A stretch of 64,000 nt of DNA, taken from the IMG/VR virus record IMGVR_UViG_3300042326_002445, positions 1-64,000 of that record. The stretch is one strand, 5' to 3'. Within the stretch, counting starts at the first letter, position 1. Each line of letters opens with the position of its first letter. Below the pieces are notes generated by a model. That model did no database searches. It was not told the origin of the DNA and saw only the letters and a list, made by a program, of their open reading frames with translations. The position numbers and the translations under genes were made by a program. Positions 1 to 64,000 of this stretch are shown here, one piece after another.

Positions 1-369
1 CACGACATCCTATTAAGTGCTTCTTATGGTGAAGGTTTTGGTTTGCCAGCTTTACAGGCTTGCATGGCAGGTTTGGCTGTAGTTTGTCCGAATTATGGAG
101 GTTATTGTGAATTTTTTAATAAAAACTGTTATGTAGAAGTTAAATCTAAAGGTTTTGCAAAACGGCTTGGTAAAATGGATGGGTTGCCTCAATTTGATAA
201 TTTAGTATGGCCCGTATATGACAAGGATTCCGTACTTGATGCCTTGTATTTATGTATAGGTAATTTGCCTAACATTAAGGAATCTGCTCGTAAAATATCT
301 AATGAATATTCTATAAAATTTAATCATAAGAATATTGGTAAATCTTTTTTAAATGTATTGAAAATGTAA
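1..369 (+). CDS. Glycosyltransferase family 4 (GT-B fold), C-terminal part, 5'-truncated by the window edge
   Basis: Frame 1 is open from base 1 and reads HDILLSASYGEGFGLPALQACMAGLAVVCPNYGGYCEF, matching the GT4 signature S..EGFGLP.LEA.A.G.PV. The ORF-track start at 43 (TTG) is internal. Confidence 0.85.
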   Translation, partial: HDILLSASYGEGFGLPALQACMAGLAVVCPNYGGYCEFFNKNCYVEVKSKGFAKRLGKMDGLPQFDNLVWPVYDKDSVLDALYLCIGNLPNIKESARKISNEYSIKFNHKNIGKSFLNVLKM

Positions 370-370
370 G

Positions 371-3300
371 ATGTTATCACCAGTAATAAAAATAAACAAA
401 TTTGATTCTAAGTCTAAGACTATAAATGCTGTTCTTTTGAATCTAGATTCTAGCAAAAAATATAGACTTGATTTTTCTAATTTAAATTTTGATAATATAA
501 ATGATTCAATTTTTCTATCTTCACATAGTGTATCTCAAATAGAAAATTTGTCTGAAATATCTTTTTCTTATAAAATATTAAGAGATGAAGACAAATTCTT
601 ATACTGTCAAATATATGAGTGGGATCTTGATGGCTGGAACGCTTCTCATGTTGCTACTGCTGTTGTAAAAGAAGATGAAGTTTTAGAAAACAAACATCTT
701 ATTATTGACCCATTATATGTTAGTCACGAAGATAAAATTAATGCTCGTATAAATGGACTACCTAATCATAAATATGATGTAATTATTGGCAAAAATAGTT
801 TTACTATTACTACTAATTCTCGTGGAGTTGGGTCTTTGCACGTTAATGCTATCAATGTAGTAGATTACAAAACTTTTTCTCAAAAATTTGTTCGTAAGTA
901 TTCTTGTAGTTTAATTGATAATGAAACAAAGCAAACAATAGAAAAATCATACTTTGAGTTTGTGCCTGAAAATATGTATGCACTTGCAGCTACTAACGAT
1001 CCTAATAGACCAAGCTGTGTAATATTAGATCCAGACCCTATAGCTGCATTTTCAGTATCTACGGAGCCATTTGACGCTCCATGCTTTTCTCAGCCTTTAG
1101 TTGGTTCTCTGTTTACTTCTGATGGTTCTTTGTATAGTGAATCTACTAGGCTTGAACCGGCTTATAAAAACTGTAATGATGGCTATGTTTCTTCCGCCAT
1201 TTCTGTTGTTAACTCTGCATGTAAAATTTACAATAAACCCAAGTTTGCTGTTTTGAATACATTTGATGAGCTTGCCAAAAGCAGAATAGATAGTCTGTAT
1301 TCTTCTGGTGAATCACAGTTGCCTAATTCTGTTTTTATTCATAGAAACATAGGCTTTGTTTATAGTTCTTGTGATGAAAATGCATCTGATATAAACAATC
1401 CGATAGACCCATGCTCTTTTGCTTCACAAGAAATAAAAAAAATACCAAGAATATTTTTAGGATGTACTACTGGTTCAAATAAGATAAAAGTTCATAGTCT
1501 TGCTCGTGGAGTAATAAAAGCTCCTCCCGCTTATTTTCACAGTGTACTTATTGGGAAGCAGGGGGAAGACGATATTGAATTGCAAGACGGAGATGTAGTA
1601 AACATAGTTTTTGATTTGTCTAATGGTTCTAGGATATCAAAGTCGCTAGAATATAGTGAATCGAATCATGGTAGTATAGAGGCTTTTGTAGAGGCTTTGT
1701 CGTCAGAGATATCTTCAGACTCTAATATAGTTGATGCTGATATTTCTGTACGTCAATATCCAAATTTAAAGAGAATAGATTTTACCTCAAATACAAAATT
1801 TATTATCTTTGCTGGTCAGGTAAACTTTATTGATCCAAACACTGGAGACTATAAAAAGAATGATAAGATTTTGGTTATAAGAGATTCTAAATATACATTT
1901 GATTTTGAAATAACTAATCCATCAGATTATGATGACATTTTAAATGTTTTAAATTCTGGCGGAACTCATATGGTCTTTTTGGACGGTCAATTTAAAGGTC
2001 TTGTCGTTTCTGTTAATAAGACTTCTCAGAGTGGAGTTATAACTTTAGATACTTGCCCACGTGTCAGTAAAGAAAGAAGAGGACTTGGTTCATTTATTGT
2101 TGCAGAAGACACATATTGCGTACATGTAGCTTTCATTAGCAAAGACGGACTTATTCAAGAGTCAGATTCTACAGCAATAACTGCGTTACCATTTTTAAAA
2201 AATGAATTTAATGAAGTTGTACCGTCTTCTCACCCATGCATTACCTCTAATGGGCATGTATTTTGCCAGGGCTTAGTGAGCGGAAAATGGCAAATATTTG
2301 GATATTTTCCTGGCCTCACAGACTCTTCATGGATTCAACTAACAAATAATGGGGAAAACAGAAATCCTAGTGCAGCTTCTGATTCCGAAGGGAATATTCA
2401 TCTAGCGTGGGAAACTGATAGACTTGGCTATACAAGTATTCAGTACGGTTGCATCGGTCCTTCGGCCAAGTTGATTAATAGGCTTGCCTTATCCGGTTTG
2501 ATATCCAAGCAGTTATCAGATGAATTGGTGTCAAAAATATTCAATGTCAGTCCACTTGGTGACAGTTTAAACTTTGTAGAATCAGAATCTGTAAATATTA
2601 ATTTGTTACCAGAATTACAATTAAGAAGCTTAAGATCTGGAGCAGAAATTGGTGGTGGCTCATTTAAAATTATTAGGGAGTTTACTGGCAATATTCGATT
2701 AGATGAAGATCAATTTAATCAGCTCATCCTAGTTCCTTTATCTTTTAATAAATTTGGCTCTATTCGATGGGCTGATGGTATTCCACCTATATTTAATAAT
2801 GGGACTTATTGCACAAGTTATATTGTGCATTTTCAGCAAAATGGCACTGGATCTGGAGAAACTGTAACAAATAATTTTTCTGCAAGATTTAATGGTAAAA
2901 TATTAAGAGTATTTTTAGGTCCTAGTCAGATGACAAGGTCAAATAAAGTTTTTGCTTCTGATGAAATAATATATCCTGTTGTCTCTGGTGATCAATCTCC
3001 AAGCTTTATTGAAAATTTAAATATCGTATCTGGATCTGTAGAAATTTCTGGTGATGGAAAAACTTTAATTTTTTCTATTAATTATAAAGACGCTTTAAAT
3101 ATTGGCCCTATGCAATTAAGAGTTTTAGTTGAAGGAGTTAAATCTCAAAGTTCTGTTGACCAGTCAAATTGGAATAGAATTTTTTCTAACAACGGTAAAA
3201 TAAGTATTGTTGAAAATTCTCAAGTGTGCATAGAGGCTTCTCCTAAGTATGATTGTGCAGTTGCCGCATTATCCGTATATGAAAACGAAGCTGGAGTTTC

Positions 3301-6300
3301 TTTTGATGGTCAAGAAAAAGAAATAAATTTATCGATTCACGCTGATTGTAGTATAGGTCCTCCTGAAAATGAATATGTAGAACCAATTGGGAATGCATCT
3401 GAAGCTATTTTTGATAATTATCTTTCATTGATTGAAAGACTATCAAATCCATTTAATGTTTTTAATGATTCGATTATATGGTTAAAAGAATTTTCTGGAG
3501 AACCTGGTTTTTCACAAGGCAAACAATTCGCTTCAAATTATAGAGACACAAATAATAATTTGATAGTTTCCTTTGAAAACCAATCTAATCGTTATTTTAA
3601 TGGATTTACAAATAACGATCATGTAACATCTTTTACCTTATCTTTTTACTTGCAATCATCGGACATTAACTTGACTAAAGAAATAGCTTTTGGTAAAGAA
3701 ATTTTGGCTTTTTATATTAGTAGAAATGATTTAGAGAATACAGACACAACACTTGGAAAAGGATCTGCTAATAGAGCAAATTTGATGGAAGACGGTGCAG
3801 TAAAGGTAGTTGTAAATAGTGCGCGCAATAAATTAGTATTTCAAATTCCGTCTAATTCTTTTGTAGATTTTACTGTGCGCGTAGTAGTTGCTTCTCAAGA
3901 TTTCTCAAATCCATTTATTATTAAAGACGCGAAAGAGGTTGATTCATTATTTGTGAAGTTCGTTGATCAATTTGTTAAACAAAACGACTCTTCTTATTCA
4001 TTTGATGGCAATAGATTCTCTATTGCTAAAACAGACAAAAGATATGATAGTCTTATTCCTATGCTTGGAACTTTAAGATTTGATGACTTAAATATTAATC
4101 CCAATGCAGTATCTGCTAATTTTACTAATCTGTCTACTATACAGTCTTCTATAGAGGATGTAGATACTTTTTCTTGTTCTGACATCGTTTCTATAGGCAC
4201 ATACGAATTAGTCGATCAGTTTAATATTGATGGAAGCAATAGCCATATTGGGCACTGTTATGTTGGGATAATACCTGAGAGAGTGTCTTTTATTGCTAAA
4301 AACAATGAAACACTTGACGAATATTCTTCTAGGCGTGGTTCTGTTTCTGGATACAGAGAAGCAATAATATCAGATATATATACTGGTGTCGCAAAAGTTT
4401 GTATTATTATAAATGGCGCATCTTCTGCTGGTAAAAATACTTCCTTTGCAAAAGGAACTGTATTTGCAATTTCTGACTATGCCAATATAGATATATCAAA
4501 TAATTTTGCTTTACAGTTAGATGTGAGCTATTTAAGATTAGGGAAAAATGATAAAGATTTAATCAATAAATGGTCTCATGTCTCAAGTGAAGCATTTTAC
4601 CAATCCTCAGAATATAAATTAAACTATCATTTAATGTGCAATGTTTTTATAAACAATAAGCCTGTTATTTCTCATAATGCTCAGATAGATTTAAGTGATA
4701 AAAATAGACAATGGGAAGTTTGTTTTGGAACACCTTTCGGTCTTTACCCTGTTTGTAGGAACGGAGACTCTAGTTTCCTAGATTTTATATCATCTACCAA
4801 ATGGGAATTAAACTATGATCATATAAGAATAGGAAATCCAAAGGTTTCTATTAATAATTCAATTTCTGAAATATCTTCTTATGTTTATTCTTTACCTGCA
4901 ATATCTAAGCCAGTACCTAACTCTGACTCAAGTACAAAAAATGAAATTTTTTCAGAATCTCTTATTGATCCAGGAGACTGGGTATGTTTAGAAGATAGTA
5001 GTCTTTTAATAGATCAATGGTCTGCAGAAAATGGAGGATGCGTATATGTTGGCACATATGCTAAATCTGCAAATGGATTTAAGTCTGTATTGCTAGAATC
5101 ATCTGTGGTGTATTCACAAAATATTGTAAATTTATCTTATAGACTTTATCCTCAAATAAAAACAAGAAGAGGCCGTGTTTCTACTGGGCAAGGTGGTGGG
5201 GTTTCTCAAACAGCAGGTACTTTATACCCAAATGATAGCCATAAAATATATATGACAACGGGTGTAAGGCAAGTCCCAGAAAATCTTCCAAAAATCACAA
5301 AGTCTTTATTTGTTCAATGTGATTCTGAAGTTTTCACTCATAGGCATGATGTTATTTCTGGAAGTTTTAACAATAGTTTATCTTCTTTAAATTATAAAAC
5401 TTTTAGATCAGAGTTTATTCCTAATAGCTCAAACTTTGACATTAATATAAGAAATGTTTCCGATAGTCTTAGCTCTTGTTTTTCTCATTTTTATATTAGT
5501 TATAATAGTACAAGTTGGATATCTGGGTTTACTGGGCCACTTAACCATACTAATGGCTCTACATATGGAGATTCAATATTTTATATTAATCAAGATGGAA
5601 CACTTAATTTGTATAGAGGCTATAATTTATCTGGAAATGTTAGTTCAGAAGATATTGTGTTAAATCCAGACGATCCTTTACAGGTTATTGCTGTAGATTC
5701 TTCTTTGCATTTTGATACATCTACAAATCAAAATGATTCTGCAATTGCTGTAACTCATGATGGATATTTGACAACGTTTACTTCAGATGGTTCAGAAACG
5801 GACATTCCATCGTTTATGTATCAATCAAATTTGCCATCAGACAATAATTATGTTAATGTCTCAGTTGGATGGACTCATGGATGCGCAATTAAGAAAGATG
5901 GTAGCGTTACTTGCTGGGGAGATGATACTTATGGTCAAGTTAGCGGCCAGCCTGCCAACACAAAATTTGTACAAGTTAAAGCAGGCAAGTACTTTACAGT
6001 TGGTCTTAAAGAAAATGGAGAAATTTCTGTTTGGGGACGTGACAACCACGGACAAATTTCTAATAAACCATCAGGTAAGTTTGTCAAAATTGATACTAGC
6101 GCCGACCATGCAGTTGCAATTGGCTTTGATGGGTATCCGGTATCTTGGGGAAAAAACGTTGGGTCAATGTATAGTGTTTCTGTAAGAATTACCGATCCTC
6201 AAACTAAGTTTATTGATATTGCTGCATGTGGAGGTGATGTGTATAATTTGGATACTTATTCTTCAAGTTCTCCAGGTGCTTCTGTATTGACTTCTACTAA

Positions 6301-9300
6301 TCCATTTAATGTTGGTATTGATGTAGATGGAAATATTGTTGCATGGGGGCCATATTCTACTGCATTTACTCCTACAGGCAGAGAGGGTTCGCATGCAGTG
6401 CCTACAGTGCCTTGTGTGGCTGTAAAGCGTGGTATAAAAAACGCACTTTGCTTGGGCGTAGACGGTAAAATATATTCTTATGGCATTTCCTACACCCCTT
6501 CTGACCCTTCAATTGCAGATGCACCATCAAACGTTTCTTCAATTTATAAAACAGATATAGATTTTATATCAGGAGGCGTTTTTGTTAGTAATATTGACAT
6601 TTATCCAATTGCTAATTTAGTAGAAGAAGACGTAGATGTAGATAATTTTAGACTATACGGAATGACTTCTAATAATGAATTTTTGGCATCATATGGATTG
6701 CCATATCTTACATCTTTAAGTGGTGTCCCTTTGGTTTGGAAAAATAATGATTTACAAAAATCTCCGTTTTGCATAGTAGATAAATTTGATAAATTCAGTG
6801 TTGTTTGGGAAGATAATGGAAGAGGTCCTTGGGGCATATCCTTAACTTCCAATATTTGGCTAAATCGTTTCTGCACAGATAAAGTTTATCTTTCAGACAG
6901 GTCTTATTCTGGGATTAATCCATCTATATCTACTGACTCCTCTGGTAAGCGTGTTGTTGTTTGGGAATCTGTAAAAGATGACAATCATTTAATAGAATGT
7001 GCGTCTCACATACTGCATCCTGACTATGTCTCAGAATGTGATGTTGACAAAATAGTAGTTTCAAGTCGTTCTCTGGGTGTAGATATAGATCCATACGATC
7101 CATATAACGTTGAAAAATCTTTAATGTCTTGTAAGGTTGAGGTTTCATTTACAGCACCAGAATTTGGAAATTATTTTTTTACAGTTAAATTTAAAGATTA
7201 TAATAATGATAACATTATTTATAAAATGGCGTCTTCAAGATCAGAGTCTGGCAAATGGTTTATTAACGGTCTAAATATACCGTATAATGGACAGGTAATA
7301 GCTCAGGGAGAAACTGTTGTATTATCTTATGTTCCAGATGCAAATGATGATGTTTTTAACAAAGTTTTAAAAGTTGAAATAGACTACAGTATAGAAAATG
7401 AGCAAGAAGAAATATTTATTACTTATAAAGCAAATAGTATAACTGATGGTAGAGGAATCGGTTGGTGGGATGCTCCTTCAAGGCCATATCCCATAGAAAT
7501 TAAATCGCCTCCCCCAATAGATTTTTTGAATGAATTTTTAATTTTTGACGAATTTTCAGGAAATTCTCCTATTGCTTTATCTGAGCAAAGATCGTCGTAC
7601 TTTGAATCAATTGGCTCTGCTAAAGACGTTAATTTTATCTTTCCAACTGGAGTTTCCAGTTTGCCTGGTTTTAGTGCAGGAGAGTACGTAAAAAGCTTTT
7701 TGCTTGTTCTTGGAGATGATGGATTGACGAGCAATAACGTAGTAGAAGGAACTCTTACTTTTAGCTCTCCCATCGTTGCAGTAATTATAGATTCAAGTAA
7801 CTTGAAATCTACGGATATATATTTTAATGATTCGTCAAGACCAATTAATGTGCAGAGAAAAAATATAGTATCAAACTTTCAATTTTATCAAGGAGAATAT
7901 ATAAAACTTAGTGAGGACAGAAAATCTTTAACAGTAAGATTTAGGCAGCCACGCAGAGCGTCTTGGCCTTCTGTCCCAGGATCTAGTTCATCTAAAAAGC
8001 CAGGTGCTGTTATTGCAAATGTTGAAACAATTGTGAGCGACGTAATAGTTTCAGCAAAAGAACTTCCCGCTTCTTTGGTTTCAGATTCTGGATCGTTAGT
8101 ATTGTCGGATGCAGACGCATTCGGAACTGTTAGCCCTCTTGCTTCTGCTTTGGGAGCAAGCGAGAGGCCTTTTGGTAGTTTAAGAATAGTAGTTTCTAAT
8201 AGTGGAAGTGCTGTTGGTCAAATATCAACAACTTATTTTTGCGCACAACCAATATTTAATTCATGCAAGATAAACATGTCTTATACTAATCAGTCAACAG
8301 AAGTTAAAAATGTCCACTTTAAAGTTTCTGTGTTTGCTGATGCCGATTATAAAGATTCATTGCTTGTTTTTAGTTCGTCGTCTGATCCAAGAATGTGGTC
8401 AAGTGGTAATGACGTATACCCATCTGCAGGTATTGGTGCAGCTCCTAATGCAAGTGTATCTGTTAATTTTACACCACCTATTATAGATGTAGAAAATTTC
8501 CAAGTGCCAGTAGATAGAAGTTCGGTAAATGAGCAAACAAGAATTGCCGGGTATGGCAATTATTATAATTTATCGAGATCCTCTCTTATATGTGGAGTGA
8601 AGTATTATGTAATATTAGAGGCTATTGTTGATGGAAATTATTCTGAAATATCAAGAGGGTCAATATTGTGTCAATGTCAAAATGAATTGGCTTATAAAGA
8701 AGATTCTTTTGATTGGAGAAGTCCATTGAACGGATCTAAAAATACTAGAATTGCACTTTCTCCATACTACATCGGTCACCCTTATATTTATGGCGGGAAA
8801 GATGGTTTATTTGCCATAGTGTGGGAGGATAGCAGAAATTCTGAAAGCACTTATGGAGTTATAAACCGCAATATACAAAAGTCAGATATTTATTGTGGAT
8901 TTTTTGATTTAAATAAAGATGTGATAGAATCTTCATATCATGGAGGTGTAGATAGGTTGCTGATTAACACATCTAGTTCTTCAGATACCGCCATCACTGA
9001 CCACAGAATGCCTGCAATTGTTGCAGATCATTTTGGTAATTTTTCTTTATTTGCAAATATTGGTTACAACAAAATAATTAAAAGATATTTTAGTGTAGGT
9101 CAAAAAATTACACCAACTATTGTAGAAGAATCTGCTGTTACTAAAGCATGTTCATTCACACTGACTGACATATCAAGTTATGCTACTGCCTTTGATGGCG
9201 GAGAGTTTATGCAAGCAAGAGTATCTGAGCGTTTTGTAAAGTCTTACAGAACTATTGCTGCATCTAGTCCTGCCCCAGTCGTAAATGATTGTTTTGTGGA

Positions 9301-10231
9301 TTTGGAAATTATTGGGATACCAGGTGCTATGGCATTTAGAATTAAGAATGAATCCGAGTCTGAATTTACAGATTGGATACCTATAGGACTCCCCATTCAG
9401 CCACTTGACAGTATGGGCAAGATAATAAGTGAAGATGTCGCTAAGTTCAGAGATGCATTTAAAGGAAAGTGGATAGCTAATGATATATTTGTTGCTCCAT
9501 GGGTTTTGAGTAAAGGAGATGGCGTAAAGCGAGTTTGCATAGAAGTTTTGACTCAATTCGGAAAAACTCAACAATTTTGTTTAGACATCATTGCAGAGTA
9601 CGCGTCTATATCGTATATAGTAGAAGTTTATTATGCAGAGTCTGGTGAAACTGACAAGTTGTTTAAGCCTATTCGTTATAAAGGTGTTCCAGTAGTGAAT
9701 AGGAAAACATGGTATAAGGCATCAGAAAATAATCAAACTGCAGTAACATTGTCATTAGAAGATTTGCGTTCAATTAATTTAGATGAATCTACAGAAGTAG
9801 ATTTATATGTTCAAGTTACTTTTGAAGACCCACAAAGAATAGCAAGACTTAATGCGCTCAACCAAATTTCTTCATATTCCTCAAGACGCAAAGACTCAGG
9901 AATGATGAAAGCTTATTTGTACCAGCAAGGAAGTAGAGTCCACGAATCTTCTTTATCTGCTGTCGCAAATAGCGATGGTGTGTATTTTGCAATATTTAAA
10001 ATAAATAAAAATAATGGAGTGACAGATAAGGACGGATTGGGCTTCATATTTATAGATGTCCCTTCAGAATGTCTTAACCCTTTTGTGAAGTCGTTTGTCA
10101 ATACATTAAGACTACTTAGTGACCCAAATTTGGATCTTTCTTACGCAGAGCCTATTAACAACAATGCTTTTATAGAAAAATATATTAACAATGATAAGAG
10201 AAACGCTTTTGGAACTAGGAGATTATTCTAA
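371..10231 (+). CDS. Giant (3286 aa) multidomain putative virion/tail protein with beta-propeller repeats, RCC1 repeats, a DUF642/choice-of-anchor-C-like domain and repeated beta-sandwich domains
   Basis: Uninterrupted 9.9 kb ORF. Propeller-type repeats include NPSAASDSEGNIHLAWE, NPSISTDSSGKRVVVWES and HPYIYGGKDGLFAIVWEDSR. RCC1 repeats lie at about 5840-6490. No signal peptide; TAATG overlap with the next gene. Confidence 0.7.
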   Translation: MLSPVIKINKFDSKSKTINAVLLNLDSSKKYRLDFSNLNFDNINDSIFLSSHSVSQIENLSEISFSYKILRDEDKFLYCQIYEWDLDGWNASHVATAVVKEDEVLENKHLIIDPLYVSHEDKINARINGLPNHKYDVIIGKNSFTITTNSRGVGSLHVNAINVVDYKTFSQKFVRKYSCSLIDNETKQTIEKSYFEFVPENMYALAATNDPNRPSCVILDPDPIAAFSVSTEPFDAPCFSQPLVGSLFTSDGSLYSESTRLEPAYKNCNDGYVSSAISVVNSACKIYNKPKFAVLNTFDELAKSRIDSLYSSGESQLPNSVFIHRNIGFVYSSCDENASDINNPIDPCSFASQEIKKIPRIFLGCTTGSNKIKVHSLARGVIKAPPAYFHSVLIGKQGEDDIELQDGDVVNIVFDLSNGSRISKSLEYSESNHGSIEAFVEALSSEISSDSNIVDADISVRQYPNLKRIDFTSNTKFIIFAGQVNFIDPNTGDYKKNDKILVIRDSKYTFDFEITNPSDYDDILNVLNSGGTHMVFLDGQFKGLVVSVNKTSQSGVITLDTCPRVSKERRGLGSFIVAEDTYCVHVAFISKDGLIQESDSTAITALPFLKNEFNEVVPSSHPCITSNGHVFCQGLVSGKWQIFGYFPGLTDSSWIQLTNNGENRNPSAASDSEGNIHLAWETDRLGYTSIQYGCIGPSAKLINRLALSGLISKQLSDELVSKIFNVSPLGDSLNFVESESVNINLLPELQLRSLRSGAEIGGGSFKIIREFTGNIRLDEDQFNQLILVPLSFNKFGSIRWADGIPPIFNNGTYCTSYIVHFQQNGTGSGETVTNNFSARFNGKILRVFLGPSQMTRSNKVFASDEIIYPVVSGDQSPSFIENLNIVSGSVEISGDGKTLIFSINYKDALNIGPMQLRVLVEGVKSQSSVDQSNWNRIFSNNGKISIVENSQVCIEASPKYDCAVAALSVYENEAGVSFDGQEKEINLSIHADCSIGPPENEYVEPIGNASEAIFDNYLSLIERLSNPFNVFNDSIIWLKEFSGEPGFSQGKQFASNYRDTNNNLIVSFENQSNRYFNGFTNNDHVTSFTLSFYLQSSDINLTKEIAFGKEILAFYISRNDLENTDTTLGKGSANRANLMEDGAVKVVVNSARNKLVFQIPSNSFVDFTVRVVVASQDFSNPFIIKDAKEVDSLFVKFVDQFVKQNDSSYSFDGNRFSIAKTDKRYDSLIPMLGTLRFDDLNINPNAVSANFTNLSTIQSSIEDVDTFSCSDIVSIGTYELVDQFNIDGSNSHIGHCYVGIIPERVSFIAKNNETLDEYSSRRGSVSGYREAIISDIYTGVAKVCIIINGASSAGKNTSFAKGTVFAISDYANIDISNNFALQLDVSYLRLGKNDKDLINKWSHVSSEAFYQSSEYKLNYHLMCNVFINNKPVISHNAQIDLSDKNRQWEVCFGTPFGLYPVCRNGDSSFLDFISSTKWELNYDHIRIGNPKVSINNSISEISSYVYSLPAISKPVPNSDSSTKNEIFSESLIDPGDWVCLEDSSLLIDQWSAENGGCVYVGTYAKSANGFKSVLLESSVVYSQNIVNLSYRLYPQIKTRRGRVSTGQGGGVSQTAGTLYPNDSHKIYMTTGVRQVPENLPKITKSLFVQCDSEVFTHRHDVISGSFNNSLSSLNYKTFRSEFIPNSSNFDINIRNVSDSLSSCFSHFYISYNSTSWISGFTGPLNHTNGSTYGDSIFYINQDGTLNLYRGYNLSGNVSSEDIVLNPDDPLQVIAVDSSLHFDTSTNQNDSAIAVTHDGYLTTFTSDGSETDIPSFMYQSNLPSDNNYVNVSVGWTHGCAIKKDGSVTCWGDDTYGQVSGQPANTKFVQVKAGKYFTVGLKENGEISVWGRDNHGQISNKPSGKFVKIDTSADHAVAIGFDGYPVSWGKNVGSMYSVSVRITDPQTKFIDIAACGGDVYNLDTYSSSSPGASVLTSTNPFNVGIDVDGNIVAWGPYSTAFTPTGREGSHAVPTVPCVAVKRGIKNALCLGVDGKIYSYGISYTPSDPSIADAPSNVSSIYKTDIDFISGGVFVSNIDIYPIANLVEEDVDVDNFRLYGMTSNNEFLASYGLPYLTSLSGVPLVWKNNDLQKSPFCIVDKFDKFSVVWEDNGRGPWGISLTSNIWLNRFCTDKVYLSDRSYSGINPSISTDSSGKRVVVWESVKDDNHLIECASHILHPDYVSECDVDKIVVSSRSLGVDIDPYDPYNVEKSLMSCKVEVSFTAPEFGNYFFTVKFKDYNNDNIIYKMASSRSESGKWFINGLNIPYNGQVIAQGETVVLSYVPDANDDVFNKVLKVEIDYSIENEQEEIFITYKANSITDGRGIGWWDAPSRPYPIEIKSPPPIDFLNEFLIFDEFSGNSPIALSEQRSSYFESIGSAKDVNFIFPTGVSSLPGFSAGEYVKSFLLVLGDDGLTSNNVVEGTLTFSSPIVAVIIDSSNLKSTDIYFNDSSRPINVQRKNIVSNFQFYQGEYIKLSEDRKSLTVRFRQPRRASWPSVPGSSSSKKPGAVIANVETIVSDVIVSAKELPASLVSDSGSLVLSDADAFGTVSPLASALGASERPFGSLRIVVSNSGSAVGQISTTYFCAQPIFNSCKINMSYTNQSTEVKNVHFKVSVFADADYKDSLLVFSSSSDPRMWSSGNDVYPSAGIGAAPNASVSVNFTPPIIDVENFQVPVDRSSVNEQTRIAGYGNYYNLSRSSLICGVKYYVILEAIVDGNYSEISRGSILCQCQNELAYKEDSFDWRSPLNGSKNTRIALSPYYIGHPYIYGGKDGLFAIVWEDSRNSESTYGVINRNIQKSDIYCGFFDLNKDVIESSYHGGVDRLLINTSSSSDTAITDHRMPAIVADHFGNFSLFANIGYNKIIKRYFSVGQKITPTIVEESAVTKACSFTLTDISSYATAFDGGEFMQARVSERFVKSYRTIAASSPAPVVNDCFVDLEIIGIPGAMAFRIKNESESEFTDWIPIGLPIQPLDSMGKIISEDVAKFRDAFKGKWIANDIFVAPWVLSKGDGVKRVCIEVLTQFGKTQQFCLDIIAEYASISYIVEVYYAESGETDKLFKPIRYKGVPVVNRKTWYKASENNQTAVTLSLEDLRSINLDESTEVDLYVQVTFEDPQRIARLNALNQISSYSSRRKDSGMMKAYLYQQGSRVHESSLSAVANSDGVYFAIFKINKNNGVTDKDGLGFIFIDVPSECLNPFVKSFVNTLRLLSDPNLDLSYAEPINNNAFIEKYINNDKRNAFGTRRLF
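5840..6490 (+). repeat. RCC1/BLIP-II-like beta-propeller repeats (protein level) within 371..10231
   Basis: VSVGWTHGCAIKKDGSVTCWGDDTYGQ, VKAGKYFTVGLKENGEISVWGRDNHGQ, IDTSADHAVAIGFDGYPVSWG and VGIDVDGNIVAWG match the RCC1 consensus. Confidence 0.85.
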
Positions 10232-11736
10232 TGGCACTTCCTGGCATACCGGTTATAGAATATCCGCTTGGTGCTGAAAAAATTTCTACAAAAATAATAG
10301 AAATTAAATGGAAATCTCCAAATGTTACATTTGGTCAGTTTGATCCAGTTTATTTTTATGAAATTTATTATAGGATAGGAAATGTTATTTCTTATTCTTC
10401 ACAAGAATGGAAAAGAATATCTAGAGTGCCATCTTCTGTTAATAAATACAATTGGGTAATACCAGAGTATTTATTTGGTTCAGATATATTTATTGGGGTA
10501 AGAAGTATTAATCAAAGTGGTCAGTTTTCTGATTATTCATCAAGCGGAATATTGTCAATATTGTCAAAACCATTGCCTAAGATATCAATATCTAACCCTA
10601 TTTCTGGTAAAACATATGGTTCTCAAATAAATATACAGTTGCAAAATTCTATCATATCTGAAGATACTTACAAGCTGAATAGGTACAGAATAAATCTATA
10701 TTATTCTAGCCAGTCAAATGATATATCTTATGCTCCAATAGTGGAAAGGGTTTCTGGCTCTACCTCTCAAATTATATGGAATACTTCTCAGTTGAATCCT
10801 GGTCAAGACTATTTTATATACGGTTTTTATAGCGATGATTTTGGTAGAAAGGGCCCTCAGTCTTCAATAGGACCTTTCACAGTAGAGAATCAAGGATACG
10901 TAATTATTGACACTGACGGCCCAGATGTAGCTTTAAAAATAAGTTCTAACAATGGATATATAAGAGATAGAACTGTCGGCATTGAACTATTCGCTTATGA
11001 CGACATGTCTGGCATACATGGCTTTAAGCTCATAGAAAATGAAAGAAATGCTGATGGTTCTACTACGGAAAATTCTCAAAGTGAACCTCGTTTTTATCAA
11101 AAAAATAATTTCTTACAACTTTCTGATAAAGATGCCAGATTTGTAATCACAGGTCTTGTTCAAGACATTGCCGGAAATAGAGCTAATCAAGAAGATGCAA
11201 GTTTAATTAAGATCGGAAATAAATTTAGAAAATTTTATAACAGAAATGGATTTAAGATCACTTCTTGGTCTAAAACGGAAGATTCACTATATATATGTAT
11301 ATATGATGGTAATTTTACTCAAGTTTTAAAAATATCTGACGGGCTTATTACGCCCATAAGTTCGTTTAGTGGTCTTATATCATCTCTAGCTTATATTGGC
11401 GGAAAATTGTACGGAAGTAGATTTAATGGAAATAGACTATTAGATCTTGTTTCTATAGAGGCAAATGGCATAGTGCCTGTTGCTTCTCTTTTAACACCAG
11501 ATACTGAAATAGTGGCAATTGCAGATTCGGGAGATGGAGGTGTACTGGTAGGTTGTATAAATGGTGAAATATATAGGCTATTTAATGATTCACTGCAATT
11601 TATATTCGATGTTCAAATTGGAATTTTAGGTTTTTCAAAAGGTCAATTTAATTCTGTTTTTATATTAACAAATAGTTCCGAAAAAGTATTTATATACAAA
11701 GATCAAAATGTCAATTTGGTAGAAATAACGATTTAA
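10231..11736 (+). CDS. FN3/Ig-like domain protein with a C-terminal beta-propeller-like region (501 aa), putative structural protein
   Basis: FN3-like pattern IEIKWKSP...YEIYYR...WKRI...YNWVIP...IGVRSIN. Ig-like IIDTDGP...AYDDMSGI...VQDIAGN. Coupled to the upstream gene by TAATG. Confidence 0.65.
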   Translation: MALPGIPVIEYPLGAEKISTKIIEIKWKSPNVTFGQFDPVYFYEIYYRIGNVISYSSQEWKRISRVPSSVNKYNWVIPEYLFGSDIFIGVRSINQSGQFSDYSSSGILSILSKPLPKISISNPISGKTYGSQINIQLQNSIISEDTYKLNRYRINLYYSSQSNDISYAPIVERVSGSTSQIIWNTSQLNPGQDYFIYGFYSDDFGRKGPQSSIGPFTVENQGYVIIDTDGPDVALKISSNNGYIRDRTVGIELFAYDDMSGIHGFKLIENERNADGSTTENSQSEPRFYQKNNFLQLSDKDARFVITGLVQDIAGNRANQEDASLIKIGNKFRKFYNRNGFKITSWSKTEDSLYICIYDGNFTQVLKISDGLITPISSFSGLISSLAYIGGKLYGSRFNGNRLLDLVSIEANGIVPVASLLTPDTEIVAIADSGDGGVLVGCINGEIYRLFNDSLQFIFDVQIGILGFSKGQFNSVFILTNSSEKVFIYKDQNVNLVEITI

Positions 11737-11739
11737 TTT

Positions 11740-14700
11740 ATGCAAATTCCAAAATCACAATTTAGGGTAGACCGTCGTCCAATTGCTCGCATCATATGCG
11801 ATCCTATGTCCTTTGCAACTGTACCCTCTCTTGCATACACTCCATGTCCAGATTTGAATAGGGATGGCGTCGTGGACGACCTAGACTTGGCTATAGTGCA
11901 AGAGAATTGGGGAAATAACCCTGGTCATCCGGCAGATCTTGACCGTAATGGAGAAGTTGATGGGCTAGATGTGGGCATTGTAATTACCAATTTCGGACCT
12001 GCTAGATGTGTCCCTAATGTTGAAGATTTGTGCAACATAGTTAAAACAAGGGGATTGGGTCCTGCCTTCTATGGGCCTAATGGCTTTAAGAATTTCTTTA
12101 ATAATTATTTAAGCAGATTATATGACGCTGGTTTTAGAAGATTTTCTTTGCAATGCCCTTCTGGATGTCATCTTAATACAGAAACTCACAATTTATCCAG
12201 TAATATTAGAAATACATTTGATAATTTGCAATCTTATTATTTCACTACATTATTAGAAGAGTCTGGCGCTTGTTCTGAGGATTCTTTGCCATTTGACGTA
12301 AGCAATCTTCGCTTAGACGACAAAATATATGCAAGTTTTTATGATTCTTTTATTGGCCATTTATCTTATTGGACAAGAAGTCAACACGAGTTTGTTGAAG
12401 TGAATGTAGAGATGGGGTCTAAGGTCATATTTTCAAATAGTGAAGTAAATCTTGACGTTTTAAGTTTACCACAGGATGATTTTATAAATATAGAATCGGA
12501 TTTTAATATTAATTTACCTGCTCATAGAATATGGCTTGAATATAATTTAAATGAATTTTTTGCTAATGGTATTTCTGGAGTAGGTTTAAGTAATTGTAAA
12601 TTGTCTCTATTGCAAAATATATTAAACTTTAATAACATTAATGATGCTGTTTGGAAATTGTATGGTGCATATTTTATGCACGTTAACATACCTAATATAA
12701 ATGGAGAACTTTTAAACAGTAATGAGTATTCTAATTTTAGAATAATATCTAATTTTGATAATCCTTTTGGATTTACTAGTCAGAATATGACACGTCTTTT
12801 CGGTGGTTTAAGAATGTTTGATAAAGGAGCTGAAATACACAGTTCATTCAGTCTCAATGATATCTCATCTTATTCCCAGGAGGAACTAGATGAGATGGTG
12901 GATGATTGCGGGTTTATTCCTGGAATTCAAATCCCGTATTCTATTAATATAAATTCACTAAGTTTTGACAACATAGTTTCTCAATTCAATAAAATATCAG
13001 CATCGGTGGAATATGCAGAAAAGAAATCGAATGAAAGATTATTCGGTAAATCTCTTTTCTTTTTTAGTGAGTCTGCAGGGGAAGCAAAAGATTCAAATGG
13101 TGCAACCAGTGTAAGTAATTCTTATTTAAGATCTTCTGTAAAATTTGACGAGCGTATAGTGCCAGTAATTAAAGTAAACTGCTCTAAAAATTACAAAAAT
13201 ATTGATGAAAGCATATCTAGAACATATGTCCCATCCTGGTGGTTTTCTAATCGTCCAGAAAATTGCATTGACACATCTATGGTGGATGAAGTTGTAAGTA
13301 GTTGGACAATTCAAAATTCTGACGATATTTTAAAAGTAAATAACTCTAGTCCTTATGGAACTTATGGTCCAGAAAAATGTGCTGATGCAGCTTTTGATAT
13401 GATATTGCAATATCAGAGTTCATATAATGGAGTGGACAGGGCTAATATAGATTTTGAAAATCCTAATAACGTAGCCATTAAGCTAGAAAATTGGGGAGAT
13501 CTTTTTGACCATCAATGTACTCAGGAAAATTTAGATGAAACCTTATCTCAAGGCTGGTGTAGACTTTTTACTAATTCATTAGATCAGATTTTTAGCTATT
13601 TTGATGAAGACTTAGATGCAGAAAGAAAGCCGATTGACAGACTTAAAAATCTGTATGCCAAAAATGGTGTTTTTGAGTGTTCAGTGTGGACAAAAAGATT
13701 TATTGAAAGATTTAAATATAGGCAGCATAACAGGAGGGCATATGGGGGGCTCAGTATAGTTCCTAATCCTCGCATAGTATACATTGATGAACAATCCGTG
13801 TTAGCTCCACATGATTTTATAAATTATATAGGTGTAGAATCAGCAAGTGATTCTGAGTGTTTAGAAATTGGAAGCTATTTTGGTTCATGGCATCATCATT
13901 TCAGTGATGAAAGATTTAGGGATGTATCACAGGGTTTTGTTTGGAGAAATTATTTAACATTAAAAGACGCTTACGATTACGCATGTCAGTCTAGCGAATT
14001 TAGTGTAAATCGCATGTCTGAGAATTCAAACAATATTATTGGTCAAATTAGTGTTAAAGATTACAGTAGGCAGGATAAATCGTATGCATATTCAGTTCAA
14101 GACAATGCTGCTATGGAAAAATGGTTGCAAGTTTTAATTGACGAAGTTGCTAGTAGACGCATTTATGAAAGTTTGGGCATTCATGTAGAAAATGCTTTTA
14201 CAAATGGCAGGTATGCTCAAAGAGGTTTCGCTTGCGGTATTAATAACAATCTTTCTTATTGCAATGTACAGGCTCCATTTTATTATTTTGTTAATAGGTG
14301 GCATTATTACAATGGTAAGCATGATTTTAATTTACCAAAAACTTCTAGTTTTCATATTAATCATGTTTGCCCAACTTCAATCGCAATAGATGATGGAGTT
14401 AATAATGCCTTATTTGATTGGGAACCTAATTTTGATAATCGTAAAGTTAGGTTTGAAAGTCTAGAATATTTTAATAGTTATAGTAATAACAATCAAGTTG
14501 AAATGAATTTTGGATGGAGGCCTTCTTATGAAAACGCTCCTGATGGAAGAGGTACGTTCTCTTATGGTGCAGGACCTACTGGAGATCCAGAAAGCGATAT
14601 AGTATATGGAGACATACATAGATCAAATATACAGATGCTTTTACAAAAAAATCATACTAGGTATGCTCAATATTTATTAAATACTATATACGCACTCAAT

Positions 14701-17070
14701 TCTTCTTCTTCTTTTAAGGAAAAAACAAAAGTTATATTTACTCATGGCATAAACAATAATACCTCGCATGTTTCTTTGGCAGCAAACACATTATCTTTGG
14801 GAAATTTTCAAAATGGTACTATTACCAATGGTATTAGCAATATTTTTGATATAGATTTTCAAGATGGATATTCTTTCGATATCCGAGCATTTGTGTCTTC
14901 TTGGTATGATATTTTACAAAAAATTTCTAAAGAAAAATTATTTGATAATTTTATCTTTATACATAAACACAAAGAGCAGACTGTAGCCGATTGGCAAGAC
15001 TTTTCTTTAGGCATAGAGAATGCACTTAATTATGATGGAGGTGGGAGTTCAAGTAGTTCTTCATCTTCTAGCTCTTCTTTCATGAAGGGTGACTGGAATG
15101 GGGATGGAGTTATTGATGCCGTCGATCTTGGCGCATTGCTTGGATGCTGGGGTTCAAACTCATCTTCTGAATGTTTAAGAGTCTTTGACTTTGATGGAGA
15201 TGGAGCTGTTGGCGCAAATGATTTGGGTGCATTGCTTGGAATATGGACTGTCGTATCTTCATCTTCTAGCTCTTCTTTCATGAAGGGCGACTGGGACGAT
15301 AATGGAGTTATTGATGCCGTCGATCTTGGCGCATTGCTTGGATGCTGGGGTTCAAACCCGTCAGATAGATGCAGAAGATATTTTGACTTTGATGGAGATG
15401 GAGCTGTTGGCGCAAATGATTTGGGTGCATTGCTTGGAATGTGGACTGTCGTGCCTGGATCTTCTAGCTCTTCTTTCATGAAGGGCGACTGGGACGATAA
15501 TGGAGTTATTGATGCCGTCGATCTTGGCGCATTGCTTGGATGCTGGGGTCCAAATCCATCTCCTGAATGTTTAAGAGTCTTTGACTTTGATGGAGATGGA
15601 GTTGTTGGCGCAAATGATTTGGGTGCATTGCTTGGCAGCTGGTCAGTTTCTCCTATTTCCTCTAGCAGTTCTTCAAGCTCTTCAGTGGACGTATCCGCAT
15701 ATACTGGAGTTATGGCGGTAAGAATTAATGAAAATGGAATCAAAAATATCACCGGACTAGATTTAAACAACTTTTCATGGAAAATCTTAGTTGGTCAAAG
15801 AGGCGGAGAAAATTTCTTACAAGCAATTTTGCTTAATGATAATGGATCTTCTTCAAATATTCTTTTTGATATTTCTATTAAAAACAAATTTATTGGAGAT
15901 ATAGTTTCAGAAATAGATTCGATTCCTGGCTTTCATGCTGAAGTTTTGAATAATTCTGATCTGTCTTTGAGTGACGGACTTTATTTTGATCCACAAAAAG
16001 TTTATACAGAAGTTGATTTTGCTACAGGCTTATTGGCCAATCCATCTGTTAATTTTACTGGGTTTGACAATCCTTTTGTTATTATGTCTTTAGAGGGTAC
16101 TCTAAATGATCATTCTTTAATAGGATCTCAGGTTAAGCAAAATTTTGGTAGATATTGTTCTTTTAAGTCAGTTTGCCCACACGCAAGCTTAACCAGTATA
16201 ATTGGAGGTTCTTCTGGCTTCTTGTCGATTAATGATGCCCAGTCTGATATGCTGTCAAGTTTTGACCATGTTTCTGTGGACGGAGAAATTATAAAGATTG
16301 GAAATTGGAATAACAGTACAGCTGAAATACTTGAAAGAGGCGTTGGCAATACTCCTAGGAGATTCCACGCTAGTGGAGCAAACGTATTTGGGGTTGGAAA
16401 AAATGAAGTATTTGATAATAACTTTTATTTAGATGTAAATTCAAAATATATTTATCAATACAGATGTTTAAGTATTAGAAATATATATCCAAATATATCT
16501 ATTATTGATCCAAAAATTTTATTAGATAATAATTTTAAACCTGGTCTCGTGAAGCTTAGCTTTGCTGTTGAATTGCCAGCACACAAATATGTTGTTCTAA
16601 GTAGTTCGGTTGGCTCTGGAACTAGAAGTATAAATATTGAAACAGAAAATTTACAAAATTATGTTATAAATCGCAATATAAGTCAATACGTAGATTCTCT
16701 CATGAGATTTTCTATGGTTTCTGGAGACTCTTACTATCGCAAAATTTCTTCTATCAATCAAAGTTATATTGAACTCGATAATGATCTACCTATGCCAGCT
16801 AACCAATTTGAAAAAATAGAAATTATACCTGGTCCTGCATCTAATAGTTTTCAAGGTAAAATAGCTCCTGTAATATCAAATAGACTAACTCAGTTCTATG
16901 ATATTAACAATTTAGATGATTTATCAATACCGCAAGTTGATAATAATTTGACTAGGTCTATTTCTTATAATAATATAATATATTTATGGATAAAAAGAGA
17001 AATTCCCAAAGATGTAAGAATTAAGTTTACAAATACCTTGCCAATAAAATTTAAGTTTACAATTAAATGA
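11740..17070 (+). CDS. 1776-aa dockerin-like-repeat protein with possible TIM-barrel regions and a phage-structural-like C-terminus
   Basis: One N-terminal dockerin-like domain and three tandem dockerin-like domains with Ser linkers. C-terminal VDGEII...ERGVGNT...HASGANV and QYRCLSIRN...LWIKREIP resemble motifs of phage tail/structural proteins. Confidence 0.7.
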   Translation: MQIPKSQFRVDRRPIARIICDPMSFATVPSLAYTPCPDLNRDGVVDDLDLAIVQENWGNNPGHPADLDRNGEVDGLDVGIVITNFGPARCVPNVEDLCNIVKTRGLGPAFYGPNGFKNFFNNYLSRLYDAGFRRFSLQCPSGCHLNTETHNLSSNIRNTFDNLQSYYFTTLLEESGACSEDSLPFDVSNLRLDDKIYASFYDSFIGHLSYWTRSQHEFVEVNVEMGSKVIFSNSEVNLDVLSLPQDDFINIESDFNINLPAHRIWLEYNLNEFFANGISGVGLSNCKLSLLQNILNFNNINDAVWKLYGAYFMHVNIPNINGELLNSNEYSNFRIISNFDNPFGFTSQNMTRLFGGLRMFDKGAEIHSSFSLNDISSYSQEELDEMVDDCGFIPGIQIPYSININSLSFDNIVSQFNKISASVEYAEKKSNERLFGKSLFFFSESAGEAKDSNGATSVSNSYLRSSVKFDERIVPVIKVNCSKNYKNIDESISRTYVPSWWFSNRPENCIDTSMVDEVVSSWTIQNSDDILKVNNSSPYGTYGPEKCADAAFDMILQYQSSYNGVDRANIDFENPNNVAIKLENWGDLFDHQCTQENLDETLSQGWCRLFTNSLDQIFSYFDEDLDAERKPIDRLKNLYAKNGVFECSVWTKRFIERFKYRQHNRRAYGGLSIVPNPRIVYIDEQSVLAPHDFINYIGVESASDSECLEIGSYFGSWHHHFSDERFRDVSQGFVWRNYLTLKDAYDYACQSSEFSVNRMSENSNNIIGQISVKDYSRQDKSYAYSVQDNAAMEKWLQVLIDEVASRRIYESLGIHVENAFTNGRYAQRGFACGINNNLSYCNVQAPFYYFVNRWHYYNGKHDFNLPKTSSFHINHVCPTSIAIDDGVNNALFDWEPNFDNRKVRFESLEYFNSYSNNNQVEMNFGWRPSYENAPDGRGTFSYGAGPTGDPESDIVYGDIHRSNIQMLLQKNHTRYAQYLLNTIYALNSSSSFKEKTKVIFTHGINNNTSHVSLAANTLSLGNFQNGTITNGISNIFDIDFQDGYSFDIRAFVSSWYDILQKISKEKLFDNFIFIHKHKEQTVADWQDFSLGIENALNYDGGGSSSSSSSSSSSFMKGDWNGDGVIDAVDLGALLGCWGSNSSSECLRVFDFDGDGAVGANDLGALLGIWTVVSSSSSSSFMKGDWDDNGVIDAVDLGALLGCWGSNPSDRCRRYFDFDGDGAVGANDLGALLGMWTVVPGSSSSSFMKGDWDDNGVIDAVDLGALLGCWGPNPSPECLRVFDFDGDGVVGANDLGALLGSWSVSPISSSSSSSSSVDVSAYTGVMAVRINENGIKNITGLDLNNFSWKILVGQRGGENFLQAILLNDNGSSSNILFDISIKNKFIGDIVSEIDSIPGFHAEVLNNSDLSLSDGLYFDPQKVYTEVDFATGLLANPSVNFTGFDNPFVIMSLEGTLNDHSLIGSQVKQNFGRYCSFKSVCPHASLTSIIGGSSGFLSINDAQSDMLSSFDHVSVDGEIIKIGNWNNSTAEILERGVGNTPRRFHASGANVFGVGKNEVFDNNFYLDVNSKYIYQYRCLSIRNIYPNISIIDPKILLDNNFKPGLVKLSFAVELPAHKYVVLSSSVGSGTRSINIETENLQNYVINRNISQYVDSLMRFSMVSGDSYYRKISSINQSYIELDNDLPMPANQFEKIEIIPGPASNSFQGKIAPVISNRLTQFYDINNLDDLSIPQVDNNLTRSISYNNIIYLWIKREIPKDVRIKFTNTLPIKFKFTIK
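11845..12009 (+). other. Dockerin-like domain (two EF-hand-like Ca-binding loops)
   Basis: CPDLNRDGVVDDLDLAIVQENWG...ADLDRNGEVDGLDVGIVITNFG has two DxNxDGxVDxxD loops. Confidence 0.8.
15061..15645 (+). repeat. Three near-identical 198-nt tandem repeats, each encoding a Ser linker plus a dockerin-like domain
   Basis: tcttctagctcttctttcatgaaggg recurs at 15064, 15262 and 15460. Unit: FMKGDW..[DN]GVIDAVDLGALLGCWG....C...FDFDGDG.VGANDLGALLG.W. Confidence 0.95.
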
Positions 17071-18137
17071 GTACATTAAGTATAGAAAAATATATACATT
17101 TTAGTTTTGATCAATTTCCTGTCATCGAAACAGGAAGTTTTGAAATTGTAAATTTTAATGGATCAGGAGTTACGGACTTAGTCCCTGCAGTGTTTGGCAA
17201 AGGTGTTTTAATGTCAGATTCTGGGTACTTTTCGCTGCCAATTTCTTATACAAGATATCAAAATATAAAGTCGGAGTTTTCTGTAGGATTTTGGTTGAAT
17301 TCTATATCTTTGTCTGACAAGATCTTTGGGGATGTTGCTATTAGTCCCTCCATGCCAATAGTGTCTGTAGGAAACTCTAGTGTAATTAACCAGTCTTATG
17401 TTCTAAATGATGGCTTATTTTTAATATATGAAAAGTGCGTATTTTCTAAATACAATAAAATGTATCTGGTTCTTATGACTGCTGGTGGAGAGAGGGTCGA
17501 ATTTGATAGTGAGATATATGAGACAGGCTTATTTAACCATTTTATGTTTTCAGTCAATCCAGAAATAGGAGAAGTGAAATTATACATCAATGGTGTAGAG
17601 AGCATTTTGTCATCAAGCGCTGCCATGTTGCCTCCATTTTTTGGGCTTCCATCTCTTCCAGAATTGTACATAAACAAAAATATAGAAGGTGATATTAGAA
17701 GTTTAGAAAAGAATAAAGGGGTATTAGATGATTTATTTATTATCGCTGATGCAATTAATGAAAATTACAAAATATCCAAAATTATAGCAGACGGATTTTC
17801 TACTTATATTAATGAAATTTCTGGGAATATATCAGAAAGAGTGTTTGATGCAAAAATAAGCTTTTTTCAAGACGCTTCTATATCTCCCCCTGTTTCAGCA
17901 GTTGATATATCCAGTGGAGATATTATAGCTGGCACTCAAGACGGGGTCATTTTAAAGGGAGACTCTGGCTATTGGAATAAAAAGTATAGTTTGACTTCAG
18001 AAAATGCATTAAGTGATTTAACGGTAGTTTATTTGTCACAGGATGAGTCTGGTTCTAATCAAGAATCTTCAAGTGACGGACAAATACTTTCTGGACAAGG
18101 TTTAATTCTAATTAAAAACGGAATTATAATAAAATAA
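17067..18137 (+). CDS. LamG/concanavalin A-like jelly-roll protein (356 aa)
   Basis: FGKGV...EFSVGFWL...FNHFMFSV...VKLYING...GVLDDLFI follows the LamG-like pattern. ATGA overlap with the upstream gene. Confidence 0.75.
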   Translation: MSTLSIEKYIHFSFDQFPVIETGSFEIVNFNGSGVTDLVPAVFGKGVLMSDSGYFSLPISYTRYQNIKSEFSVGFWLNSISLSDKIFGDVAISPSMPIVSVGNSSVINQSYVLNDGLFLIYEKCVFSKYNKMYLVLMTAGGERVEFDSEIYETGLFNHFMFSVNPEIGEVKLYINGVESILSSSAAMLPPFFGLPSLPELYINKNIEGDIRSLEKNKGVLDDLFIIADAINENYKISKIIADGFSTYINEISGNISERVFDAKISFFQDASISPPVSAVDISSGDIIAGTQDGVILKGDSGYWNKKYSLTSENALSDLTVVYLSQDESGSNQESSSDGQILSGQGLILIKNGIIIK

Positions 18138-18138
18138 A

Positions 18139-21100
18139 ATGATTGAATATATTGACATTAGTATAAATGGTAAGAAATTTATAGATGAGCCACTTAAGGT
18201 TCTCCCTAAAGGGTTTGTTATTGCTTGGCAATTTGGTCCATCACAGTTTTCGCAAAGTGGTTTTGATATAAAAATAGGTTCAGATAGTTTTGGGTTAGGA
18301 ACAGACTTGTTTGTGGGAAACGTTTATGAGCATGTGGGAAGCAATAAGGCTAGGCAGGACTACTCTTTTTTCCCTGGTGTTAATTTGCCAAGAAGTCTTG
18401 AACTATATGGGCAAATCAGAATTTTTGATCAATTTGGAAATACGTCTTTTTGGAAAACTTTTACAGTTTACGTAAATGATATTCCTCATATTATAGATGC
18501 CTACTTTTTAAATAATTATGGAATTGAATCTGGAATAACCCTTAATGTTATTAAGCCTAATGCTGACACTTTAATAAAAACTCGATGGTTTCAGAATGGG
18601 AAAATGCAATCTTATTTAGATGACTCATACTCTGTGCCATCAAGAAATATTGAATATGGAGACGTGTGGAATGCTCAAGTTATCCCGTACAATGAATTGG
18701 AGTCTGGATTATTATTTGACGTAGACTCAATATTGATCCCTAATCCAAACGTGTATGTAAGTAACATATCTATAATCCCATCTAATCCAAATCCAGATGA
18801 CATTTTAGAAGTGTCATATAGTTTATATAAAAATAATGTTTTAGAGAATATTGGAGACGAATCTGTAGTAAGGTGGTATGTAAATGATGTTGAAGTCAGT
18901 GGCTCATCTGATTCTAAATTTGCTAGACTTAATATAAGACCTAACGATATTGTTCATGCAAGAATAGATTCTAATTGGAGCGGTTTTTCAGGCAACAGCG
19001 TCTTAACAGATCGAGTAACTATAGGAGACTACAATTTACAGTTAGAAAATTGTGTAATTAATGGAGTATCTGATTCTAATTTTGTTTCTTATGACGCTGT
19101 TAACGTATTGTGGAATGTAAGCGACAATATAAAAGAAAAAGTTCATAAGTATCATATTAAATTAGGCCATTCAGAAGGAAGTTCTAACTTATTAAGCACG
19201 CATGTAGATTCTAATGTTTATAGTTTTTTCATTCCACCTGATGTCTTAGAAAAAGGCATGGATTATTACGTATCCGTTGCTCCGGTTGATAAAAACAACA
19301 ATATCGGACGATATGAAACTGTATATTTTAAAACGTTTGGAAATACTTGGAATGACAATATTTCTGCTTCAAATGGCTACACAATATTCATAAAATTAAA
19401 ATGTGAGATACTCACTGGTGAAGAATCTCCACTAGATGTTTTGTCTTTGAATATTGCAGATGGTGCACAGTCTTATGTTGTTGATTTTCATAAAAGTTTT
19501 GTAAGAATTAATATTGACACCAATACTAAAGTTAAGGCAGATGTGGATAACTCTATTTTTAGAGAGTATATTTTATCAGTAAAGGGTAACGATATTAATT
19601 TGTATGTGGACGGTATTTTGCTTGCAAAGTACAATCAGTCTACGCAAATTTCTAAAGATAAGTATTTTAATTTGATACCACGTGGTGGAAATGGAGATTT
19701 AAAGTGCACTATCTCTTCTATTAGATTGAGTGTTGATAATGCTTATCATTTAGATTCAGGTGAGGTATCTGCATTGACAAGTTTTTCAGAAATTATAGAT
19801 TTACCAAACTTAGTTATCAATGACATAGAGGTTACTCCGAATGGTGTTTTAGTCGCAGCAAAAGATATATCCGATGAGTATTCTAAAATATATAAGTATG
19901 ACTATTCTAAAAATAATTTAAAGTTTGATGTTGAAAGTCTGTCAGAGTCTGTATTTGTTGTAAATCATGTAGACATTTCTCCAGCTCATGAATCTTTTGC
20001 GGTTTCTAGCAATAAAGGTATTTCTTTATTTAAAGGAGATCCATTTTTAAGTTGGGATTCTTCAGTAGAGTTTCAGTCTCTTAGTGATTTGTATGATAAT
20101 AATTGGAGTGTTGTTTCCTCTTCTGGAGGTTCTGGAATTTCGATTGTTTCTGATGGACTTTACATATCTAATAGTTTTGCTTCTGTGGGAAGAGTTTCTA
20201 CAATAAAAAGATCTAATGAACTAGAATACCCATCTTTTGTAATCAAAAGTTTATTTTTGAATGAATTTAGCTTTTCTGTTAACAATGGCATATTGTCTAT
20301 ATTAAATAACGGAGATACGAATTTACGTCAGCATTCTGTTAATTTAGATAATTTTACTACTATAGATAATTTAGTAACATATTTAAAAGACTTGTTTGCC
20401 ACTGTTGACAATACTTCTTATATAAAAGATTTCTTTTCATTTTATATTTTAAATGGAACAAATAATTTATCAACATTAGATTTGGTAGAATATAGCTCTG
20501 ACTCACAGCAAGTGGAATATATTTTTTATATAAATAACACTGCTGATTCTATCGATCCATATGCTGATGCTTCTCAAACTTCTTTCTCTGGTGGAAGAGC
20601 TTTCATATCTCATAACAGCCCAGGATCTCCATGGTTTGATAGTGCAAATAGTGCATCTGGGTATTCTCTAGAAATAGAGTGTAAGGTTAATCCATTAGAA
20701 GATAGTCTAAGGCCAGTTGGATTTTCTGACAAAAACTTTTTAGGCATTTACATTAATGATGGCTCGTATGATCAAGAAATATCTTTTAGTAATTCGTCAA
20801 TTAGAATAGCAAAGATAGGAAAAAATATTCCTATAGATTTGTCTGAAATGACTAAGCTAAGATTTAATGGAATTGATGGTAGGGTAAAATTGTGGAAGAA
20901 GTCTTCTGCAGACCGTGACTATGTGTTGCTTGACAGTTTTGCATTAAATCCCATATCTAATATATCTAGGAATATAACTAACCACAAAATATTCAATGTT
21001 AATTCTAAAACATACGTTATGTGGATTGAAGATGATGGAGACTATGACAGTATACGATATGTTGAATCTTTAGAAAGTGGGCAATTTTCTGCAGTTTATA

Positions 21101-24100
21101 CAGTACCTGTATACATGTCGTCAATCAAGTCATTTGATTTTGTAGTAACTGCCTCTGGCTATATATATGTATCTTATGAAACATTTGCATATGACCATTC
21201 TGATATCATAGTTATAAGTAAAAACGACATTGGCTGGAGTACTCAATTTAATATAAGCAATGATAGAGGCTCGTCTATCAGGCCTTCTATGATACTGGAC
21301 GAAAATGATGGGGTTCATGTACTTTGGTCTGACTCTAGGACTGGCGTATACGAAATTATGCATGCATATTTTGACTCGTTTGCAAGGAATTGGGTGGGCG
21401 TTGGAGATGATGCTAGAGCAATTAGTTCCAGTGGATATGCTGCATACAATCCTGCAGTATCGGGAAGAATGAATTATTTATATGCAACTTGGACTGAATT
21501 GGATCCAAATGGAAATAGTCATATAAAGATAGCTAAATACAATATAGCCTTACATTCTTGGACAAATGAAAGTGGCCTAGAAATAGGAAAGCTTGTTAGC
21601 AATCCTGGCATATCAAAAGCTGACTTATCTGATATCATTGCAGATAAAGATGGAAACGTGCATATTGTTTATCAAGATATTATAGAGAATGCTTATAAAA
21701 TATTTTATAGACAATGTTCTGCTGAGCTAAATTTTTATGACTTGCCTAGTTCAATTGTGTCTATAAATGAAATTTCACATTCCGTTGAGCCTTCCATATC
21801 TTTAGTGGATTCTTCTGGCGATTTGATACTGTGCTGGAAAAAATCGAATGATTATATAGCCAAAGACCTTGCAACATCTTCTTTTGACTTTACGGATCCA
21901 TATTCTCCAAATCTATTAACTCAAACAGAGACTGGAAAGCTCGCAGATAATGGGTATTATTTTGCCAGATGGAGTAGAGTATATAGATCTTGGCTATCGT
22001 CTGGTAGTTCTATAGTAAATGATTCTGGATCTACTGAGGGCGGGTATGACTCAAGACTTGACATAGGTAGACTTGGAGGCTCTTCTAGCGTCGCTTTACC
22101 AAAATTAATTTCTTCTAATAACTTTATCAGCACATTGTTGTATGATGATTTTTCAGATGAAAATACTAGAGCATATATATATGAGCTTGACGTAAGTTTA
22201 CCTTCAAATATATTGGGTTTTGATAACCAAGATCCGTATAGTTTTTCTTTGAATCCTGTTAGTGATGCACTTGTGCGTAAAAGTCTTTTAATCGGAGACG
22301 CTAGTAATTATGTGTCTACTGGAATGACTATTAAATCTGTGAGTTACTCAGTTTCTGGTGCAAGAAACCCACTATCTTATAGAAAAGTCGGATATCTAAC
22401 GCACATTATGCCATCAGATCCAATTATAAAGTCTTTTGTGGCTGATGATGGGGATGTATGGATGATAGGAAAAAGTGGCATATATTATTACGACTATGCA
22501 AGTGACCAAGTGTTTAACTCTTGGGAATCTAGCTTATGGGACAATAATAATTTAGCATCTATTATTGGCAATGCTTCATACGTTATAAAAGATGCATTTA
22601 TTGATCCCTTTGGAAACATGTTTGTTTTTATGCATATAGACAATAGTTGCAAGTTATTAATTTCAGCAGACCATTTTAGATGGTTTGAAGTTTCAATTAA
22701 TGATTTTACGTTTGATGTCAATAAAAATATTAAAATTAATTTCAATGGTACTGGCAATATGGTTGTTGGAAAAATAGGTCAAACATGTTTGATAAAAGAC
22801 TATATTTTAGAAATAAGAAATCAAATACCTAATTCAAGCTTTGCTGACAGTTCAGGTAATGAAAATAGTCAGCTTCCCAAGCTACAGTTGGAATTTACCT
22901 CATCTACTAGTAGTCCTTCTTTATCTAATATTTTTGATATTAATGATATTACCATCGATAATAGTAATAACATTTCAGTGTCAACTAATTTGGGATTATT
23001 TTTTGGTCAAATTGGCAATCTTACATATTACGGTATCGAAGACGGCCTCCCAGGAAGCATAGTAAAGTCAGTCTATGCCAAAGATGCATATAGCAGAATA
23101 TGCACTTTTGAAAGAAAAGTTGCATATATGAATGGGGCATCATTTGATGAAATTCCATTAATATCTAATTATCCAATTTCTACTTTTAATGGCGTTTCTT
23201 CCTCTAATCAAACAAGTCAAAGATTTGATTCCGGCAAATTGATTAACACGGAAGAGTACGGCAAATATTTACTGATATCCAGTCAAAATGGACTGATAGT
23301 TATCCTTAATAGTGATCCCGTTCTTATGAGGAAGCTTCCAAAGAGTGTATTTTTTGGATCAGAATTACTGGATATTATTTCTTCTGAAAATGCAAGATCT
23401 ATTGTCAATAAGGAATTGAAGTTTAGTTTACCAAGTTATGTTTTGAATGATCCAAATATAAATAAATTTGTGGTACAAGTTTTTATAAATGGAAATGCAA
23501 TAAATAGAGGTTATGAATTTAGCGCTAAGCAACAAGTGATTAATTTCTTGACATCGTTACTGCCTAATGATAAAGTAACTTTTAATTTGAGAACAGATAT
23601 TGTTCTAGAAAACAATTTTTCTCAAAATGGCGCAGAAAAAGCCGCATTTGGCGTAGAGACAAGAAATGTAAAAAGTATTCTTTTTGATAATGGTCAGTCT
23701 TATGCCGTCGTGCATGGCAACTCTGACTATATAGCAGTGAGTGACGAGAATATATCTCTTCCTTATGATGAAGTAATATTAGATAGAACTCCGCCTAGTG
23801 GTAAGGTTAAATTTATATCGCAAACTGGTCCTGATTCCATATATTTAGGCATAGACCCTCCATCTCAAAATACGCCTTATGACGCAGTAAGCGGTATCGC
23901 CTCAATGGTTATATCTAATTATGACAATTTCACTTCGGACGGTAGTACGCCTATAGATCCCATTCCGTTTAGGCCAACTGTAGGTCATAATCTGATATCT
24001 GCTCTAAGCAATAATGCAAGTATATTTGAAAGTGATACAGACAATTTCTCTAAGCTTATCACTTTTACTAGACCCAATTCAGTTCAAAAACTATATGCGT

Positions 24101-26565
24101 TTACATCATCACCAATAAGAATTTATGAAAGAGAAACTTCAGGTTCTTTTTCTGATATTCCATTGGCAATTTTAGAAAATGGAAATGATGATTTTGCAAT
24201 TGGATTTGTGCATAAATTTGGCTCATCTCTCATCATAGGAACAAGATCAATAAGCGGAATTAATTCTGGCAAGGTTATTAAGACTACAGATATGCAGACA
24301 TTTACAGAGATCGCAGTGTTGCCAGGGTCTGGGGCTACTTCTGCTTTTATGTCTACATTTGATCAAAATCTTTATATTGGCACGGATGGGTCTTTGTCTT
24401 CTGATCCAAATGGATCTATAGTTGTTTACAATGGGGAATCTGTGTCTAGTTTTAAAAATAGACTTGACAAGGCCATTTTGTCATTATCTGGGTTTGAACG
24501 GTTCTTGTTTGCTGGCACTTATGATTCTGGTTATATTTATAGAATAGATATTGCATCTGGAGTTGTAGAGATAATCCATGCAGATTCTTCAGATGCCATT
24601 CTATCTTTAACTACATTAGGAACTGCAGTGTTTGGCGGTACTGCAGGAAGAGGTGTGATTATAAGAGCAAAAGATAATGATGTAGGTTTTATAGACTCAT
24701 TTAAAACAGTTCCGTCCAACATCAATGTATTGAAGACTATCCAGCTTTCGGATAATACTTCTAGAATATATGCTGGAGTCGGCAGTAAGCTTTACAGTTT
24801 TAAAAACGCTTGGACATTAGAGGGAACTGCAGATTCAGATATTAATGATTTTGTTATTGACGAAAATGACAGATTAATATTCTGCTCTAACAGTCAGGTC
24901 AAGTCTGTTCAACCTGAAGGCTCTCAAGAAAGAAGGGTATTCGTTAAATTAATAGATAACGCCGGAAATGAAACTGATATTAAATCTGCTCCAGACACAA
25001 TTGCTCCTCCAGATGGCTATAATGATGATTTGACTCTTGTGTTGACTTCAGAAGAGCTAGCCGCTACTTATCTGCAATCAAAAATGTTGGAAGTAGATGG
25101 CAGTGGAAATGTAGTGTATTATATAAATGGAGATGCGCCTTTTTATTCTTCTGAAAGAATAATGAAAGAGACAGGAGTGTATTTAAGTGAAGTATTTAAT
25201 GGTACTACGGGTCATGTATCTTGGGGCAAATTTGCTTGGGAAGGTTTTTCTCCAGATGGGACAGACATAAGATTTTATATCAGAGTATCTGATTCTCGCA
25301 GTGGTATATTGAGTCAGCCATTTACTTTTGAAATAGATAAAAACTCTAATAACGTAGATATATCTTTTTTGAATGGTCAATATTTGCAGATTAAAGTAGT
25401 AATGCGTTCACTTGTTAACACGTCTCCATATGTATCTAAAATTGTTATAACAAACAACGCAGGGTCTGCAAGTCATTTCTTCACAAACACCTTCCCATTG
25501 CCTGCAAATATCAAGAGGGGCATTATTACTTTAGAGAAAGATTTGCCAGTAGGTTCTGATATAATTGTTGGTGTGTCTGGAAGAGATGCAACAGATTTTT
25601 CTCAATATCAAATTATCCCAGAAAATAGAATATTTAGTTTTGATAATAGCAATCAAGGACAGAAATTGCGCGTGGGATTTAGATTTGTGTCGCCACAAAA
25701 TGTTTCAGATGTACCTGCGGGAAGTGATTTAGGAAGTTTACAAGGTCTTGGTAGTATACTTTCTAATTCTATCTATTTTGATTTTGAAAATACTACAGGA
25801 AATTCAAGACTTGTTGATTTTAAAATAGATATTTTTGAAGATCAAAATATGCAAGTTCTTAATTCTTCTTTTGATTCTTTATCTTCTCCTCAGCTTTTTA
25901 GAGTAAATGGAAACCCATTCCCAGGAGGTGGAGGAGTGAATATTCCTTCTGGGTTTGGATATAGGTTCCACTTCATCCCATTTGGCGCAGAGCTCGCTTG
26001 TGACTCAAATTATTTTGTTAAAGTTTCAGTTATAGAAGGCGCAAATGTGAGTCAGTATGGGAATTTGATACCATTTAGAAAAGTATGTGGCGTTAATTTT
26101 GTAAATGATATAAATTTCACATATATTAATCAACAAGATACTGTGCAAAATCTTCATTTTGAAGTTGCATTCTATGAAGACGAATTAAGACAAAATATTG
26201 TCAAATCTTATTCTAGTTTATATCCAGCTACTAATTTCAAATATTTAGCAGACTTTTTCGACTATCCTCTTGGAGGTCTGATCTTAGAGCCTAATCAGTC
26301 ATCTGTTATTTCTTTAAGCTTTATTAACCAAGAAATATCTAAGTTTGACTCCACTAAAACTTATTATGTTACTATAAGTTATTTTGACTTGAACCAAAGT
26401 GCTACATCAAGAAGTGTAGAGTCTATGAATTATACTTTCCGTGTCGTGTACGTTAATTCTGATATCGCTTGCGGATCATCTTCTGGAGTGCCTGTACTAA
26501 AGGGATTCGCATTTATGTTTGAACTAGAAGACGGGCGTTTAATAAAATTCAACTACTTATCCTAA
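18139..26565 (+). CDS. Giant (2808 aa) Ig/FN3 plus multiple beta-propeller putative virion/tail protein
   Basis: N-terminal FN3/Ig-like domains; propeller repeats (RPSMILDENDGVHVLWSDSR, SDIIADKDGNVHIVYQD); a Reg_prop-like YGIEDGLPGSIVKSV motif; C-terminal domains paralogous to 371..10231. No signal peptide. Confidence 0.7.
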   Translation: MIEYIDISINGKKFIDEPLKVLPKGFVIAWQFGPSQFSQSGFDIKIGSDSFGLGTDLFVGNVYEHVGSNKARQDYSFFPGVNLPRSLELYGQIRIFDQFGNTSFWKTFTVYVNDIPHIIDAYFLNNYGIESGITLNVIKPNADTLIKTRWFQNGKMQSYLDDSYSVPSRNIEYGDVWNAQVIPYNELESGLLFDVDSILIPNPNVYVSNISIIPSNPNPDDILEVSYSLYKNNVLENIGDESVVRWYVNDVEVSGSSDSKFARLNIRPNDIVHARIDSNWSGFSGNSVLTDRVTIGDYNLQLENCVINGVSDSNFVSYDAVNVLWNVSDNIKEKVHKYHIKLGHSEGSSNLLSTHVDSNVYSFFIPPDVLEKGMDYYVSVAPVDKNNNIGRYETVYFKTFGNTWNDNISASNGYTIFIKLKCEILTGEESPLDVLSLNIADGAQSYVVDFHKSFVRINIDTNTKVKADVDNSIFREYILSVKGNDINLYVDGILLAKYNQSTQISKDKYFNLIPRGGNGDLKCTISSIRLSVDNAYHLDSGEVSALTSFSEIIDLPNLVINDIEVTPNGVLVAAKDISDEYSKIYKYDYSKNNLKFDVESLSESVFVVNHVDISPAHESFAVSSNKGISLFKGDPFLSWDSSVEFQSLSDLYDNNWSVVSSSGGSGISIVSDGLYISNSFASVGRVSTIKRSNELEYPSFVIKSLFLNEFSFSVNNGILSILNNGDTNLRQHSVNLDNFTTIDNLVTYLKDLFATVDNTSYIKDFFSFYILNGTNNLSTLDLVEYSSDSQQVEYIFYINNTADSIDPYADASQTSFSGGRAFISHNSPGSPWFDSANSASGYSLEIECKVNPLEDSLRPVGFSDKNFLGIYINDGSYDQEISFSNSSIRIAKIGKNIPIDLSEMTKLRFNGIDGRVKLWKKSSADRDYVLLDSFALNPISNISRNITNHKIFNVNSKTYVMWIEDDGDYDSIRYVESLESGQFSAVYTVPVYMSSIKSFDFVVTASGYIYVSYETFAYDHSDIIVISKNDIGWSTQFNISNDRGSSIRPSMILDENDGVHVLWSDSRTGVYEIMHAYFDSFARNWVGVGDDARAISSSGYAAYNPAVSGRMNYLYATWTELDPNGNSHIKIAKYNIALHSWTNESGLEIGKLVSNPGISKADLSDIIADKDGNVHIVYQDIIENAYKIFYRQCSAELNFYDLPSSIVSINEISHSVEPSISLVDSSGDLILCWKKSNDYIAKDLATSSFDFTDPYSPNLLTQTETGKLADNGYYFARWSRVYRSWLSSGSSIVNDSGSTEGGYDSRLDIGRLGGSSSVALPKLISSNNFISTLLYDDFSDENTRAYIYELDVSLPSNILGFDNQDPYSFSLNPVSDALVRKSLLIGDASNYVSTGMTIKSVSYSVSGARNPLSYRKVGYLTHIMPSDPIIKSFVADDGDVWMIGKSGIYYYDYASDQVFNSWESSLWDNNNLASIIGNASYVIKDAFIDPFGNMFVFMHIDNSCKLLISADHFRWFEVSINDFTFDVNKNIKINFNGTGNMVVGKIGQTCLIKDYILEIRNQIPNSSFADSSGNENSQLPKLQLEFTSSTSSPSLSNIFDINDITIDNSNNISVSTNLGLFFGQIGNLTYYGIEDGLPGSIVKSVYAKDAYSRICTFERKVAYMNGASFDEIPLISNYPISTFNGVSSSNQTSQRFDSGKLINTEEYGKYLLISSQNGLIVILNSDPVLMRKLPKSVFFGSELLDIISSENARSIVNKELKFSLPSYVLNDPNINKFVVQVFINGNAINRGYEFSAKQQVINFLTSLLPNDKVTFNLRTDIVLENNFSQNGAEKAAFGVETRNVKSILFDNGQSYAVVHGNSDYIAVSDENISLPYDEVILDRTPPSGKVKFISQTGPDSIYLGIDPPSQNTPYDAVSGIASMVISNYDNFTSDGSTPIDPIPFRPTVGHNLISALSNNASIFESDTDNFSKLITFTRPNSVQKLYAFTSSPIRIYERETSGSFSDIPLAILENGNDDFAIGFVHKFGSSLIIGTRSISGINSGKVIKTTDMQTFTEIAVLPGSGATSAFMSTFDQNLYIGTDGSLSSDPNGSIVVYNGESVSSFKNRLDKAILSLSGFERFLFAGTYDSGYIYRIDIASGVVEIIHADSSDAILSLTTLGTAVFGGTAGRGVIIRAKDNDVGFIDSFKTVPSNINVLKTIQLSDNTSRIYAGVGSKLYSFKNAWTLEGTADSDINDFVIDENDRLIFCSNSQVKSVQPEGSQERRVFVKLIDNAGNETDIKSAPDTIAPPDGYNDDLTLVLTSEELAATYLQSKMLEVDGSGNVVYYINGDAPFYSSERIMKETGVYLSEVFNGTTGHVSWGKFAWEGFSPDGTDIRFYIRVSDSRSGILSQPFTFEIDKNSNNVDISFLNGQYLQIKVVMRSLVNTSPYVSKIVITNNAGSASHFFTNTFPLPANIKRGIITLEKDLPVGSDIIVGVSGRDATDFSQYQIIPENRIFSFDNSNQGQKLRVGFRFVSPQNVSDVPAGSDLGSLQGLGSILSNSIYFDFENTTGNSRLVDFKIDIFEDQNMQVLNSSFDSLSSPQLFRVNGNPFPGGGGVNIPSGFGYRFHFIPFGAELACDSNYFVKVSVIEGANVSQYGNLIPFRKVCGVNFVNDINFTYINQQDTVQNLHFEVAFYEDELRQNIVKSYSSLYPATNFKYLADFFDYPLGGLILEPNQSSVISLSFINQEISKFDSTKTYYVTISYFDLNQSATSRSVESMNYTFRVVYVNSDIACGSSSGVPVLKGFAFMFELEDGRLIKFNYLS

Positions 26566-29500
26566 TGACATTTTATACTGAAAAATTTAATCTTCCATTT
26601 TTTTCTAGAGGCGAAATTTATTCTGCCTCCAAAGACAAAAAAAGGTTTGAAATCATTGACGAAGAATTGTCATATCTTTCTTCTTTGATTGGTTCTGGAG
26701 TAGTTAATGGATTAAGGGTATCAAAGATTTCTGGTAATTCAATTAAAATTGAAAGTGGAGTATTTTGTATAGATGGAAAAATGTTTGAGAATGCAGTAGA
26801 CCAAGTTTTTGAAGTTGGCTATATTGGCACTAGTTATGTTAGAATTAACAATGGTTCTTCTGGAACTTTGATATTTGGAAGATCAAGTAATATTGAAACA
26901 ATTAATTATACTGATACTGGTGTTGACAGGATGATAGAAAATGTTAAATTTGAGACTATTAGTCCTTACAGTGTGGATATTGAAATTGATAGTCCATTGC
27001 CAGCAGATGCTAAAAAAATAAGAATATATAGATCAACAAGTGATCTGTTTAACACTGCAGAGCCAGTGTCCGTTATAGATTATCCAAATATTAAATTCAC
27101 TGATGATGGTATCACTGCTGGCGTCACTTATTATTACTGGTTAACAATAGAAGATGTCAATGGTTTTATGTCAGATGTTTCTGATTCTTTTATTTACGTA
27201 AGCCAGGGAGATTTTTCCGTGCCAGATATGCCATCATCTTTAAAATGCTTTCCTGCTCATAGAAGTGTATGTGTGAATTGGAAACATTCTTTTAGTAAAA
27301 ATGTTGATTATTACTTGGTAACTTTAAATCAGGCTGGAGTTTTACAAGAAAGAGTTGTTGCAAACAACATAAATCATACTGTTTTTTCAAATTTAAAAAA
27401 TGGTGTTGTATGCTCAATATCTATAAGAGCCGTCAGTTCATTTGGAGTAGAGTCTTCAGATTCAACAATAACTGCTGTTCCAAGCTTTCATCCAGGAGCC
27501 AGAGATTCAGATTCAATTTATGGCGTATTTTCGCCAGCCTATATTGAAAATACCATGCGCTCTTTTATAGATATTACATGGTCCGATCCAAATATAGATC
27601 CAGGTTTGCCAGATTTATCTGCAGGTGAGCTAAAGGAACTGGAGGGCTTTGTTGTTAGTGTTCGTTATCAGGTATGGGAATTAAGGGTTAATGGTACTTT
27701 TTCAATACAGGGTGAGCCAACAGATTCATTTATCCCAAATCACATAAAATTTTCTAGTTATTTAAGAAAGAATTCACAAAATCAATTAGTTAATGAGCCA
27801 TTAAAAGATAATACAACATACTTAATAAGACTTACCAGAGTAGTTAATGGAATGGAAAGCGTTGGCAGATATATTACTGTAGCAACTGGAGATGTGACGC
27901 CTCCATCTAAAGCTTTTAATATTTCTGGTTCTTTACAAAATGACAGTACCATACTATTTACATGGTCTGTAGATAAAATATCTGAAATTTTAAAACAAAA
28001 AGTTGTTGTTAAAAGTGCACCTATAATAAGTACTCAGTATAATTACACTAATATCGCATCTCCTGCGATAAGATTTGAATCAATAACAAGTAGTGGGTCA
28101 AATTCAAATGGAATAATCTCTGCTATTTTTGAAGATATTCCGCCTTTTAAAATTGGATTTACAGGGTCTTATATAATATGTAAAATAGATGAAGATAGAA
28201 TAGAATATTTAAACAACAATTTATCTTTAGACGGGTTTTCAGGAGTCAAGATTGAAGTTTTATCATCTTCAAAAGAAATTTTAATATCTACAGAAAATAA
28301 ATCATTTTCAGATGTAGTAGACGCTTTCAATAGCACTCCTGCGGTGATAAAGTTAACCTTTGTGCCTGGGTCTGGATTTGCTAAATCTATTTCTATAGGA
28401 TTATCTCAATTTTTTAATATACAAAATATATCCTATTACAATGATAAAGAAAATTTATTTGATAGAGCAATAAGTGCAGAGCCTGTTGATTTTAAACCTG
28501 GGATCACTGAATCTTTTGGAGAAAATATTTCATATACGGTGGAGCTTCTAACTTTAAATAATGGATTTTCTTTCTCTGATATTCAAAAGAGCATAATAGT
28601 TGGAGATTATCAGTTAGATATTTCTGACGAGATTGGGAATACAACTTCATATACGCTTGAAGATGCCTATGTGCTTCCTGACAGAAGATACAGTATATCT
28701 GTTTATTTATATGATTTTACTGGCAACCAAAGTGCTGTATCGGAATATTATTTTGACACTCCAAGTACATGGCAAGTTAATCCAGAAAAAGCTCCTATGA
28801 TGCAGATATTATCTGCCCAAGAAAACTTTTTAAAAGTTTCTTGGATACCATCTCCTTCAGAATATGTTTCTAGATATCAAGTATATAGAATTGACATTGG
28901 GACAAGCGATGTAATAAGCTTTCAAAATGAAAGAAATGCTCAATGGACTTATGTAGGTTATGTAGATGCAAACAATCATGAGTTTGTTGATTACTCTGTC
29001 ACTCCTGGAAATTACTATATTTACAGAGTTACTACTGTTGGATTGTTGAAGCAAACTTCTCCTGTATTTTTTGGATTAATGGAAAATGATGTAACTACTG
29101 CAGTAAAAAAAGTCAATAAATTATATAATAATGAGTTTGTTCCAGACATATCCGTAGATCAAAGTAATAATGATGTCATTGTAAAAATAAATAAACAGAG
29201 TGGTGATTTTGATGGATTTAAGATTTATAGAAGTTTTGATATGGAAGAATTCAAATTAGTTGGCTCGCTGTCTACTGGAGAATATGAATTCATTGATAAA
29301 AGTGTGCTTATAAAAAGTGGATCTTATAGATACTTAGCTATACCTGTAACTACCCAGTCTGCAGTAATTATAACAAATGATGAAACTATAAATGATGGAG
29401 TGCTTCTTGCTGAAGTTGTTGTGGGCATAGATTCTATGGATGTCATTGATAAAAGAAAATCAGTTTTACTTGGCTCTTCATCTGTGATGCCTGAATTGTC

Positions 29501-32114
29501 AGATAAGATTGAAAATCATAGACATTTAGCTTATTCTGATGATGTAGATATGAGAGTATCTTTAAGTGAAGAATACGTATTCACATCATTTAATTCTGAC
29601 AACTATCAGCGATTTTTTGTTGTTGATCGTATCCCGAAGCTTCCTTCAAATTTCGAAGTTGTTATATTGTTAAATGGAGAAGTTTCTCCTATTAATTATG
29701 AATTTTTACCAGAAAGAAAGCTAATTAAATTTTCGTCACAGCTTGCCCCCTTGTCTGGCCAAGAAAAAACCACGCAGATATATGATTCATTACCAGAAAT
29801 AAAATTAGTTATATATTGTGATGGAGAATTTGATAATAATTTGCCTAAAGAAAGACTAAGTTCTGTATTTGCACAGCAATTAGGTTCTGGTAAAATCAAG
29901 ATAGATAGTATACCTGATCTAGGACATTCTGGGATATATGGAGAGAAAATGTCTGCTCTTGATTGTATTGCTGAATCCGTAGACGGGTTCAAATTTTTAG
30001 TCACTAGAAATGAAAAAAGAAACTATTTATTATATAACCAGCAAAACAATACTTTATCAGAAATGTCTGATTTTGAATTTAATGATCTAGAATTATCTGA
30101 TGGTTTTTTGTCTAAAGTTGGATTCCCTCTTAACAAAACAAGGCATTATTTAGTTTATGATTCTTTTAACATACCTGGAACAGAAAACTTTATATTTTCT
30201 ACTAGTCGTGGAGTGTATTATTATTGGCAAAACGGCGATTCTTTTTCTATGAGCTTGTTGATTGCTTCTGAGCCACCACAGGACTCTGGTCCTTGTCATA
30301 AAATTGTATATATGCCCATATCTAAATCAATATATTGTTTAAACTTTAGAAGTTTTGATATACTAAAAGTATCTTCTAATGGCGGAATCGGACTTGCATA
30401 CGCTCAGCAGGCTTTAAACTTTAATGCTCATGTTTTCAGAGATGCAGTTGAACTGAAAGATGGGACCGTAATGATCAGTTCAGATATTGGGATTTTTAGA
30501 GTAAAAACTGCAAGTGCTGCTAACTATCAAAATAATAATGAATCTTTTTTTGGTGACGTTTCAAATATCAAGATAGATCAGATAGGATTTTTCTCTGGAT
30601 CTAGCACTGAGGTTTACGGGATGTGGACAAACGATGATCAAAGTATATTTTATGTAAGTACTGAATTTGGTATATTTTATTCATTAGATAGCGGAGATTC
30701 TTTTATTAGAGATCAAGACTTGAGGAAGACCCCTGTCTTTTATCACATTATAAGCCATCAGAATGTATTGTTTGCAGTTGGAGAAAATGGTATTTATAGA
30801 AAAAGATCTAATGAAAAAGAATTTAAAAGAATTTTTTATAGTACAAGTATGTCTTTTAAGCGTGTGACTGCAAAATATGGTAGACTCTTAATTACTACCA
30901 ACGATGGAGTTTATGTTACTGATAGTATAGTCAACTGTAAATATAATGACAGTATTAATATAAAACCTATTGACATAGAAACTGCAGAAAGTGGAACTAG
31001 AAAATTGATATATTCACTTTCTAACTTTGGTCCATACTTAGTCGCATGTCTTGAGGGTAAAACAAAAATTATATATAATCTAGACAGATATTCTGATCAT
31101 GTAGATTTTTCTTCAACAATTACTATTTTTGGTCATGATGATTTTCCCACTGTACAGGTAAACGGTAAATTAGAGAACATTCACGTATATTTCCAGTATG
31201 CTTCAGATGGTTTAAAAAATGATTGTATATTTTTTGATAAATATATAGATCAGGATGCAGAAGTAAAAGTAATTAGACAGTATTCTTCATTTAAATTACC
31301 ATCAGGTGGCTGGGCAAGAAGAGACTTTGCATCTACTTGTATATTATATAAAAATAATTCTGATCTTAATGAAGGCAGTAGGGCTCATAAGCCATTTAAT
31401 CAAATAGCGTATTATGCTGATATATCTCATTCTTTAAATGACAAAGTTGCAAATTTAGAGCTAGTTAATGCTGGTATAGAGTCAATCAAGTCTCATTCTC
31501 TATACATGCTCACAAATGCAGTTGATAATGATGGCAATACGACCGAATTAGGCGTGCATCGTTTTACTCGAAATAATATAAGAATGCTTATAGACAAAAT
31601 AGATCAAGTTAATGCAAGCATATACGACGACAATGATGCTGCTAATATGGGCATTTTAAGCTCATTAAGATTGCCTTATTTAAATTTGCAGGTTGATTTT
31701 ATATCTAATGTTTTGCCTAGCCCGTATGGAATTTCTTTAGAAGATTTAAGTAATTTGGGAATTATTTCAGAATCATATGTAGAACCAGCTTATACTGGAA
31801 CTCTTGGGACTTACGATCCAGAAGACCCAAATTATTTATTGCCAACCATTCCACTTTCTGCGCCAATAGACGGCACTTCTGAGCCTAATTATGAATTAAA
31901 TGATGAAGATGCATTTGCTGATAATTTAGAAATTCCCTATAGTGGCTATTATGGTCAGAATAACGCAGGAGTTCAAGGCTTTTTATGGGTTGGTGGTAGA
32001 AACAGACCTTCTGGATCTTTTGAACCGCCAGAAGGTGGAGATTTTGGTTGTCGCTATAACTGTGACGAAGATACTGGTGGCAATACGGGCGGTCCTGGTG
32101 GAGGTTTAGGATAA
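26565..32114 (+). CDS. 1849-aa FN3-repeat and BNR/beta-propeller putative tail fibre or baseplate protein
   Basis: Several FN3 patterns (IYRS...FTDDGITAGVTYYYWL, YQVYR...FVDYSVTPGNYYIYRV, FKIYRS...FIDKSV...YRYLA). HRH motif at 29517, BNR-like GIFYSLDSGDSF, Gly-rich C-terminus. Confidence 0.7.
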   Translation: MTFYTEKFNLPFFSRGEIYSASKDKKRFEIIDEELSYLSSLIGSGVVNGLRVSKISGNSIKIESGVFCIDGKMFENAVDQVFEVGYIGTSYVRINNGSSGTLIFGRSSNIETINYTDTGVDRMIENVKFETISPYSVDIEIDSPLPADAKKIRIYRSTSDLFNTAEPVSVIDYPNIKFTDDGITAGVTYYYWLTIEDVNGFMSDVSDSFIYVSQGDFSVPDMPSSLKCFPAHRSVCVNWKHSFSKNVDYYLVTLNQAGVLQERVVANNINHTVFSNLKNGVVCSISIRAVSSFGVESSDSTITAVPSFHPGARDSDSIYGVFSPAYIENTMRSFIDITWSDPNIDPGLPDLSAGELKELEGFVVSVRYQVWELRVNGTFSIQGEPTDSFIPNHIKFSSYLRKNSQNQLVNEPLKDNTTYLIRLTRVVNGMESVGRYITVATGDVTPPSKAFNISGSLQNDSTILFTWSVDKISEILKQKVVVKSAPIISTQYNYTNIASPAIRFESITSSGSNSNGIISAIFEDIPPFKIGFTGSYIICKIDEDRIEYLNNNLSLDGFSGVKIEVLSSSKEILISTENKSFSDVVDAFNSTPAVIKLTFVPGSGFAKSISIGLSQFFNIQNISYYNDKENLFDRAISAEPVDFKPGITESFGENISYTVELLTLNNGFSFSDIQKSIIVGDYQLDISDEIGNTTSYTLEDAYVLPDRRYSISVYLYDFTGNQSAVSEYYFDTPSTWQVNPEKAPMMQILSAQENFLKVSWIPSPSEYVSRYQVYRIDIGTSDVISFQNERNAQWTYVGYVDANNHEFVDYSVTPGNYYIYRVTTVGLLKQTSPVFFGLMENDVTTAVKKVNKLYNNEFVPDISVDQSNNDVIVKINKQSGDFDGFKIYRSFDMEEFKLVGSLSTGEYEFIDKSVLIKSGSYRYLAIPVTTQSAVIITNDETINDGVLLAEVVVGIDSMDVIDKRKSVLLGSSSVMPELSDKIENHRHLAYSDDVDMRVSLSEEYVFTSFNSDNYQRFFVVDRIPKLPSNFEVVILLNGEVSPINYEFLPERKLIKFSSQLAPLSGQEKTTQIYDSLPEIKLVIYCDGEFDNNLPKERLSSVFAQQLGSGKIKIDSIPDLGHSGIYGEKMSALDCIAESVDGFKFLVTRNEKRNYLLYNQQNNTLSEMSDFEFNDLELSDGFLSKVGFPLNKTRHYLVYDSFNIPGTENFIFSTSRGVYYYWQNGDSFSMSLLIASEPPQDSGPCHKIVYMPISKSIYCLNFRSFDILKVSSNGGIGLAYAQQALNFNAHVFRDAVELKDGTVMISSDIGIFRVKTASAANYQNNNESFFGDVSNIKIDQIGFFSGSSTEVYGMWTNDDQSIFYVSTEFGIFYSLDSGDSFIRDQDLRKTPVFYHIISHQNVLFAVGENGIYRKRSNEKEFKRIFYSTSMSFKRVTAKYGRLLITTNDGVYVTDSIVNCKYNDSINIKPIDIETAESGTRKLIYSLSNFGPYLVACLEGKTKIIYNLDRYSDHVDFSSTITIFGHDDFPTVQVNGKLENIHVYFQYASDGLKNDCIFFDKYIDQDAEVKVIRQYSSFKLPSGGWARRDFASTCILYKNNSDLNEGSRAHKPFNQIAYYADISHSLNDKVANLELVNAGIESIKSHSLYMLTNAVDNDGNTTELGVHRFTRNNIRMLIDKIDQVNASIYDDNDAANMGILSSLRLPYLNLQVDFISNVLPSPYGISLEDLSNLGIISESYVEPAYTGTLGTYDPEDPNYLLPTIPLSAPIDGTSEPNYELNDEDAFADNLEIPYSGYYGQNNAGVQGFLWVGGRNRPSGSFEPPEGGDFGCRYNCDEDTGGNTGGPGGGLG

Positions 32115-32752
32115 TGCCAGGCGCTGGAGGAGGTTCCAATTCTGGTGGTGGCGGAGGCCAGGATTTAGGCTTTGGTGGCTTTACTAGCTACCAGCAGTTA
32201 GTGGATGCTGTTGTAAATTGGACTCCAAAATTAACAAGAATTTTTCTTTCCAAATATCAGGGCAAATATAGGGCATGGACATCTGGATCTGACTTGGCCG
32301 CTGGTGCTCCACAGCTTCCATCAAGTAGTACTTCTTCAGAAGAGTCCATACTTCAGCAGTGGTCTGCATTAACAGAAAAGCAGAGAATATCTATATTGCA
32401 ATTTGTGCTATCTTTCAGAGTTGGAGGAAGAGGTTGTACTAGGAAATACAATAGGCCATATGTTGAATGCGAAAAAATAGTAACATATCAAGGCAAAAGT
32501 ATATGTGTTAGATATAAGCCAGGGGCTAACAAGGACATATGCGATCAAGCGTCTGCTCCAGCAATTTGCAAAAAAGTAATTGCGACATGGCAAGAAGTCG
32601 CAACTTGTGATTCTTTTTCTGACGAAGCAACAGACCAGTTTTTTGCATGGTTATCTTCTAAGTTTACTAACAATTCATTAAATAATATATCTCAAAAATC
32701 TTTAGACGATCTTTATCTTAATGGGGTGCCGAGAAAAAGGAGAGAAGATTAA
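32114..32752 (+). CDS. Hypothetical protein (212 aa), Gly-rich N-terminus and Cys-rich centre
   Basis: TAATG overlaps at both ends; GGAGG Shine-Dalgarno at 32100-32104. Confidence 0.65.
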   Translation: MPGAGGGSNSGGGGGQDLGFGGFTSYQQLVDAVVNWTPKLTRIFLSKYQGKYRAWTSGSDLAAGAPQLPSSSTSSEESILQQWSALTEKQRISILQFVLSFRVGGRGCTRKYNRPYVECEKIVTYQGKSICVRYKPGANKDICDQASAPAICKKVIATWQEVATCDSFSDEATDQFFAWLSSKFTNNSLNNISQKSLDDLYLNGVPRKRRED

Positions 32753-34377
32753 TGGATAATGCATTTAATCAAAAACCAATATATGGAAGTACAAAAATAC
32801 AGACCAATAGGGTATATCATGCTGTTGCTTCGCTAGATAAAAATGGTTTTCAGGTTTCTGGAAGAAAAAATAGTGATGCTTTTTACCAAATTGGAAAAGG
32901 CGGAAGTGTTTCGATTCTTTTTTCCAACTATAGATCAGATTGTGGCGTTCACTATGTTAATTTTGAAGATTTTATTCCTATATTTTTGGATTTGCAAAAT
33001 CGAAAAAGTTCCTACTCAGAAGTAGTTAGTTCTGATTTTGCTATTAATGGGGTGAAATCTAGCGTAGGATATTTAGTGTCTGGCAATTCTTATTGCTTGA
33101 GATATCCCAAAAATTTTGGGAAAATTGTTTTTGAAAAACGTAATGACCAGTTTTATCTCGATGATCTTGTAGACATGGGAAGCTATTATGAAACCCATAT
33201 ACATCCAAGATCTAATAAGCATTTTGTGTTTAATATACTATTTGAAAATTTACCACTAGCTTCTGTCAAATTCAATATTTTTAAACCTTCTCGTATTGAT
33301 TCTGAAGTAATAACTTTGAAGCATTACTTAAATTTTTATAATTTTACATTGCAAAATGATAGATGGTTACTTGACGCACCAGCTAAGATGACGGTAGAAA
33401 AAAATGAAAAAAATAAATACTCTTATTTTAAATCAAGTGGCGACCGAGAGTGTTTTAATATAAATGGATATAATTCTCCTATTTTGATATTTGATTATGA
33501 TAAAAATTATGTTATTGAAAATAAAAATAAATCAGATAGTCCATTTTATTTTGACTTTTACCCAGAAGGCATGTATAAAAAGCCATACAGTGATTTTGAT
33601 AATGATATAAACACTGATCGATTAAACTTGTATTTTCTATTTAAGGGTTATGGGGATGTATTTAAAAGATCTTACGAAAACACTGAAATAGATCCATATA
33701 TAGAAACTGATTTTGATCGAGCAATTTCTTATGATCCTGACAATATTTTTTATGCTTGTTCAAATAAAAGATATTTTGGAAATAAGATTCATATAGGTAA
33801 AAAAAATATATCCAGCATTGCTGGCATGTATGGTATGTTTGCTCCAGAATCTAAGAAGATTATTTTTGACAACCCAGGTTCTTACCTGATATATGATTAT
33901 TTTGATCATGTGTGTGGAAAAATTATGAATGTGGAAGTGATCGATTACGCGTTAAAAACAATAAATTCACAAGACGATATATCTTCTATTTCTTTTTCTA
34001 GCAATGAGCTAAAGTTTGTAGATCAAAAGTCTGGGACCGTATATATGTCCTTAATAGGAGATTTGTTTAAAAATGTAGAAGAATTCGCTGGCTATTTGAC
34101 ATCTGGTAGTCTACCATCTAACTTACCAACAAATGGTAGTATAGTAATAAAAATAAATACAGCGTATTTTTATAATGATAAAAACAATTCTTCACTATTT
34201 GCTTATCATTATAAAAAATATATAAAAAACGATTCAGTTATAGATGATAGACATTTTTATGAAAAGATGATGTTAGATGTAGACGGATACATTAAACAAA
34301 TTATACATAAGTTAAAATCTTATAGAATATTTGAAGTAAATGTTGAATTTGAAAATACTTCATTAACTAATAGGTGA
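32752..34377 (+). CDS. Hypothetical protein (541 aa)
   Basis: Long ORF coupled at both ends (TAATG, GTGA); no motif recognised. Confidence 0.7.
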   Translation: MDNAFNQKPIYGSTKIQTNRVYHAVASLDKNGFQVSGRKNSDAFYQIGKGGSVSILFSNYRSDCGVHYVNFEDFIPIFLDLQNRKSSYSEVVSSDFAINGVKSSVGYLVSGNSYCLRYPKNFGKIVFEKRNDQFYLDDLVDMGSYYETHIHPRSNKHFVFNILFENLPLASVKFNIFKPSRIDSEVITLKHYLNFYNFTLQNDRWLLDAPAKMTVEKNEKNKYSYFKSSGDRECFNINGYNSPILIFDYDKNYVIENKNKSDSPFYFDFYPEGMYKKPYSDFDNDINTDRLNLYFLFKGYGDVFKRSYENTEIDPYIETDFDRAISYDPDNIFYACSNKRYFGNKIHIGKKNISSIAGMYGMFAPESKKIIFDNPGSYLIYDYFDHVCGKIMNVEVIDYALKTINSQDDISSISFSSNELKFVDQKSGTVYMSLIGDLFKNVEEFAGYLTSGSLPSNLPTNGSIVIKINTAYFYNDKNNSSLFAYHYKKYIKNDSVIDDRHFYEKMMLDVDGYIKQIIHKLKSYRIFEVNVEFENTSLTNR

Positions 34378-35285
34378 CAATTAAAGTGAACATACTGGGC
34401 ATAGCAAAAAACTTTGATTACGTTTATTTTGATGTTAAGTCAAATGCTATTAGCATATATGATTTAGTCAAGCTATCAGAAAACATGTATGTTAAAAAAA
34501 TTATTATTAAAAACTGGAACAAAAATTATATCGCATCTAATTATAAAATATTAAAGCGATTGCAAAAATCTGTAGTTTTACAATTTTCTATTTTGGGCAC
34601 ATCTGCTGACGATATTGCCGTGATGCAATCATTTTTATCAAAAGAAGACTCAGCTTTAAATGTGACATCTCTTGATGTAGACAGAACTATTTTTGTTCCT
34701 GAATGGGTCAGTCAAAACGGAAATAAGATTATTTGGGATAGTAATTTGCTTAATAAAAGCTTTTCATTCACAGTTTCTAAATATGTAAATCGATTTCCTA
34801 ATTCAGTAAAAAAAGTTATATTATTTCCAAATAATCCAGTATCATTGGAGCGCATGGATTTTAATTTATTAAAAAACATGAATGGGATGGACTTAAGCTT
34901 TATATCTTCATATGCTGGTCTTTTAGTATCTAAATACGGAGTAGACACGATATGGCCCATATCTGTTTCTTCATATGAAGAAATAAATGATATAGCGCCT
35001 TTGCTGAGACAATACTTTAATTCAATGAACATATTGAGCGTAATGATTGTATTTAGCAATAATATCAATAAGTCTAGTCTAAGTTTAGAAGAATATTATG
35101 CTATATCAAATTTGGAAAGATATGTAAACGTATACTTGTATGGTGTGCCAGTCGATAAGAGTGGGACCGTCACTTTTGATACAGACAGGTTTAAATGGAT
35201 ATCTGATGTAAAATATGTTAGTAGTTTTAAAAACGGCGTAGATATTTATAATAAAAATAATATCAATTTTATTTTGTTAAAATGA
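34374..35285 (+). CDS. Hypothetical protein (303 aa)
   Basis: GTG start overlapping the upstream TGA; no motif recognised. Confidence 0.65.
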   Translation: MTIKVNILGIAKNFDYVYFDVKSNAISIYDLVKLSENMYVKKIIIKNWNKNYIASNYKILKRLQKSVVLQFSILGTSADDIAVMQSFLSKEDSALNVTSLDVDRTIFVPEWVSQNGNKIIWDSNLLNKSFSFTVSKYVNRFPNSVKKVILFPNNPVSLERMDFNLLKNMNGMDLSFISSYAGLLVSKYGVDTIWPISVSSYEEINDIAPLLRQYFNSMNILSVMIVFSNNINKSSLSLEEYYAISNLERYVNVYLYGVPVDKSGTVTFDTDRFKWISDVKYVSSFKNGVDIYNKNNINFILLK

Positions 35286-35292
35286 TTTTGTC

Positions 35293-38200
35293 ATGTCTAT
35301 AAAAGGTATTTCTACATATTCAGTCTATTTTCAGTTTAATGAGGTTGGAGGGATGCCTACCCCTGGCTCTGTTGTTAAATATATAGACCAAAACAGCGTA
35401 GAACATCATTTCGTCATTACTTTCTATTCTGCCGGTATTAAGTCGATTGGAATTAAGCCTGTTTCTGGTTTTGGCAAAGTTTTTCCAGGCCTTATTCCTA
35501 GTTCTTATTTATATGCGTTAGATGAAAGTTTTTATATTAAAATTGCTAATAATTCTGTAAAGCTTAATGATGGTTCAATAATTCATAAACTTTATTCTGT
35601 AACTGATGTTCAAAATTCATCATTAGTCACTCGTCATAGCTTAATTAACAGTGATTCTAGAGGTGTGACGTGGAATGAATCTTTTATGGATGGGTCTTTA
35701 TATTCTTATTCAGAATGTAATTTGGATTTTTTAAGTTTTACACTTCCATATGAAGAAGAATTTATTAGTGGCATATCAAAAAACAAACCAAATCCTGTAA
35801 TAGCTATTAATAGCAAGTTTGGTTTAGTGCTACATAAAGACGTTGCACACTATAGATCTCATCCTGTATTGTTTTTAGATAAAAGCTTAAATAGTATAGT
35901 GAAAATAAATACTATTGATTTTATCAATATGGGAGATTTTGCTAAAAATAATTTACGCGAAAACTACACTGAAGCGCTTGACGAGTACTCTATATGTGTT
36001 TTTGCAGATAACGATTATTTAAATGCACAAACAAATTTTGTTAATTTTGCAAATAATATTAATTCTTTTGAATCATCATATAATTTTCATGATTTGCTAG
36101 TAATTAATAGTTCTTTACATGCTGGTCTTATTAGATTGAATGTTTCTCCAGGATATACTGGATTTGGAGAAATGAAGAATTACAATTCAATACAAAAAGT
36201 TCTGTCTGAAGGGTGTTTTGATGGAGATTATGTTAATGAGTTTTCTCCTATAGATGACGAGTCTATGGTTTTTTTAAAATATGACAACAAAACATATTGT
36301 GTAGGCCATGTCAATTACAGAGACACAACGTATTTTTCTGGATGCAATTTTATTAATGGCAGATATGTTGCAGATGGAAGAAATTCATTTGGAGAATTTT
36401 CTAAATCTTTGATAGACAGCGGCAACTATTGCACCATTAATAAAATAAAACTGTTTTTTGATAGATCTTTTATTAATGTTATTAACGCTATTACTAATCT
36501 TTATGAACATATGACAGTGTCATATGAGGAAATAGGCATCATTAATAAAGTGATTGATGGAAATGTTGTCAACAGAAATTATCAAAACTATGATCCAATA
36601 CAATGTTTTCATCAATATGTTATTGGAGATAGTATATGTTCGTATATAGACGGCAAATATCGTTTTGATGATGGTTGTGAAAATTATGTTCCAGGTAGTG
36701 CTTATCTTCCAAGAGACGTAAGGCCAATAACAAAAAATGTTAATACAAAAGGTTTGGCAGAAAAAAGTGTTGGCATGCATTTTAGTCCACAATATGCATA
36801 TATGCAAGGTCAATACAAGTCGCTTGCGATTCCAATGTTCGGTGAAGCTGACTTATTTATGCCATTTAAAAATACTATAAAAGATCTTTATGTAGATCAT
36901 AATTTTGTATTTGTAGAAAAATGCGACTTAGGTCTTGCTATAAAAGATCGAATATCTAAAAAACAATTAAAAAATTTGTATATTTCAGGAATATCATGTG
37001 TAGAAAATGATCAGGTATTATCTGGATCAGATGGTGTGTTAAAATATTTAAGAAAAGATGGGAGTATTAGCAATGTAATAAGACATGACGATGCGGCAAT
37101 TTTATTGTGTCTTTCTTTACAATTTTTGTCTTTTTTAAACGAAGGTGAATATTCTGAAAAGATGTCGCTTATGTCTAATGTTATTTTTGACTTTGGACAA
37201 GATGGTAGAAGTAAATCTGTTAAACTTTCTTTTGTTCTTAATTCAATAAATAAAAGTATCTATCAATATAGCGATTATAATGATACATATTATGTATCTA
37301 AATTGGATAGAGACATAGCAATTCATGAGATGCAGAGAATGGTTAAAAGTTTAAGAGGTTTTTATGGCGGTCCATCTAGTGCTGTTTATCAAGATCTTAT
37401 AGGATTGATAAATGATTACGGATTGAAATATCCATCATCTACCATAAATGTATTAAAAGAAAAAATTATAGACACTGCTCATCTATTGACAAAGCTTAAT
37501 TTTTATATCAAAGGTCTTGGAGAACCTCAAGTTGATGTATTTGGCATGGCAGAAGACGCTACTGGAATTGTGGACTTAGAAAGCATATCTAGTCTTTCAT
37601 TAAATGATAAAGGACTAAGAAAGTATAAATCAAATAATGTTAGCAAATCAATTTCTTTATATTCATCTTATAAATCCATGGCTTATGGACAAACTTCACC
37701 TATTTGGTCTGGAATTGAAATTTTTTCTGGTTCTATTAGAAGCCCTTATCCTCCAAATGATGGCAAAAATGCCGCACCTATTGATGTGCGCAATACAGTT
37801 GAGGTGATGATTAATAGGTGGCTTGATTCTGTATCGCAACTATCTGAGCATTTTGACGGATATATTGTCGAATCAAAAGACCATATTAGTATAGTTGATG
37901 ATAATGAAATGCGTTCAAGAAATTATGTGCTTATAGAGTCTCTGAAGAACAAAACGAATGTGCTACTAAATAGTAATTTTAAGATTGGCATTTCGTTCTC
38001 TTGCATAAGTGATGTAGATTTTCCAACTAGAACAACTGGCTATCTCAATAGTGGCTATATCATAAATGCTTCAAGAATATTCGCAAATATAATAAAGCCA
38101 TCTTTAGACGCTGGAGCAAGAATAGTAGTTCAAGATCAAAATATAGACATGTATATATTAAGCTACTTTAACTTTATTGATGCAGCAATTATCGGTAATC

Positions 38201-39030
38201 GCAGTAAAGAAGCTGAAAATGCTTTGTGTTTTTTTGAAAATGTTTATAATCCTGATTATCCCAATAAGTCTTTTTTATTAGATTTAGACGGCAATGAGTC
38301 TGCCGTATTTGATGGTATAAAATTTAACACAATCGAGCAAAACGCTTTTATTAATTATCTGAATTATCAAGGTTCTTACTATTTTTCATCTTATAGTGCG
38401 TTTAAAAGCGCATACTCTCCAGCTGGTGCAGAACTTTCAGACAGCAATATAGATTTAGAAAGATTTTGTGAAAGAAAATCAGTTTTGTATGTGGCTCAAA
38501 ATTTGATTGCTGAGCAAATATCTACTGTTGTATCTAGCATAAATGACTATGAAATAACTCAGAATACTCAAAAATCTTTACTGATGTACGGATATAGATC
38601 TGCTGCTGTTCAGGCTCCAAAAAGAATTACTCATAATATATTTGCTCATAATTTCTTTAACTTTGTTATGGTAAAAATGGGTGAAGAAGTACAAAACACT
38701 CATTTTACAAGAAATTTATTTTCTTCTCCATACGCAGGTTTAAAAACAAATCAAATTCATGCATTTACTCATGACGACAATTTTGTATTAAAGAAGATTT
38801 TTCATAGGAGTAGTAACATTAAAGATTCTTATATTGAAAGTTGCATTGTAGGAGATTGGGGTAAGTTAAAAAATGTTTATCCAATTCCTCCAAATGAATT
38901 TGTCACGTCTGATGGAATAAATATGACTAAGGGAGAAGGCTCTAATAATCGTGATGACGATATAATATTTAGATTAAGCACATCGAATTTGCCAAATATC
39001 AAGAATTATTCTATTAATGGAATTATATAA
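35293..39030 (+). CDS. Large hypothetical protein (1245 aa)
   Basis: 3.7 kb uninterrupted ORF within the operon; no confident motif. Confidence 0.7.
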   Translation: MSIKGISTYSVYFQFNEVGGMPTPGSVVKYIDQNSVEHHFVITFYSAGIKSIGIKPVSGFGKVFPGLIPSSYLYALDESFYIKIANNSVKLNDGSIIHKLYSVTDVQNSSLVTRHSLINSDSRGVTWNESFMDGSLYSYSECNLDFLSFTLPYEEEFISGISKNKPNPVIAINSKFGLVLHKDVAHYRSHPVLFLDKSLNSIVKINTIDFINMGDFAKNNLRENYTEALDEYSICVFADNDYLNAQTNFVNFANNINSFESSYNFHDLLVINSSLHAGLIRLNVSPGYTGFGEMKNYNSIQKVLSEGCFDGDYVNEFSPIDDESMVFLKYDNKTYCVGHVNYRDTTYFSGCNFINGRYVADGRNSFGEFSKSLIDSGNYCTINKIKLFFDRSFINVINAITNLYEHMTVSYEEIGIINKVIDGNVVNRNYQNYDPIQCFHQYVIGDSICSYIDGKYRFDDGCENYVPGSAYLPRDVRPITKNVNTKGLAEKSVGMHFSPQYAYMQGQYKSLAIPMFGEADLFMPFKNTIKDLYVDHNFVFVEKCDLGLAIKDRISKKQLKNLYISGISCVENDQVLSGSDGVLKYLRKDGSISNVIRHDDAAILLCLSLQFLSFLNEGEYSEKMSLMSNVIFDFGQDGRSKSVKLSFVLNSINKSIYQYSDYNDTYYVSKLDRDIAIHEMQRMVKSLRGFYGGPSSAVYQDLIGLINDYGLKYPSSTINVLKEKIIDTAHLLTKLNFYIKGLGEPQVDVFGMAEDATGIVDLESISSLSLNDKGLRKYKSNNVSKSISLYSSYKSMAYGQTSPIWSGIEIFSGSIRSPYPPNDGKNAAPIDVRNTVEVMINRWLDSVSQLSEHFDGYIVESKDHISIVDDNEMRSRNYVLIESLKNKTNVLLNSNFKIGISFSCISDVDFPTRTTGYLNSGYIINASRIFANIIKPSLDAGARIVVQDQNIDMYILSYFNFIDAAIIGNRSKEAENALCFFENVYNPDYPNKSFLLDLDGNESAVFDGIKFNTIEQNAFINYLNYQGSYYFSSYSAFKSAYSPAGAELSDSNIDLERFCERKSVLYVAQNLIAEQISTVVSSINDYEITQNTQKSLLMYGYRSAAVQAPKRITHNIFAHNFFNFVMVKMGEEVQNTHFTRNLFSSPYAGLKTNQIHAFTHDDNFVLKKIFHRSSNIKDSYIESCIVGDWGKLKNVYPIPPNEFVTSDGINMTKGEGSNNRDDDIIFRLSTSNLPNIKNYSINGII

Positions 39031-42000
39031 TGGCTCAATACATAAACACATCTTTAATATCTGATAGCGAATTTTGGGATGCATCTACTTGGAGAAAGAT
39101 GTGCAGAGAACTTGCTGGCCTTCGTGGATTGGCTCCAGCTATTCATTTTAGAAATACGGCTAACGATTCAGATGCGTCTCAGTCAGCGCCAGATGACCGT
39201 ATTTTTCATACCCACACGCACCAGAAAATATATGTTTGGGGTGTTGAAATGTGCGCAGGTGGATATGATACCTTAAAAATATATTGGAGAAGTCCTAGTA
39301 ATCCGCCAGATACTCAATGGAACTTAGATAGTGGATGGACTTTAATTAAAGGTGCTGGTGCTGCAAGTAACTCTGGAGAAGGGTATGGTCCTGGTCAGAC
39401 AAATCCAAGCAACGTAACTAATATACAGCCGGGTCCAAGTCCTGCTGGAAACAGGGGTGTGTCAGAGTCTACTCTTGGAGGGACTGGCACGGGGCTTCAT
39501 TTCCCTCAAAGTAACCCGTTGCCGGATGGATCAACGACCCTTACAACTTATTTTTATAATCAATGGCTGCTGGAGATGAAACATAGTGGAGCTATTTATA
39601 CTATGGCAGGTCCATCTCCAGCCTATGATAGCGGAAAGGCTTACACTACTTTAACATCCAATTTTTTAAGAACTTTTCTTTTGATGAAAGAAGGGTATTG
39701 GAAATTTGTATTAGATGAAACTGCATCGCCTTGGTATAATGCAAATCTTAATAAGCCGTCTACAAATTGGGATGGAGGACTTGATAACGATTGGTTCTAC
39801 AATAAGGGCAGAATGAGTCCGGTAGATTATTCTCAAAATCCAACTTTACACGAGTCTTTGCCAGGACATGTGGACAGTAGTAAAAATTTACAAGTATCTT
39901 CAACCGGAGTAAGGTATAGATCCAGATTTACTCGCTCTCTTAATGTAAGAGCTTTTTTCCCAGAAAAAGATTTAGTTACTGGCGTTCGCTTTACTCGTGT
40001 GACAAAAACTATGACTCCTGGCGTATTGACCACTGACACTCAAGTTGACGCGCCCTACACAAAGGTTGTTGGCTATGGAGGAGAGTGGGGTAGTTCTTTA
40101 AATGTAGACAGAAGTACAGAGTGGTCTAGATTTATAAAAACTAGGAATTCTTCTGGACAAGACGGGACAACAGGCTTCCCTCATATTTCAGAAATAACTG
40201 CTAATGAAAGATTTAGTAATACCGCATGGAGATTTACTCCTAACTTTAAAAAACGAACTATTAATAGAAGACATTTAATTTTAGACGGTGTCACCATTAA
40301 CGGTGGTGATAAATTCACTTCAGGTTATTACGGAAGTCAGATTTCAATGTATGAAACTGATCCGATATGGGTAAGGCAGGGGGCTCCCAGCTCTCCTGGT
40401 AGTTTGTTTCCATCTGGAGATGGGCAAGTAAAAGGATGGTTTATAGATTTTCGTGGCTGTGTTTTTAAAAATTGTACTTTTAAAAATGTTGGCATAGGAG
40501 GCTTCAATGAAACTTGTTTTTCTGGTGCATCTTTTTTAAATTGCAAGTTTATTAATTGTGCAATTAATACCAATGGTGATTCTATTCTTTTTAGCGAATG
40601 TTCTTTTATAGGTGGATGCAAGCAGGGGCCAATATTTACTCCACCAAATTTTCATTCAAGTGCTTTTATTAGTTGCCAATTTTTAAATAATGATAGATTT
40701 TTTATATTTACTTCGTCAAGAGGTCCTGTTAGTGACAATTTATGGTGGAGAAATGAATTTGATAATTATGTAAATATGAACGGCGGAGGTTCAGAACTGC
40801 TATGTACTGAATTCCCTGGTTTTATGAGATCTGGTGCTCATCAGTACGCATTTGAGACTTCTGGTACTGGAGGAAATACGGATTATATTCAGCAGCAGCA
40901 TGAATACGCTAGAAATATGTTTATATTCAATAGATTTCACAGCGGCTTAGGTGGAATAGTGTCTTCTTACGAAACTTTTAGTCGTGCAAATTTTTTCTAC
41001 TCTAATACATTTAATGATCCCATAAAGATATACGGGCATACTCCATCTTATCATGCAGAAGATAAATGTCTTTACGAATCTTGGGCTCACAATTTTATTC
41101 ATAAGTTATCAATTGCTTTAGATGGAAAATCTCATCATTTTAGATTTATATGTAATGCAATATCAGAGCCACATTTTAATTCATCTAAGTCCATAGATAA
41201 TCATTGGACAAGGTATCCATTTGGGAATAATGCATGGATCGTCGCTCAGGGTGTTGAGGCAGACGCCTCTGCTCCTACGGGTGAATGGTATTGTGTTAAC
41301 ACAACGGGAATGGGCAATAAAATAATAGGAAATCAAATAACTAATTGGGGCGATTATTTTATGAACAATGCATTAGGTCCATGTTCTATCTTTAATGGCT
41401 TTCATCATGTGTATGATCCAGATTTTGATATTAACATAAGTGGTGATTCATATTGGGGTCAAAATAATCGATGGAAATATGTTAATGTGGCTACTAGAAA
41501 TAGGTTTTTTATGCCTAGTCCATTTAAAAATTATGGATGGCATGATGGTGAGATAGGAAGAAAAAATGCTGATGGCACGTCTTGGAACCCGAGTAGACAT
41601 AATAATACTGGATCTAGGCTCTGGTCTCCTATGCCATTAGAATGGCAAATAAAAGGAGACGCCGGGGTTCATGGCGAAAGTGCAGGCGGACCACCTAATG
41701 GCTTCCAATGTTCTCAAACTGCGTCCGATATTTCTGCAAGAAATGAATGCAGATCTATATATGTGAAAAATGTAAGCACTGGTGTTTGGGAAAAGAAAAA
41801 TACTGGAGTTTTGTACAGTAATGAAGCAAATCTTAATGATAGAACCGGATGGAGTCAGCAAATATTTAAAAGTGATTTGATCACAAATGGACTTGTACTT
41901 TTTTTAGATGCTAGTCGTAGTCAGTCAATTGCTTATGGGAGTGGTGCTTCTTTTGACATTCCAGATGGAACTCTTTGGAAAAATATTGTATCTAACGGGT

Positions 42001-42716
42001 TTCATGGTACAGTAAAAAATGTTCCAAGATTTGCGGGGATTAACGGAGCATCTCCTCATGCCTCTTGTTCTAATACTTATTTAAGTGGATCTTTGGCCGG
42101 TCAGACTATAAATGATGGAAGTGGTGGCAGCATAAAATTTAATTGCACTGACACTAATGATTCTGTCATTGTCTCTAATATAAACTCATCTGGCGTGAGT
42201 GTTGCAAATACTTTCAGTGCTAGCACTACTAATTTTATTACCCTGCAAATATGGGCAAGGTTCAGGACACTTCCCAATCAAGGCATTTTGGGAAAAGGAA
42301 CAAACGCCCTTGCCACCGGATGGGATGGATATTCTATTCAAACTGATGGGGCAAGCAAGTTGCTTATAGTGACAAATGGAGGGTCTGCTTATACAACTCA
42401 TAGCTCTATAGCTACTGCGTCTTCTCTATCTTTAGATAAATGGTATTTAATAACTGCTGTCATAAAAATTGGGTCTTCTTCTGGGGATGTGCAGGGTTAC
42501 GTCAATAATAACAGGGTCATTAATTCTTCTCATGGCGCAGAGTCATCTTATGATGACACTGCAAATCCATTAACAATTGCTCAAGGGTATAGAAACAGCA
42601 CATCAGCTTTTTCTTTTAACGGATGGATTGGAGAGTTTTATTTTTACAATAGAGCTTTGACTGCTAATGAAATATCAAATAATTATACAGCCACAAAAGG
42701 CAGATTTGTTTATTAA
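39030..42716 (+). CDS. Tailspike-like beta-helix protein with C-terminal LamG domain (1228 aa), paralog 1
   Basis: Pentapeptide/beta-helix pattern IDFRGCVFKNCTFKN...SFLNCKFINC. C-terminal LITNGLVLFLDAS...FNGWIGEFYFYNRALTANEISNNYTATKGRF is the LamG type common in phages. Confidence 0.7.
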   Translation: MAQYINTSLISDSEFWDASTWRKMCRELAGLRGLAPAIHFRNTANDSDASQSAPDDRIFHTHTHQKIYVWGVEMCAGGYDTLKIYWRSPSNPPDTQWNLDSGWTLIKGAGAASNSGEGYGPGQTNPSNVTNIQPGPSPAGNRGVSESTLGGTGTGLHFPQSNPLPDGSTTLTTYFYNQWLLEMKHSGAIYTMAGPSPAYDSGKAYTTLTSNFLRTFLLMKEGYWKFVLDETASPWYNANLNKPSTNWDGGLDNDWFYNKGRMSPVDYSQNPTLHESLPGHVDSSKNLQVSSTGVRYRSRFTRSLNVRAFFPEKDLVTGVRFTRVTKTMTPGVLTTDTQVDAPYTKVVGYGGEWGSSLNVDRSTEWSRFIKTRNSSGQDGTTGFPHISEITANERFSNTAWRFTPNFKKRTINRRHLILDGVTINGGDKFTSGYYGSQISMYETDPIWVRQGAPSSPGSLFPSGDGQVKGWFIDFRGCVFKNCTFKNVGIGGFNETCFSGASFLNCKFINCAINTNGDSILFSECSFIGGCKQGPIFTPPNFHSSAFISCQFLNNDRFFIFTSSRGPVSDNLWWRNEFDNYVNMNGGGSELLCTEFPGFMRSGAHQYAFETSGTGGNTDYIQQQHEYARNMFIFNRFHSGLGGIVSSYETFSRANFFYSNTFNDPIKIYGHTPSYHAEDKCLYESWAHNFIHKLSIALDGKSHHFRFICNAISEPHFNSSKSIDNHWTRYPFGNNAWIVAQGVEADASAPTGEWYCVNTTGMGNKIIGNQITNWGDYFMNNALGPCSIFNGFHHVYDPDFDINISGDSYWGQNNRWKYVNVATRNRFFMPSPFKNYGWHDGEIGRKNADGTSWNPSRHNNTGSRLWSPMPLEWQIKGDAGVHGESAGGPPNGFQCSQTASDISARNECRSIYVKNVSTGVWEKKNTGVLYSNEANLNDRTGWSQQIFKSDLITNGLVLFLDASRSQSIAYGSGASFDIPDGTLWKNIVSNGFHGTVKNVPRFAGINGASPHASCSNTYLSGSLAGQTINDGSGGSIKFNCTDTNDSVIVSNINSSGVSVANTFSASTTNFITLQIWARFRTLPNQGILGKGTNALATGWDGYSIQTDGASKLLIVTNGGSAYTTHSSIATASSLSLDKWYLITAVIKIGSSSGDVQGYVNNNRVINSSHGAESSYDDTANPLTIAQGYRNSTSAFSFNGWIGEFYFYNRALTANEISNNYTATKGRFVY

Positions 42717-42727
42717 AAAGGAAAACT

Positions 42728-45079
42728 ATGTTTCAAGCTTACGATTCTAATTCTGCTTTAAGAGAAATGGTTGGCATAAGAGGAGCTGCACCTTCTATAA
42801 GATTTAATGAATCAGTTCCTGGAGTTTCTTCCTCAAAGGAAGTATTACATGTACCTGCGAATGAAAGCGTGTACGTTTGGGGGGTAGAGCTTTTTAGCGC
42901 AGGGCATGATTGCATAAAGATAACGCATTACCCAGAAAATAGTCCTCCATTTTTAATAAAAGATGGCGGATCTCATATATCAAATTTTAAAAATCAAAAA
43001 ACAATAACTTATGTCAAAAATGAAATAAGCATAAAAGAAGAAGTTCCATTTGATGATTTTTGGCAAGAGCCTTATCTAGTTAATAAAAATGATGAGCAAA
43101 TTATTAAAAGTAATTTTTTTAGATGTTTTATTTTTTTGGAAGAAGGCTACTACAAAATAGAGATTGATGAGTCTTTTAATCCAAAATACATGGATCCAAA
43201 TTTTTTGCCAATTGATTATAGCTCCGATGAAATTTATAGTCCTGGTAGCGGGGATAGGAGTGTAAGAAGAGCTGCAACATGGCAGGTAAAGAAATCTAAA
43301 AGCAATACTGTAAATGAGTCATATGCAAGATCTAATAGTTTTTTGAAAAGAGAAATTTATGTTAGAGCAATTTCTCGTACTAAAGACATAGTTGACGGAA
43401 GTTCATTTACTAGAAATGTGTTTAATCTTTCGCCTGGCATGGTGAAGTATGAAAATCTGCCACCATTTACTCCTTCTACAAATCTAGACACAAACGGCAA
43501 TCCAGTTCGTCTTGATTTAGTTGGTCCGTGGCATTTACTTGGAAATAATTCATATTACAATATAGATACATACCATAACAGTAATACAACTACAAGTGGC
43601 GCGCCTACTATTGACACTACACATGGATGGCAGGGAAGACATGCAGTTATAGCCCCACGTTATACTATGTCTTCTTTTATGAACCAATTTTTAGAAAACA
43701 CTTATAGGCCATATTCAGACTACTTCAGGCAAGGATGCCGTTATGTTAATATGCGTAACGGTATAATGGAAAATATCAATTTTTATGGATCAGACTATAC
43801 GATTGTTCATCAATTTATGATTGTTCCGTCTAGCTATTACAATGACTATCTTACAGTATCTGCAAGTGAAGCTAGTCAATATCTTTCAACTACATCGTAT
43901 GTTGTTACTATAAATAACATTGATAATGTTGTTACTATAGATAGCATTGATAATGTTGTTGCCTATTTAAATAATGGAACTTCAACACCTTCGTCATCTA
44001 CAAATCCTTTGAGCGTTCCAGACCAGTATAATAATAATGTCTTGTTGGATATGAGAGGCTGTGTCTTTAAAAATTGCACGTTTGATAAGTATAATATTGG
44101 CTGGTCTTTTAGAAAAGACACTATGCTTGATGGCGCCGTATTTGAAAATTGCACTTTTATAGGAGCTGGTTTAGGCTATTTGCATTACGGTGGAGTGTTA
44201 ATAAAAAATTGTCATTTTGAAGAAATAAGTTCAAATTCAGATTTAAGCTTATCTTGGGACGCTGGAGGTTCATGTTGTGTAATGGGTTGTACCCAAAAAT
44301 ATACTGAACGTGGTACACTTTTTTCATTCCATAAGGGTGGTTTTAATGACAGTGTTTGGATAAGAAATTCACTTCATGGCATTGATAGATTCCAAATTGC
44401 AAATGAGCACTGGGTGTGCGAGTCATGTTGCTGTGGAGATTGTGAAATTTCAAATAGATTTGACAATAACATGTACATCATGAACAGGGCGTCTAAGGGG
44501 CCTGCTTCAATCGGTCCATATAGAACTAACTCTAAACTTAACTTAATGGCATTTAATTCTTTTGAGTCACCTTCTGGTGGTGCTGGTATGATCATAGTCA
44601 ATGATCCTGGTAGGGCATTTGACATGGAGTGTAATGTTTGGCTGTACAATGATATATTAGGTGGATATGTGGATTTTCAAAATTGGTGTAAAAACAATAG
44701 GTTGATCAATTGTACTTTTAGAAAAGCACAAAATACTGGAAATCCATGGGGAGGGTATAATTGGGTTGCGCAAGATGAGCAAAGTGGGTGCTGCATGTAT
44801 AGTTCTTACAAATTTTTAAATATTAGCGGCACTACAACTAATGCTCCACAAAGCAATTTGCTTATTAATTGCTCTATGATTGATTATCAAGACGATAGTT
44901 ACACTTTTGGTGCCAGTTATGCTAGCGATAATAATTGGTTTTTTAGCAATAAAGATCCTAAAATTGACAATTCAGAATTATTAGCAGGTAAAAATGTAAT
45001 TTATAATTTAAGAAGAATTATAGAAAATAGTATGAGCAGAAAATATCCATTTGGAGAAAGCGTTCCTGGGCCATCTTAA
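42728..45079 (+). CDS. Tailspike-like beta-helix protein (783 aa), paralog 2
   Basis: Shares N-terminal motifs with 39030 and 45083; LDMRGCVFKNCTF...AVFENCTF; AAGGA Shine-Dalgarno-like sequence upstream. Confidence 0.7.
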   Translation: MFQAYDSNSALREMVGIRGAAPSIRFNESVPGVSSSKEVLHVPANESVYVWGVELFSAGHDCIKITHYPENSPPFLIKDGGSHISNFKNQKTITYVKNEISIKEEVPFDDFWQEPYLVNKNDEQIIKSNFFRCFIFLEEGYYKIEIDESFNPKYMDPNFLPIDYSSDEIYSPGSGDRSVRRAATWQVKKSKSNTVNESYARSNSFLKREIYVRAISRTKDIVDGSSFTRNVFNLSPGMVKYENLPPFTPSTNLDTNGNPVRLDLVGPWHLLGNNSYYNIDTYHNSNTTTSGAPTIDTTHGWQGRHAVIAPRYTMSSFMNQFLENTYRPYSDYFRQGCRYVNMRNGIMENINFYGSDYTIVHQFMIVPSSYYNDYLTVSASEASQYLSTTSYVVTINNIDNVVTIDSIDNVVAYLNNGTSTPSSSTNPLSVPDQYNNNVLLDMRGCVFKNCTFDKYNIGWSFRKDTMLDGAVFENCTFIGAGLGYLHYGGVLIKNCHFEEISSNSDLSLSWDAGGSCCVMGCTQKYTERGTLFSFHKGGFNDSVWIRNSLHGIDRFQIANEHWVCESCCCGDCEISNRFDNNMYIMNRASKGPASIGPYRTNSKLNLMAFNSFESPSGGAGMIIVNDPGRAFDMECNVWLYNDILGGYVDFQNWCKNNRLINCTFRKAQNTGNPWGGYNWVAQDEQSGCCMYSSYKFLNISGTTTNAPQSNLLINCSMIDYQDDSYTFGASYASDNNWFFSNKDPKIDNSELLAGKNVIYNLRRIIENSMSRKYPFGESVPGPS
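43899..43966 (+). repeat. 27-nt in-frame tandem repeat (about 2.5 copies)
   Basis: gttgttactataaataacattgataat / gttgttactatagatagcattgataat / gttgttgcctat encodes VVTINNIDN VVTIDSIDN VVAY. Confidence 0.85.
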
Positions 45080-45082
45080 AAT

Positions 45083-46789
45083 ATGGGGTACACCGATCAC
45101 AGTTTTCATTTAGGTTTACGCAAGCTTGCTGGCATGAGGTCAGTAGCGCCTGCTGTTCGCTATATTGATTCAGATTTAGGCGAAGAAGCTTTTTGCGTCA
45201 GAAAAGATGAGCTTATTACTTTATGGGGTTGCGAATTAATGCCCTTGCAGTCTGATTGTGTAAAAATTAGCTATAAATCAAGCCCATCAGCATCGTGGCA
45301 AGTTTTAAAAAACTATTTAGTTCAAACTTCTATAGCTATTTCTGGCGGGCACAATCCTACAGATGCATCTTATACGTTTTCTGGCTTTCCAAGTTTAGCT
45401 GATAACTACGAATTAAATGATCCTTTATACGCAAATGGATTTCAAATAAGTGGAATTACTTACTGTAGAGAGCATGACAGCCCATTTAAAACTGTTGGAT
45501 ATTCTTTATCTTGGATATATAGAGTGCAAGACGACACTCACGCAAAAGTTTCGTATACTAATTTTGGAAGAGGGTTTAGGTTTTACGTAGAGGGTTATTA
45601 CAAATTTGAGTACGATGAGTCTAGATCGGCTTTGTACAGACAGACAAGTTCAAATTTTCCTATAGTAAACCCGGATACTCAAGACTACAATACATTTAAA
45701 TATAATGGATCTGTACCTTGGACCCCTTCTGATTCTTCTTTATACGAACATGGAGACTCATTAGTAAGATCTATAATTATTAAGTGTAAAAGTAATTTTG
45801 ATGTAGTTTCTAATAGCACTTATGTTAATAACAATGTGTCTATATCTTCTTCTAATATTGAGAGTTTTGTAGCCTTAACTGCTGATAATATTTGTAAAAA
45901 AGTAGGTCTTAATATTAAGTCAAAGTCATATTTATTACCATCTGCTAATGGATCAGTTTTGGCTAGACAGTATTGTGCTTCTGATAATTTTTTAATAGAT
46001 GTATCTTCTACGGGTGTTGCATCAAGTGTTATTAATCAATTTGACAAAGCCATGGGGGTGCAATCAGGAGAAGTGGTTAAAAATCTTAGAAATAGAACTT
46101 TTGATACAGCTAATTTTTTAGGACCAGGAGATTTTGTTCAACATATTGCTTCAACTCCCGGTTCTTTAGACTGTGCTCAAAAAATAGATATGAGGAATTC
46201 TAGATTTTATAATTGTATTTTTAAAAATGTTATATTTGGATCTCCAGGAAATTCACAATTAATTTTAGATGGTTCGTTATTTTTTCAATGTTCATTTTTT
46301 AACTGTAAATTTTACTTGAATGGACAAAATATTGCTATTAAAAATTGTAATGTTAATAATAGTTCAGTTCGTGATGGTTTTTTAATATTCAATGGATCTT
46401 ATGGAAATATGATTTCTGATGTTATATTCAAAGATACAGATAAGCCATTTGTATTTGTTAATGGAGTTAATGCAAATCGTAATAATTTTATTATGATGAA
46501 TAATTGCAGTCAGGCTGGAGACGTAGAAATAGGTAGTTGTCCTTTTGTAAATGTTGTAGGAGATTCAAATAACAGCGGATCTTTTTCTGGAAATATTGTT
46601 ATGAGAAATTATATAGACGACGGATCTGGAGATCCAATAAGAATTGAAAAAACTTCGGCTCATGGTAATTTTTTTGGTGGTAATTATATGATTTCTCATG
46701 GAAATGTATCTCTGGCAGACGACGCAAGGCAGAAGCAAAAAAATAAGGATATTATCAAATATCCGAGTATTAAGCCGTATATTCCTTAA
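45083..46789 (+). CDS. Tailspike-like beta-helix protein (568 aa), paralog 3
   Basis: LRKLAGMRSVAPAVRY, LWGCEL, EGYYKFEYDES and IDMRNSRFYNCIFKN are shared with the two upstream paralogs. Confidence 0.7.
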   Translation: MGYTDHSFHLGLRKLAGMRSVAPAVRYIDSDLGEEAFCVRKDELITLWGCELMPLQSDCVKISYKSSPSASWQVLKNYLVQTSIAISGGHNPTDASYTFSGFPSLADNYELNDPLYANGFQISGITYCREHDSPFKTVGYSLSWIYRVQDDTHAKVSYTNFGRGFRFYVEGYYKFEYDESRSALYRQTSSNFPIVNPDTQDYNTFKYNGSVPWTPSDSSLYEHGDSLVRSIIIKCKSNFDVVSNSTYVNNNVSISSSNIESFVALTADNICKKVGLNIKSKSYLLPSANGSVLARQYCASDNFLIDVSSTGVASSVINQFDKAMGVQSGEVVKNLRNRTFDTANFLGPGDFVQHIASTPGSLDCAQKIDMRNSRFYNCIFKNVIFGSPGNSQLILDGSLFFQCSFFNCKFYLNGQNIAIKNCNVNNSSVRDGFLIFNGSYGNMISDVIFKDTDKPFVFVNGVNANRNNFIMMNNCSQAGDVEIGSCPFVNVVGDSNNSGSFSGNIVMRNYIDDGSGDPIRIEKTSAHGNFFGGNYMISHGNVSLADDARQKQKNKDIIKYPSIKPYIP

Positions 46790-46879
46790 AATAATAAAAT
46801 TTATACGAAATATATATGTATATTCATATAAATGGTATCATCAGTTTATTTTAAATATATGCTCACCCGTTAATAATAT
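46790..46879 (+). promoter_or_regulatory. AT-rich intergenic region, candidate promoter (TACGAAATAT at 46804; TATAAATG near 46827)
   Basis: Largest non-coding gap in the window; shares an exact 10-mer with the gap at 63671-63733. Confidence 0.4.
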
Positions 46880-49800
46880 ATGGCTTACATAATTAACTAT
46901 AAACCTAATTTACATGACCTGTACACCTATGGGTCTCAGCCGATTATAGATCCTAGTAATTGGCAAAATAATAGAAGAGTATATCCAACTGGTTATAATC
47001 AAAATTTATTTATTAAAGATCCATTTTATAATTTAAATTTTAATGTTGATTTTAGCGGAATGGATCGTGAAGGTAGGGGTGCTCCTGGTTACGGATTTAA
47101 TCAATACGAAGGTCAGTCTGGGTATCTACCATCCGGTGTTTTGGTAAATTCTGGCAGTGGATCTGTTACTCTGCCTAGCATAGCTGGCCAGTTTAGGTCG
47201 TTTGGCAACAATGCAGACTGCTACCATTTAGGCTGTCCTGTTGGTAATTTTGAAATAGCTTCTAATTATAATCATTGGAATAATGGAGCATGGGCAAAAG
47301 TCTTGATTAGCCCAAAACATTTTCTTGCAACAGCACACTATGTTGGTTCTGGCAACAACAACACTTCAATACGCTTGCTTGGAAAAAATAATCAAGTAGT
47401 TACTAGAAATGCAACAAAGCTTATAGACTTTAGTAATTCATCTAATTTTCCACCTGGATATAATTGGCCAAATTCATCTTTTGATTATACTTTATTTGAA
47501 TTAGACACTGCTCTTACAGAGCAGGAAATGCAACAAATTAAAGTTTATAAATTTTTAAATGCATTTAATTTGCCAACAAGTGTTCCACTTTTTTATGTTT
47601 CTCCTCAAAGCGTTGTATCTGTACTGAATTCTTTAGGAAATGATTATTTTAATATAAATTTGTATCCTGATGCTGCATATAGAGGCAGTTTAGTTTCCGG
47701 CGTTCCAACGCAATCTACATTTAGTGTTTGGGTTGGCGACAGCGGGACTCCAGTGTTTGCTTATGTTCCTGGTATTGATGAAACATGTTTTTTATACTCT
47801 GCTTGGGGTGGAATGACGATATCAGACAACGGCAATACTGCAAATCCAACGGCTACAAAAAAATGGTTTGATGCTTTAAAACAATATATTTTTGATAGAA
47901 TCGGGTACAATATTGGCTTAGTCAATTACTCTACTACCGGAGGCGGCAATTCGTCAAGCAGTAGCTCCATAGGTAGTTCAAGCAGTAGTTCAAGCAGTAG
48001 TTCAAGTAATGTTGACTCAGGTTTGTGGATGCCCATATCTTCTGATAATCCGTTTGCAAGGAATATCGATATGACTTCCGATACTGACTCTCCTCCTATA
48101 GCTCGTTGGTCCAGTGTTCCATTGCAGTGGATCCATGATGGTGAGTCGGTAAAGGCCTCCGTTGTCGCCTATCACTCTACAGGAATAAAGCGTGTAGATT
48201 TTATATGCGATGGAGGAGAGTACGAATCTGGAGCTCATATTATAGGTGTTATAAATCCGGTTGCTGACTCTAGTTCTAAGCAAGATGAGTATGCTTGCAG
48301 TATAGATATAAATGATTCTTGGTCCGAGGGAATACACACAATAAGAGCTATTGTTTATGCAAATAATGGGACAAAGAGAGTACTTCAAGGTTCTTGGTTG
48401 CCTAAATATAGTAGTATATCTGATCCTTATAATTATTTTAATAATGGAGAAGTCGATTTTACTTTTATTGTTAATCGTGGCTCTTATGATGGCAATACGG
48501 TATATGTAGATGCGGTTAATGGAGATGATTCGAATAATGGTTCTTTTAATAGCCCATTTAAAAATTTATGGAATGCGATTCCCGCAGCACACGCATTTCA
48601 TTTAGAAAATTCTATTAAAGAAGATGTGATTATATGCAAAGCTGGAGAGTACAGGCTAAGTCCATTGTTAAATGGTGATTATTCTTCTGGAACTCCATCT
48701 GCACTTGCTTTGGGTGCTGGAAGAATAGGTTGGTTAAAAATAAAAGCGCTGGATGGTTTAAGTAAAAAAGATGTCGTAATTACAAATCGTTCAACTAATT
48801 TTGGCAGTGTTGCCAATCCGACGAGCTATGCTGTAAAATCAAATACTTTAGTCTCTAGGTTTACTGTCTTTGAAAATATAACATTGGAAAATTTCTATGA
48901 CAGTAGTACAAATGTTTCGGGAGAAAAAGATTACATTATTTCTACTGACGGTTCTTATGGATTTGATTCTAGAGGTGTGTGGTTAAACAACTGCTCTATT
49001 AGAGGACGCTCAGGCGTCTCTGTTGATACTCTAGTATCTACTTTGAACAATCAAGTTAATATTTTTTTTAAAGCATATCCGGGTATTGCTCAAAATGTAG
49101 TTGGTTTTGCCACTAATTGCAATGTAAATAGTCTTTATAGAGGATTTGACGGTTTTGTAATGTTAAAGCAATGTGGAATTGGTAATACTGTAGAGTTTGC
49201 AATTAAAAATTGTGCTTCAATTTTCTCTTGCAATATATCTAATGTCGGCAATGTTGGTGCTGTCGCAGATTCAGCTGTCATTAATTTTAGCCATACTTCA
49301 TTGGCAAAAAGTAACATTATAGTTGCAAAGAATCAGATTAATAAATCTGCTATATCTCATTTTAGGATTAATCCACATCGTAACGTTTTTGATTCAGAAA
49401 TTTACTTTGAAGGTTTTGCAATTGTATCAAATTATTTTTCTAGAGCTACTGGAGGTCCAGGTAAATCATACATATATAATGGTATAAAGCAGATTTTCAT
49501 GTCACACAATAGTATGTTAGACTATTTGTCTATACATGATGCTAGTGGTGGAGTTTGGGGCGGTGATGTCTTAGTCTCAGACGTGTATTGTAAAAGTAAT
49601 CTGCTCAATGGGATTATTGTAGACTCTACTTCTGGTTCGTCTGCGTCCCTTGGAGCAGGCTCTGTCGCATTAAATCAGGGATTTTTAAATTCTAATTCAG
49701 AAATATCTTCCAATATATTTTTATTACCAACTCAGTCAAATAATCCGTTATTTTTATCATTAATTGTTAATGATAAAAATAAGCAAGTTAATCAAAGTGT

Positions 49801-52800
49801 TCATAAAATTGTAAAAAACTATAGTGAGGGTAATCTTTCGCTTTTATGTGTTAGTTTAAATGGAGTGTCTAATCCAGCTAAAGGAATAGAAACAGCTACA
49901 TTGTTAAATACTGATATTTTAGGAAACTCTTATGAAGGTTCAAAGTCCGACTGTGGCGCAAGACAGGATTGCACAGAAGAAGTTTCGCCAGATATTATAG
50001 AAGTTGCAGATTTTCAGACAGTTCCTATTTCTGGTTTTCCAGTTCTTGGATCTAATCAAGTAGAATTTTTTCAGTCTTCCACATTTGCTTTACAATATCA
50101 GTTTAGTGCGTTTGATATGGTTTTGTGGTATGATCAAAACGTAAGAAATTTTCCAGTATCTGCCTCAGAAGTCGGGTCTGAATATTATCCGGGCGGCTCA
50201 TATGAAACTTGCCAGATTTGCACGTTAGGTTCTGGACTTTGCACCAGCACTGTTGACGGTGGCATAAATTGGTTTAAGCGATGGAGCTTACCATCAAGTT
50301 TGACTTACGAACTTTCAACTTTGCCTGCATGTGGTAGCGGAAATACTTCAAAAATAGCTGGCACAAGAGCAGCATTTAAAGAATATTTTGATGTTGATGG
50401 AATGATCAGGGGAATGTCAAGATACAGTCCAGATTGGGCTTTAGTATTTTTACATGGCGGCTCTGAGCCTTTATGGTGGGACACTCAAATCCCAGGGATG
50501 CAGCAGTGGGCCTTGTTAGCAGATGATGGGGAAGAATCTACTTCCATGGGATTGGGATTAGACGTTGTTCAGGCATATAAGGACGCATCTAATAAGTATA
50601 AACAAAAATTAATGGCTTATTTTTTCCCATTTGCTTGGATTGAGCTTGATTCTTCTGTTTATCCATATGCTTTAGACATTTTTGGAAATCATGTTATTGA
50701 AGGTCGTCACGGACCTAATATTAGTTATAGATCTTGTTTCAATAGTGCATTTGTTGAATTACTTGCTAAAATACACGTTGAGATGGCTCAAAAATGCTAT
50801 GATCTAGAAACTGGATATGGGTTTAATGGTTGCATGTGGGATGCAGCTCCATTGTTTTATACACTAGATTTTAGTCCAGATGCAATATCCGCATCTGGTA
50901 TCGATTCAACTACAAACTTTCCATGGCCATTGAATAATCCAGCAGACGGCTCTGACACCACTGCTTTGACTGACTTTGTTAGTAGTGTAACTGCCAATGC
51001 CAACCCTGGAACTTTGCTACTAAGAGATCCCAATCCTTCTTTTGGATGGACTCAGGCAGTAAAAGATAAGCTTCAAGCTTATGTATATGCTTTAAATAAT
51101 AAACAGCCAGATATAGTCAGAACTATAAGAGAGGCAGTTGATCAGGCTGGCTACTCGGAATTTGCTATACTGCATGCAGTAGGAAACTCTCAGCCTTCTT
51201 TTGAATGGCCTGGGAATTCTGAAGACGTTGTTTTGTATGCGTCTGGAGTAAAAACTGAAATCGGTGCAGAAGGGTATGTTCGCAGAAGACAAGCACCTGG
51301 AGTTACGAATAAAACTGGCGCTAAATCAGTGCCAGATCTTTGGCTTGCGATGCATACCGACTTGCTCCTTTCTCAAGCTCGCACAGGCAAGAGGGCTTAT
51401 GGATGGCAGATTGGCCAGTGGTTTATACCAAACTGGATATCTGGGGGTACTTGCGATGATACCTTCAAGTCTTGTTTGACATCTTTTGATAGTGGGTATT
51501 CTGGTAAGGTAGAGTTTAAAAATAATGTTCTTCCAAGAGACATAGCTGTTCGTGGTTGGCTGGAAAATCAATCTCTTCTTGCTCTAGTTTCACATACAAC
51601 TCCAGAATTTATGTATGCGTTTTATGATTGGTACAAATATGACCAAATAGAAGATCTTTCTGGTTTTGAAAATAGTGCTGACGCATTTGCTATTCAACAC
51701 TTACCCTTCATGAGAAGAATCTCGTCCATATTAGGTTCAATAGGTGACGCAAATGTTAGGTTGTTTAATAGAACTAATGTTGCATGGTGCGTAATATTGC
51801 ACAGGCCAGAAGTAGGATGGGGAAGTTATGCTTTTATAAACACTGGGATAAATGAGTCTTATGCTAATTTCTCATATTATTGGCCTATTTTTGGCGCAGT
51901 ACAAACGTGTGTCGAGCACGGCATCCCATATGTAATCGCGCAAGATGATGCATTTACGGTTAATAATTTTACTAATTCTGGCGTTGTTATAGTACCATTT
52001 GATAAAAATTTATTACCCATTTCTGCAAGACAAGAATTAGACAGTTTTAATGGACATGTAATATACTTGCAAGATGAAATTGCAAATGGTCAAGTTGATG
52101 ACAATTTCCATAATACGGAATTAGTTGGGAATAAGACTAGAGGGCAAGTTGCAAGAGACCAGCTATGGACGTTAATTCAGCAAGGTTCAAGAAATATCGT
52201 ATTACAGACAGAATTTTCTTATCCAGATAGTTTGCCTGAAAAACCAGTTCCTATAGCAGGATATGAAATAGGATTAGACTCATATGGGAATGAATCATTG
52301 CTTGTTACGCTTATTGCAGATGCTGCATGGCATGATGCAAGAAAGTTTGGCTTCTTTGGGCTTACGACAAATAATTATCCTATTAATGGAACATGTGGTA
52401 GGCAAAATCTGCTACTAGCTTCTCCAAATGATCCAGAGAATGATCTGGTAAGTTCGTTGGGTTTAAGGAAGATTTTAGATGTTTGCAGTTGCACTTATTC
52501 TGATACTTTTACGACTATCAACACCCTTGCTGGAAGAGATTGTTATTATGTTGAGCACGCTGCTGCAGGAGCTATTCCAGTAGATGTATTACCAGCAAGA
52601 GGAAAGTTAAACTACTATGCAGGATATCCTCCAGTTTGGAACAGCAATAGAGGTGCTAGAATAACTTTCAATGCATCTCAGTCTCCTTATAGATTACGTC
52701 AATTACTACTTGATAAAGAAAGTGGAATATTTGGACCAGTTGATATGTTTGTTAATGGGGATATGATAGATGTTGTACCTTTTGAAATAGGTTCAGTTGT

Positions 52801-55800
52801 TCAGGTTCAAATGAAAAACGAACAGATTATCCCACATGTTGGAATTTGCGTTAATCAAGATTCTCTTAAAATTTCTAACAATAATGAATTTGCTAATTTA
52901 CTTAATGATTTACAATCTCAGCCGACTTCATTTAACGTGATTAAGATTAGATTGGTGTGCGGCAATTCCTTAGTGGAAAGCGAAGTAGTTGCAAATACAA
53001 TATTTTCAGAGCTAGAGAGTCATGCTCGATCTAATCCTGACGCATATGACTGGTTGCGAAACTGTATTGGAGAAATTGGATATCCGACTTCTCACACTTT
53101 GTTGGGATTTTTAGAGTCTACTGAAGTTAACCCTTGTGGTAATGGCGATTTTTCTATAGGTGGAATTGTCATTCAAAATGAGGGGATTTGTACTATAGCT
53201 TCTAACCTGCCATCGCTATCTTCTCTTTATCAGGAAGTTAATGCTAATAGCGCATGCGAGTGCGAAAGCTCTTCAACTTACAAGATTTATGCTTCAAAAG
53301 CAAAAATAGACAGATCTTTAAATCCTGATGATGGCTCTTCTTGGGCAAGTTTTGTAGAAAATGAAATATCTTCTGTCTCAGACATATCAAATGGTTTGAT
53401 GCTTTTTATTAAACCGGTAAGTGATAATTCAAGTATTTACTACAATATTGACTCTAATGGCATGCCAATCATAGATGGTGTAGTAAAATATATTTCTGAT
53501 ATAAATGACGCAATATTTAATTACACTTTAGGCGAGAAAGACATCACAGATTACTATGCGGGTGTTGTAATAGATTTTAATCACTTATTTAACATAAACG
53601 ATAATCAGAGCTCCCTACACGCCTACGCTTGCTCGTACCCATTTACAATAAATTCGCAGGGTTCAGATTCTTATGATAATGTTAGAAGAGCAATAGCTTA
53701 TGTGAATGGTAATTTGATAGCACTGATTAATGCAATTAAATTTATTAATCAAAACATTTCTGTATCTATTAGAGGTCTTGGAAGAATTAATGACAGTGAT
53801 TTTGAAGAAAGCATGACATCTAAAACTCCTTATTCTGCCATTAATTGCACCCCTAATGCTAGAAAAGAATTGAGTAAAAGAGTATCTGAATTTTATGGAC
53901 CTTTGTTGGAAGCATGTGACTTTATTTACTTGTGGAACGGGAATGAAAGTGCAGAGCCTGATCTTTCTTCAGCTCTTGATTCGGTCTCTGCATCAAAGCT
54001 AAGACTTTCATGTTTGGTTAAACATTTTGAATATAGACAAGCAGATTGTCCATCTATATTTGTTGAAATTAATGGAGTTCATTTATCTTCTGACGGTTTA
54101 GGTCAGAATGATTATTGTAAAGTTTCTAATGCAGAAATTATTAAAGAATCTATTGATCCTTTTACCAACAAAAACATAGATGGGTTTGTATATTATTCAG
54201 AGCAAGAAAACATAGAAAAATTAATTTTTGAAAATTGTCCCATTTCTATTTCTAATCCTGAAGTATATGGTGCAGTAAATAGCTGTTGGGACTTGTCTAT
54301 AGATGGCTGCTCAGATCAGTCCACATTGATTGATGTTTTTGAGACTTCAATATATAATAATATATCATTTATTAATTCTTATATTAATAATACTAGCAGT
54401 AATCTTTATGTTCCATTAATTATCATGATTGGAGAATCTAATTCTGGTGGTTTGGCTAGAAATTCTCAAGCATTGCCTGAAGAACTTGGTATTAGACCAG
54501 AAGTAAAGATACTAAATAATTATACTTTAAATTTTGAAAATCTTAATATTTCGTCAAGTGGAAACAATATATTAGATCATCGTGGTCCGAATGGCATACC
54601 AGATGTAACAGATTCTGTATGGAATAGCAATGGAGGTTCTCCTCATGGCTGGGAGCTGGGTCTTGCCAATGCAGTTAGAGATAAAATGTTCTCTAGGGAT
54701 GTTGCATATCTCATCAAGGCTGGTCACGGTGGGTCTAAAATAGGAGATGACAGTATACCTGGAGATTGGGACACTTCAGGAATTTACTGGAACTTGTTCT
54801 TGCAAAGATACTCTGCAGCAATTTCGGAACTCAATGTTGACGGGTATTCTCCTCAGACATATATATGGTACGAAATAGGAATTAATGATTGCATATCAAA
54901 TGTTAACGTTGATCAGTGGAAAAATAAATTAGTACAAAAAATTAATAATATTAGATCAGTGACGGGAGTAAATTCTCCAGTATTTATTACTTTGCTGCCC
55001 GATGTAGCAAAAACTGGAGATTTAACTGATAGCATATCTGATTTTAATAATGCTATATTAGAAATATGTGTTGATCAACAGCTAGTATATTGGGTTAAGT
55101 CAGATGACGCTCATTTAAGATTCAACGACATATATCACTGGGATTACTATGGAATGAAGCTTATCTCCAGCAGAATGTCTAAGCTCTCTGCAAATACGAT
55201 AGGAGAAGGCGGAAATTATGTCGTTAGTCTAGATAACCCGCCTTTGCAGCCAGATTATTCTGATTACAGACCAATTGTGGCTGCTGTCCCTTATAATGAA
55301 GAACCTGACCCAGTACTTGAGTTCGTATATCCAGTATTCACGGTGAGAGGAAGGCTTTCTGGAGGTCCTACTTTAGATGAGCCAGGTACAGGCCCTACTC
55401 CAAGCCATATTGGTAATCCATCTGATGCTATTGGCTTCTTTAATGCCAGAGGAATACCAGCAGTAAAAAGATTTGTATTTTATTTTAATATTGGATCATC
55501 TACTTTTGACGGCGTATTTGCCGATCCAATTTACAATCAAACTTATGATAAATTATACAATCCTGCAGATAGTTGCATAAATGTAAATGGGGAAATAGTA
55601 AAACAAGACACTTTAGATCCCAGAGAAGGATCAAATCCAACTTTTAGAGGAAATCTTCCTTTTATATCACCATGGACGCTTGGAGCTAACACAAGATTAG
55701 AGCAATTTACCAGACAGTGGGTTGCAGAATATAAAAACTTGAATGGAAAGATATACGGTTTTATATCAGATAATGAGTCTTTAAATCCAACTGGATTTTG

Positions 55801-58800
55801 GGCTGAAAGCTCTTTAAGATATGATAATAACAACACCTCTAGAATACCACACTTTACAAAAATAATAAATGATCCAAGAGCATCTTTAACTGATTCCAGT
55901 GCTGGATATGCCTCAGAAATAAATCAAACTTTAGTTCAACAGTTAAGGTTAAATGATTTCTACAATATTAATGATTTTGATGTGGTTGACACAAAGACTG
56001 TAGACGACCCTCAGTTTAGGGGCGGATATTTGCATTGGGATTACGTGATGTATAGGCATGCTATTTGGTATGCGCAAAAACATTGGTATGATGTTATTAG
56101 CGAATATTTCCCAGGCCATAATTCAACCCATGTATGGACTTTTTATGTGCCAAAAGAGGACCATTTTAATGATATGAATGGGCATATCACATATCGAGAC
56201 ATGCTTTGTGGAGATACTGCCAATCCTTTACTTTTTGCAGAAGCTGGTGGCATTAGCGTAAACAGTGAAATAGATCCAAATAATAAAACTCGCACAAGAT
56301 TTCTTTCTCAATACAATCCCGGAGGCACTCCTTTTGGCTCAAGAGCATGGAATGCTCTTTTGCTTCAACAGCAAGAAATTAAAGCTATTAGGAGGCATGG
56401 GGAGAACCAGAAGTTTATACCATGGATAGGTAGTAGAAACTTAACTCTTAATAATGCCTTTGGTGGTAAAAATGATGTTAACCATAATTCTCTATGGGCT
56501 GAAGGCGTGTATCATTTAGCTCTACATAATCCTAATGCTATATACATGTTCTATCCAAGAAATTCAGATGGAGCTGGAGATACTGCTTGGTATCCTGAAA
56601 ATGGTTTAGTCTCTTATCAGCTACTCAACTCAATACTTAAAGAAGTTAATCAGCGAACTGGAAACAAGATTATATCTCTTGTAGAAAGTTCTGTGCAAAG
56701 AATAGATCTAGATTCTAAAGTACTTATAACTGGATGCAAAACTATTAAGAATAAGCATTTGTGGAGAATAACAGCTGATGTTATTAATGTGAACGAAGTA
56801 ATTATTGATGGTAATGTTTTTGCGGTTGATTCTAACTCTCCTGCTATTTGGTATGAAACAGAAATTAATGTTGGTTCTATAGATATTTTATCATATAATG
56901 CGGCGACTAAGTCAATTATACTTATTTCTTCAGTTGCTGAGGGACCTTTGTGCAAGCAGTGCTTGACCTATAGGGTCGCTCCAGCATTTACTGCTGACGA
57001 GATTAGTGTAGACAGTAGTTCTCTTCCTCAAAATGTAAGTAAGATGATACAAATTAGTGATAAATATCTCACTAGGAATTCTTACGATGAGGCAGACTCG
57101 TGTGGCGCAGGTGTATTCAGAATAAATGCTTGCCAAAGATATGCATTTTATGAAAACGACAATTTACGTTATAATTACAATGGCGCGATTAACTATATTA
57201 ATGAAGTTGTGCTAAAAAATAGTGATGTTAATCTGATCGACTACACAGGTTATATTGGTGCAGAATTTTCAAAGATAAAGCAGTTGTTTGTTGAGTACCT
57301 TTCTAATGCTTCTGGGCTAGCAGTAATGGGAGATTCTCTGCAATCTGGCATATCTCAAATGTTTGAAAATATTCAGGCAATAAAGAATTCTTCTCCTAAA
57401 GCAAAAGTAGGCTTATTAAATTGTCCTGTTGTTCCTTTTATTGCACCTAATATAACTTGGTCTTCTGCTAGTGATTCTGTAAAGTTCAACTATATAGATA
57501 AATGTGCTTCAATTATAGAAGACGTAATTTCAGAATCTGATTTTATATGCTTAGATCTTCGTCAGGAAATTTCAGTAAAAAATACTGAAGAATACGCTGA
57601 ATACCTGGCCTACATTAGATCTGTTAGTAAGGGCTTTAATGATTGGTTGGCATCCAAAAATCTAGTTAAAACAATTTTTGGTATTGTTTCAAAAGAAAGT
57701 TATGTAGACTTTAATGCCTTACCTGGTTATCAGTATAGACAGTCAGTAGCGATTACAGCAGATTATGTTCATGGTTTTATAGATAGTTCAGACGTTATTC
57801 TTAGATGGCTGGAATTGTTTGACTCAGATTCTTCTAATGATAATGGGGCTTTGTCTGCAATTTCAAATGTCATTGGTTTTGAAATAAGCGGTGCAGACAG
57901 TACTAGTTATAACGCAATTGCTGCTTATGGATTAAATAATCTTGCTGAGTTAAAATCTGAAATTTCTAGAAATTGCAGATCATATAACTCTACTAATGAC
58001 AACGTTAACACTATAGGTTTTAGACCTTCAAGAGGTCCTGATTATCCTGAATGGTTATCCAATTCTAGTCTGGCTATGAAATTTAATTTAACTGCAGAGG
58101 ATATAAAATCTTGTGCAGCTTTAGCGGTTCCGCATATGCCAGCATCTTCTTCAGTTCCAGTAGATGATGTCATTGTATGTTCTTTTATAAATACACAGTA
58201 TATTTCTACAAGTAGTCTATATGATATTCAAACTTCTTTGCCTTGCAGTACTACAAGAAATATAAATACTGCAAGATCTTCTTTCTTAAATGGATTAAAA
58301 ATTCAAGATTTCGTAGATTATGCGCAAAGTTATTCCCCAGATATACTTGTATTTAATGCTCATCAATATGATGAGCCATTGTGGTATGCAACTGATACAG
58401 CAATTGGACAATGGAATATTTTGACAAATGATCCACGGTATGGTCTAGGATTTGGTGTTGATATTCTGCTTTCTTACTCTGTAGCTGCAAATTTTATAAA
58501 TGCTAGGTGTATCGTGGAAATAAATCCATGTTCATTTGTTACCTTGCCTGCCGCCAAGTATCCATATAGTCTTAATTGTTTTGGCGGGATTATAAAAGAA
58601 AACTTTGATGGCGGAATCAATATATCTATAAGAAGTTTTTTGAACCAAGATTATGTAGATTTAACTTTTGATTATCATAATGAAATATTTGATAAAGGTA
58701 TAGACGGGATAATGTGGAGTAGAGAAGTAGTTTCAAAATTTGGAGATTTTTCTACAAATGTAATTGAAAAGTTTGCTAGATATTTAGGTTATGAAAATAT

Positions 58801-61800
58801 TGATGACTCAGAATTTAAAGAAAAGTTTCCATTCCCAGTTGCTTGTGGATCTATTTTAGGAAATTACTTATATAATGCTGCTGGCTTTACTGGAAGTTGC
58901 GATTCTTCTGCAAATATAAGTGTTGAAGACATTGCATTTAAAATCCCAACATTTGGCACCATATTCACTCAAGACATAAAAAATACCGTTATAGAATATC
59001 ATGCTTTTTGTCACAATTTAGCTAATACAAATATACTGTATTTGCAAAGTAAAATTAACGAATACTATGGATCTAGAGTAAAGGCCATAATTCCTCACGT
59101 TGAAAATGATATATTTTATAATTGGAAGTCTTGTTTAAGCGCTGAGATTTCAAATTACTCTAGTATTGTTAGTACAAATTCAGGAATTGAAAAACAAGCT
59201 CGTTCAAGGAGAATCCAAAATCCCAGCGCAGCTAGTAATACAGTAGATATACAAAGACCTGGCGCTGCGACCGTAGAAAATTTTGGACTTGACTTACTTT
59301 CATCTGCAGATGGTAAGAAAATTATTGTCAAGAAAATTCCAAATATACTTAGATACAGAGACACTGATTTTAGTAGCTTGTGGAATGAATTTGACAATGT
59401 TAATTCTACTAATATAGTAGAAGATGGCATCGTGAGAGAGGATGGCATTAAGGGCCATTTGGCTTCCTGTGTATTTGACTACATGCGCGCCGGTCATATT
59501 GTTATGTTAGATATGCCAAGCTGGAGTACATATAAGGATGATGGAGATACTTTATCAAATTCTTATATAAATAGCGACCCTCCCAGAAATGATATGCCAT
59601 TTATATTAAATGTCATAGATCTCAATAATCAGTTGAAGCAAAACGTATCTAGTTTATATAGACAAAACAAGCATGCTTGGATTGGTATACATTATGCAAA
59701 CAGAGCAAGAAAGTATATTCATGTATCAGATGCAGTCTCTTCAAATGGTCAAGAGTTTTACAGTGACATTAATCTTGACCTTTCTCGCTATGGCTATTCT
59801 GGAAATATGACAATAGGAGAATTTGCGTGGCCAATAATAGGAGCATACGAAACTTGCATATACAGTGGAATTTCTTCTGCAGTTATTAATGATTCTAGTT
59901 TAGAAAATGGTGATTTTTCTAGTCTAAAATTAATAATTATTCCGCATAGAAAACTTCTTAATAGTTTGCAAAAAGATAAGCTCAATCAATTTGAGGGTTC
60001 TGTAATTTATTTAGAAGATTTGTTGAGTCAAACAGGAAATCGCTGGTATAGTACGGCAAGCGATTTATCTGAATCCACGCCCGATTACGTTACTTTATAT
60101 AATTTGCTTTCTTTGCGGATCAAGAACTTAGTTGGCAGTTCTCCAATAAAAGTAAAATTAAATGTTGACAATTCTATAGTGACTGATTCTGGTAAGTACT
60201 TTTTGAAACCATCAAGTGTTTTTGACGCAGGCTTAAATAGCGATGTGCATAGAATCGTCGTGTGTGTTTCTAATGATAGAAATTGGGCTGATGTTAGAAA
60301 TAATACAAATGAAAATGGCATTTTTGGATTGACATCAAGAAACAATGATTTGTTAAATACTCAATCTGCTAATCAAATTTTCTCTAGTATTTATAGTAAT
60401 GACTCATTCTATGCAGATGGCTCTTATCCAGTTTTGGGTCAGTTTGCATATTATGCAGGAGATCCTCCAGCTGGATTTGGCAAAAGTTTCTCTGTATTTA
60501 TAACTTTCAACAATTATATATCTTTGGTGTCTGCTAAACAGATATCTTTAAATTTTGCTGATAATACTGTAGATAGTAAAGTTGTTTCTTGGTCTAACGG
60601 CTCAAGCGGTCAGTCAATATCTTCTAATTTTATATCTGATTTTTCTTGGTTTGAAATAGAATTTAAGTACGAAACGCCGCCTTCTAGTTCAAGCAGCAGT
60701 AGTTCAAGCAGTAGCAGTAGTTCAAGCAGCAGTAGTTCAAGCAGCAGTAGTTCAAGCAGCAGTAGTTCTAGCAGCAGTAGTTCAAGTTCTGGGTGTGTTG
60801 TTTGGACTGGTCCTGGCTGCCCGGACATGGATGGTGACGGGTTTGTTGGTGGTGCAGACCTTGGAGTATATTTCAGTGCTTTTACAGATTATAACCCGAT
60901 TGCTGACTTAAATGGAGATGGCGTTGTTAACGGAGCGGATCTTGGTATTCTTCAATCATATTGGGGTTCGTGCGTCGAATGTCCTAATTGGAACGGTAGC
61001 AGTAGTTCAAGCAGTAGTTCAAGCAGTAGTTCAAGCAGTAGTTCAAGCAGCAGTAGTTCAAGCAGCAGTAGTTCAAGCAGTAGTAGTTCAAGCAGTAGTT
61101 CAAGCAGTAGTTCAAGTTCTGGGTGCATTGTGTGGAATGGTCCTGGCTGCCCGGATGCAAATCAGGATGGAGTAGTAAATCAGTTTGATTTCGACATATT
61201 CTTGGCTTCTCAAGAAGAGTATAATCCTATTGCAGATCTTAACGGTGATGGTTTCGTAAATGGTAATGACATAGGTGTTTTACTTTCTTTTTGGGATAAT
61301 TGTGTTATATGCCCTAATTGGCCTCCTAGTTCTTCTAGTTCTTCTTCTAGTTCTTCTTCTAGTTCTTCTAGTTCTTCTTCTAGTTCTTCTTCTAGTTCTT
61401 CTTCTAGTTCTTCTTCTAGTTCTTCTTCTAGTTCTTCTTCTAGTTCTATTAATTTGTTTGGGGTTTTAAATACAAGGTCTGCTGTTGGGCCAAATCAGCC
61501 TTCATGGTGGTCTACTGCAAATGTGCATTTTCAATCCTTTAATCCATATGCAACGATCAAGCAGATTTATGAAGGCAATATGGAGGAATCTGCTTCGGCT
61601 TTAATTGAGCCATCATTATTGCTAGCATACGACAATCCATCTTCTGGTTGTTCCGTAAGGCCATATTATAGTTCAAGTCCAAACGGATATCCGCCTGGTT
61701 ATGAATTTGTTTATAGGTCAGAATATAATTGGATTCGAGTTGAAGGAAGTAATTTTAAGGAAAGATTTAATAATGGGCTTAATCGATGGTTTAATCCTGA

Positions 61801-63670
61801 GCAACGAGCGATAGTAGCTCACAGATATAGGCCAGATATTGTTATGATAGATTTGCATAATGGAGATGAGCCATTTATATATAAGTCTGCGGTTCCTCAA
61901 GCTCAGAGTTCTTTAATGATATCTGAAGAATATGGCTTGCCCGAGTATGACATGGTAAGGCCTTTTATAAGAAAGTCTCATGAGTTAGGAATGAAATGTA
62001 CAGCTTATTTTAAACCTCATTTTGCTTTCTTGAAAGAAGATATATTCCCGCCAGCATTAACTGCTAATGGCCAAAAAATTAGAGTAGAAATCAATCTCAC
62101 TCAATCGTGTAGCGTGCAAAGAAGTATATTCAATACTAACTTTAAGAATTTTTTGAAGAATTGCATGATAGAAATAGTAACTCCAGAATCTGGTGGTGGA
62201 TTAAATTGCGATGGCATTTATTGGGATTCAAGTTTACTTGAGGAGTTTTTAGATTTTAGTAATGACGCAATAGATGTTTTTGCCAAATATTTAGGATACG
62301 AAGGTTTTGATGATCCTGATTATATTTCTTGGGCTAGTGTTAATTTTCCATTCCCAAAAACTTCAGGCTGGGAAGTTTCAACAGAAAATGGATATGTTGG
62401 AGGTGGCGATAGACCATCCTACAGGGATGCATATCCAGACAATACATTTGAAGGTCTTGGTTATTGGAATCTTGTGAACAATATCAATGATTTAGATGCA
62501 AATGAAATTGCAAATTTAAAATCATATGTTAGTATAATTAAAAATAAGTACCACGAAATACTTAGAGAGATATCTGACGCTGTTTCTGTCGCCAGTAATG
62601 GGAATGCAGTATTTTTCCCAGGCGAGCTTCCATCTTGGCCAGACCAGCCACATGGTGCTGTTTCCGTAGAAATAGCCAGACATACTCATGCTGTAAAAAC
62701 TGAATTTGCAGTAGAGCCAAGAGGCTATAGTGGACTTAGAAAGAAATCAGAGCTCACTGATTCTGTTCTTAATAATGAAAGATTGTATTGCGACATACAA
62801 AGGCCGTCAATGTATCTCTCTATGACTTTGAACCAGAAACTTGATTTTGCCTCTGGAAATAAAACTGCTATTCAGTGGAATCCTCAAAGGGTTTGGATAT
62901 CTGATTTGCCTTTAGGCACATCTGGAGCAGCAAATACTTTGACAACTTTTAATAGTGATAGATTTTATCTATATCCAACTGGCTATCCGCTATTTTTTGA
63001 AAGAGGATTGGGAAGAGAAGATAGCATTCATGGATATTTAAGAGCAGTATATCAAATTATGATTAAAAATGGTAATATCTTTGATTTTAATACATGGTAC
63101 GGGACTGGATGGACTGGAGATCAAGATGAATTTATACAAGACGCAACTTTGATTAATAATGACGGTTATTATAATAATCCTAATAAGGGAGTATCTCCTG
63201 GAAATACTTATTCATTTTGGCGTAAAGCACTTTATCATGCAAGAAAAATGAAAGAAGAAATTATTAAAGAAGGACTAATATTAAGCATAAGGGAAGCTTA
63301 TTCTTGGGCTGCAATACATGTTTCAACCGCTGGCAGAATAGGGATCAACGCTCCAGTTGCTTGGGGCTCAGGCTATGTGACTGGATCTAATAAGCTTATA
63401 AACTTAACAAATAACACAAATTCTTTAGGACAAAATTGGGGAGAATTCTGGTGGCCCATACTCGGCGCGATGCAATCTTTTGAAAATAAGATGATTCCTT
63501 ACAGCTTAGTTCTTGACGATCAGCTTAAAAATGGGGAATTAAATGGGATTAAGGTAATAGTAGTACCTCATCGTGAATGGCTTTCTCTTGCTCAAGAATT
63601 GCGTCTTGTAGAATTTGTAAGCAGAGGTGGAAAAGTGGTTTATATGGATGAAATATTTAATGTAACTTGA
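46880..63670 (+). CDS. Giant (5596 aa) multi-enzyme protein: trypsin-like protease, beta-helix, three GHL6/GH42-like modules, SGNH esterase, GH56-like barrels, two dockerin-like domains
   Basis: 16.8 kb uninterrupted ORF with TAHY/FDY/GDSG, VYVDAVNGDDSNNGS...PFK, GESNS...HWD, three copies of WPI.GA, DLNGDGVVNGADLG and poly-Ser spacers. No signal peptide. Confidence 0.8.
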   Translation: MAYIINYKPNLHDLYTYGSQPIIDPSNWQNNRRVYPTGYNQNLFIKDPFYNLNFNVDFSGMDREGRGAPGYGFNQYEGQSGYLPSGVLVNSGSGSVTLPSIAGQFRSFGNNADCYHLGCPVGNFEIASNYNHWNNGAWAKVLISPKHFLATAHYVGSGNNNTSIRLLGKNNQVVTRNATKLIDFSNSSNFPPGYNWPNSSFDYTLFELDTALTEQEMQQIKVYKFLNAFNLPTSVPLFYVSPQSVVSVLNSLGNDYFNINLYPDAAYRGSLVSGVPTQSTFSVWVGDSGTPVFAYVPGIDETCFLYSAWGGMTISDNGNTANPTATKKWFDALKQYIFDRIGYNIGLVNYSTTGGGNSSSSSSIGSSSSSSSSSSSNVDSGLWMPISSDNPFARNIDMTSDTDSPPIARWSSVPLQWIHDGESVKASVVAYHSTGIKRVDFICDGGEYESGAHIIGVINPVADSSSKQDEYACSIDINDSWSEGIHTIRAIVYANNGTKRVLQGSWLPKYSSISDPYNYFNNGEVDFTFIVNRGSYDGNTVYVDAVNGDDSNNGSFNSPFKNLWNAIPAAHAFHLENSIKEDVIICKAGEYRLSPLLNGDYSSGTPSALALGAGRIGWLKIKALDGLSKKDVVITNRSTNFGSVANPTSYAVKSNTLVSRFTVFENITLENFYDSSTNVSGEKDYIISTDGSYGFDSRGVWLNNCSIRGRSGVSVDTLVSTLNNQVNIFFKAYPGIAQNVVGFATNCNVNSLYRGFDGFVMLKQCGIGNTVEFAIKNCASIFSCNISNVGNVGAVADSAVINFSHTSLAKSNIIVAKNQINKSAISHFRINPHRNVFDSEIYFEGFAIVSNYFSRATGGPGKSYIYNGIKQIFMSHNSMLDYLSIHDASGGVWGGDVLVSDVYCKSNLLNGIIVDSTSGSSASLGAGSVALNQGFLNSNSEISSNIFLLPTQSNNPLFLSLIVNDKNKQVNQSVHKIVKNYSEGNLSLLCVSLNGVSNPAKGIETATLLNTDILGNSYEGSKSDCGARQDCTEEVSPDIIEVADFQTVPISGFPVLGSNQVEFFQSSTFALQYQFSAFDMVLWYDQNVRNFPVSASEVGSEYYPGGSYETCQICTLGSGLCTSTVDGGINWFKRWSLPSSLTYELSTLPACGSGNTSKIAGTRAAFKEYFDVDGMIRGMSRYSPDWALVFLHGGSEPLWWDTQIPGMQQWALLADDGEESTSMGLGLDVVQAYKDASNKYKQKLMAYFFPFAWIELDSSVYPYALDIFGNHVIEGRHGPNISYRSCFNSAFVELLAKIHVEMAQKCYDLETGYGFNGCMWDAAPLFYTLDFSPDAISASGIDSTTNFPWPLNNPADGSDTTALTDFVSSVTANANPGTLLLRDPNPSFGWTQAVKDKLQAYVYALNNKQPDIVRTIREAVDQAGYSEFAILHAVGNSQPSFEWPGNSEDVVLYASGVKTEIGAEGYVRRRQAPGVTNKTGAKSVPDLWLAMHTDLLLSQARTGKRAYGWQIGQWFIPNWISGGTCDDTFKSCLTSFDSGYSGKVEFKNNVLPRDIAVRGWLENQSLLALVSHTTPEFMYAFYDWYKYDQIEDLSGFENSADAFAIQHLPFMRRISSILGSIGDANVRLFNRTNVAWCVILHRPEVGWGSYAFINTGINESYANFSYYWPIFGAVQTCVEHGIPYVIAQDDAFTVNNFTNSGVVIVPFDKNLLPISARQELDSFNGHVIYLQDEIANGQVDDNFHNTELVGNKTRGQVARDQLWTLIQQGSRNIVLQTEFSYPDSLPEKPVPIAGYEIGLDSYGNESLLVTLIADAAWHDARKFGFFGLTTNNYPINGTCGRQNLLLASPNDPENDLVSSLGLRKILDVCSCTYSDTFTTINTLAGRDCYYVEHAAAGAIPVDVLPARGKLNYYAGYPPVWNSNRGARITFNASQSPYRLRQLLLDKESGIFGPVDMFVNGDMIDVVPFEIGSVVQVQMKNEQIIPHVGICVNQDSLKISNNNEFANLLNDLQSQPTSFNVIKIRLVCGNSLVESEVVANTIFSELESHARSNPDAYDWLRNCIGEIGYPTSHTLLGFLESTEVNPCGNGDFSIGGIVIQNEGICTIASNLPSLSSLYQEVNANSACECESSSTYKIYASKAKIDRSLNPDDGSSWASFVENEISSVSDISNGLMLFIKPVSDNSSIYYNIDSNGMPIIDGVVKYISDINDAIFNYTLGEKDITDYYAGVVIDFNHLFNINDNQSSLHAYACSYPFTINSQGSDSYDNVRRAIAYVNGNLIALINAIKFINQNISVSIRGLGRINDSDFEESMTSKTPYSAINCTPNARKELSKRVSEFYGPLLEACDFIYLWNGNESAEPDLSSALDSVSASKLRLSCLVKHFEYRQADCPSIFVEINGVHLSSDGLGQNDYCKVSNAEIIKESIDPFTNKNIDGFVYYSEQENIEKLIFENCPISISNPEVYGAVNSCWDLSIDGCSDQSTLIDVFETSIYNNISFINSYINNTSSNLYVPLIIMIGESNSGGLARNSQALPEELGIRPEVKILNNYTLNFENLNISSSGNNILDHRGPNGIPDVTDSVWNSNGGSPHGWELGLANAVRDKMFSRDVAYLIKAGHGGSKIGDDSIPGDWDTSGIYWNLFLQRYSAAISELNVDGYSPQTYIWYEIGINDCISNVNVDQWKNKLVQKINNIRSVTGVNSPVFITLLPDVAKTGDLTDSISDFNNAILEICVDQQLVYWVKSDDAHLRFNDIYHWDYYGMKLISSRMSKLSANTIGEGGNYVVSLDNPPLQPDYSDYRPIVAAVPYNEEPDPVLEFVYPVFTVRGRLSGGPTLDEPGTGPTPSHIGNPSDAIGFFNARGIPAVKRFVFYFNIGSSTFDGVFADPIYNQTYDKLYNPADSCINVNGEIVKQDTLDPREGSNPTFRGNLPFISPWTLGANTRLEQFTRQWVAEYKNLNGKIYGFISDNESLNPTGFWAESSLRYDNNNTSRIPHFTKIINDPRASLTDSSAGYASEINQTLVQQLRLNDFYNINDFDVVDTKTVDDPQFRGGYLHWDYVMYRHAIWYAQKHWYDVISEYFPGHNSTHVWTFYVPKEDHFNDMNGHITYRDMLCGDTANPLLFAEAGGISVNSEIDPNNKTRTRFLSQYNPGGTPFGSRAWNALLLQQQEIKAIRRHGENQKFIPWIGSRNLTLNNAFGGKNDVNHNSLWAEGVYHLALHNPNAIYMFYPRNSDGAGDTAWYPENGLVSYQLLNSILKEVNQRTGNKIISLVESSVQRIDLDSKVLITGCKTIKNKHLWRITADVINVNEVIIDGNVFAVDSNSPAIWYETEINVGSIDILSYNAATKSIILISSVAEGPLCKQCLTYRVAPAFTADEISVDSSSLPQNVSKMIQISDKYLTRNSYDEADSCGAGVFRINACQRYAFYENDNLRYNYNGAINYINEVVLKNSDVNLIDYTGYIGAEFSKIKQLFVEYLSNASGLAVMGDSLQSGISQMFENIQAIKNSSPKAKVGLLNCPVVPFIAPNITWSSASDSVKFNYIDKCASIIEDVISESDFICLDLRQEISVKNTEEYAEYLAYIRSVSKGFNDWLASKNLVKTIFGIVSKESYVDFNALPGYQYRQSVAITADYVHGFIDSSDVILRWLELFDSDSSNDNGALSAISNVIGFEISGADSTSYNAIAAYGLNNLAELKSEISRNCRSYNSTNDNVNTIGFRPSRGPDYPEWLSNSSLAMKFNLTAEDIKSCAALAVPHMPASSSVPVDDVIVCSFINTQYISTSSLYDIQTSLPCSTTRNINTARSSFLNGLKIQDFVDYAQSYSPDILVFNAHQYDEPLWYATDTAIGQWNILTNDPRYGLGFGVDILLSYSVAANFINARCIVEINPCSFVTLPAAKYPYSLNCFGGIIKENFDGGINISIRSFLNQDYVDLTFDYHNEIFDKGIDGIMWSREVVSKFGDFSTNVIEKFARYLGYENIDDSEFKEKFPFPVACGSILGNYLYNAAGFTGSCDSSANISVEDIAFKIPTFGTIFTQDIKNTVIEYHAFCHNLANTNILYLQSKINEYYGSRVKAIIPHVENDIFYNWKSCLSAEISNYSSIVSTNSGIEKQARSRRIQNPSAASNTVDIQRPGAATVENFGLDLLSSADGKKIIVKKIPNILRYRDTDFSSLWNEFDNVNSTNIVEDGIVREDGIKGHLASCVFDYMRAGHIVMLDMPSWSTYKDDGDTLSNSYINSDPPRNDMPFILNVIDLNNQLKQNVSSLYRQNKHAWIGIHYANRARKYIHVSDAVSSNGQEFYSDINLDLSRYGYSGNMTIGEFAWPIIGAYETCIYSGISSAVINDSSLENGDFSSLKLIIIPHRKLLNSLQKDKLNQFEGSVIYLEDLLSQTGNRWYSTASDLSESTPDYVTLYNLLSLRIKNLVGSSPIKVKLNVDNSIVTDSGKYFLKPSSVFDAGLNSDVHRIVVCVSNDRNWADVRNNTNENGIFGLTSRNNDLLNTQSANQIFSSIYSNDSFYADGSYPVLGQFAYYAGDPPAGFGKSFSVFITFNNYISLVSAKQISLNFADNTVDSKVVSWSNGSSGQSISSNFISDFSWFEIEFKYETPPSSSSSSSSSSSSSSSSSSSSSSSSSSSSSSSSSSSSGCVVWTGPGCPDMDGDGFVGGADLGVYFSAFTDYNPIADLNGDGVVNGADLGILQSYWGSCVECPNWNGSSSSSSSSSSSSSSSSSSSSSSSSSSSSSSSSSSSSSSSSSGCIVWNGPGCPDANQDGVVNQFDFDIFLASQEEYNPIADLNGDGFVNGNDIGVLLSFWDNCVICPNWPPSSSSSSSSSSSSSSSSSSSSSSSSSSSSSSSSSSSSSSSSINLFGVLNTRSAVGPNQPSWWSTANVHFQSFNPYATIKQIYEGNMEESASALIEPSLLLAYDNPSSGCSVRPYYSSSPNGYPPGYEFVYRSEYNWIRVEGSNFKERFNNGLNRWFNPEQRAIVAHRYRPDIVMIDLHNGDEPFIYKSAVPQAQSSLMISEEYGLPEYDMVRPFIRKSHELGMKCTAYFKPHFAFLKEDIFPPALTANGQKIRVEINLTQSCSVQRSIFNTNFKNFLKNCMIEIVTPESGGGLNCDGIYWDSSLLEEFLDFSNDAIDVFAKYLGYEGFDDPDYISWASVNFPFPKTSGWEVSTENGYVGGGDRPSYRDAYPDNTFEGLGYWNLVNNINDLDANEIANLKSYVSIIKNKYHEILREISDAVSVASNGNAVFFPGELPSWPDQPHGAVSVEIARHTHAVKTEFAVEPRGYSGLRKKSELTDSVLNNERLYCDIQRPSMYLSMTLNQKLDFASGNKTAIQWNPQRVWISDLPLGTSGAANTLTTFNSDRFYLYPTGYPLFFERGLGREDSIHGYLRAVYQIMIKNGNIFDFNTWYGTGWTGDQDEFIQDATLINNDGYYNNPNKGVSPGNTYSFWRKALYHARKMKEEIIKEGLILSIREAYSWAAIHVSTAGRIGINAPVAWGSGYVTGSNKLINLTNNTNSLGQNWGEFWWPILGAMQSFENKMIPYSLVLDDQLKNGELNGIKVIVVPHREWLSLAQELRLVEFVSRGGKVVYMDEIFNVT
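47270..47930 (+). other. Trypsin-like (clan PA) serine protease domain
   Basis: VLISPKHFLATAHYV (His at 47336), FDYTLFELD (Asp at 47483) and VGDSGTP (Ser at 47741) give an intact triad in the canonical order. Confidence 0.8.
48497..49970 (+). other. DUF1565-like motif followed by a pectin-lyase-like right-handed beta-helix
   Basis: TVYVDAVNGDDSNNGSFNSPFKNLWNAI...IICKAGEY, Asn-ladder repeats, and a closing DILGN...DCGARQ. Confidence 0.7.
54410..55190 (+). other. SGNH hydrolase, sialate O-acetylesterase (SASA)/CE6-like domain
   Basis: Block I IIMIGESNSGG, block II YLIKAGHGGS, block III WYEIGIND, block V DIYHW. Confidence 0.8.
60683..61447 (+). repeat. Poly-Ser tracts (36, 41 and 40 residues) flanking two Cys-bracketed dockerin-like domains
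   Basis: Ser tracts at 60683-60790, 60998-61120 and 61328-61447. Dockerin-like units at 60794-60991 and 61124-61321 (C.VW.GPGCPD...YNPIADLNGDG.VNG.D.G.L.S.W..CV.CPNW). Confidence 0.95.
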
Positions 63671-63733
63671 ATCTCTTGTAGTAGTATTTTAAATTAATTT
63701 ACGAAATATCATATAAGGACAGTAATAAATATC
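63671..63733 (+). promoter_or_regulatory. Intergenic region, candidate promoter and RBS (TACGAAATAT at 63700; AAGGA near 63715; AATAAATA just before the ATG)
   Basis: Second sizeable gap; same 10-mer as 46804. Confidence 0.4.
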
Positions 63734-64000
63734 ATGAACGATCCAAGAAACAAGGGAAGATGGTACTCTTATGAAGATCAGATTTCAGAGTCTGAAAAAT
63801 TTATAAACGCTGTTAAGTCTTCCGCTGGAGAACCAGACTTTAGCGGTACTGTTACCAGTTATGAATATACAGATGGAACCTATAGGAATAAACAGGCCGG
63901 TTGGTTTAGATTGTCTGATCCAGATCAAAATGGTAAATTTTTGATAGGCGTTCATTTACTCAACGATATGTCTTGGATGGACATGAGAAAAAATTCTAGC
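63734..64000 (+). CDS. Hypothetical protein, 3'-truncated by the window edge
   Basis: ATG at 63734 opens a frame (MNDPRNKGRWYSYEDQISESEKF...) with no stop before 64000; absent from the ORF track because it has no stop. Confidence 0.65.
   Translation, partial: MNDPRNKGRWYSYEDQISESEKFINAVKSSAGEPDFSGTVTSYEYTDGTYRNKQAGWFRLSDPDQNGKFLIGVHLLNDMSWMDMRKNSS

What the first reader, a model, noticed from the sequence alone, without database searches (positions are those of the whole stretch)
50380..63670. Triplicated GHL6/GH42-like module; the middle copy has lost both putative catalytic acids
Three copies share Y[SR]PD......H...EP, RS.[FL]N, DFS, W..[IL].H-type and WPI.GA...[VI]IVP/IIIP/IVVP motifs, the last resembling the GH42 trimerisation (class I GATase-like) domain. 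Copies 1 and 3 have NGCMWD/DGIYWD and VKTE/VKTE. Copy 2 has DGIMWS (58703-58720) and VSTN (about 59170). Inference: the Asp and Glu are the catalytic pair, and copy 2 is a pseudo-enzyme retained as a glycan-binding module.
Basis: partly seen in the sequence, partly recalled or inferred. Interest (0 to 1): 0.65.

Follow-up and report, generated by a model that had tools for sequence, protein, structure and literature searches.

The report
Dead glycosidase copy in phage giant
One 5,596-residue protein of a very large lake-water phage carries three old, diverged copies of a GHL6/GH151-type sugar-cutting module, and the middle copy keeps the fold but has lost five of the six conserved active-site residues, so it is almost certainly not an enzyme of that type.

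Summary
All quoted motifs sit at the stated coordinates, inside one ORF (46880-63670, 5,596 aa) of a 224-kb phage record.

- **Homology:** the three modules are homologous at about 24% identity (BLASTP E 1e-21 to 1e-34).
- **Pfam:** no Pfam model hits them.
- **Family:** a family profile matches GHL6 + GH42M proteins (hhalign 99.7%, E 2e-26). AlphaFold models match GH151 fucosidase 6TVK and GH42 enzymes (Z 15-17). The nearest ESM Atlas folds are almost all GHL6 + Glyco_hydro_42M.
- **Catalytic residues:** The Glu belongs to a K-x-E motif at the end of β6, where the GH151 acid/base lies.
- **Conservation:** both residues are invariant in 19-20 other relatives. Copy 2 alone lacks them.
- **Further losses in copy 2:** it has also lost the Lys (β6), a Tyr (β2) and a Trp (β7). 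That is five of six active-site columns against one of 14 other conserved columns (p = 0.002).

So "pseudo-enzyme" is well supported. "Kept as a glycan binder" is untested and weakened, because likely sugar-contact residues are gone too.

The copies are three deep lineages, not a recent triplication. Copy 2 has no known orthologue and sits on a long branch.

This is a new phage-borne variant of a known kind, of moderate interest.

The parts
46880..63670 (+). Single giant ORF (5,596 aa, P0001) that holds all three modules.
   Evidence: ORF list and translation without a stop. Orthologous giant proteins with one module each occur in other metagenomic phage contigs.
50057..52714 (+). Copy 1 (aa ~1060-1945): leader, (β/α)8 barrel, Rossmann/GH42M-like domain and β-sandwich. 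It is predicted to be active.
   Evidence: BLASTP self-matches. It matches 20 of 20 family-conserved columns. It falls in clade A with P0004, P0005, P0007 and P0035. Leader alignment.
50840..50842 (+). Copy 1 Asp1321, the predicted nucleophile at the end of β4 (motif NGCMWD).
   Evidence: The column aligns with D154 of GH151 6TVK.
51251..51259 (+). Copy 1 Lys1458-Thr-Glu1460. The Glu is the predicted acid/base at the end of β6.
58013..60559 (+). Copy 2 (aa ~3712-4560): same three-domain fold, with the active site dismantled. It is a pseudo-glycosidase.
   Evidence: AlphaFold model: pTM 0.75, barrel pLDDT 85-96. VIA-align: GH42 3TTS Z 16.7 over 487 aa and GH151 6TVK Z 15.5 over 477 aa. ESM Atlas neighbours are GHL6 + GH42M. 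It matches 14 of 20 conserved columns. It has a lone long branch of 1.45.
58517..58519 (+). Copy 2 Glu3880, replacing the family-invariant Tyr at the end of β2.
58718..58720 (+). Copy 2 Ser3947, replacing the invariant Asp nucleophile (motif DGIMWS).
   Evidence: In the model it follows strand 134-137 directly. Identical in four other runs.
59171..59179 (+). Copy 2 Ser4098-Thr-Asn4100, replacing the invariant Lys-x-Glu at the end of β6.
   Evidence: Model strand 288-291.
59330..59332 (+). Copy 2 Lys4151, replacing the conserved Trp of β7.
61451..63667 (+). Copy 3 (aa ~4858-5596): leader, barrel and Rossmann/GH42M-like domain. The protein ends before any β-sandwich. It is predicted to be active.
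   Evidence: AlphaFold model. VIA-align top hit is 6TVK, Z 15.9 over 391 aa. It falls in clade B with P0002, P0003 and P0006.
62225..62227 (+). Copy 3 Asp5116, the predicted nucleophile (motif DGIYWD).
   Evidence: It follows model strand 153-156.
62696..62704 (+). Copy 3 Lys5273-Thr-Glu5275. The Glu is the predicted acid/base.
   Evidence: It follows model strand 312-315, where pLDDT is low.
60791..61321 (+). Two dockerin-type-I-like calcium-loop modules (60791-60991 and 61121-61321), flanked by poly-Ser linkers (60683-60790, 60998-61120, 61328-61447). They separate copies 2 and 3.
   Evidence: Pfam Dockerin_1, E 1.4e-6. Coordinates.
54419..55177 (+). SGNH/SASA-type carbohydrate-esterase-like domain (aa ~2514-2766) between copies 1 and 2. 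It is not part of the repeat.
   Evidence: Pfam PF03629, E 2.6e-5, 24.4 bits, just under the 24.8-bit cut-off.

Best explanation
The region is part of one 5,596-aa protein of a very large lake-water phage, most likely a virion surface or fibre protein that degrades host glycans.

The protein carries three anciently diverged paralogous modules. Each has a leader, a (β/α)8 barrel and a Rossmann/GH42M-like domain. Copies 1 and 2 also have a β-sandwich. The modules belong to a rare phage-borne sister clade of the GHL6/GH151 glycosidases.

Copies 1 and 3 keep the full conserved pocket: Tyr (β2), Arg (β3), Asp (β4), Lys-x-Glu (β6) and Trp (β7). They are inferred to be retaining glycosidases with an Asp nucleophile and a Glu acid/base, as in GH151.

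Copy 2 keeps the fold but has replaced five of those six residues (Y>E, D>S, K>S, E>N, W>K). It is therefore a dead pseudo-glycosidase. Because the likely sugar-contact residues went with the catalytic ones, it probably does not bind the ancestral sugar in the old pocket. Its present role is more likely structural, as a spacer or oligomerisation unit, or binding through a new surface.

**Shown:** homology, fold, residue pattern.
**Inferred:** catalytic roles, inactivity, virion location, present role of copy 2.
For: - **Triplication:** BLASTP E 1e-21 to 1e-34.
- **Family link:** hhalign of the phage family against GHL6 proteins gives 99.7%, E 2e-26, over 430 columns, with the WD and K-x-E motifs in register.
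- **Link to solved structures:** profiles hit GH151 6TVK at E 2.9e-8 to 3.6e-14, with the Asp column on chain residue 183, which is D154. D154 is the nucleophile on β4 and E235 the acid/base on β6 (PMC10154630).
- **Models:** they place the Asp/Ser just after barrel strand 4 and the Glu/Asn at the end of strand 6.
- **Fold matches:** 6TVK Z 15.9, GH42 Z 16.7, and ESM Atlas neighbours that are GHL6 + GH42M at TM 0.59-0.65.
- **Conservation:** the Asp and the K-x-E are invariant in all other rows. Copy 2 loses five of six active-site-face columns against one of 14 others, Fisher p = 0.002.
- **Rate and composition:** copy 2 has a lone long branch, 1.45 against 0.33 and 0.56. Its first- and second-position codon GC has fallen to the genome background, while GC3 is the same in all three copies.
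- **Phage identity:** IMG/VR record, plus helicases, DNA polymerase, UvsX and a clamp.
Against: - No enzyme assay exists.
- The Glu could not be aligned residue by residue with E235 of 6TVK. HMM alignments stop before β6, and model confidence around β6 in copy 3 is low.
- The Pfam GHL6, GH42 and GH42M models do not hit any copy.
- The substrate is unknown.
- Virion location is an inference. No PHROG or structural hallmark was found nearby.
- A second Glu four residues downstream (E4104 in copy 2) is conserved in all phage-family modules including copy 2. Its role is unknown.
Confidence: 0.72

Rival explanations
1. One reading: copy 2 is a lectin-like pseudo-glycosidase that still binds the host glycan in the old active-site pocket and serves as the receptor-binding part of the protein.
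For: - The fold and the three-domain architecture are retained with confident barrel geometry.
- Arg3918 (β3) and the β7 Lys/Arg are kept.
- Natural pseudo-glycosidases that bind glycans are well known, for example chitinase-like proteins and Klotho (PMC7828330).
Against: - Copy 2 has lost not only the catalytic pair but also the conserved Tyr, Lys and Trp of the pocket. Known chi-lectins keep their aromatic binding residues (own knowledge).
- The long branch and the composition relaxed to background suggest weak constraint.
- No orthologue exists to show conservation of a new pocket.
Confidence: 0.2
2. Copy 2 is a decaying relic with no function of its own. It persists because any frameshift or stop in it would also remove the downstream dockerin modules and copy 3.
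For: - It has the longest terminal branch.
- Its amino-acid composition and GC1/GC2 equal the genome background.
- No orthologue was found in 1.84 billion representatives or in IMG/VR.
Against: - It keeps 13 of the 14 conserved columns outside the active-site face and 14 of 20 overall, which include the Gly, Pro and core Trp columns.
- It shows no truncation, and it aligns with the other two copies over about 570-800 aa at E 1e-32 to 1e-34.
- It models as a confident barrel.
- Its losses are concentrated on the active-site face rather than spread evenly (p = 0.002).
- In-frame deletion would be an easy way to lose 850 useless residues.
Confidence: 0.15
3. Copy 2 is still an enzyme, with a rebuilt active site and a different chemistry or substrate. 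One possibility is the new carboxylate Glu3880 (β2) working with the retained Glu4104 or with Glu3949.
For: - The Tyr>Glu change puts a new acid on the active-site face.
- Glu4104 is conserved in all phage-family modules.
Against: - There is no precedent in GHL6, GH151 or GH29 for such a pair.
- No orthologue shows conservation of the new residues.
- Loss of the Trp and Lys argues against a sugar subsite.
- This reading is pure inference.
Confidence: 0.08

Closest known systems
GH151 α-L-fucosidase ALfuk2 of Paenibacillus thiaminolyticus (PDB 6TVK), a GHL6-type protein
   Same: - It has the same three-domain order: (β/α)8 barrel, Rossmann/GH42M-like domain, β-sandwich.
- It is the top VIA-align hit for copy 3 (Z 15.9) and is tied at the top for copy 2 (Z 15.5).
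- Its DG(I/F)xxD motif, with the nucleophile Asp at the end of β4, aligns with the modules' Asp.
- Its acid/base Glu lies at the end of β6 (PMC10154630).
   Different: - Sequence identity is only about 11-12%.
- The phage-only profile finds no solved structure.
- The phage modules have insertions that add about 35-65 residues between β4 and β6, further ones later in the barrel, and a conserved ~100-aa leader.
- The substrate is unknown.
- The modules are embedded three times in a 5,596-aa phage protein instead of a ~660-aa free enzyme.
Pfam GHL6 (PF14871) + Glyco_hydro_42M (PF08532) bacterial and archaeal hypothetical glycosidases
   Same: - Profile-profile homology over both domains.
- The same conserved set: Tyr, Arg, Asp, K-x-E and Trp.
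- They are the nearest ESM Atlas folds.
   Different: - The Pfam models themselves do not score the modules.
- The phage family forms a separate clade with 100/100 support.
- Only about 10 representatives of the phage family exist among 1.84 billion proteins.
GH42 β-galactosidases (for example 3TTS, 1KWG)
   Same: - The same three-domain architecture, and the highest Z for the copy 2 model (16.7 over 487 aa).
   Different: GH42 uses two Glu residues, an acid/base on β4 in an N-E motif and a nucleophile on β7 (own knowledge of clan GH-A). The modules have W-D on β4 and a Trp on β7. There is no Pfam GH42 hit.
Natural pseudo-glycosidases (chitinase-like lectins YKL-39/40, the Klotho GH1-like tandem repeats)
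   Same: A glycosidase fold retained after loss of catalytic residues, in Klotho as tandem copies within one protein (PMC7828330).
   Different: Those proteins have shown ligand binding. Here binding is untested, and the likely sugar-contact residues are also lost. The context is a phage protein next to apparently intact paralogues.

Membership tests
Pfam GHL6 (PF14871) | A score above the Pfam gathering threshold of 35 bits. | tested here: not met
   No hit at E <= 0.1 on any copy. No hit at E <= 1 anywhere in the 224-kb record.
Pfam GHL6 (PF14871) | Homology to bona fide GHL6 proteins over the barrel. | tested here: met
   hhalign of A2 against A3 gives 99.7%, E 2e-26, over 430 columns. The A3 members carry PF14871.
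CAZy GH151 | Three-domain architecture: (β/α)8 barrel, Rossmann-like domain, β-sandwich. | tested here: met
   Models and VIA-align to 6TVK give Z 15.9 and 15.5. Copy 3 lacks the β-sandwich.
CAZy GH151 | Asp nucleophile at the end of β4 (D154 of ALfuk2). | tested here: met
   Met for copies 1 and 3 (D1321, D5116), whose column aligns with chain residue 183, which is D154. Not met for copy 2, which has S3947.
CAZy GH151 | Glu acid/base at the end of β6 (E235 of ALfuk2). | tested here: inconclusive
   The K-x-E Glu lies at the end of the sixth barrel strand in both models and is invariant in GHL6. No residue-level alignment to E235 could be obtained. Copy 2 has Asn.
CAZy GH151 | α-L-fucosidase activity. 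| not testable with these tools
   This needs an enzyme assay.
CAZy GH42 | Glu acid/base on β4 and Glu nucleophile on β7, with a Pfam PF02449 match. | tested here: not met
   β4 ends in W-D and β7 carries a conserved Trp. There is no PF02449 hit.
Glyco_hydro_42M (PF08532) trimerisation domain | A class-I-glutamine-amidotransferase-like Rossmann domain after the barrel. | tested here: met
   Met at fold and profile level. Weak library hits through this domain are GHL6/GH42M proteins. GH42 chains match profile positions 511-575 at E 0.12. Fold matches span it. The Pfam model itself does not score; there is only a faint GLMA_2nd hit at E 0.059.
Pseudo-glycosidase (glycan-binding pseudoenzyme) | Loss of catalytic residues with the fold retained. 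| tested here: met
Pseudo-glycosidase (glycan-binding pseudoenzyme) | Retained glycan binding. | not testable with these tools
   This needs binding assays. Loss of the Tyr, Lys and Trp lowers the prior.

The most novel reading that the evidence does not exclude
The phage-borne clade is a new glycoside hydrolase family with a substrate of its own on lake bacteria. In addition, copy 2 is not dead but rebuilt: the new Glu3880 on β2 together with the retained Glu4104 forms a different catalytic or binding site. One phage protein would then carry three functionally distinct descendants of a single fold.
Probability: 0.1. Interest if true: 0.7.

Novelty: new variant of a known kind. Interest (0 to 1): 0.45.

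Why it matters
- It adds a rare, phage-specific branch to the poorly characterised GHL6/GH151 glycosidases. Only about 10 representatives exist among 1.84 billion proteins, and most of those that could be placed lie in giant proteins or on phage-like contigs.
- It offers a natural experiment: two apparently intact modules and one dismantled module sit side by side in a single polypeptide.
- The conserved residue set (Tyr, Arg, Asp, K-x-E, Trp) gives testable active-site predictions for the whole GHL6 family, most of which is annotated only as hypothetical.
- For phage biology, it shows how huge phages build multi-enzyme surface proteins: a β-helix-like region, an esterase-like domain, several glycosidase-like barrels and dockerin-like modules in one chain.

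Tried and rejected
- **Family libraries:** Pfam and PHROGs on all parts of P0001 gave no GHL6, GH42 or PHROG hit.
- **Solved structures:** the phage-only profile A1 gave nothing meaningful against PDB sequences.
- **Mapping the Glu onto E235 of 6TVK by sequence:** profiles A3, A5 and A7 align only up to about chain residue 226. The β4-β6 sub-profile A6 finds nothing. The primary GH151 paper is not held.
- **Orthologues of copy 2:** none in IMG/VR. The alignment A2 was too diverse for the locus search. The exhaustive search found no copy-2-like lineage.
- **dN/dS from population data:** four lake-water runs are identical over copies 2 and 3, so there is nothing to count.
- **A fourth copy:** testing whether aa 2780-3340 is a fourth copy gave a non-significant hhalign result, probability 2%.
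- **Virion hallmarks:** Pfam families for two terminase large-subunit domains, tail sheath and baseplate J were not found, and there is no cohesin partner for the dockerins. The record is only about 55% complete, so absence means little.
- **Complex prediction:** no job was sent. A trimer of a whole module exceeds the size limit, and no binding claim is made.
Full report
**1. What is there**

The finding's span (50380-63670) lies inside one uninterrupted ORF, 46880-63670 on the + strand, of 5,596 aa (P0001). The window is the first 64 kb of a 223,646-bp IMG/VR virus record that CheckV rates 55% complete.

- All large ORFs of the window are on the + strand, and GC is about 33%.
- Further along, the record encodes phage-type helicases, a DnaB-like helicase, a DNA polymerase in two adjacent ORFs, a UvsX-like recombinase, an exonuclease and a clamp. 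It is therefore a large dsDNA phage.
- At least 20 lake-water metagenome runs hold the sequence.
- Neighbouring genes are giant ORFs with RCC1, dockerin/EF-hand, BNR-like and Laminin_G_3 matches and nothing else recognisable. This fits a surface or fibre gene cluster but does not prove one.

**2. The observation**

The three copies are homologous well beyond chance:

| Pair | E-value | Length aligned |
|---|---|---|
| Copy 1 vs copy 2 | 1e-34 | about 800 aa |
| Copy 2 vs copy 3 | 2e-32 | about 570-640 aa |
| Copy 1 vs copy 3 | 1e-21 | about 570-640 aa |

Identity is about 24% in each case.

A conserved leader of about 100 aa precedes each barrel. The modules therefore run about 50057-52714, 58013-60559 and 61451-63667.

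The copies are not tandem:
- Between copies 1 and 2 lie about 1,770 residues of other domains. These include a SASA/SGNH esterase-like stretch and a stretch at aa 2780-3340 whose language-model features resemble GH42 N-terminal barrels. That stretch is not detectably related to the modules.
- Between copies 2 and 3 lie two dockerin-like modules with poly-Ser linkers.

Contigs from four other runs cover copies 2 and 3 without a single difference. The odd codons of copy 2 are therefore real.

**3. What family**

Direct family scans fail. Pfam, PHROGs and a phage-only profile against PDB sequences give nothing for the barrel.

An exhaustive profile search of 1.84 billion representatives found only about 10 proteins with the whole module. 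Several of these are giant (2,456-4,412 aa) and lie on phage-like contigs. One more sits in a syntenic 4,092-aa gene of another IMG/VR contig. Each of these carries one copy.

The weaker hits match only the C-terminal domain. They are GHL6 (PF14871) proteins, one of them also carrying Glyco_hydro_42M.

Evidence that links the phage family to GHL6 and GH151:
- Profile-profile comparison of the phage family with these GHL6 proteins gives 99.7% probability, E 2e-26, over 430 columns and both domains.
- GHL6-containing profiles hit one solved structure, GH151 α-L-fucosidase ALfuk2 (6TVK), at E 1.5e-9 to 3.6e-14. Behind it come weak GH29 fucosidase hits.
- Mfuc3, a founding GH151 enzyme, was reported to hit GHL6 plus the A4 β-galactosidase middle domain (PMC4723247).

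**4. Fold**

| Model | Mean pLDDT | pTM | Note |
|---|---|---|---|
| Copy 3 | 62.5 | 0.64 | good for β1-β4, poor in family-specific insertions |
| Copy 2 | 67.2 | 0.75 | barrel pLDDT 85-96 |

Both models show an eight-stranded barrel followed by a Rossmann-like domain. Copy 2 also has a β-sandwich.

- **Foldseek, copy 3:** top matches are GH42, Cwp19, GH151 and GH164.
- **VIA-align, copy 3:** 6TVK ranks first, Z 15.9 over 391 aa.
- **VIA-align, copy 2:** GH42 enzymes and 6TVK are tied at Z 15.5-16.7 over about 480 aa across all three domains.
- **ESM Atlas:** the nearest clusters are almost all GHL6 + Glyco_hydro_42M, TM 0.59-0.65.
- **BFVD viral library:** nothing comparable, TM <= 0.26.

**5. 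The catalytic pair**

In ALfuk2 the nucleophile is D154 at the end of β4 and the acid/base is E235 at the end of β6 (review PMC10154630).

- **The Asp.** HMM alignments put the modules' Asp column on 6TVK chain residue 183, in the motif DGIFLD. With the chain's 29 extra N-terminal residues this is D154. In the models, the Asp of copy 3 and the Ser of copy 2 follow barrel strand 4 directly.
- **The Glu.** The Glu of copy 3 and the Asn of copy 2 end strand 6. I could not get a residue-level alignment of the Glu to E235. That assignment rests on strand topology and invariance.
- **Invariance.** In a merged alignment of 13 phage-family modules and 11 GHL6 proteins, the Asp and the K-x-E are identical in every row that covers them except copy 2. 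K-x-E is also invariant in a 30-member GHL6 alignment.
- **Not GH42-type.** A GH42-type pair (Glu on β4, Glu on β7) is excluded by the sequence, which has W-D on β4 and a Trp on β7.

**6.

Twenty columns are at least 85% conserved among the other 21 rows. Copy 1 matches 20. Copy 3 matches 16 of the 18 it covers. Copy 2 matches 14.

Copy 2's six losses are:

| Position | Change |
|---|---|
| β2 | Tyr > Glu3880 |
| β4 | Asp > Ser3947 |
| β6 | Lys > Ser4098 |
| β6 | Glu > Asn4100 |
| β7 | Trp > Lys4151 |
| Rossmann-like domain | Pro > Ser4332 |

That is five of the six columns on the active-site face against one of 14 elsewhere (Fisher p = 0.002). Only Arg3918 (β3) survives. Most of the conserved Gly, Pro and core Trp columns are kept, in agreement with the confident barrel model.

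**7. Evolution**

A maximum-likelihood tree rooted on GHL6 gives three deep lineages:
- copy 1 with P0004, P0005, P0007 and P0035 (100/100 support);
- copy 3 with P0002, P0003 and P0006 (100/100 support);
- copy 2 alone, on a terminal branch of 1.45 against 0.33 and 0.56.

So this is not a recent triplication. Relatives that could be inspected carry a single copy.

The first- and second-position codon GC of copy 2, and its amino-acid make-up, have fallen to the genome background. Copies 1 and 3 stay GC-richer at those positions, and GC3 is the same in all three. This fits relaxed constraint on copy 2. It is only suggestive, and no orthologue or polymorphism allows a dN/dS test.

**8. Mechanism proposed**

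Copies 1 and 3 are inferred to be retaining glycosidases of unknown specificity. The Asp attacks the anomeric carbon and the K-x-E Glu acts as acid/base. Tyr, Arg, Lys and Trp would hold the sugar.

The rest of the protein is consistent with a multi-enzyme host-glycan-degrading surface protein, but none of this is shown:
- an esterase-like domain;
- a further barrel-like region;
- an N-terminal region that I read as β-helix-like, from the sequence only and without a test;
- dockerin-like calcium modules.

Copy 2 cannot run this chemistry. Precedent exists for glycan-binding pseudo-glycosidases (PMC7828330). Here, however, the probable sugar contacts are gone too. I therefore rank a structural or oligomerisation role, or binding through a new surface, above binding in the old pocket. 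GH42 and GH151 enzymes are oligomers, and in GH151 the active site is completed by a neighbouring subunit.

| Reading | Confidence |
|---|---|
| Copy 2 is inactive as a GHL6-type glycosidase | about 0.85 |
| Functionless relic | about 0.15 |
| Rebuilt enzyme | about 0.08 |

**9. Verdict**

This is a new, divergent, phage-borne branch of a known superfamily, containing one natural pseudoenzyme copy. It is of moderate interest. It is useful mainly as a source of testable active-site predictions for GHL6 and as an example of the architecture of giant phage surface proteins.

Noticed in passing
window 55217-56899 (P0001 aa 2780-3340): A further glycosidase-like region. Its ESM features are nearest to GH42 N-terminal / GH_cat clusters (score 0.96), and it has a G-F-I-S-D-N-E stretch at aa 2960 that looks like a clan GH-A N-E motif. 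It is not detectably related to the three modules (hhalign probability 2%).
   Followed up: partly
window 54419-55177 (P0001 aa 2514-2766): A SASA/SGNH carbohydrate-esterase-like domain, Pfam E 2.6e-5, 0.4 bits under the gathering cut-off. It would fit de-O-acetylation of a host glycan before cleavage.
   Followed up: no
window 60683-61447: Two dockerin-type-I-like modules, each with Cys-rich ends, separated by 36-41-residue poly-Ser linkers. ORF 11740-17070 has four more dockerin stretches plus EF-hands. No cohesin was found in the 224-kb record.
   Followed up: partly
window 60854-60936 and 60905-61377: This is the only variable part among four lake-water runs. There are seven substitutions in dockerin module 1 in two runs. 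Two other runs show an alternative joint (61377 to 60905, with 40 other letters between). This may reflect repeat-driven rearrangement, length variation or mis-assembly in the poly-Ser/dockerin region.
   Followed up: no
window 47735-47752 (P0001 aa 286-291): A G-D-S-G-T-P motif in the N-terminal 360 residues recalls the serine-protease active-site motif. No Pfam, PHROG or PDB sequence match was found.
   Followed up: partly
window 10364-10447: ARAGORN calls a tRNA-Val (CAC) on the + strand inside the 501-aa ORF 10231-11736. Either the ORF start is wrong or the call is spurious.
   Followed up: no
L013:14192-15541 and L013:15639-17486 (genome 97192-100486, outside the window): The DNA polymerase (phrog_405) is split into two adjacent ORFs that cover profile positions 33-435 and 425-944.
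   Followed up: no
L006:4286-16564 (IMGVR_UViG_3300044451_000434): A second huge-phage contig (164 kb, 39% complete) has syntenic 776-aa, 571-aa and 4,092-aa genes. These match the window's 783-aa, 568-aa and 5,596-aa genes, but the 4,092-aa protein has a single module.
   Followed up: partly
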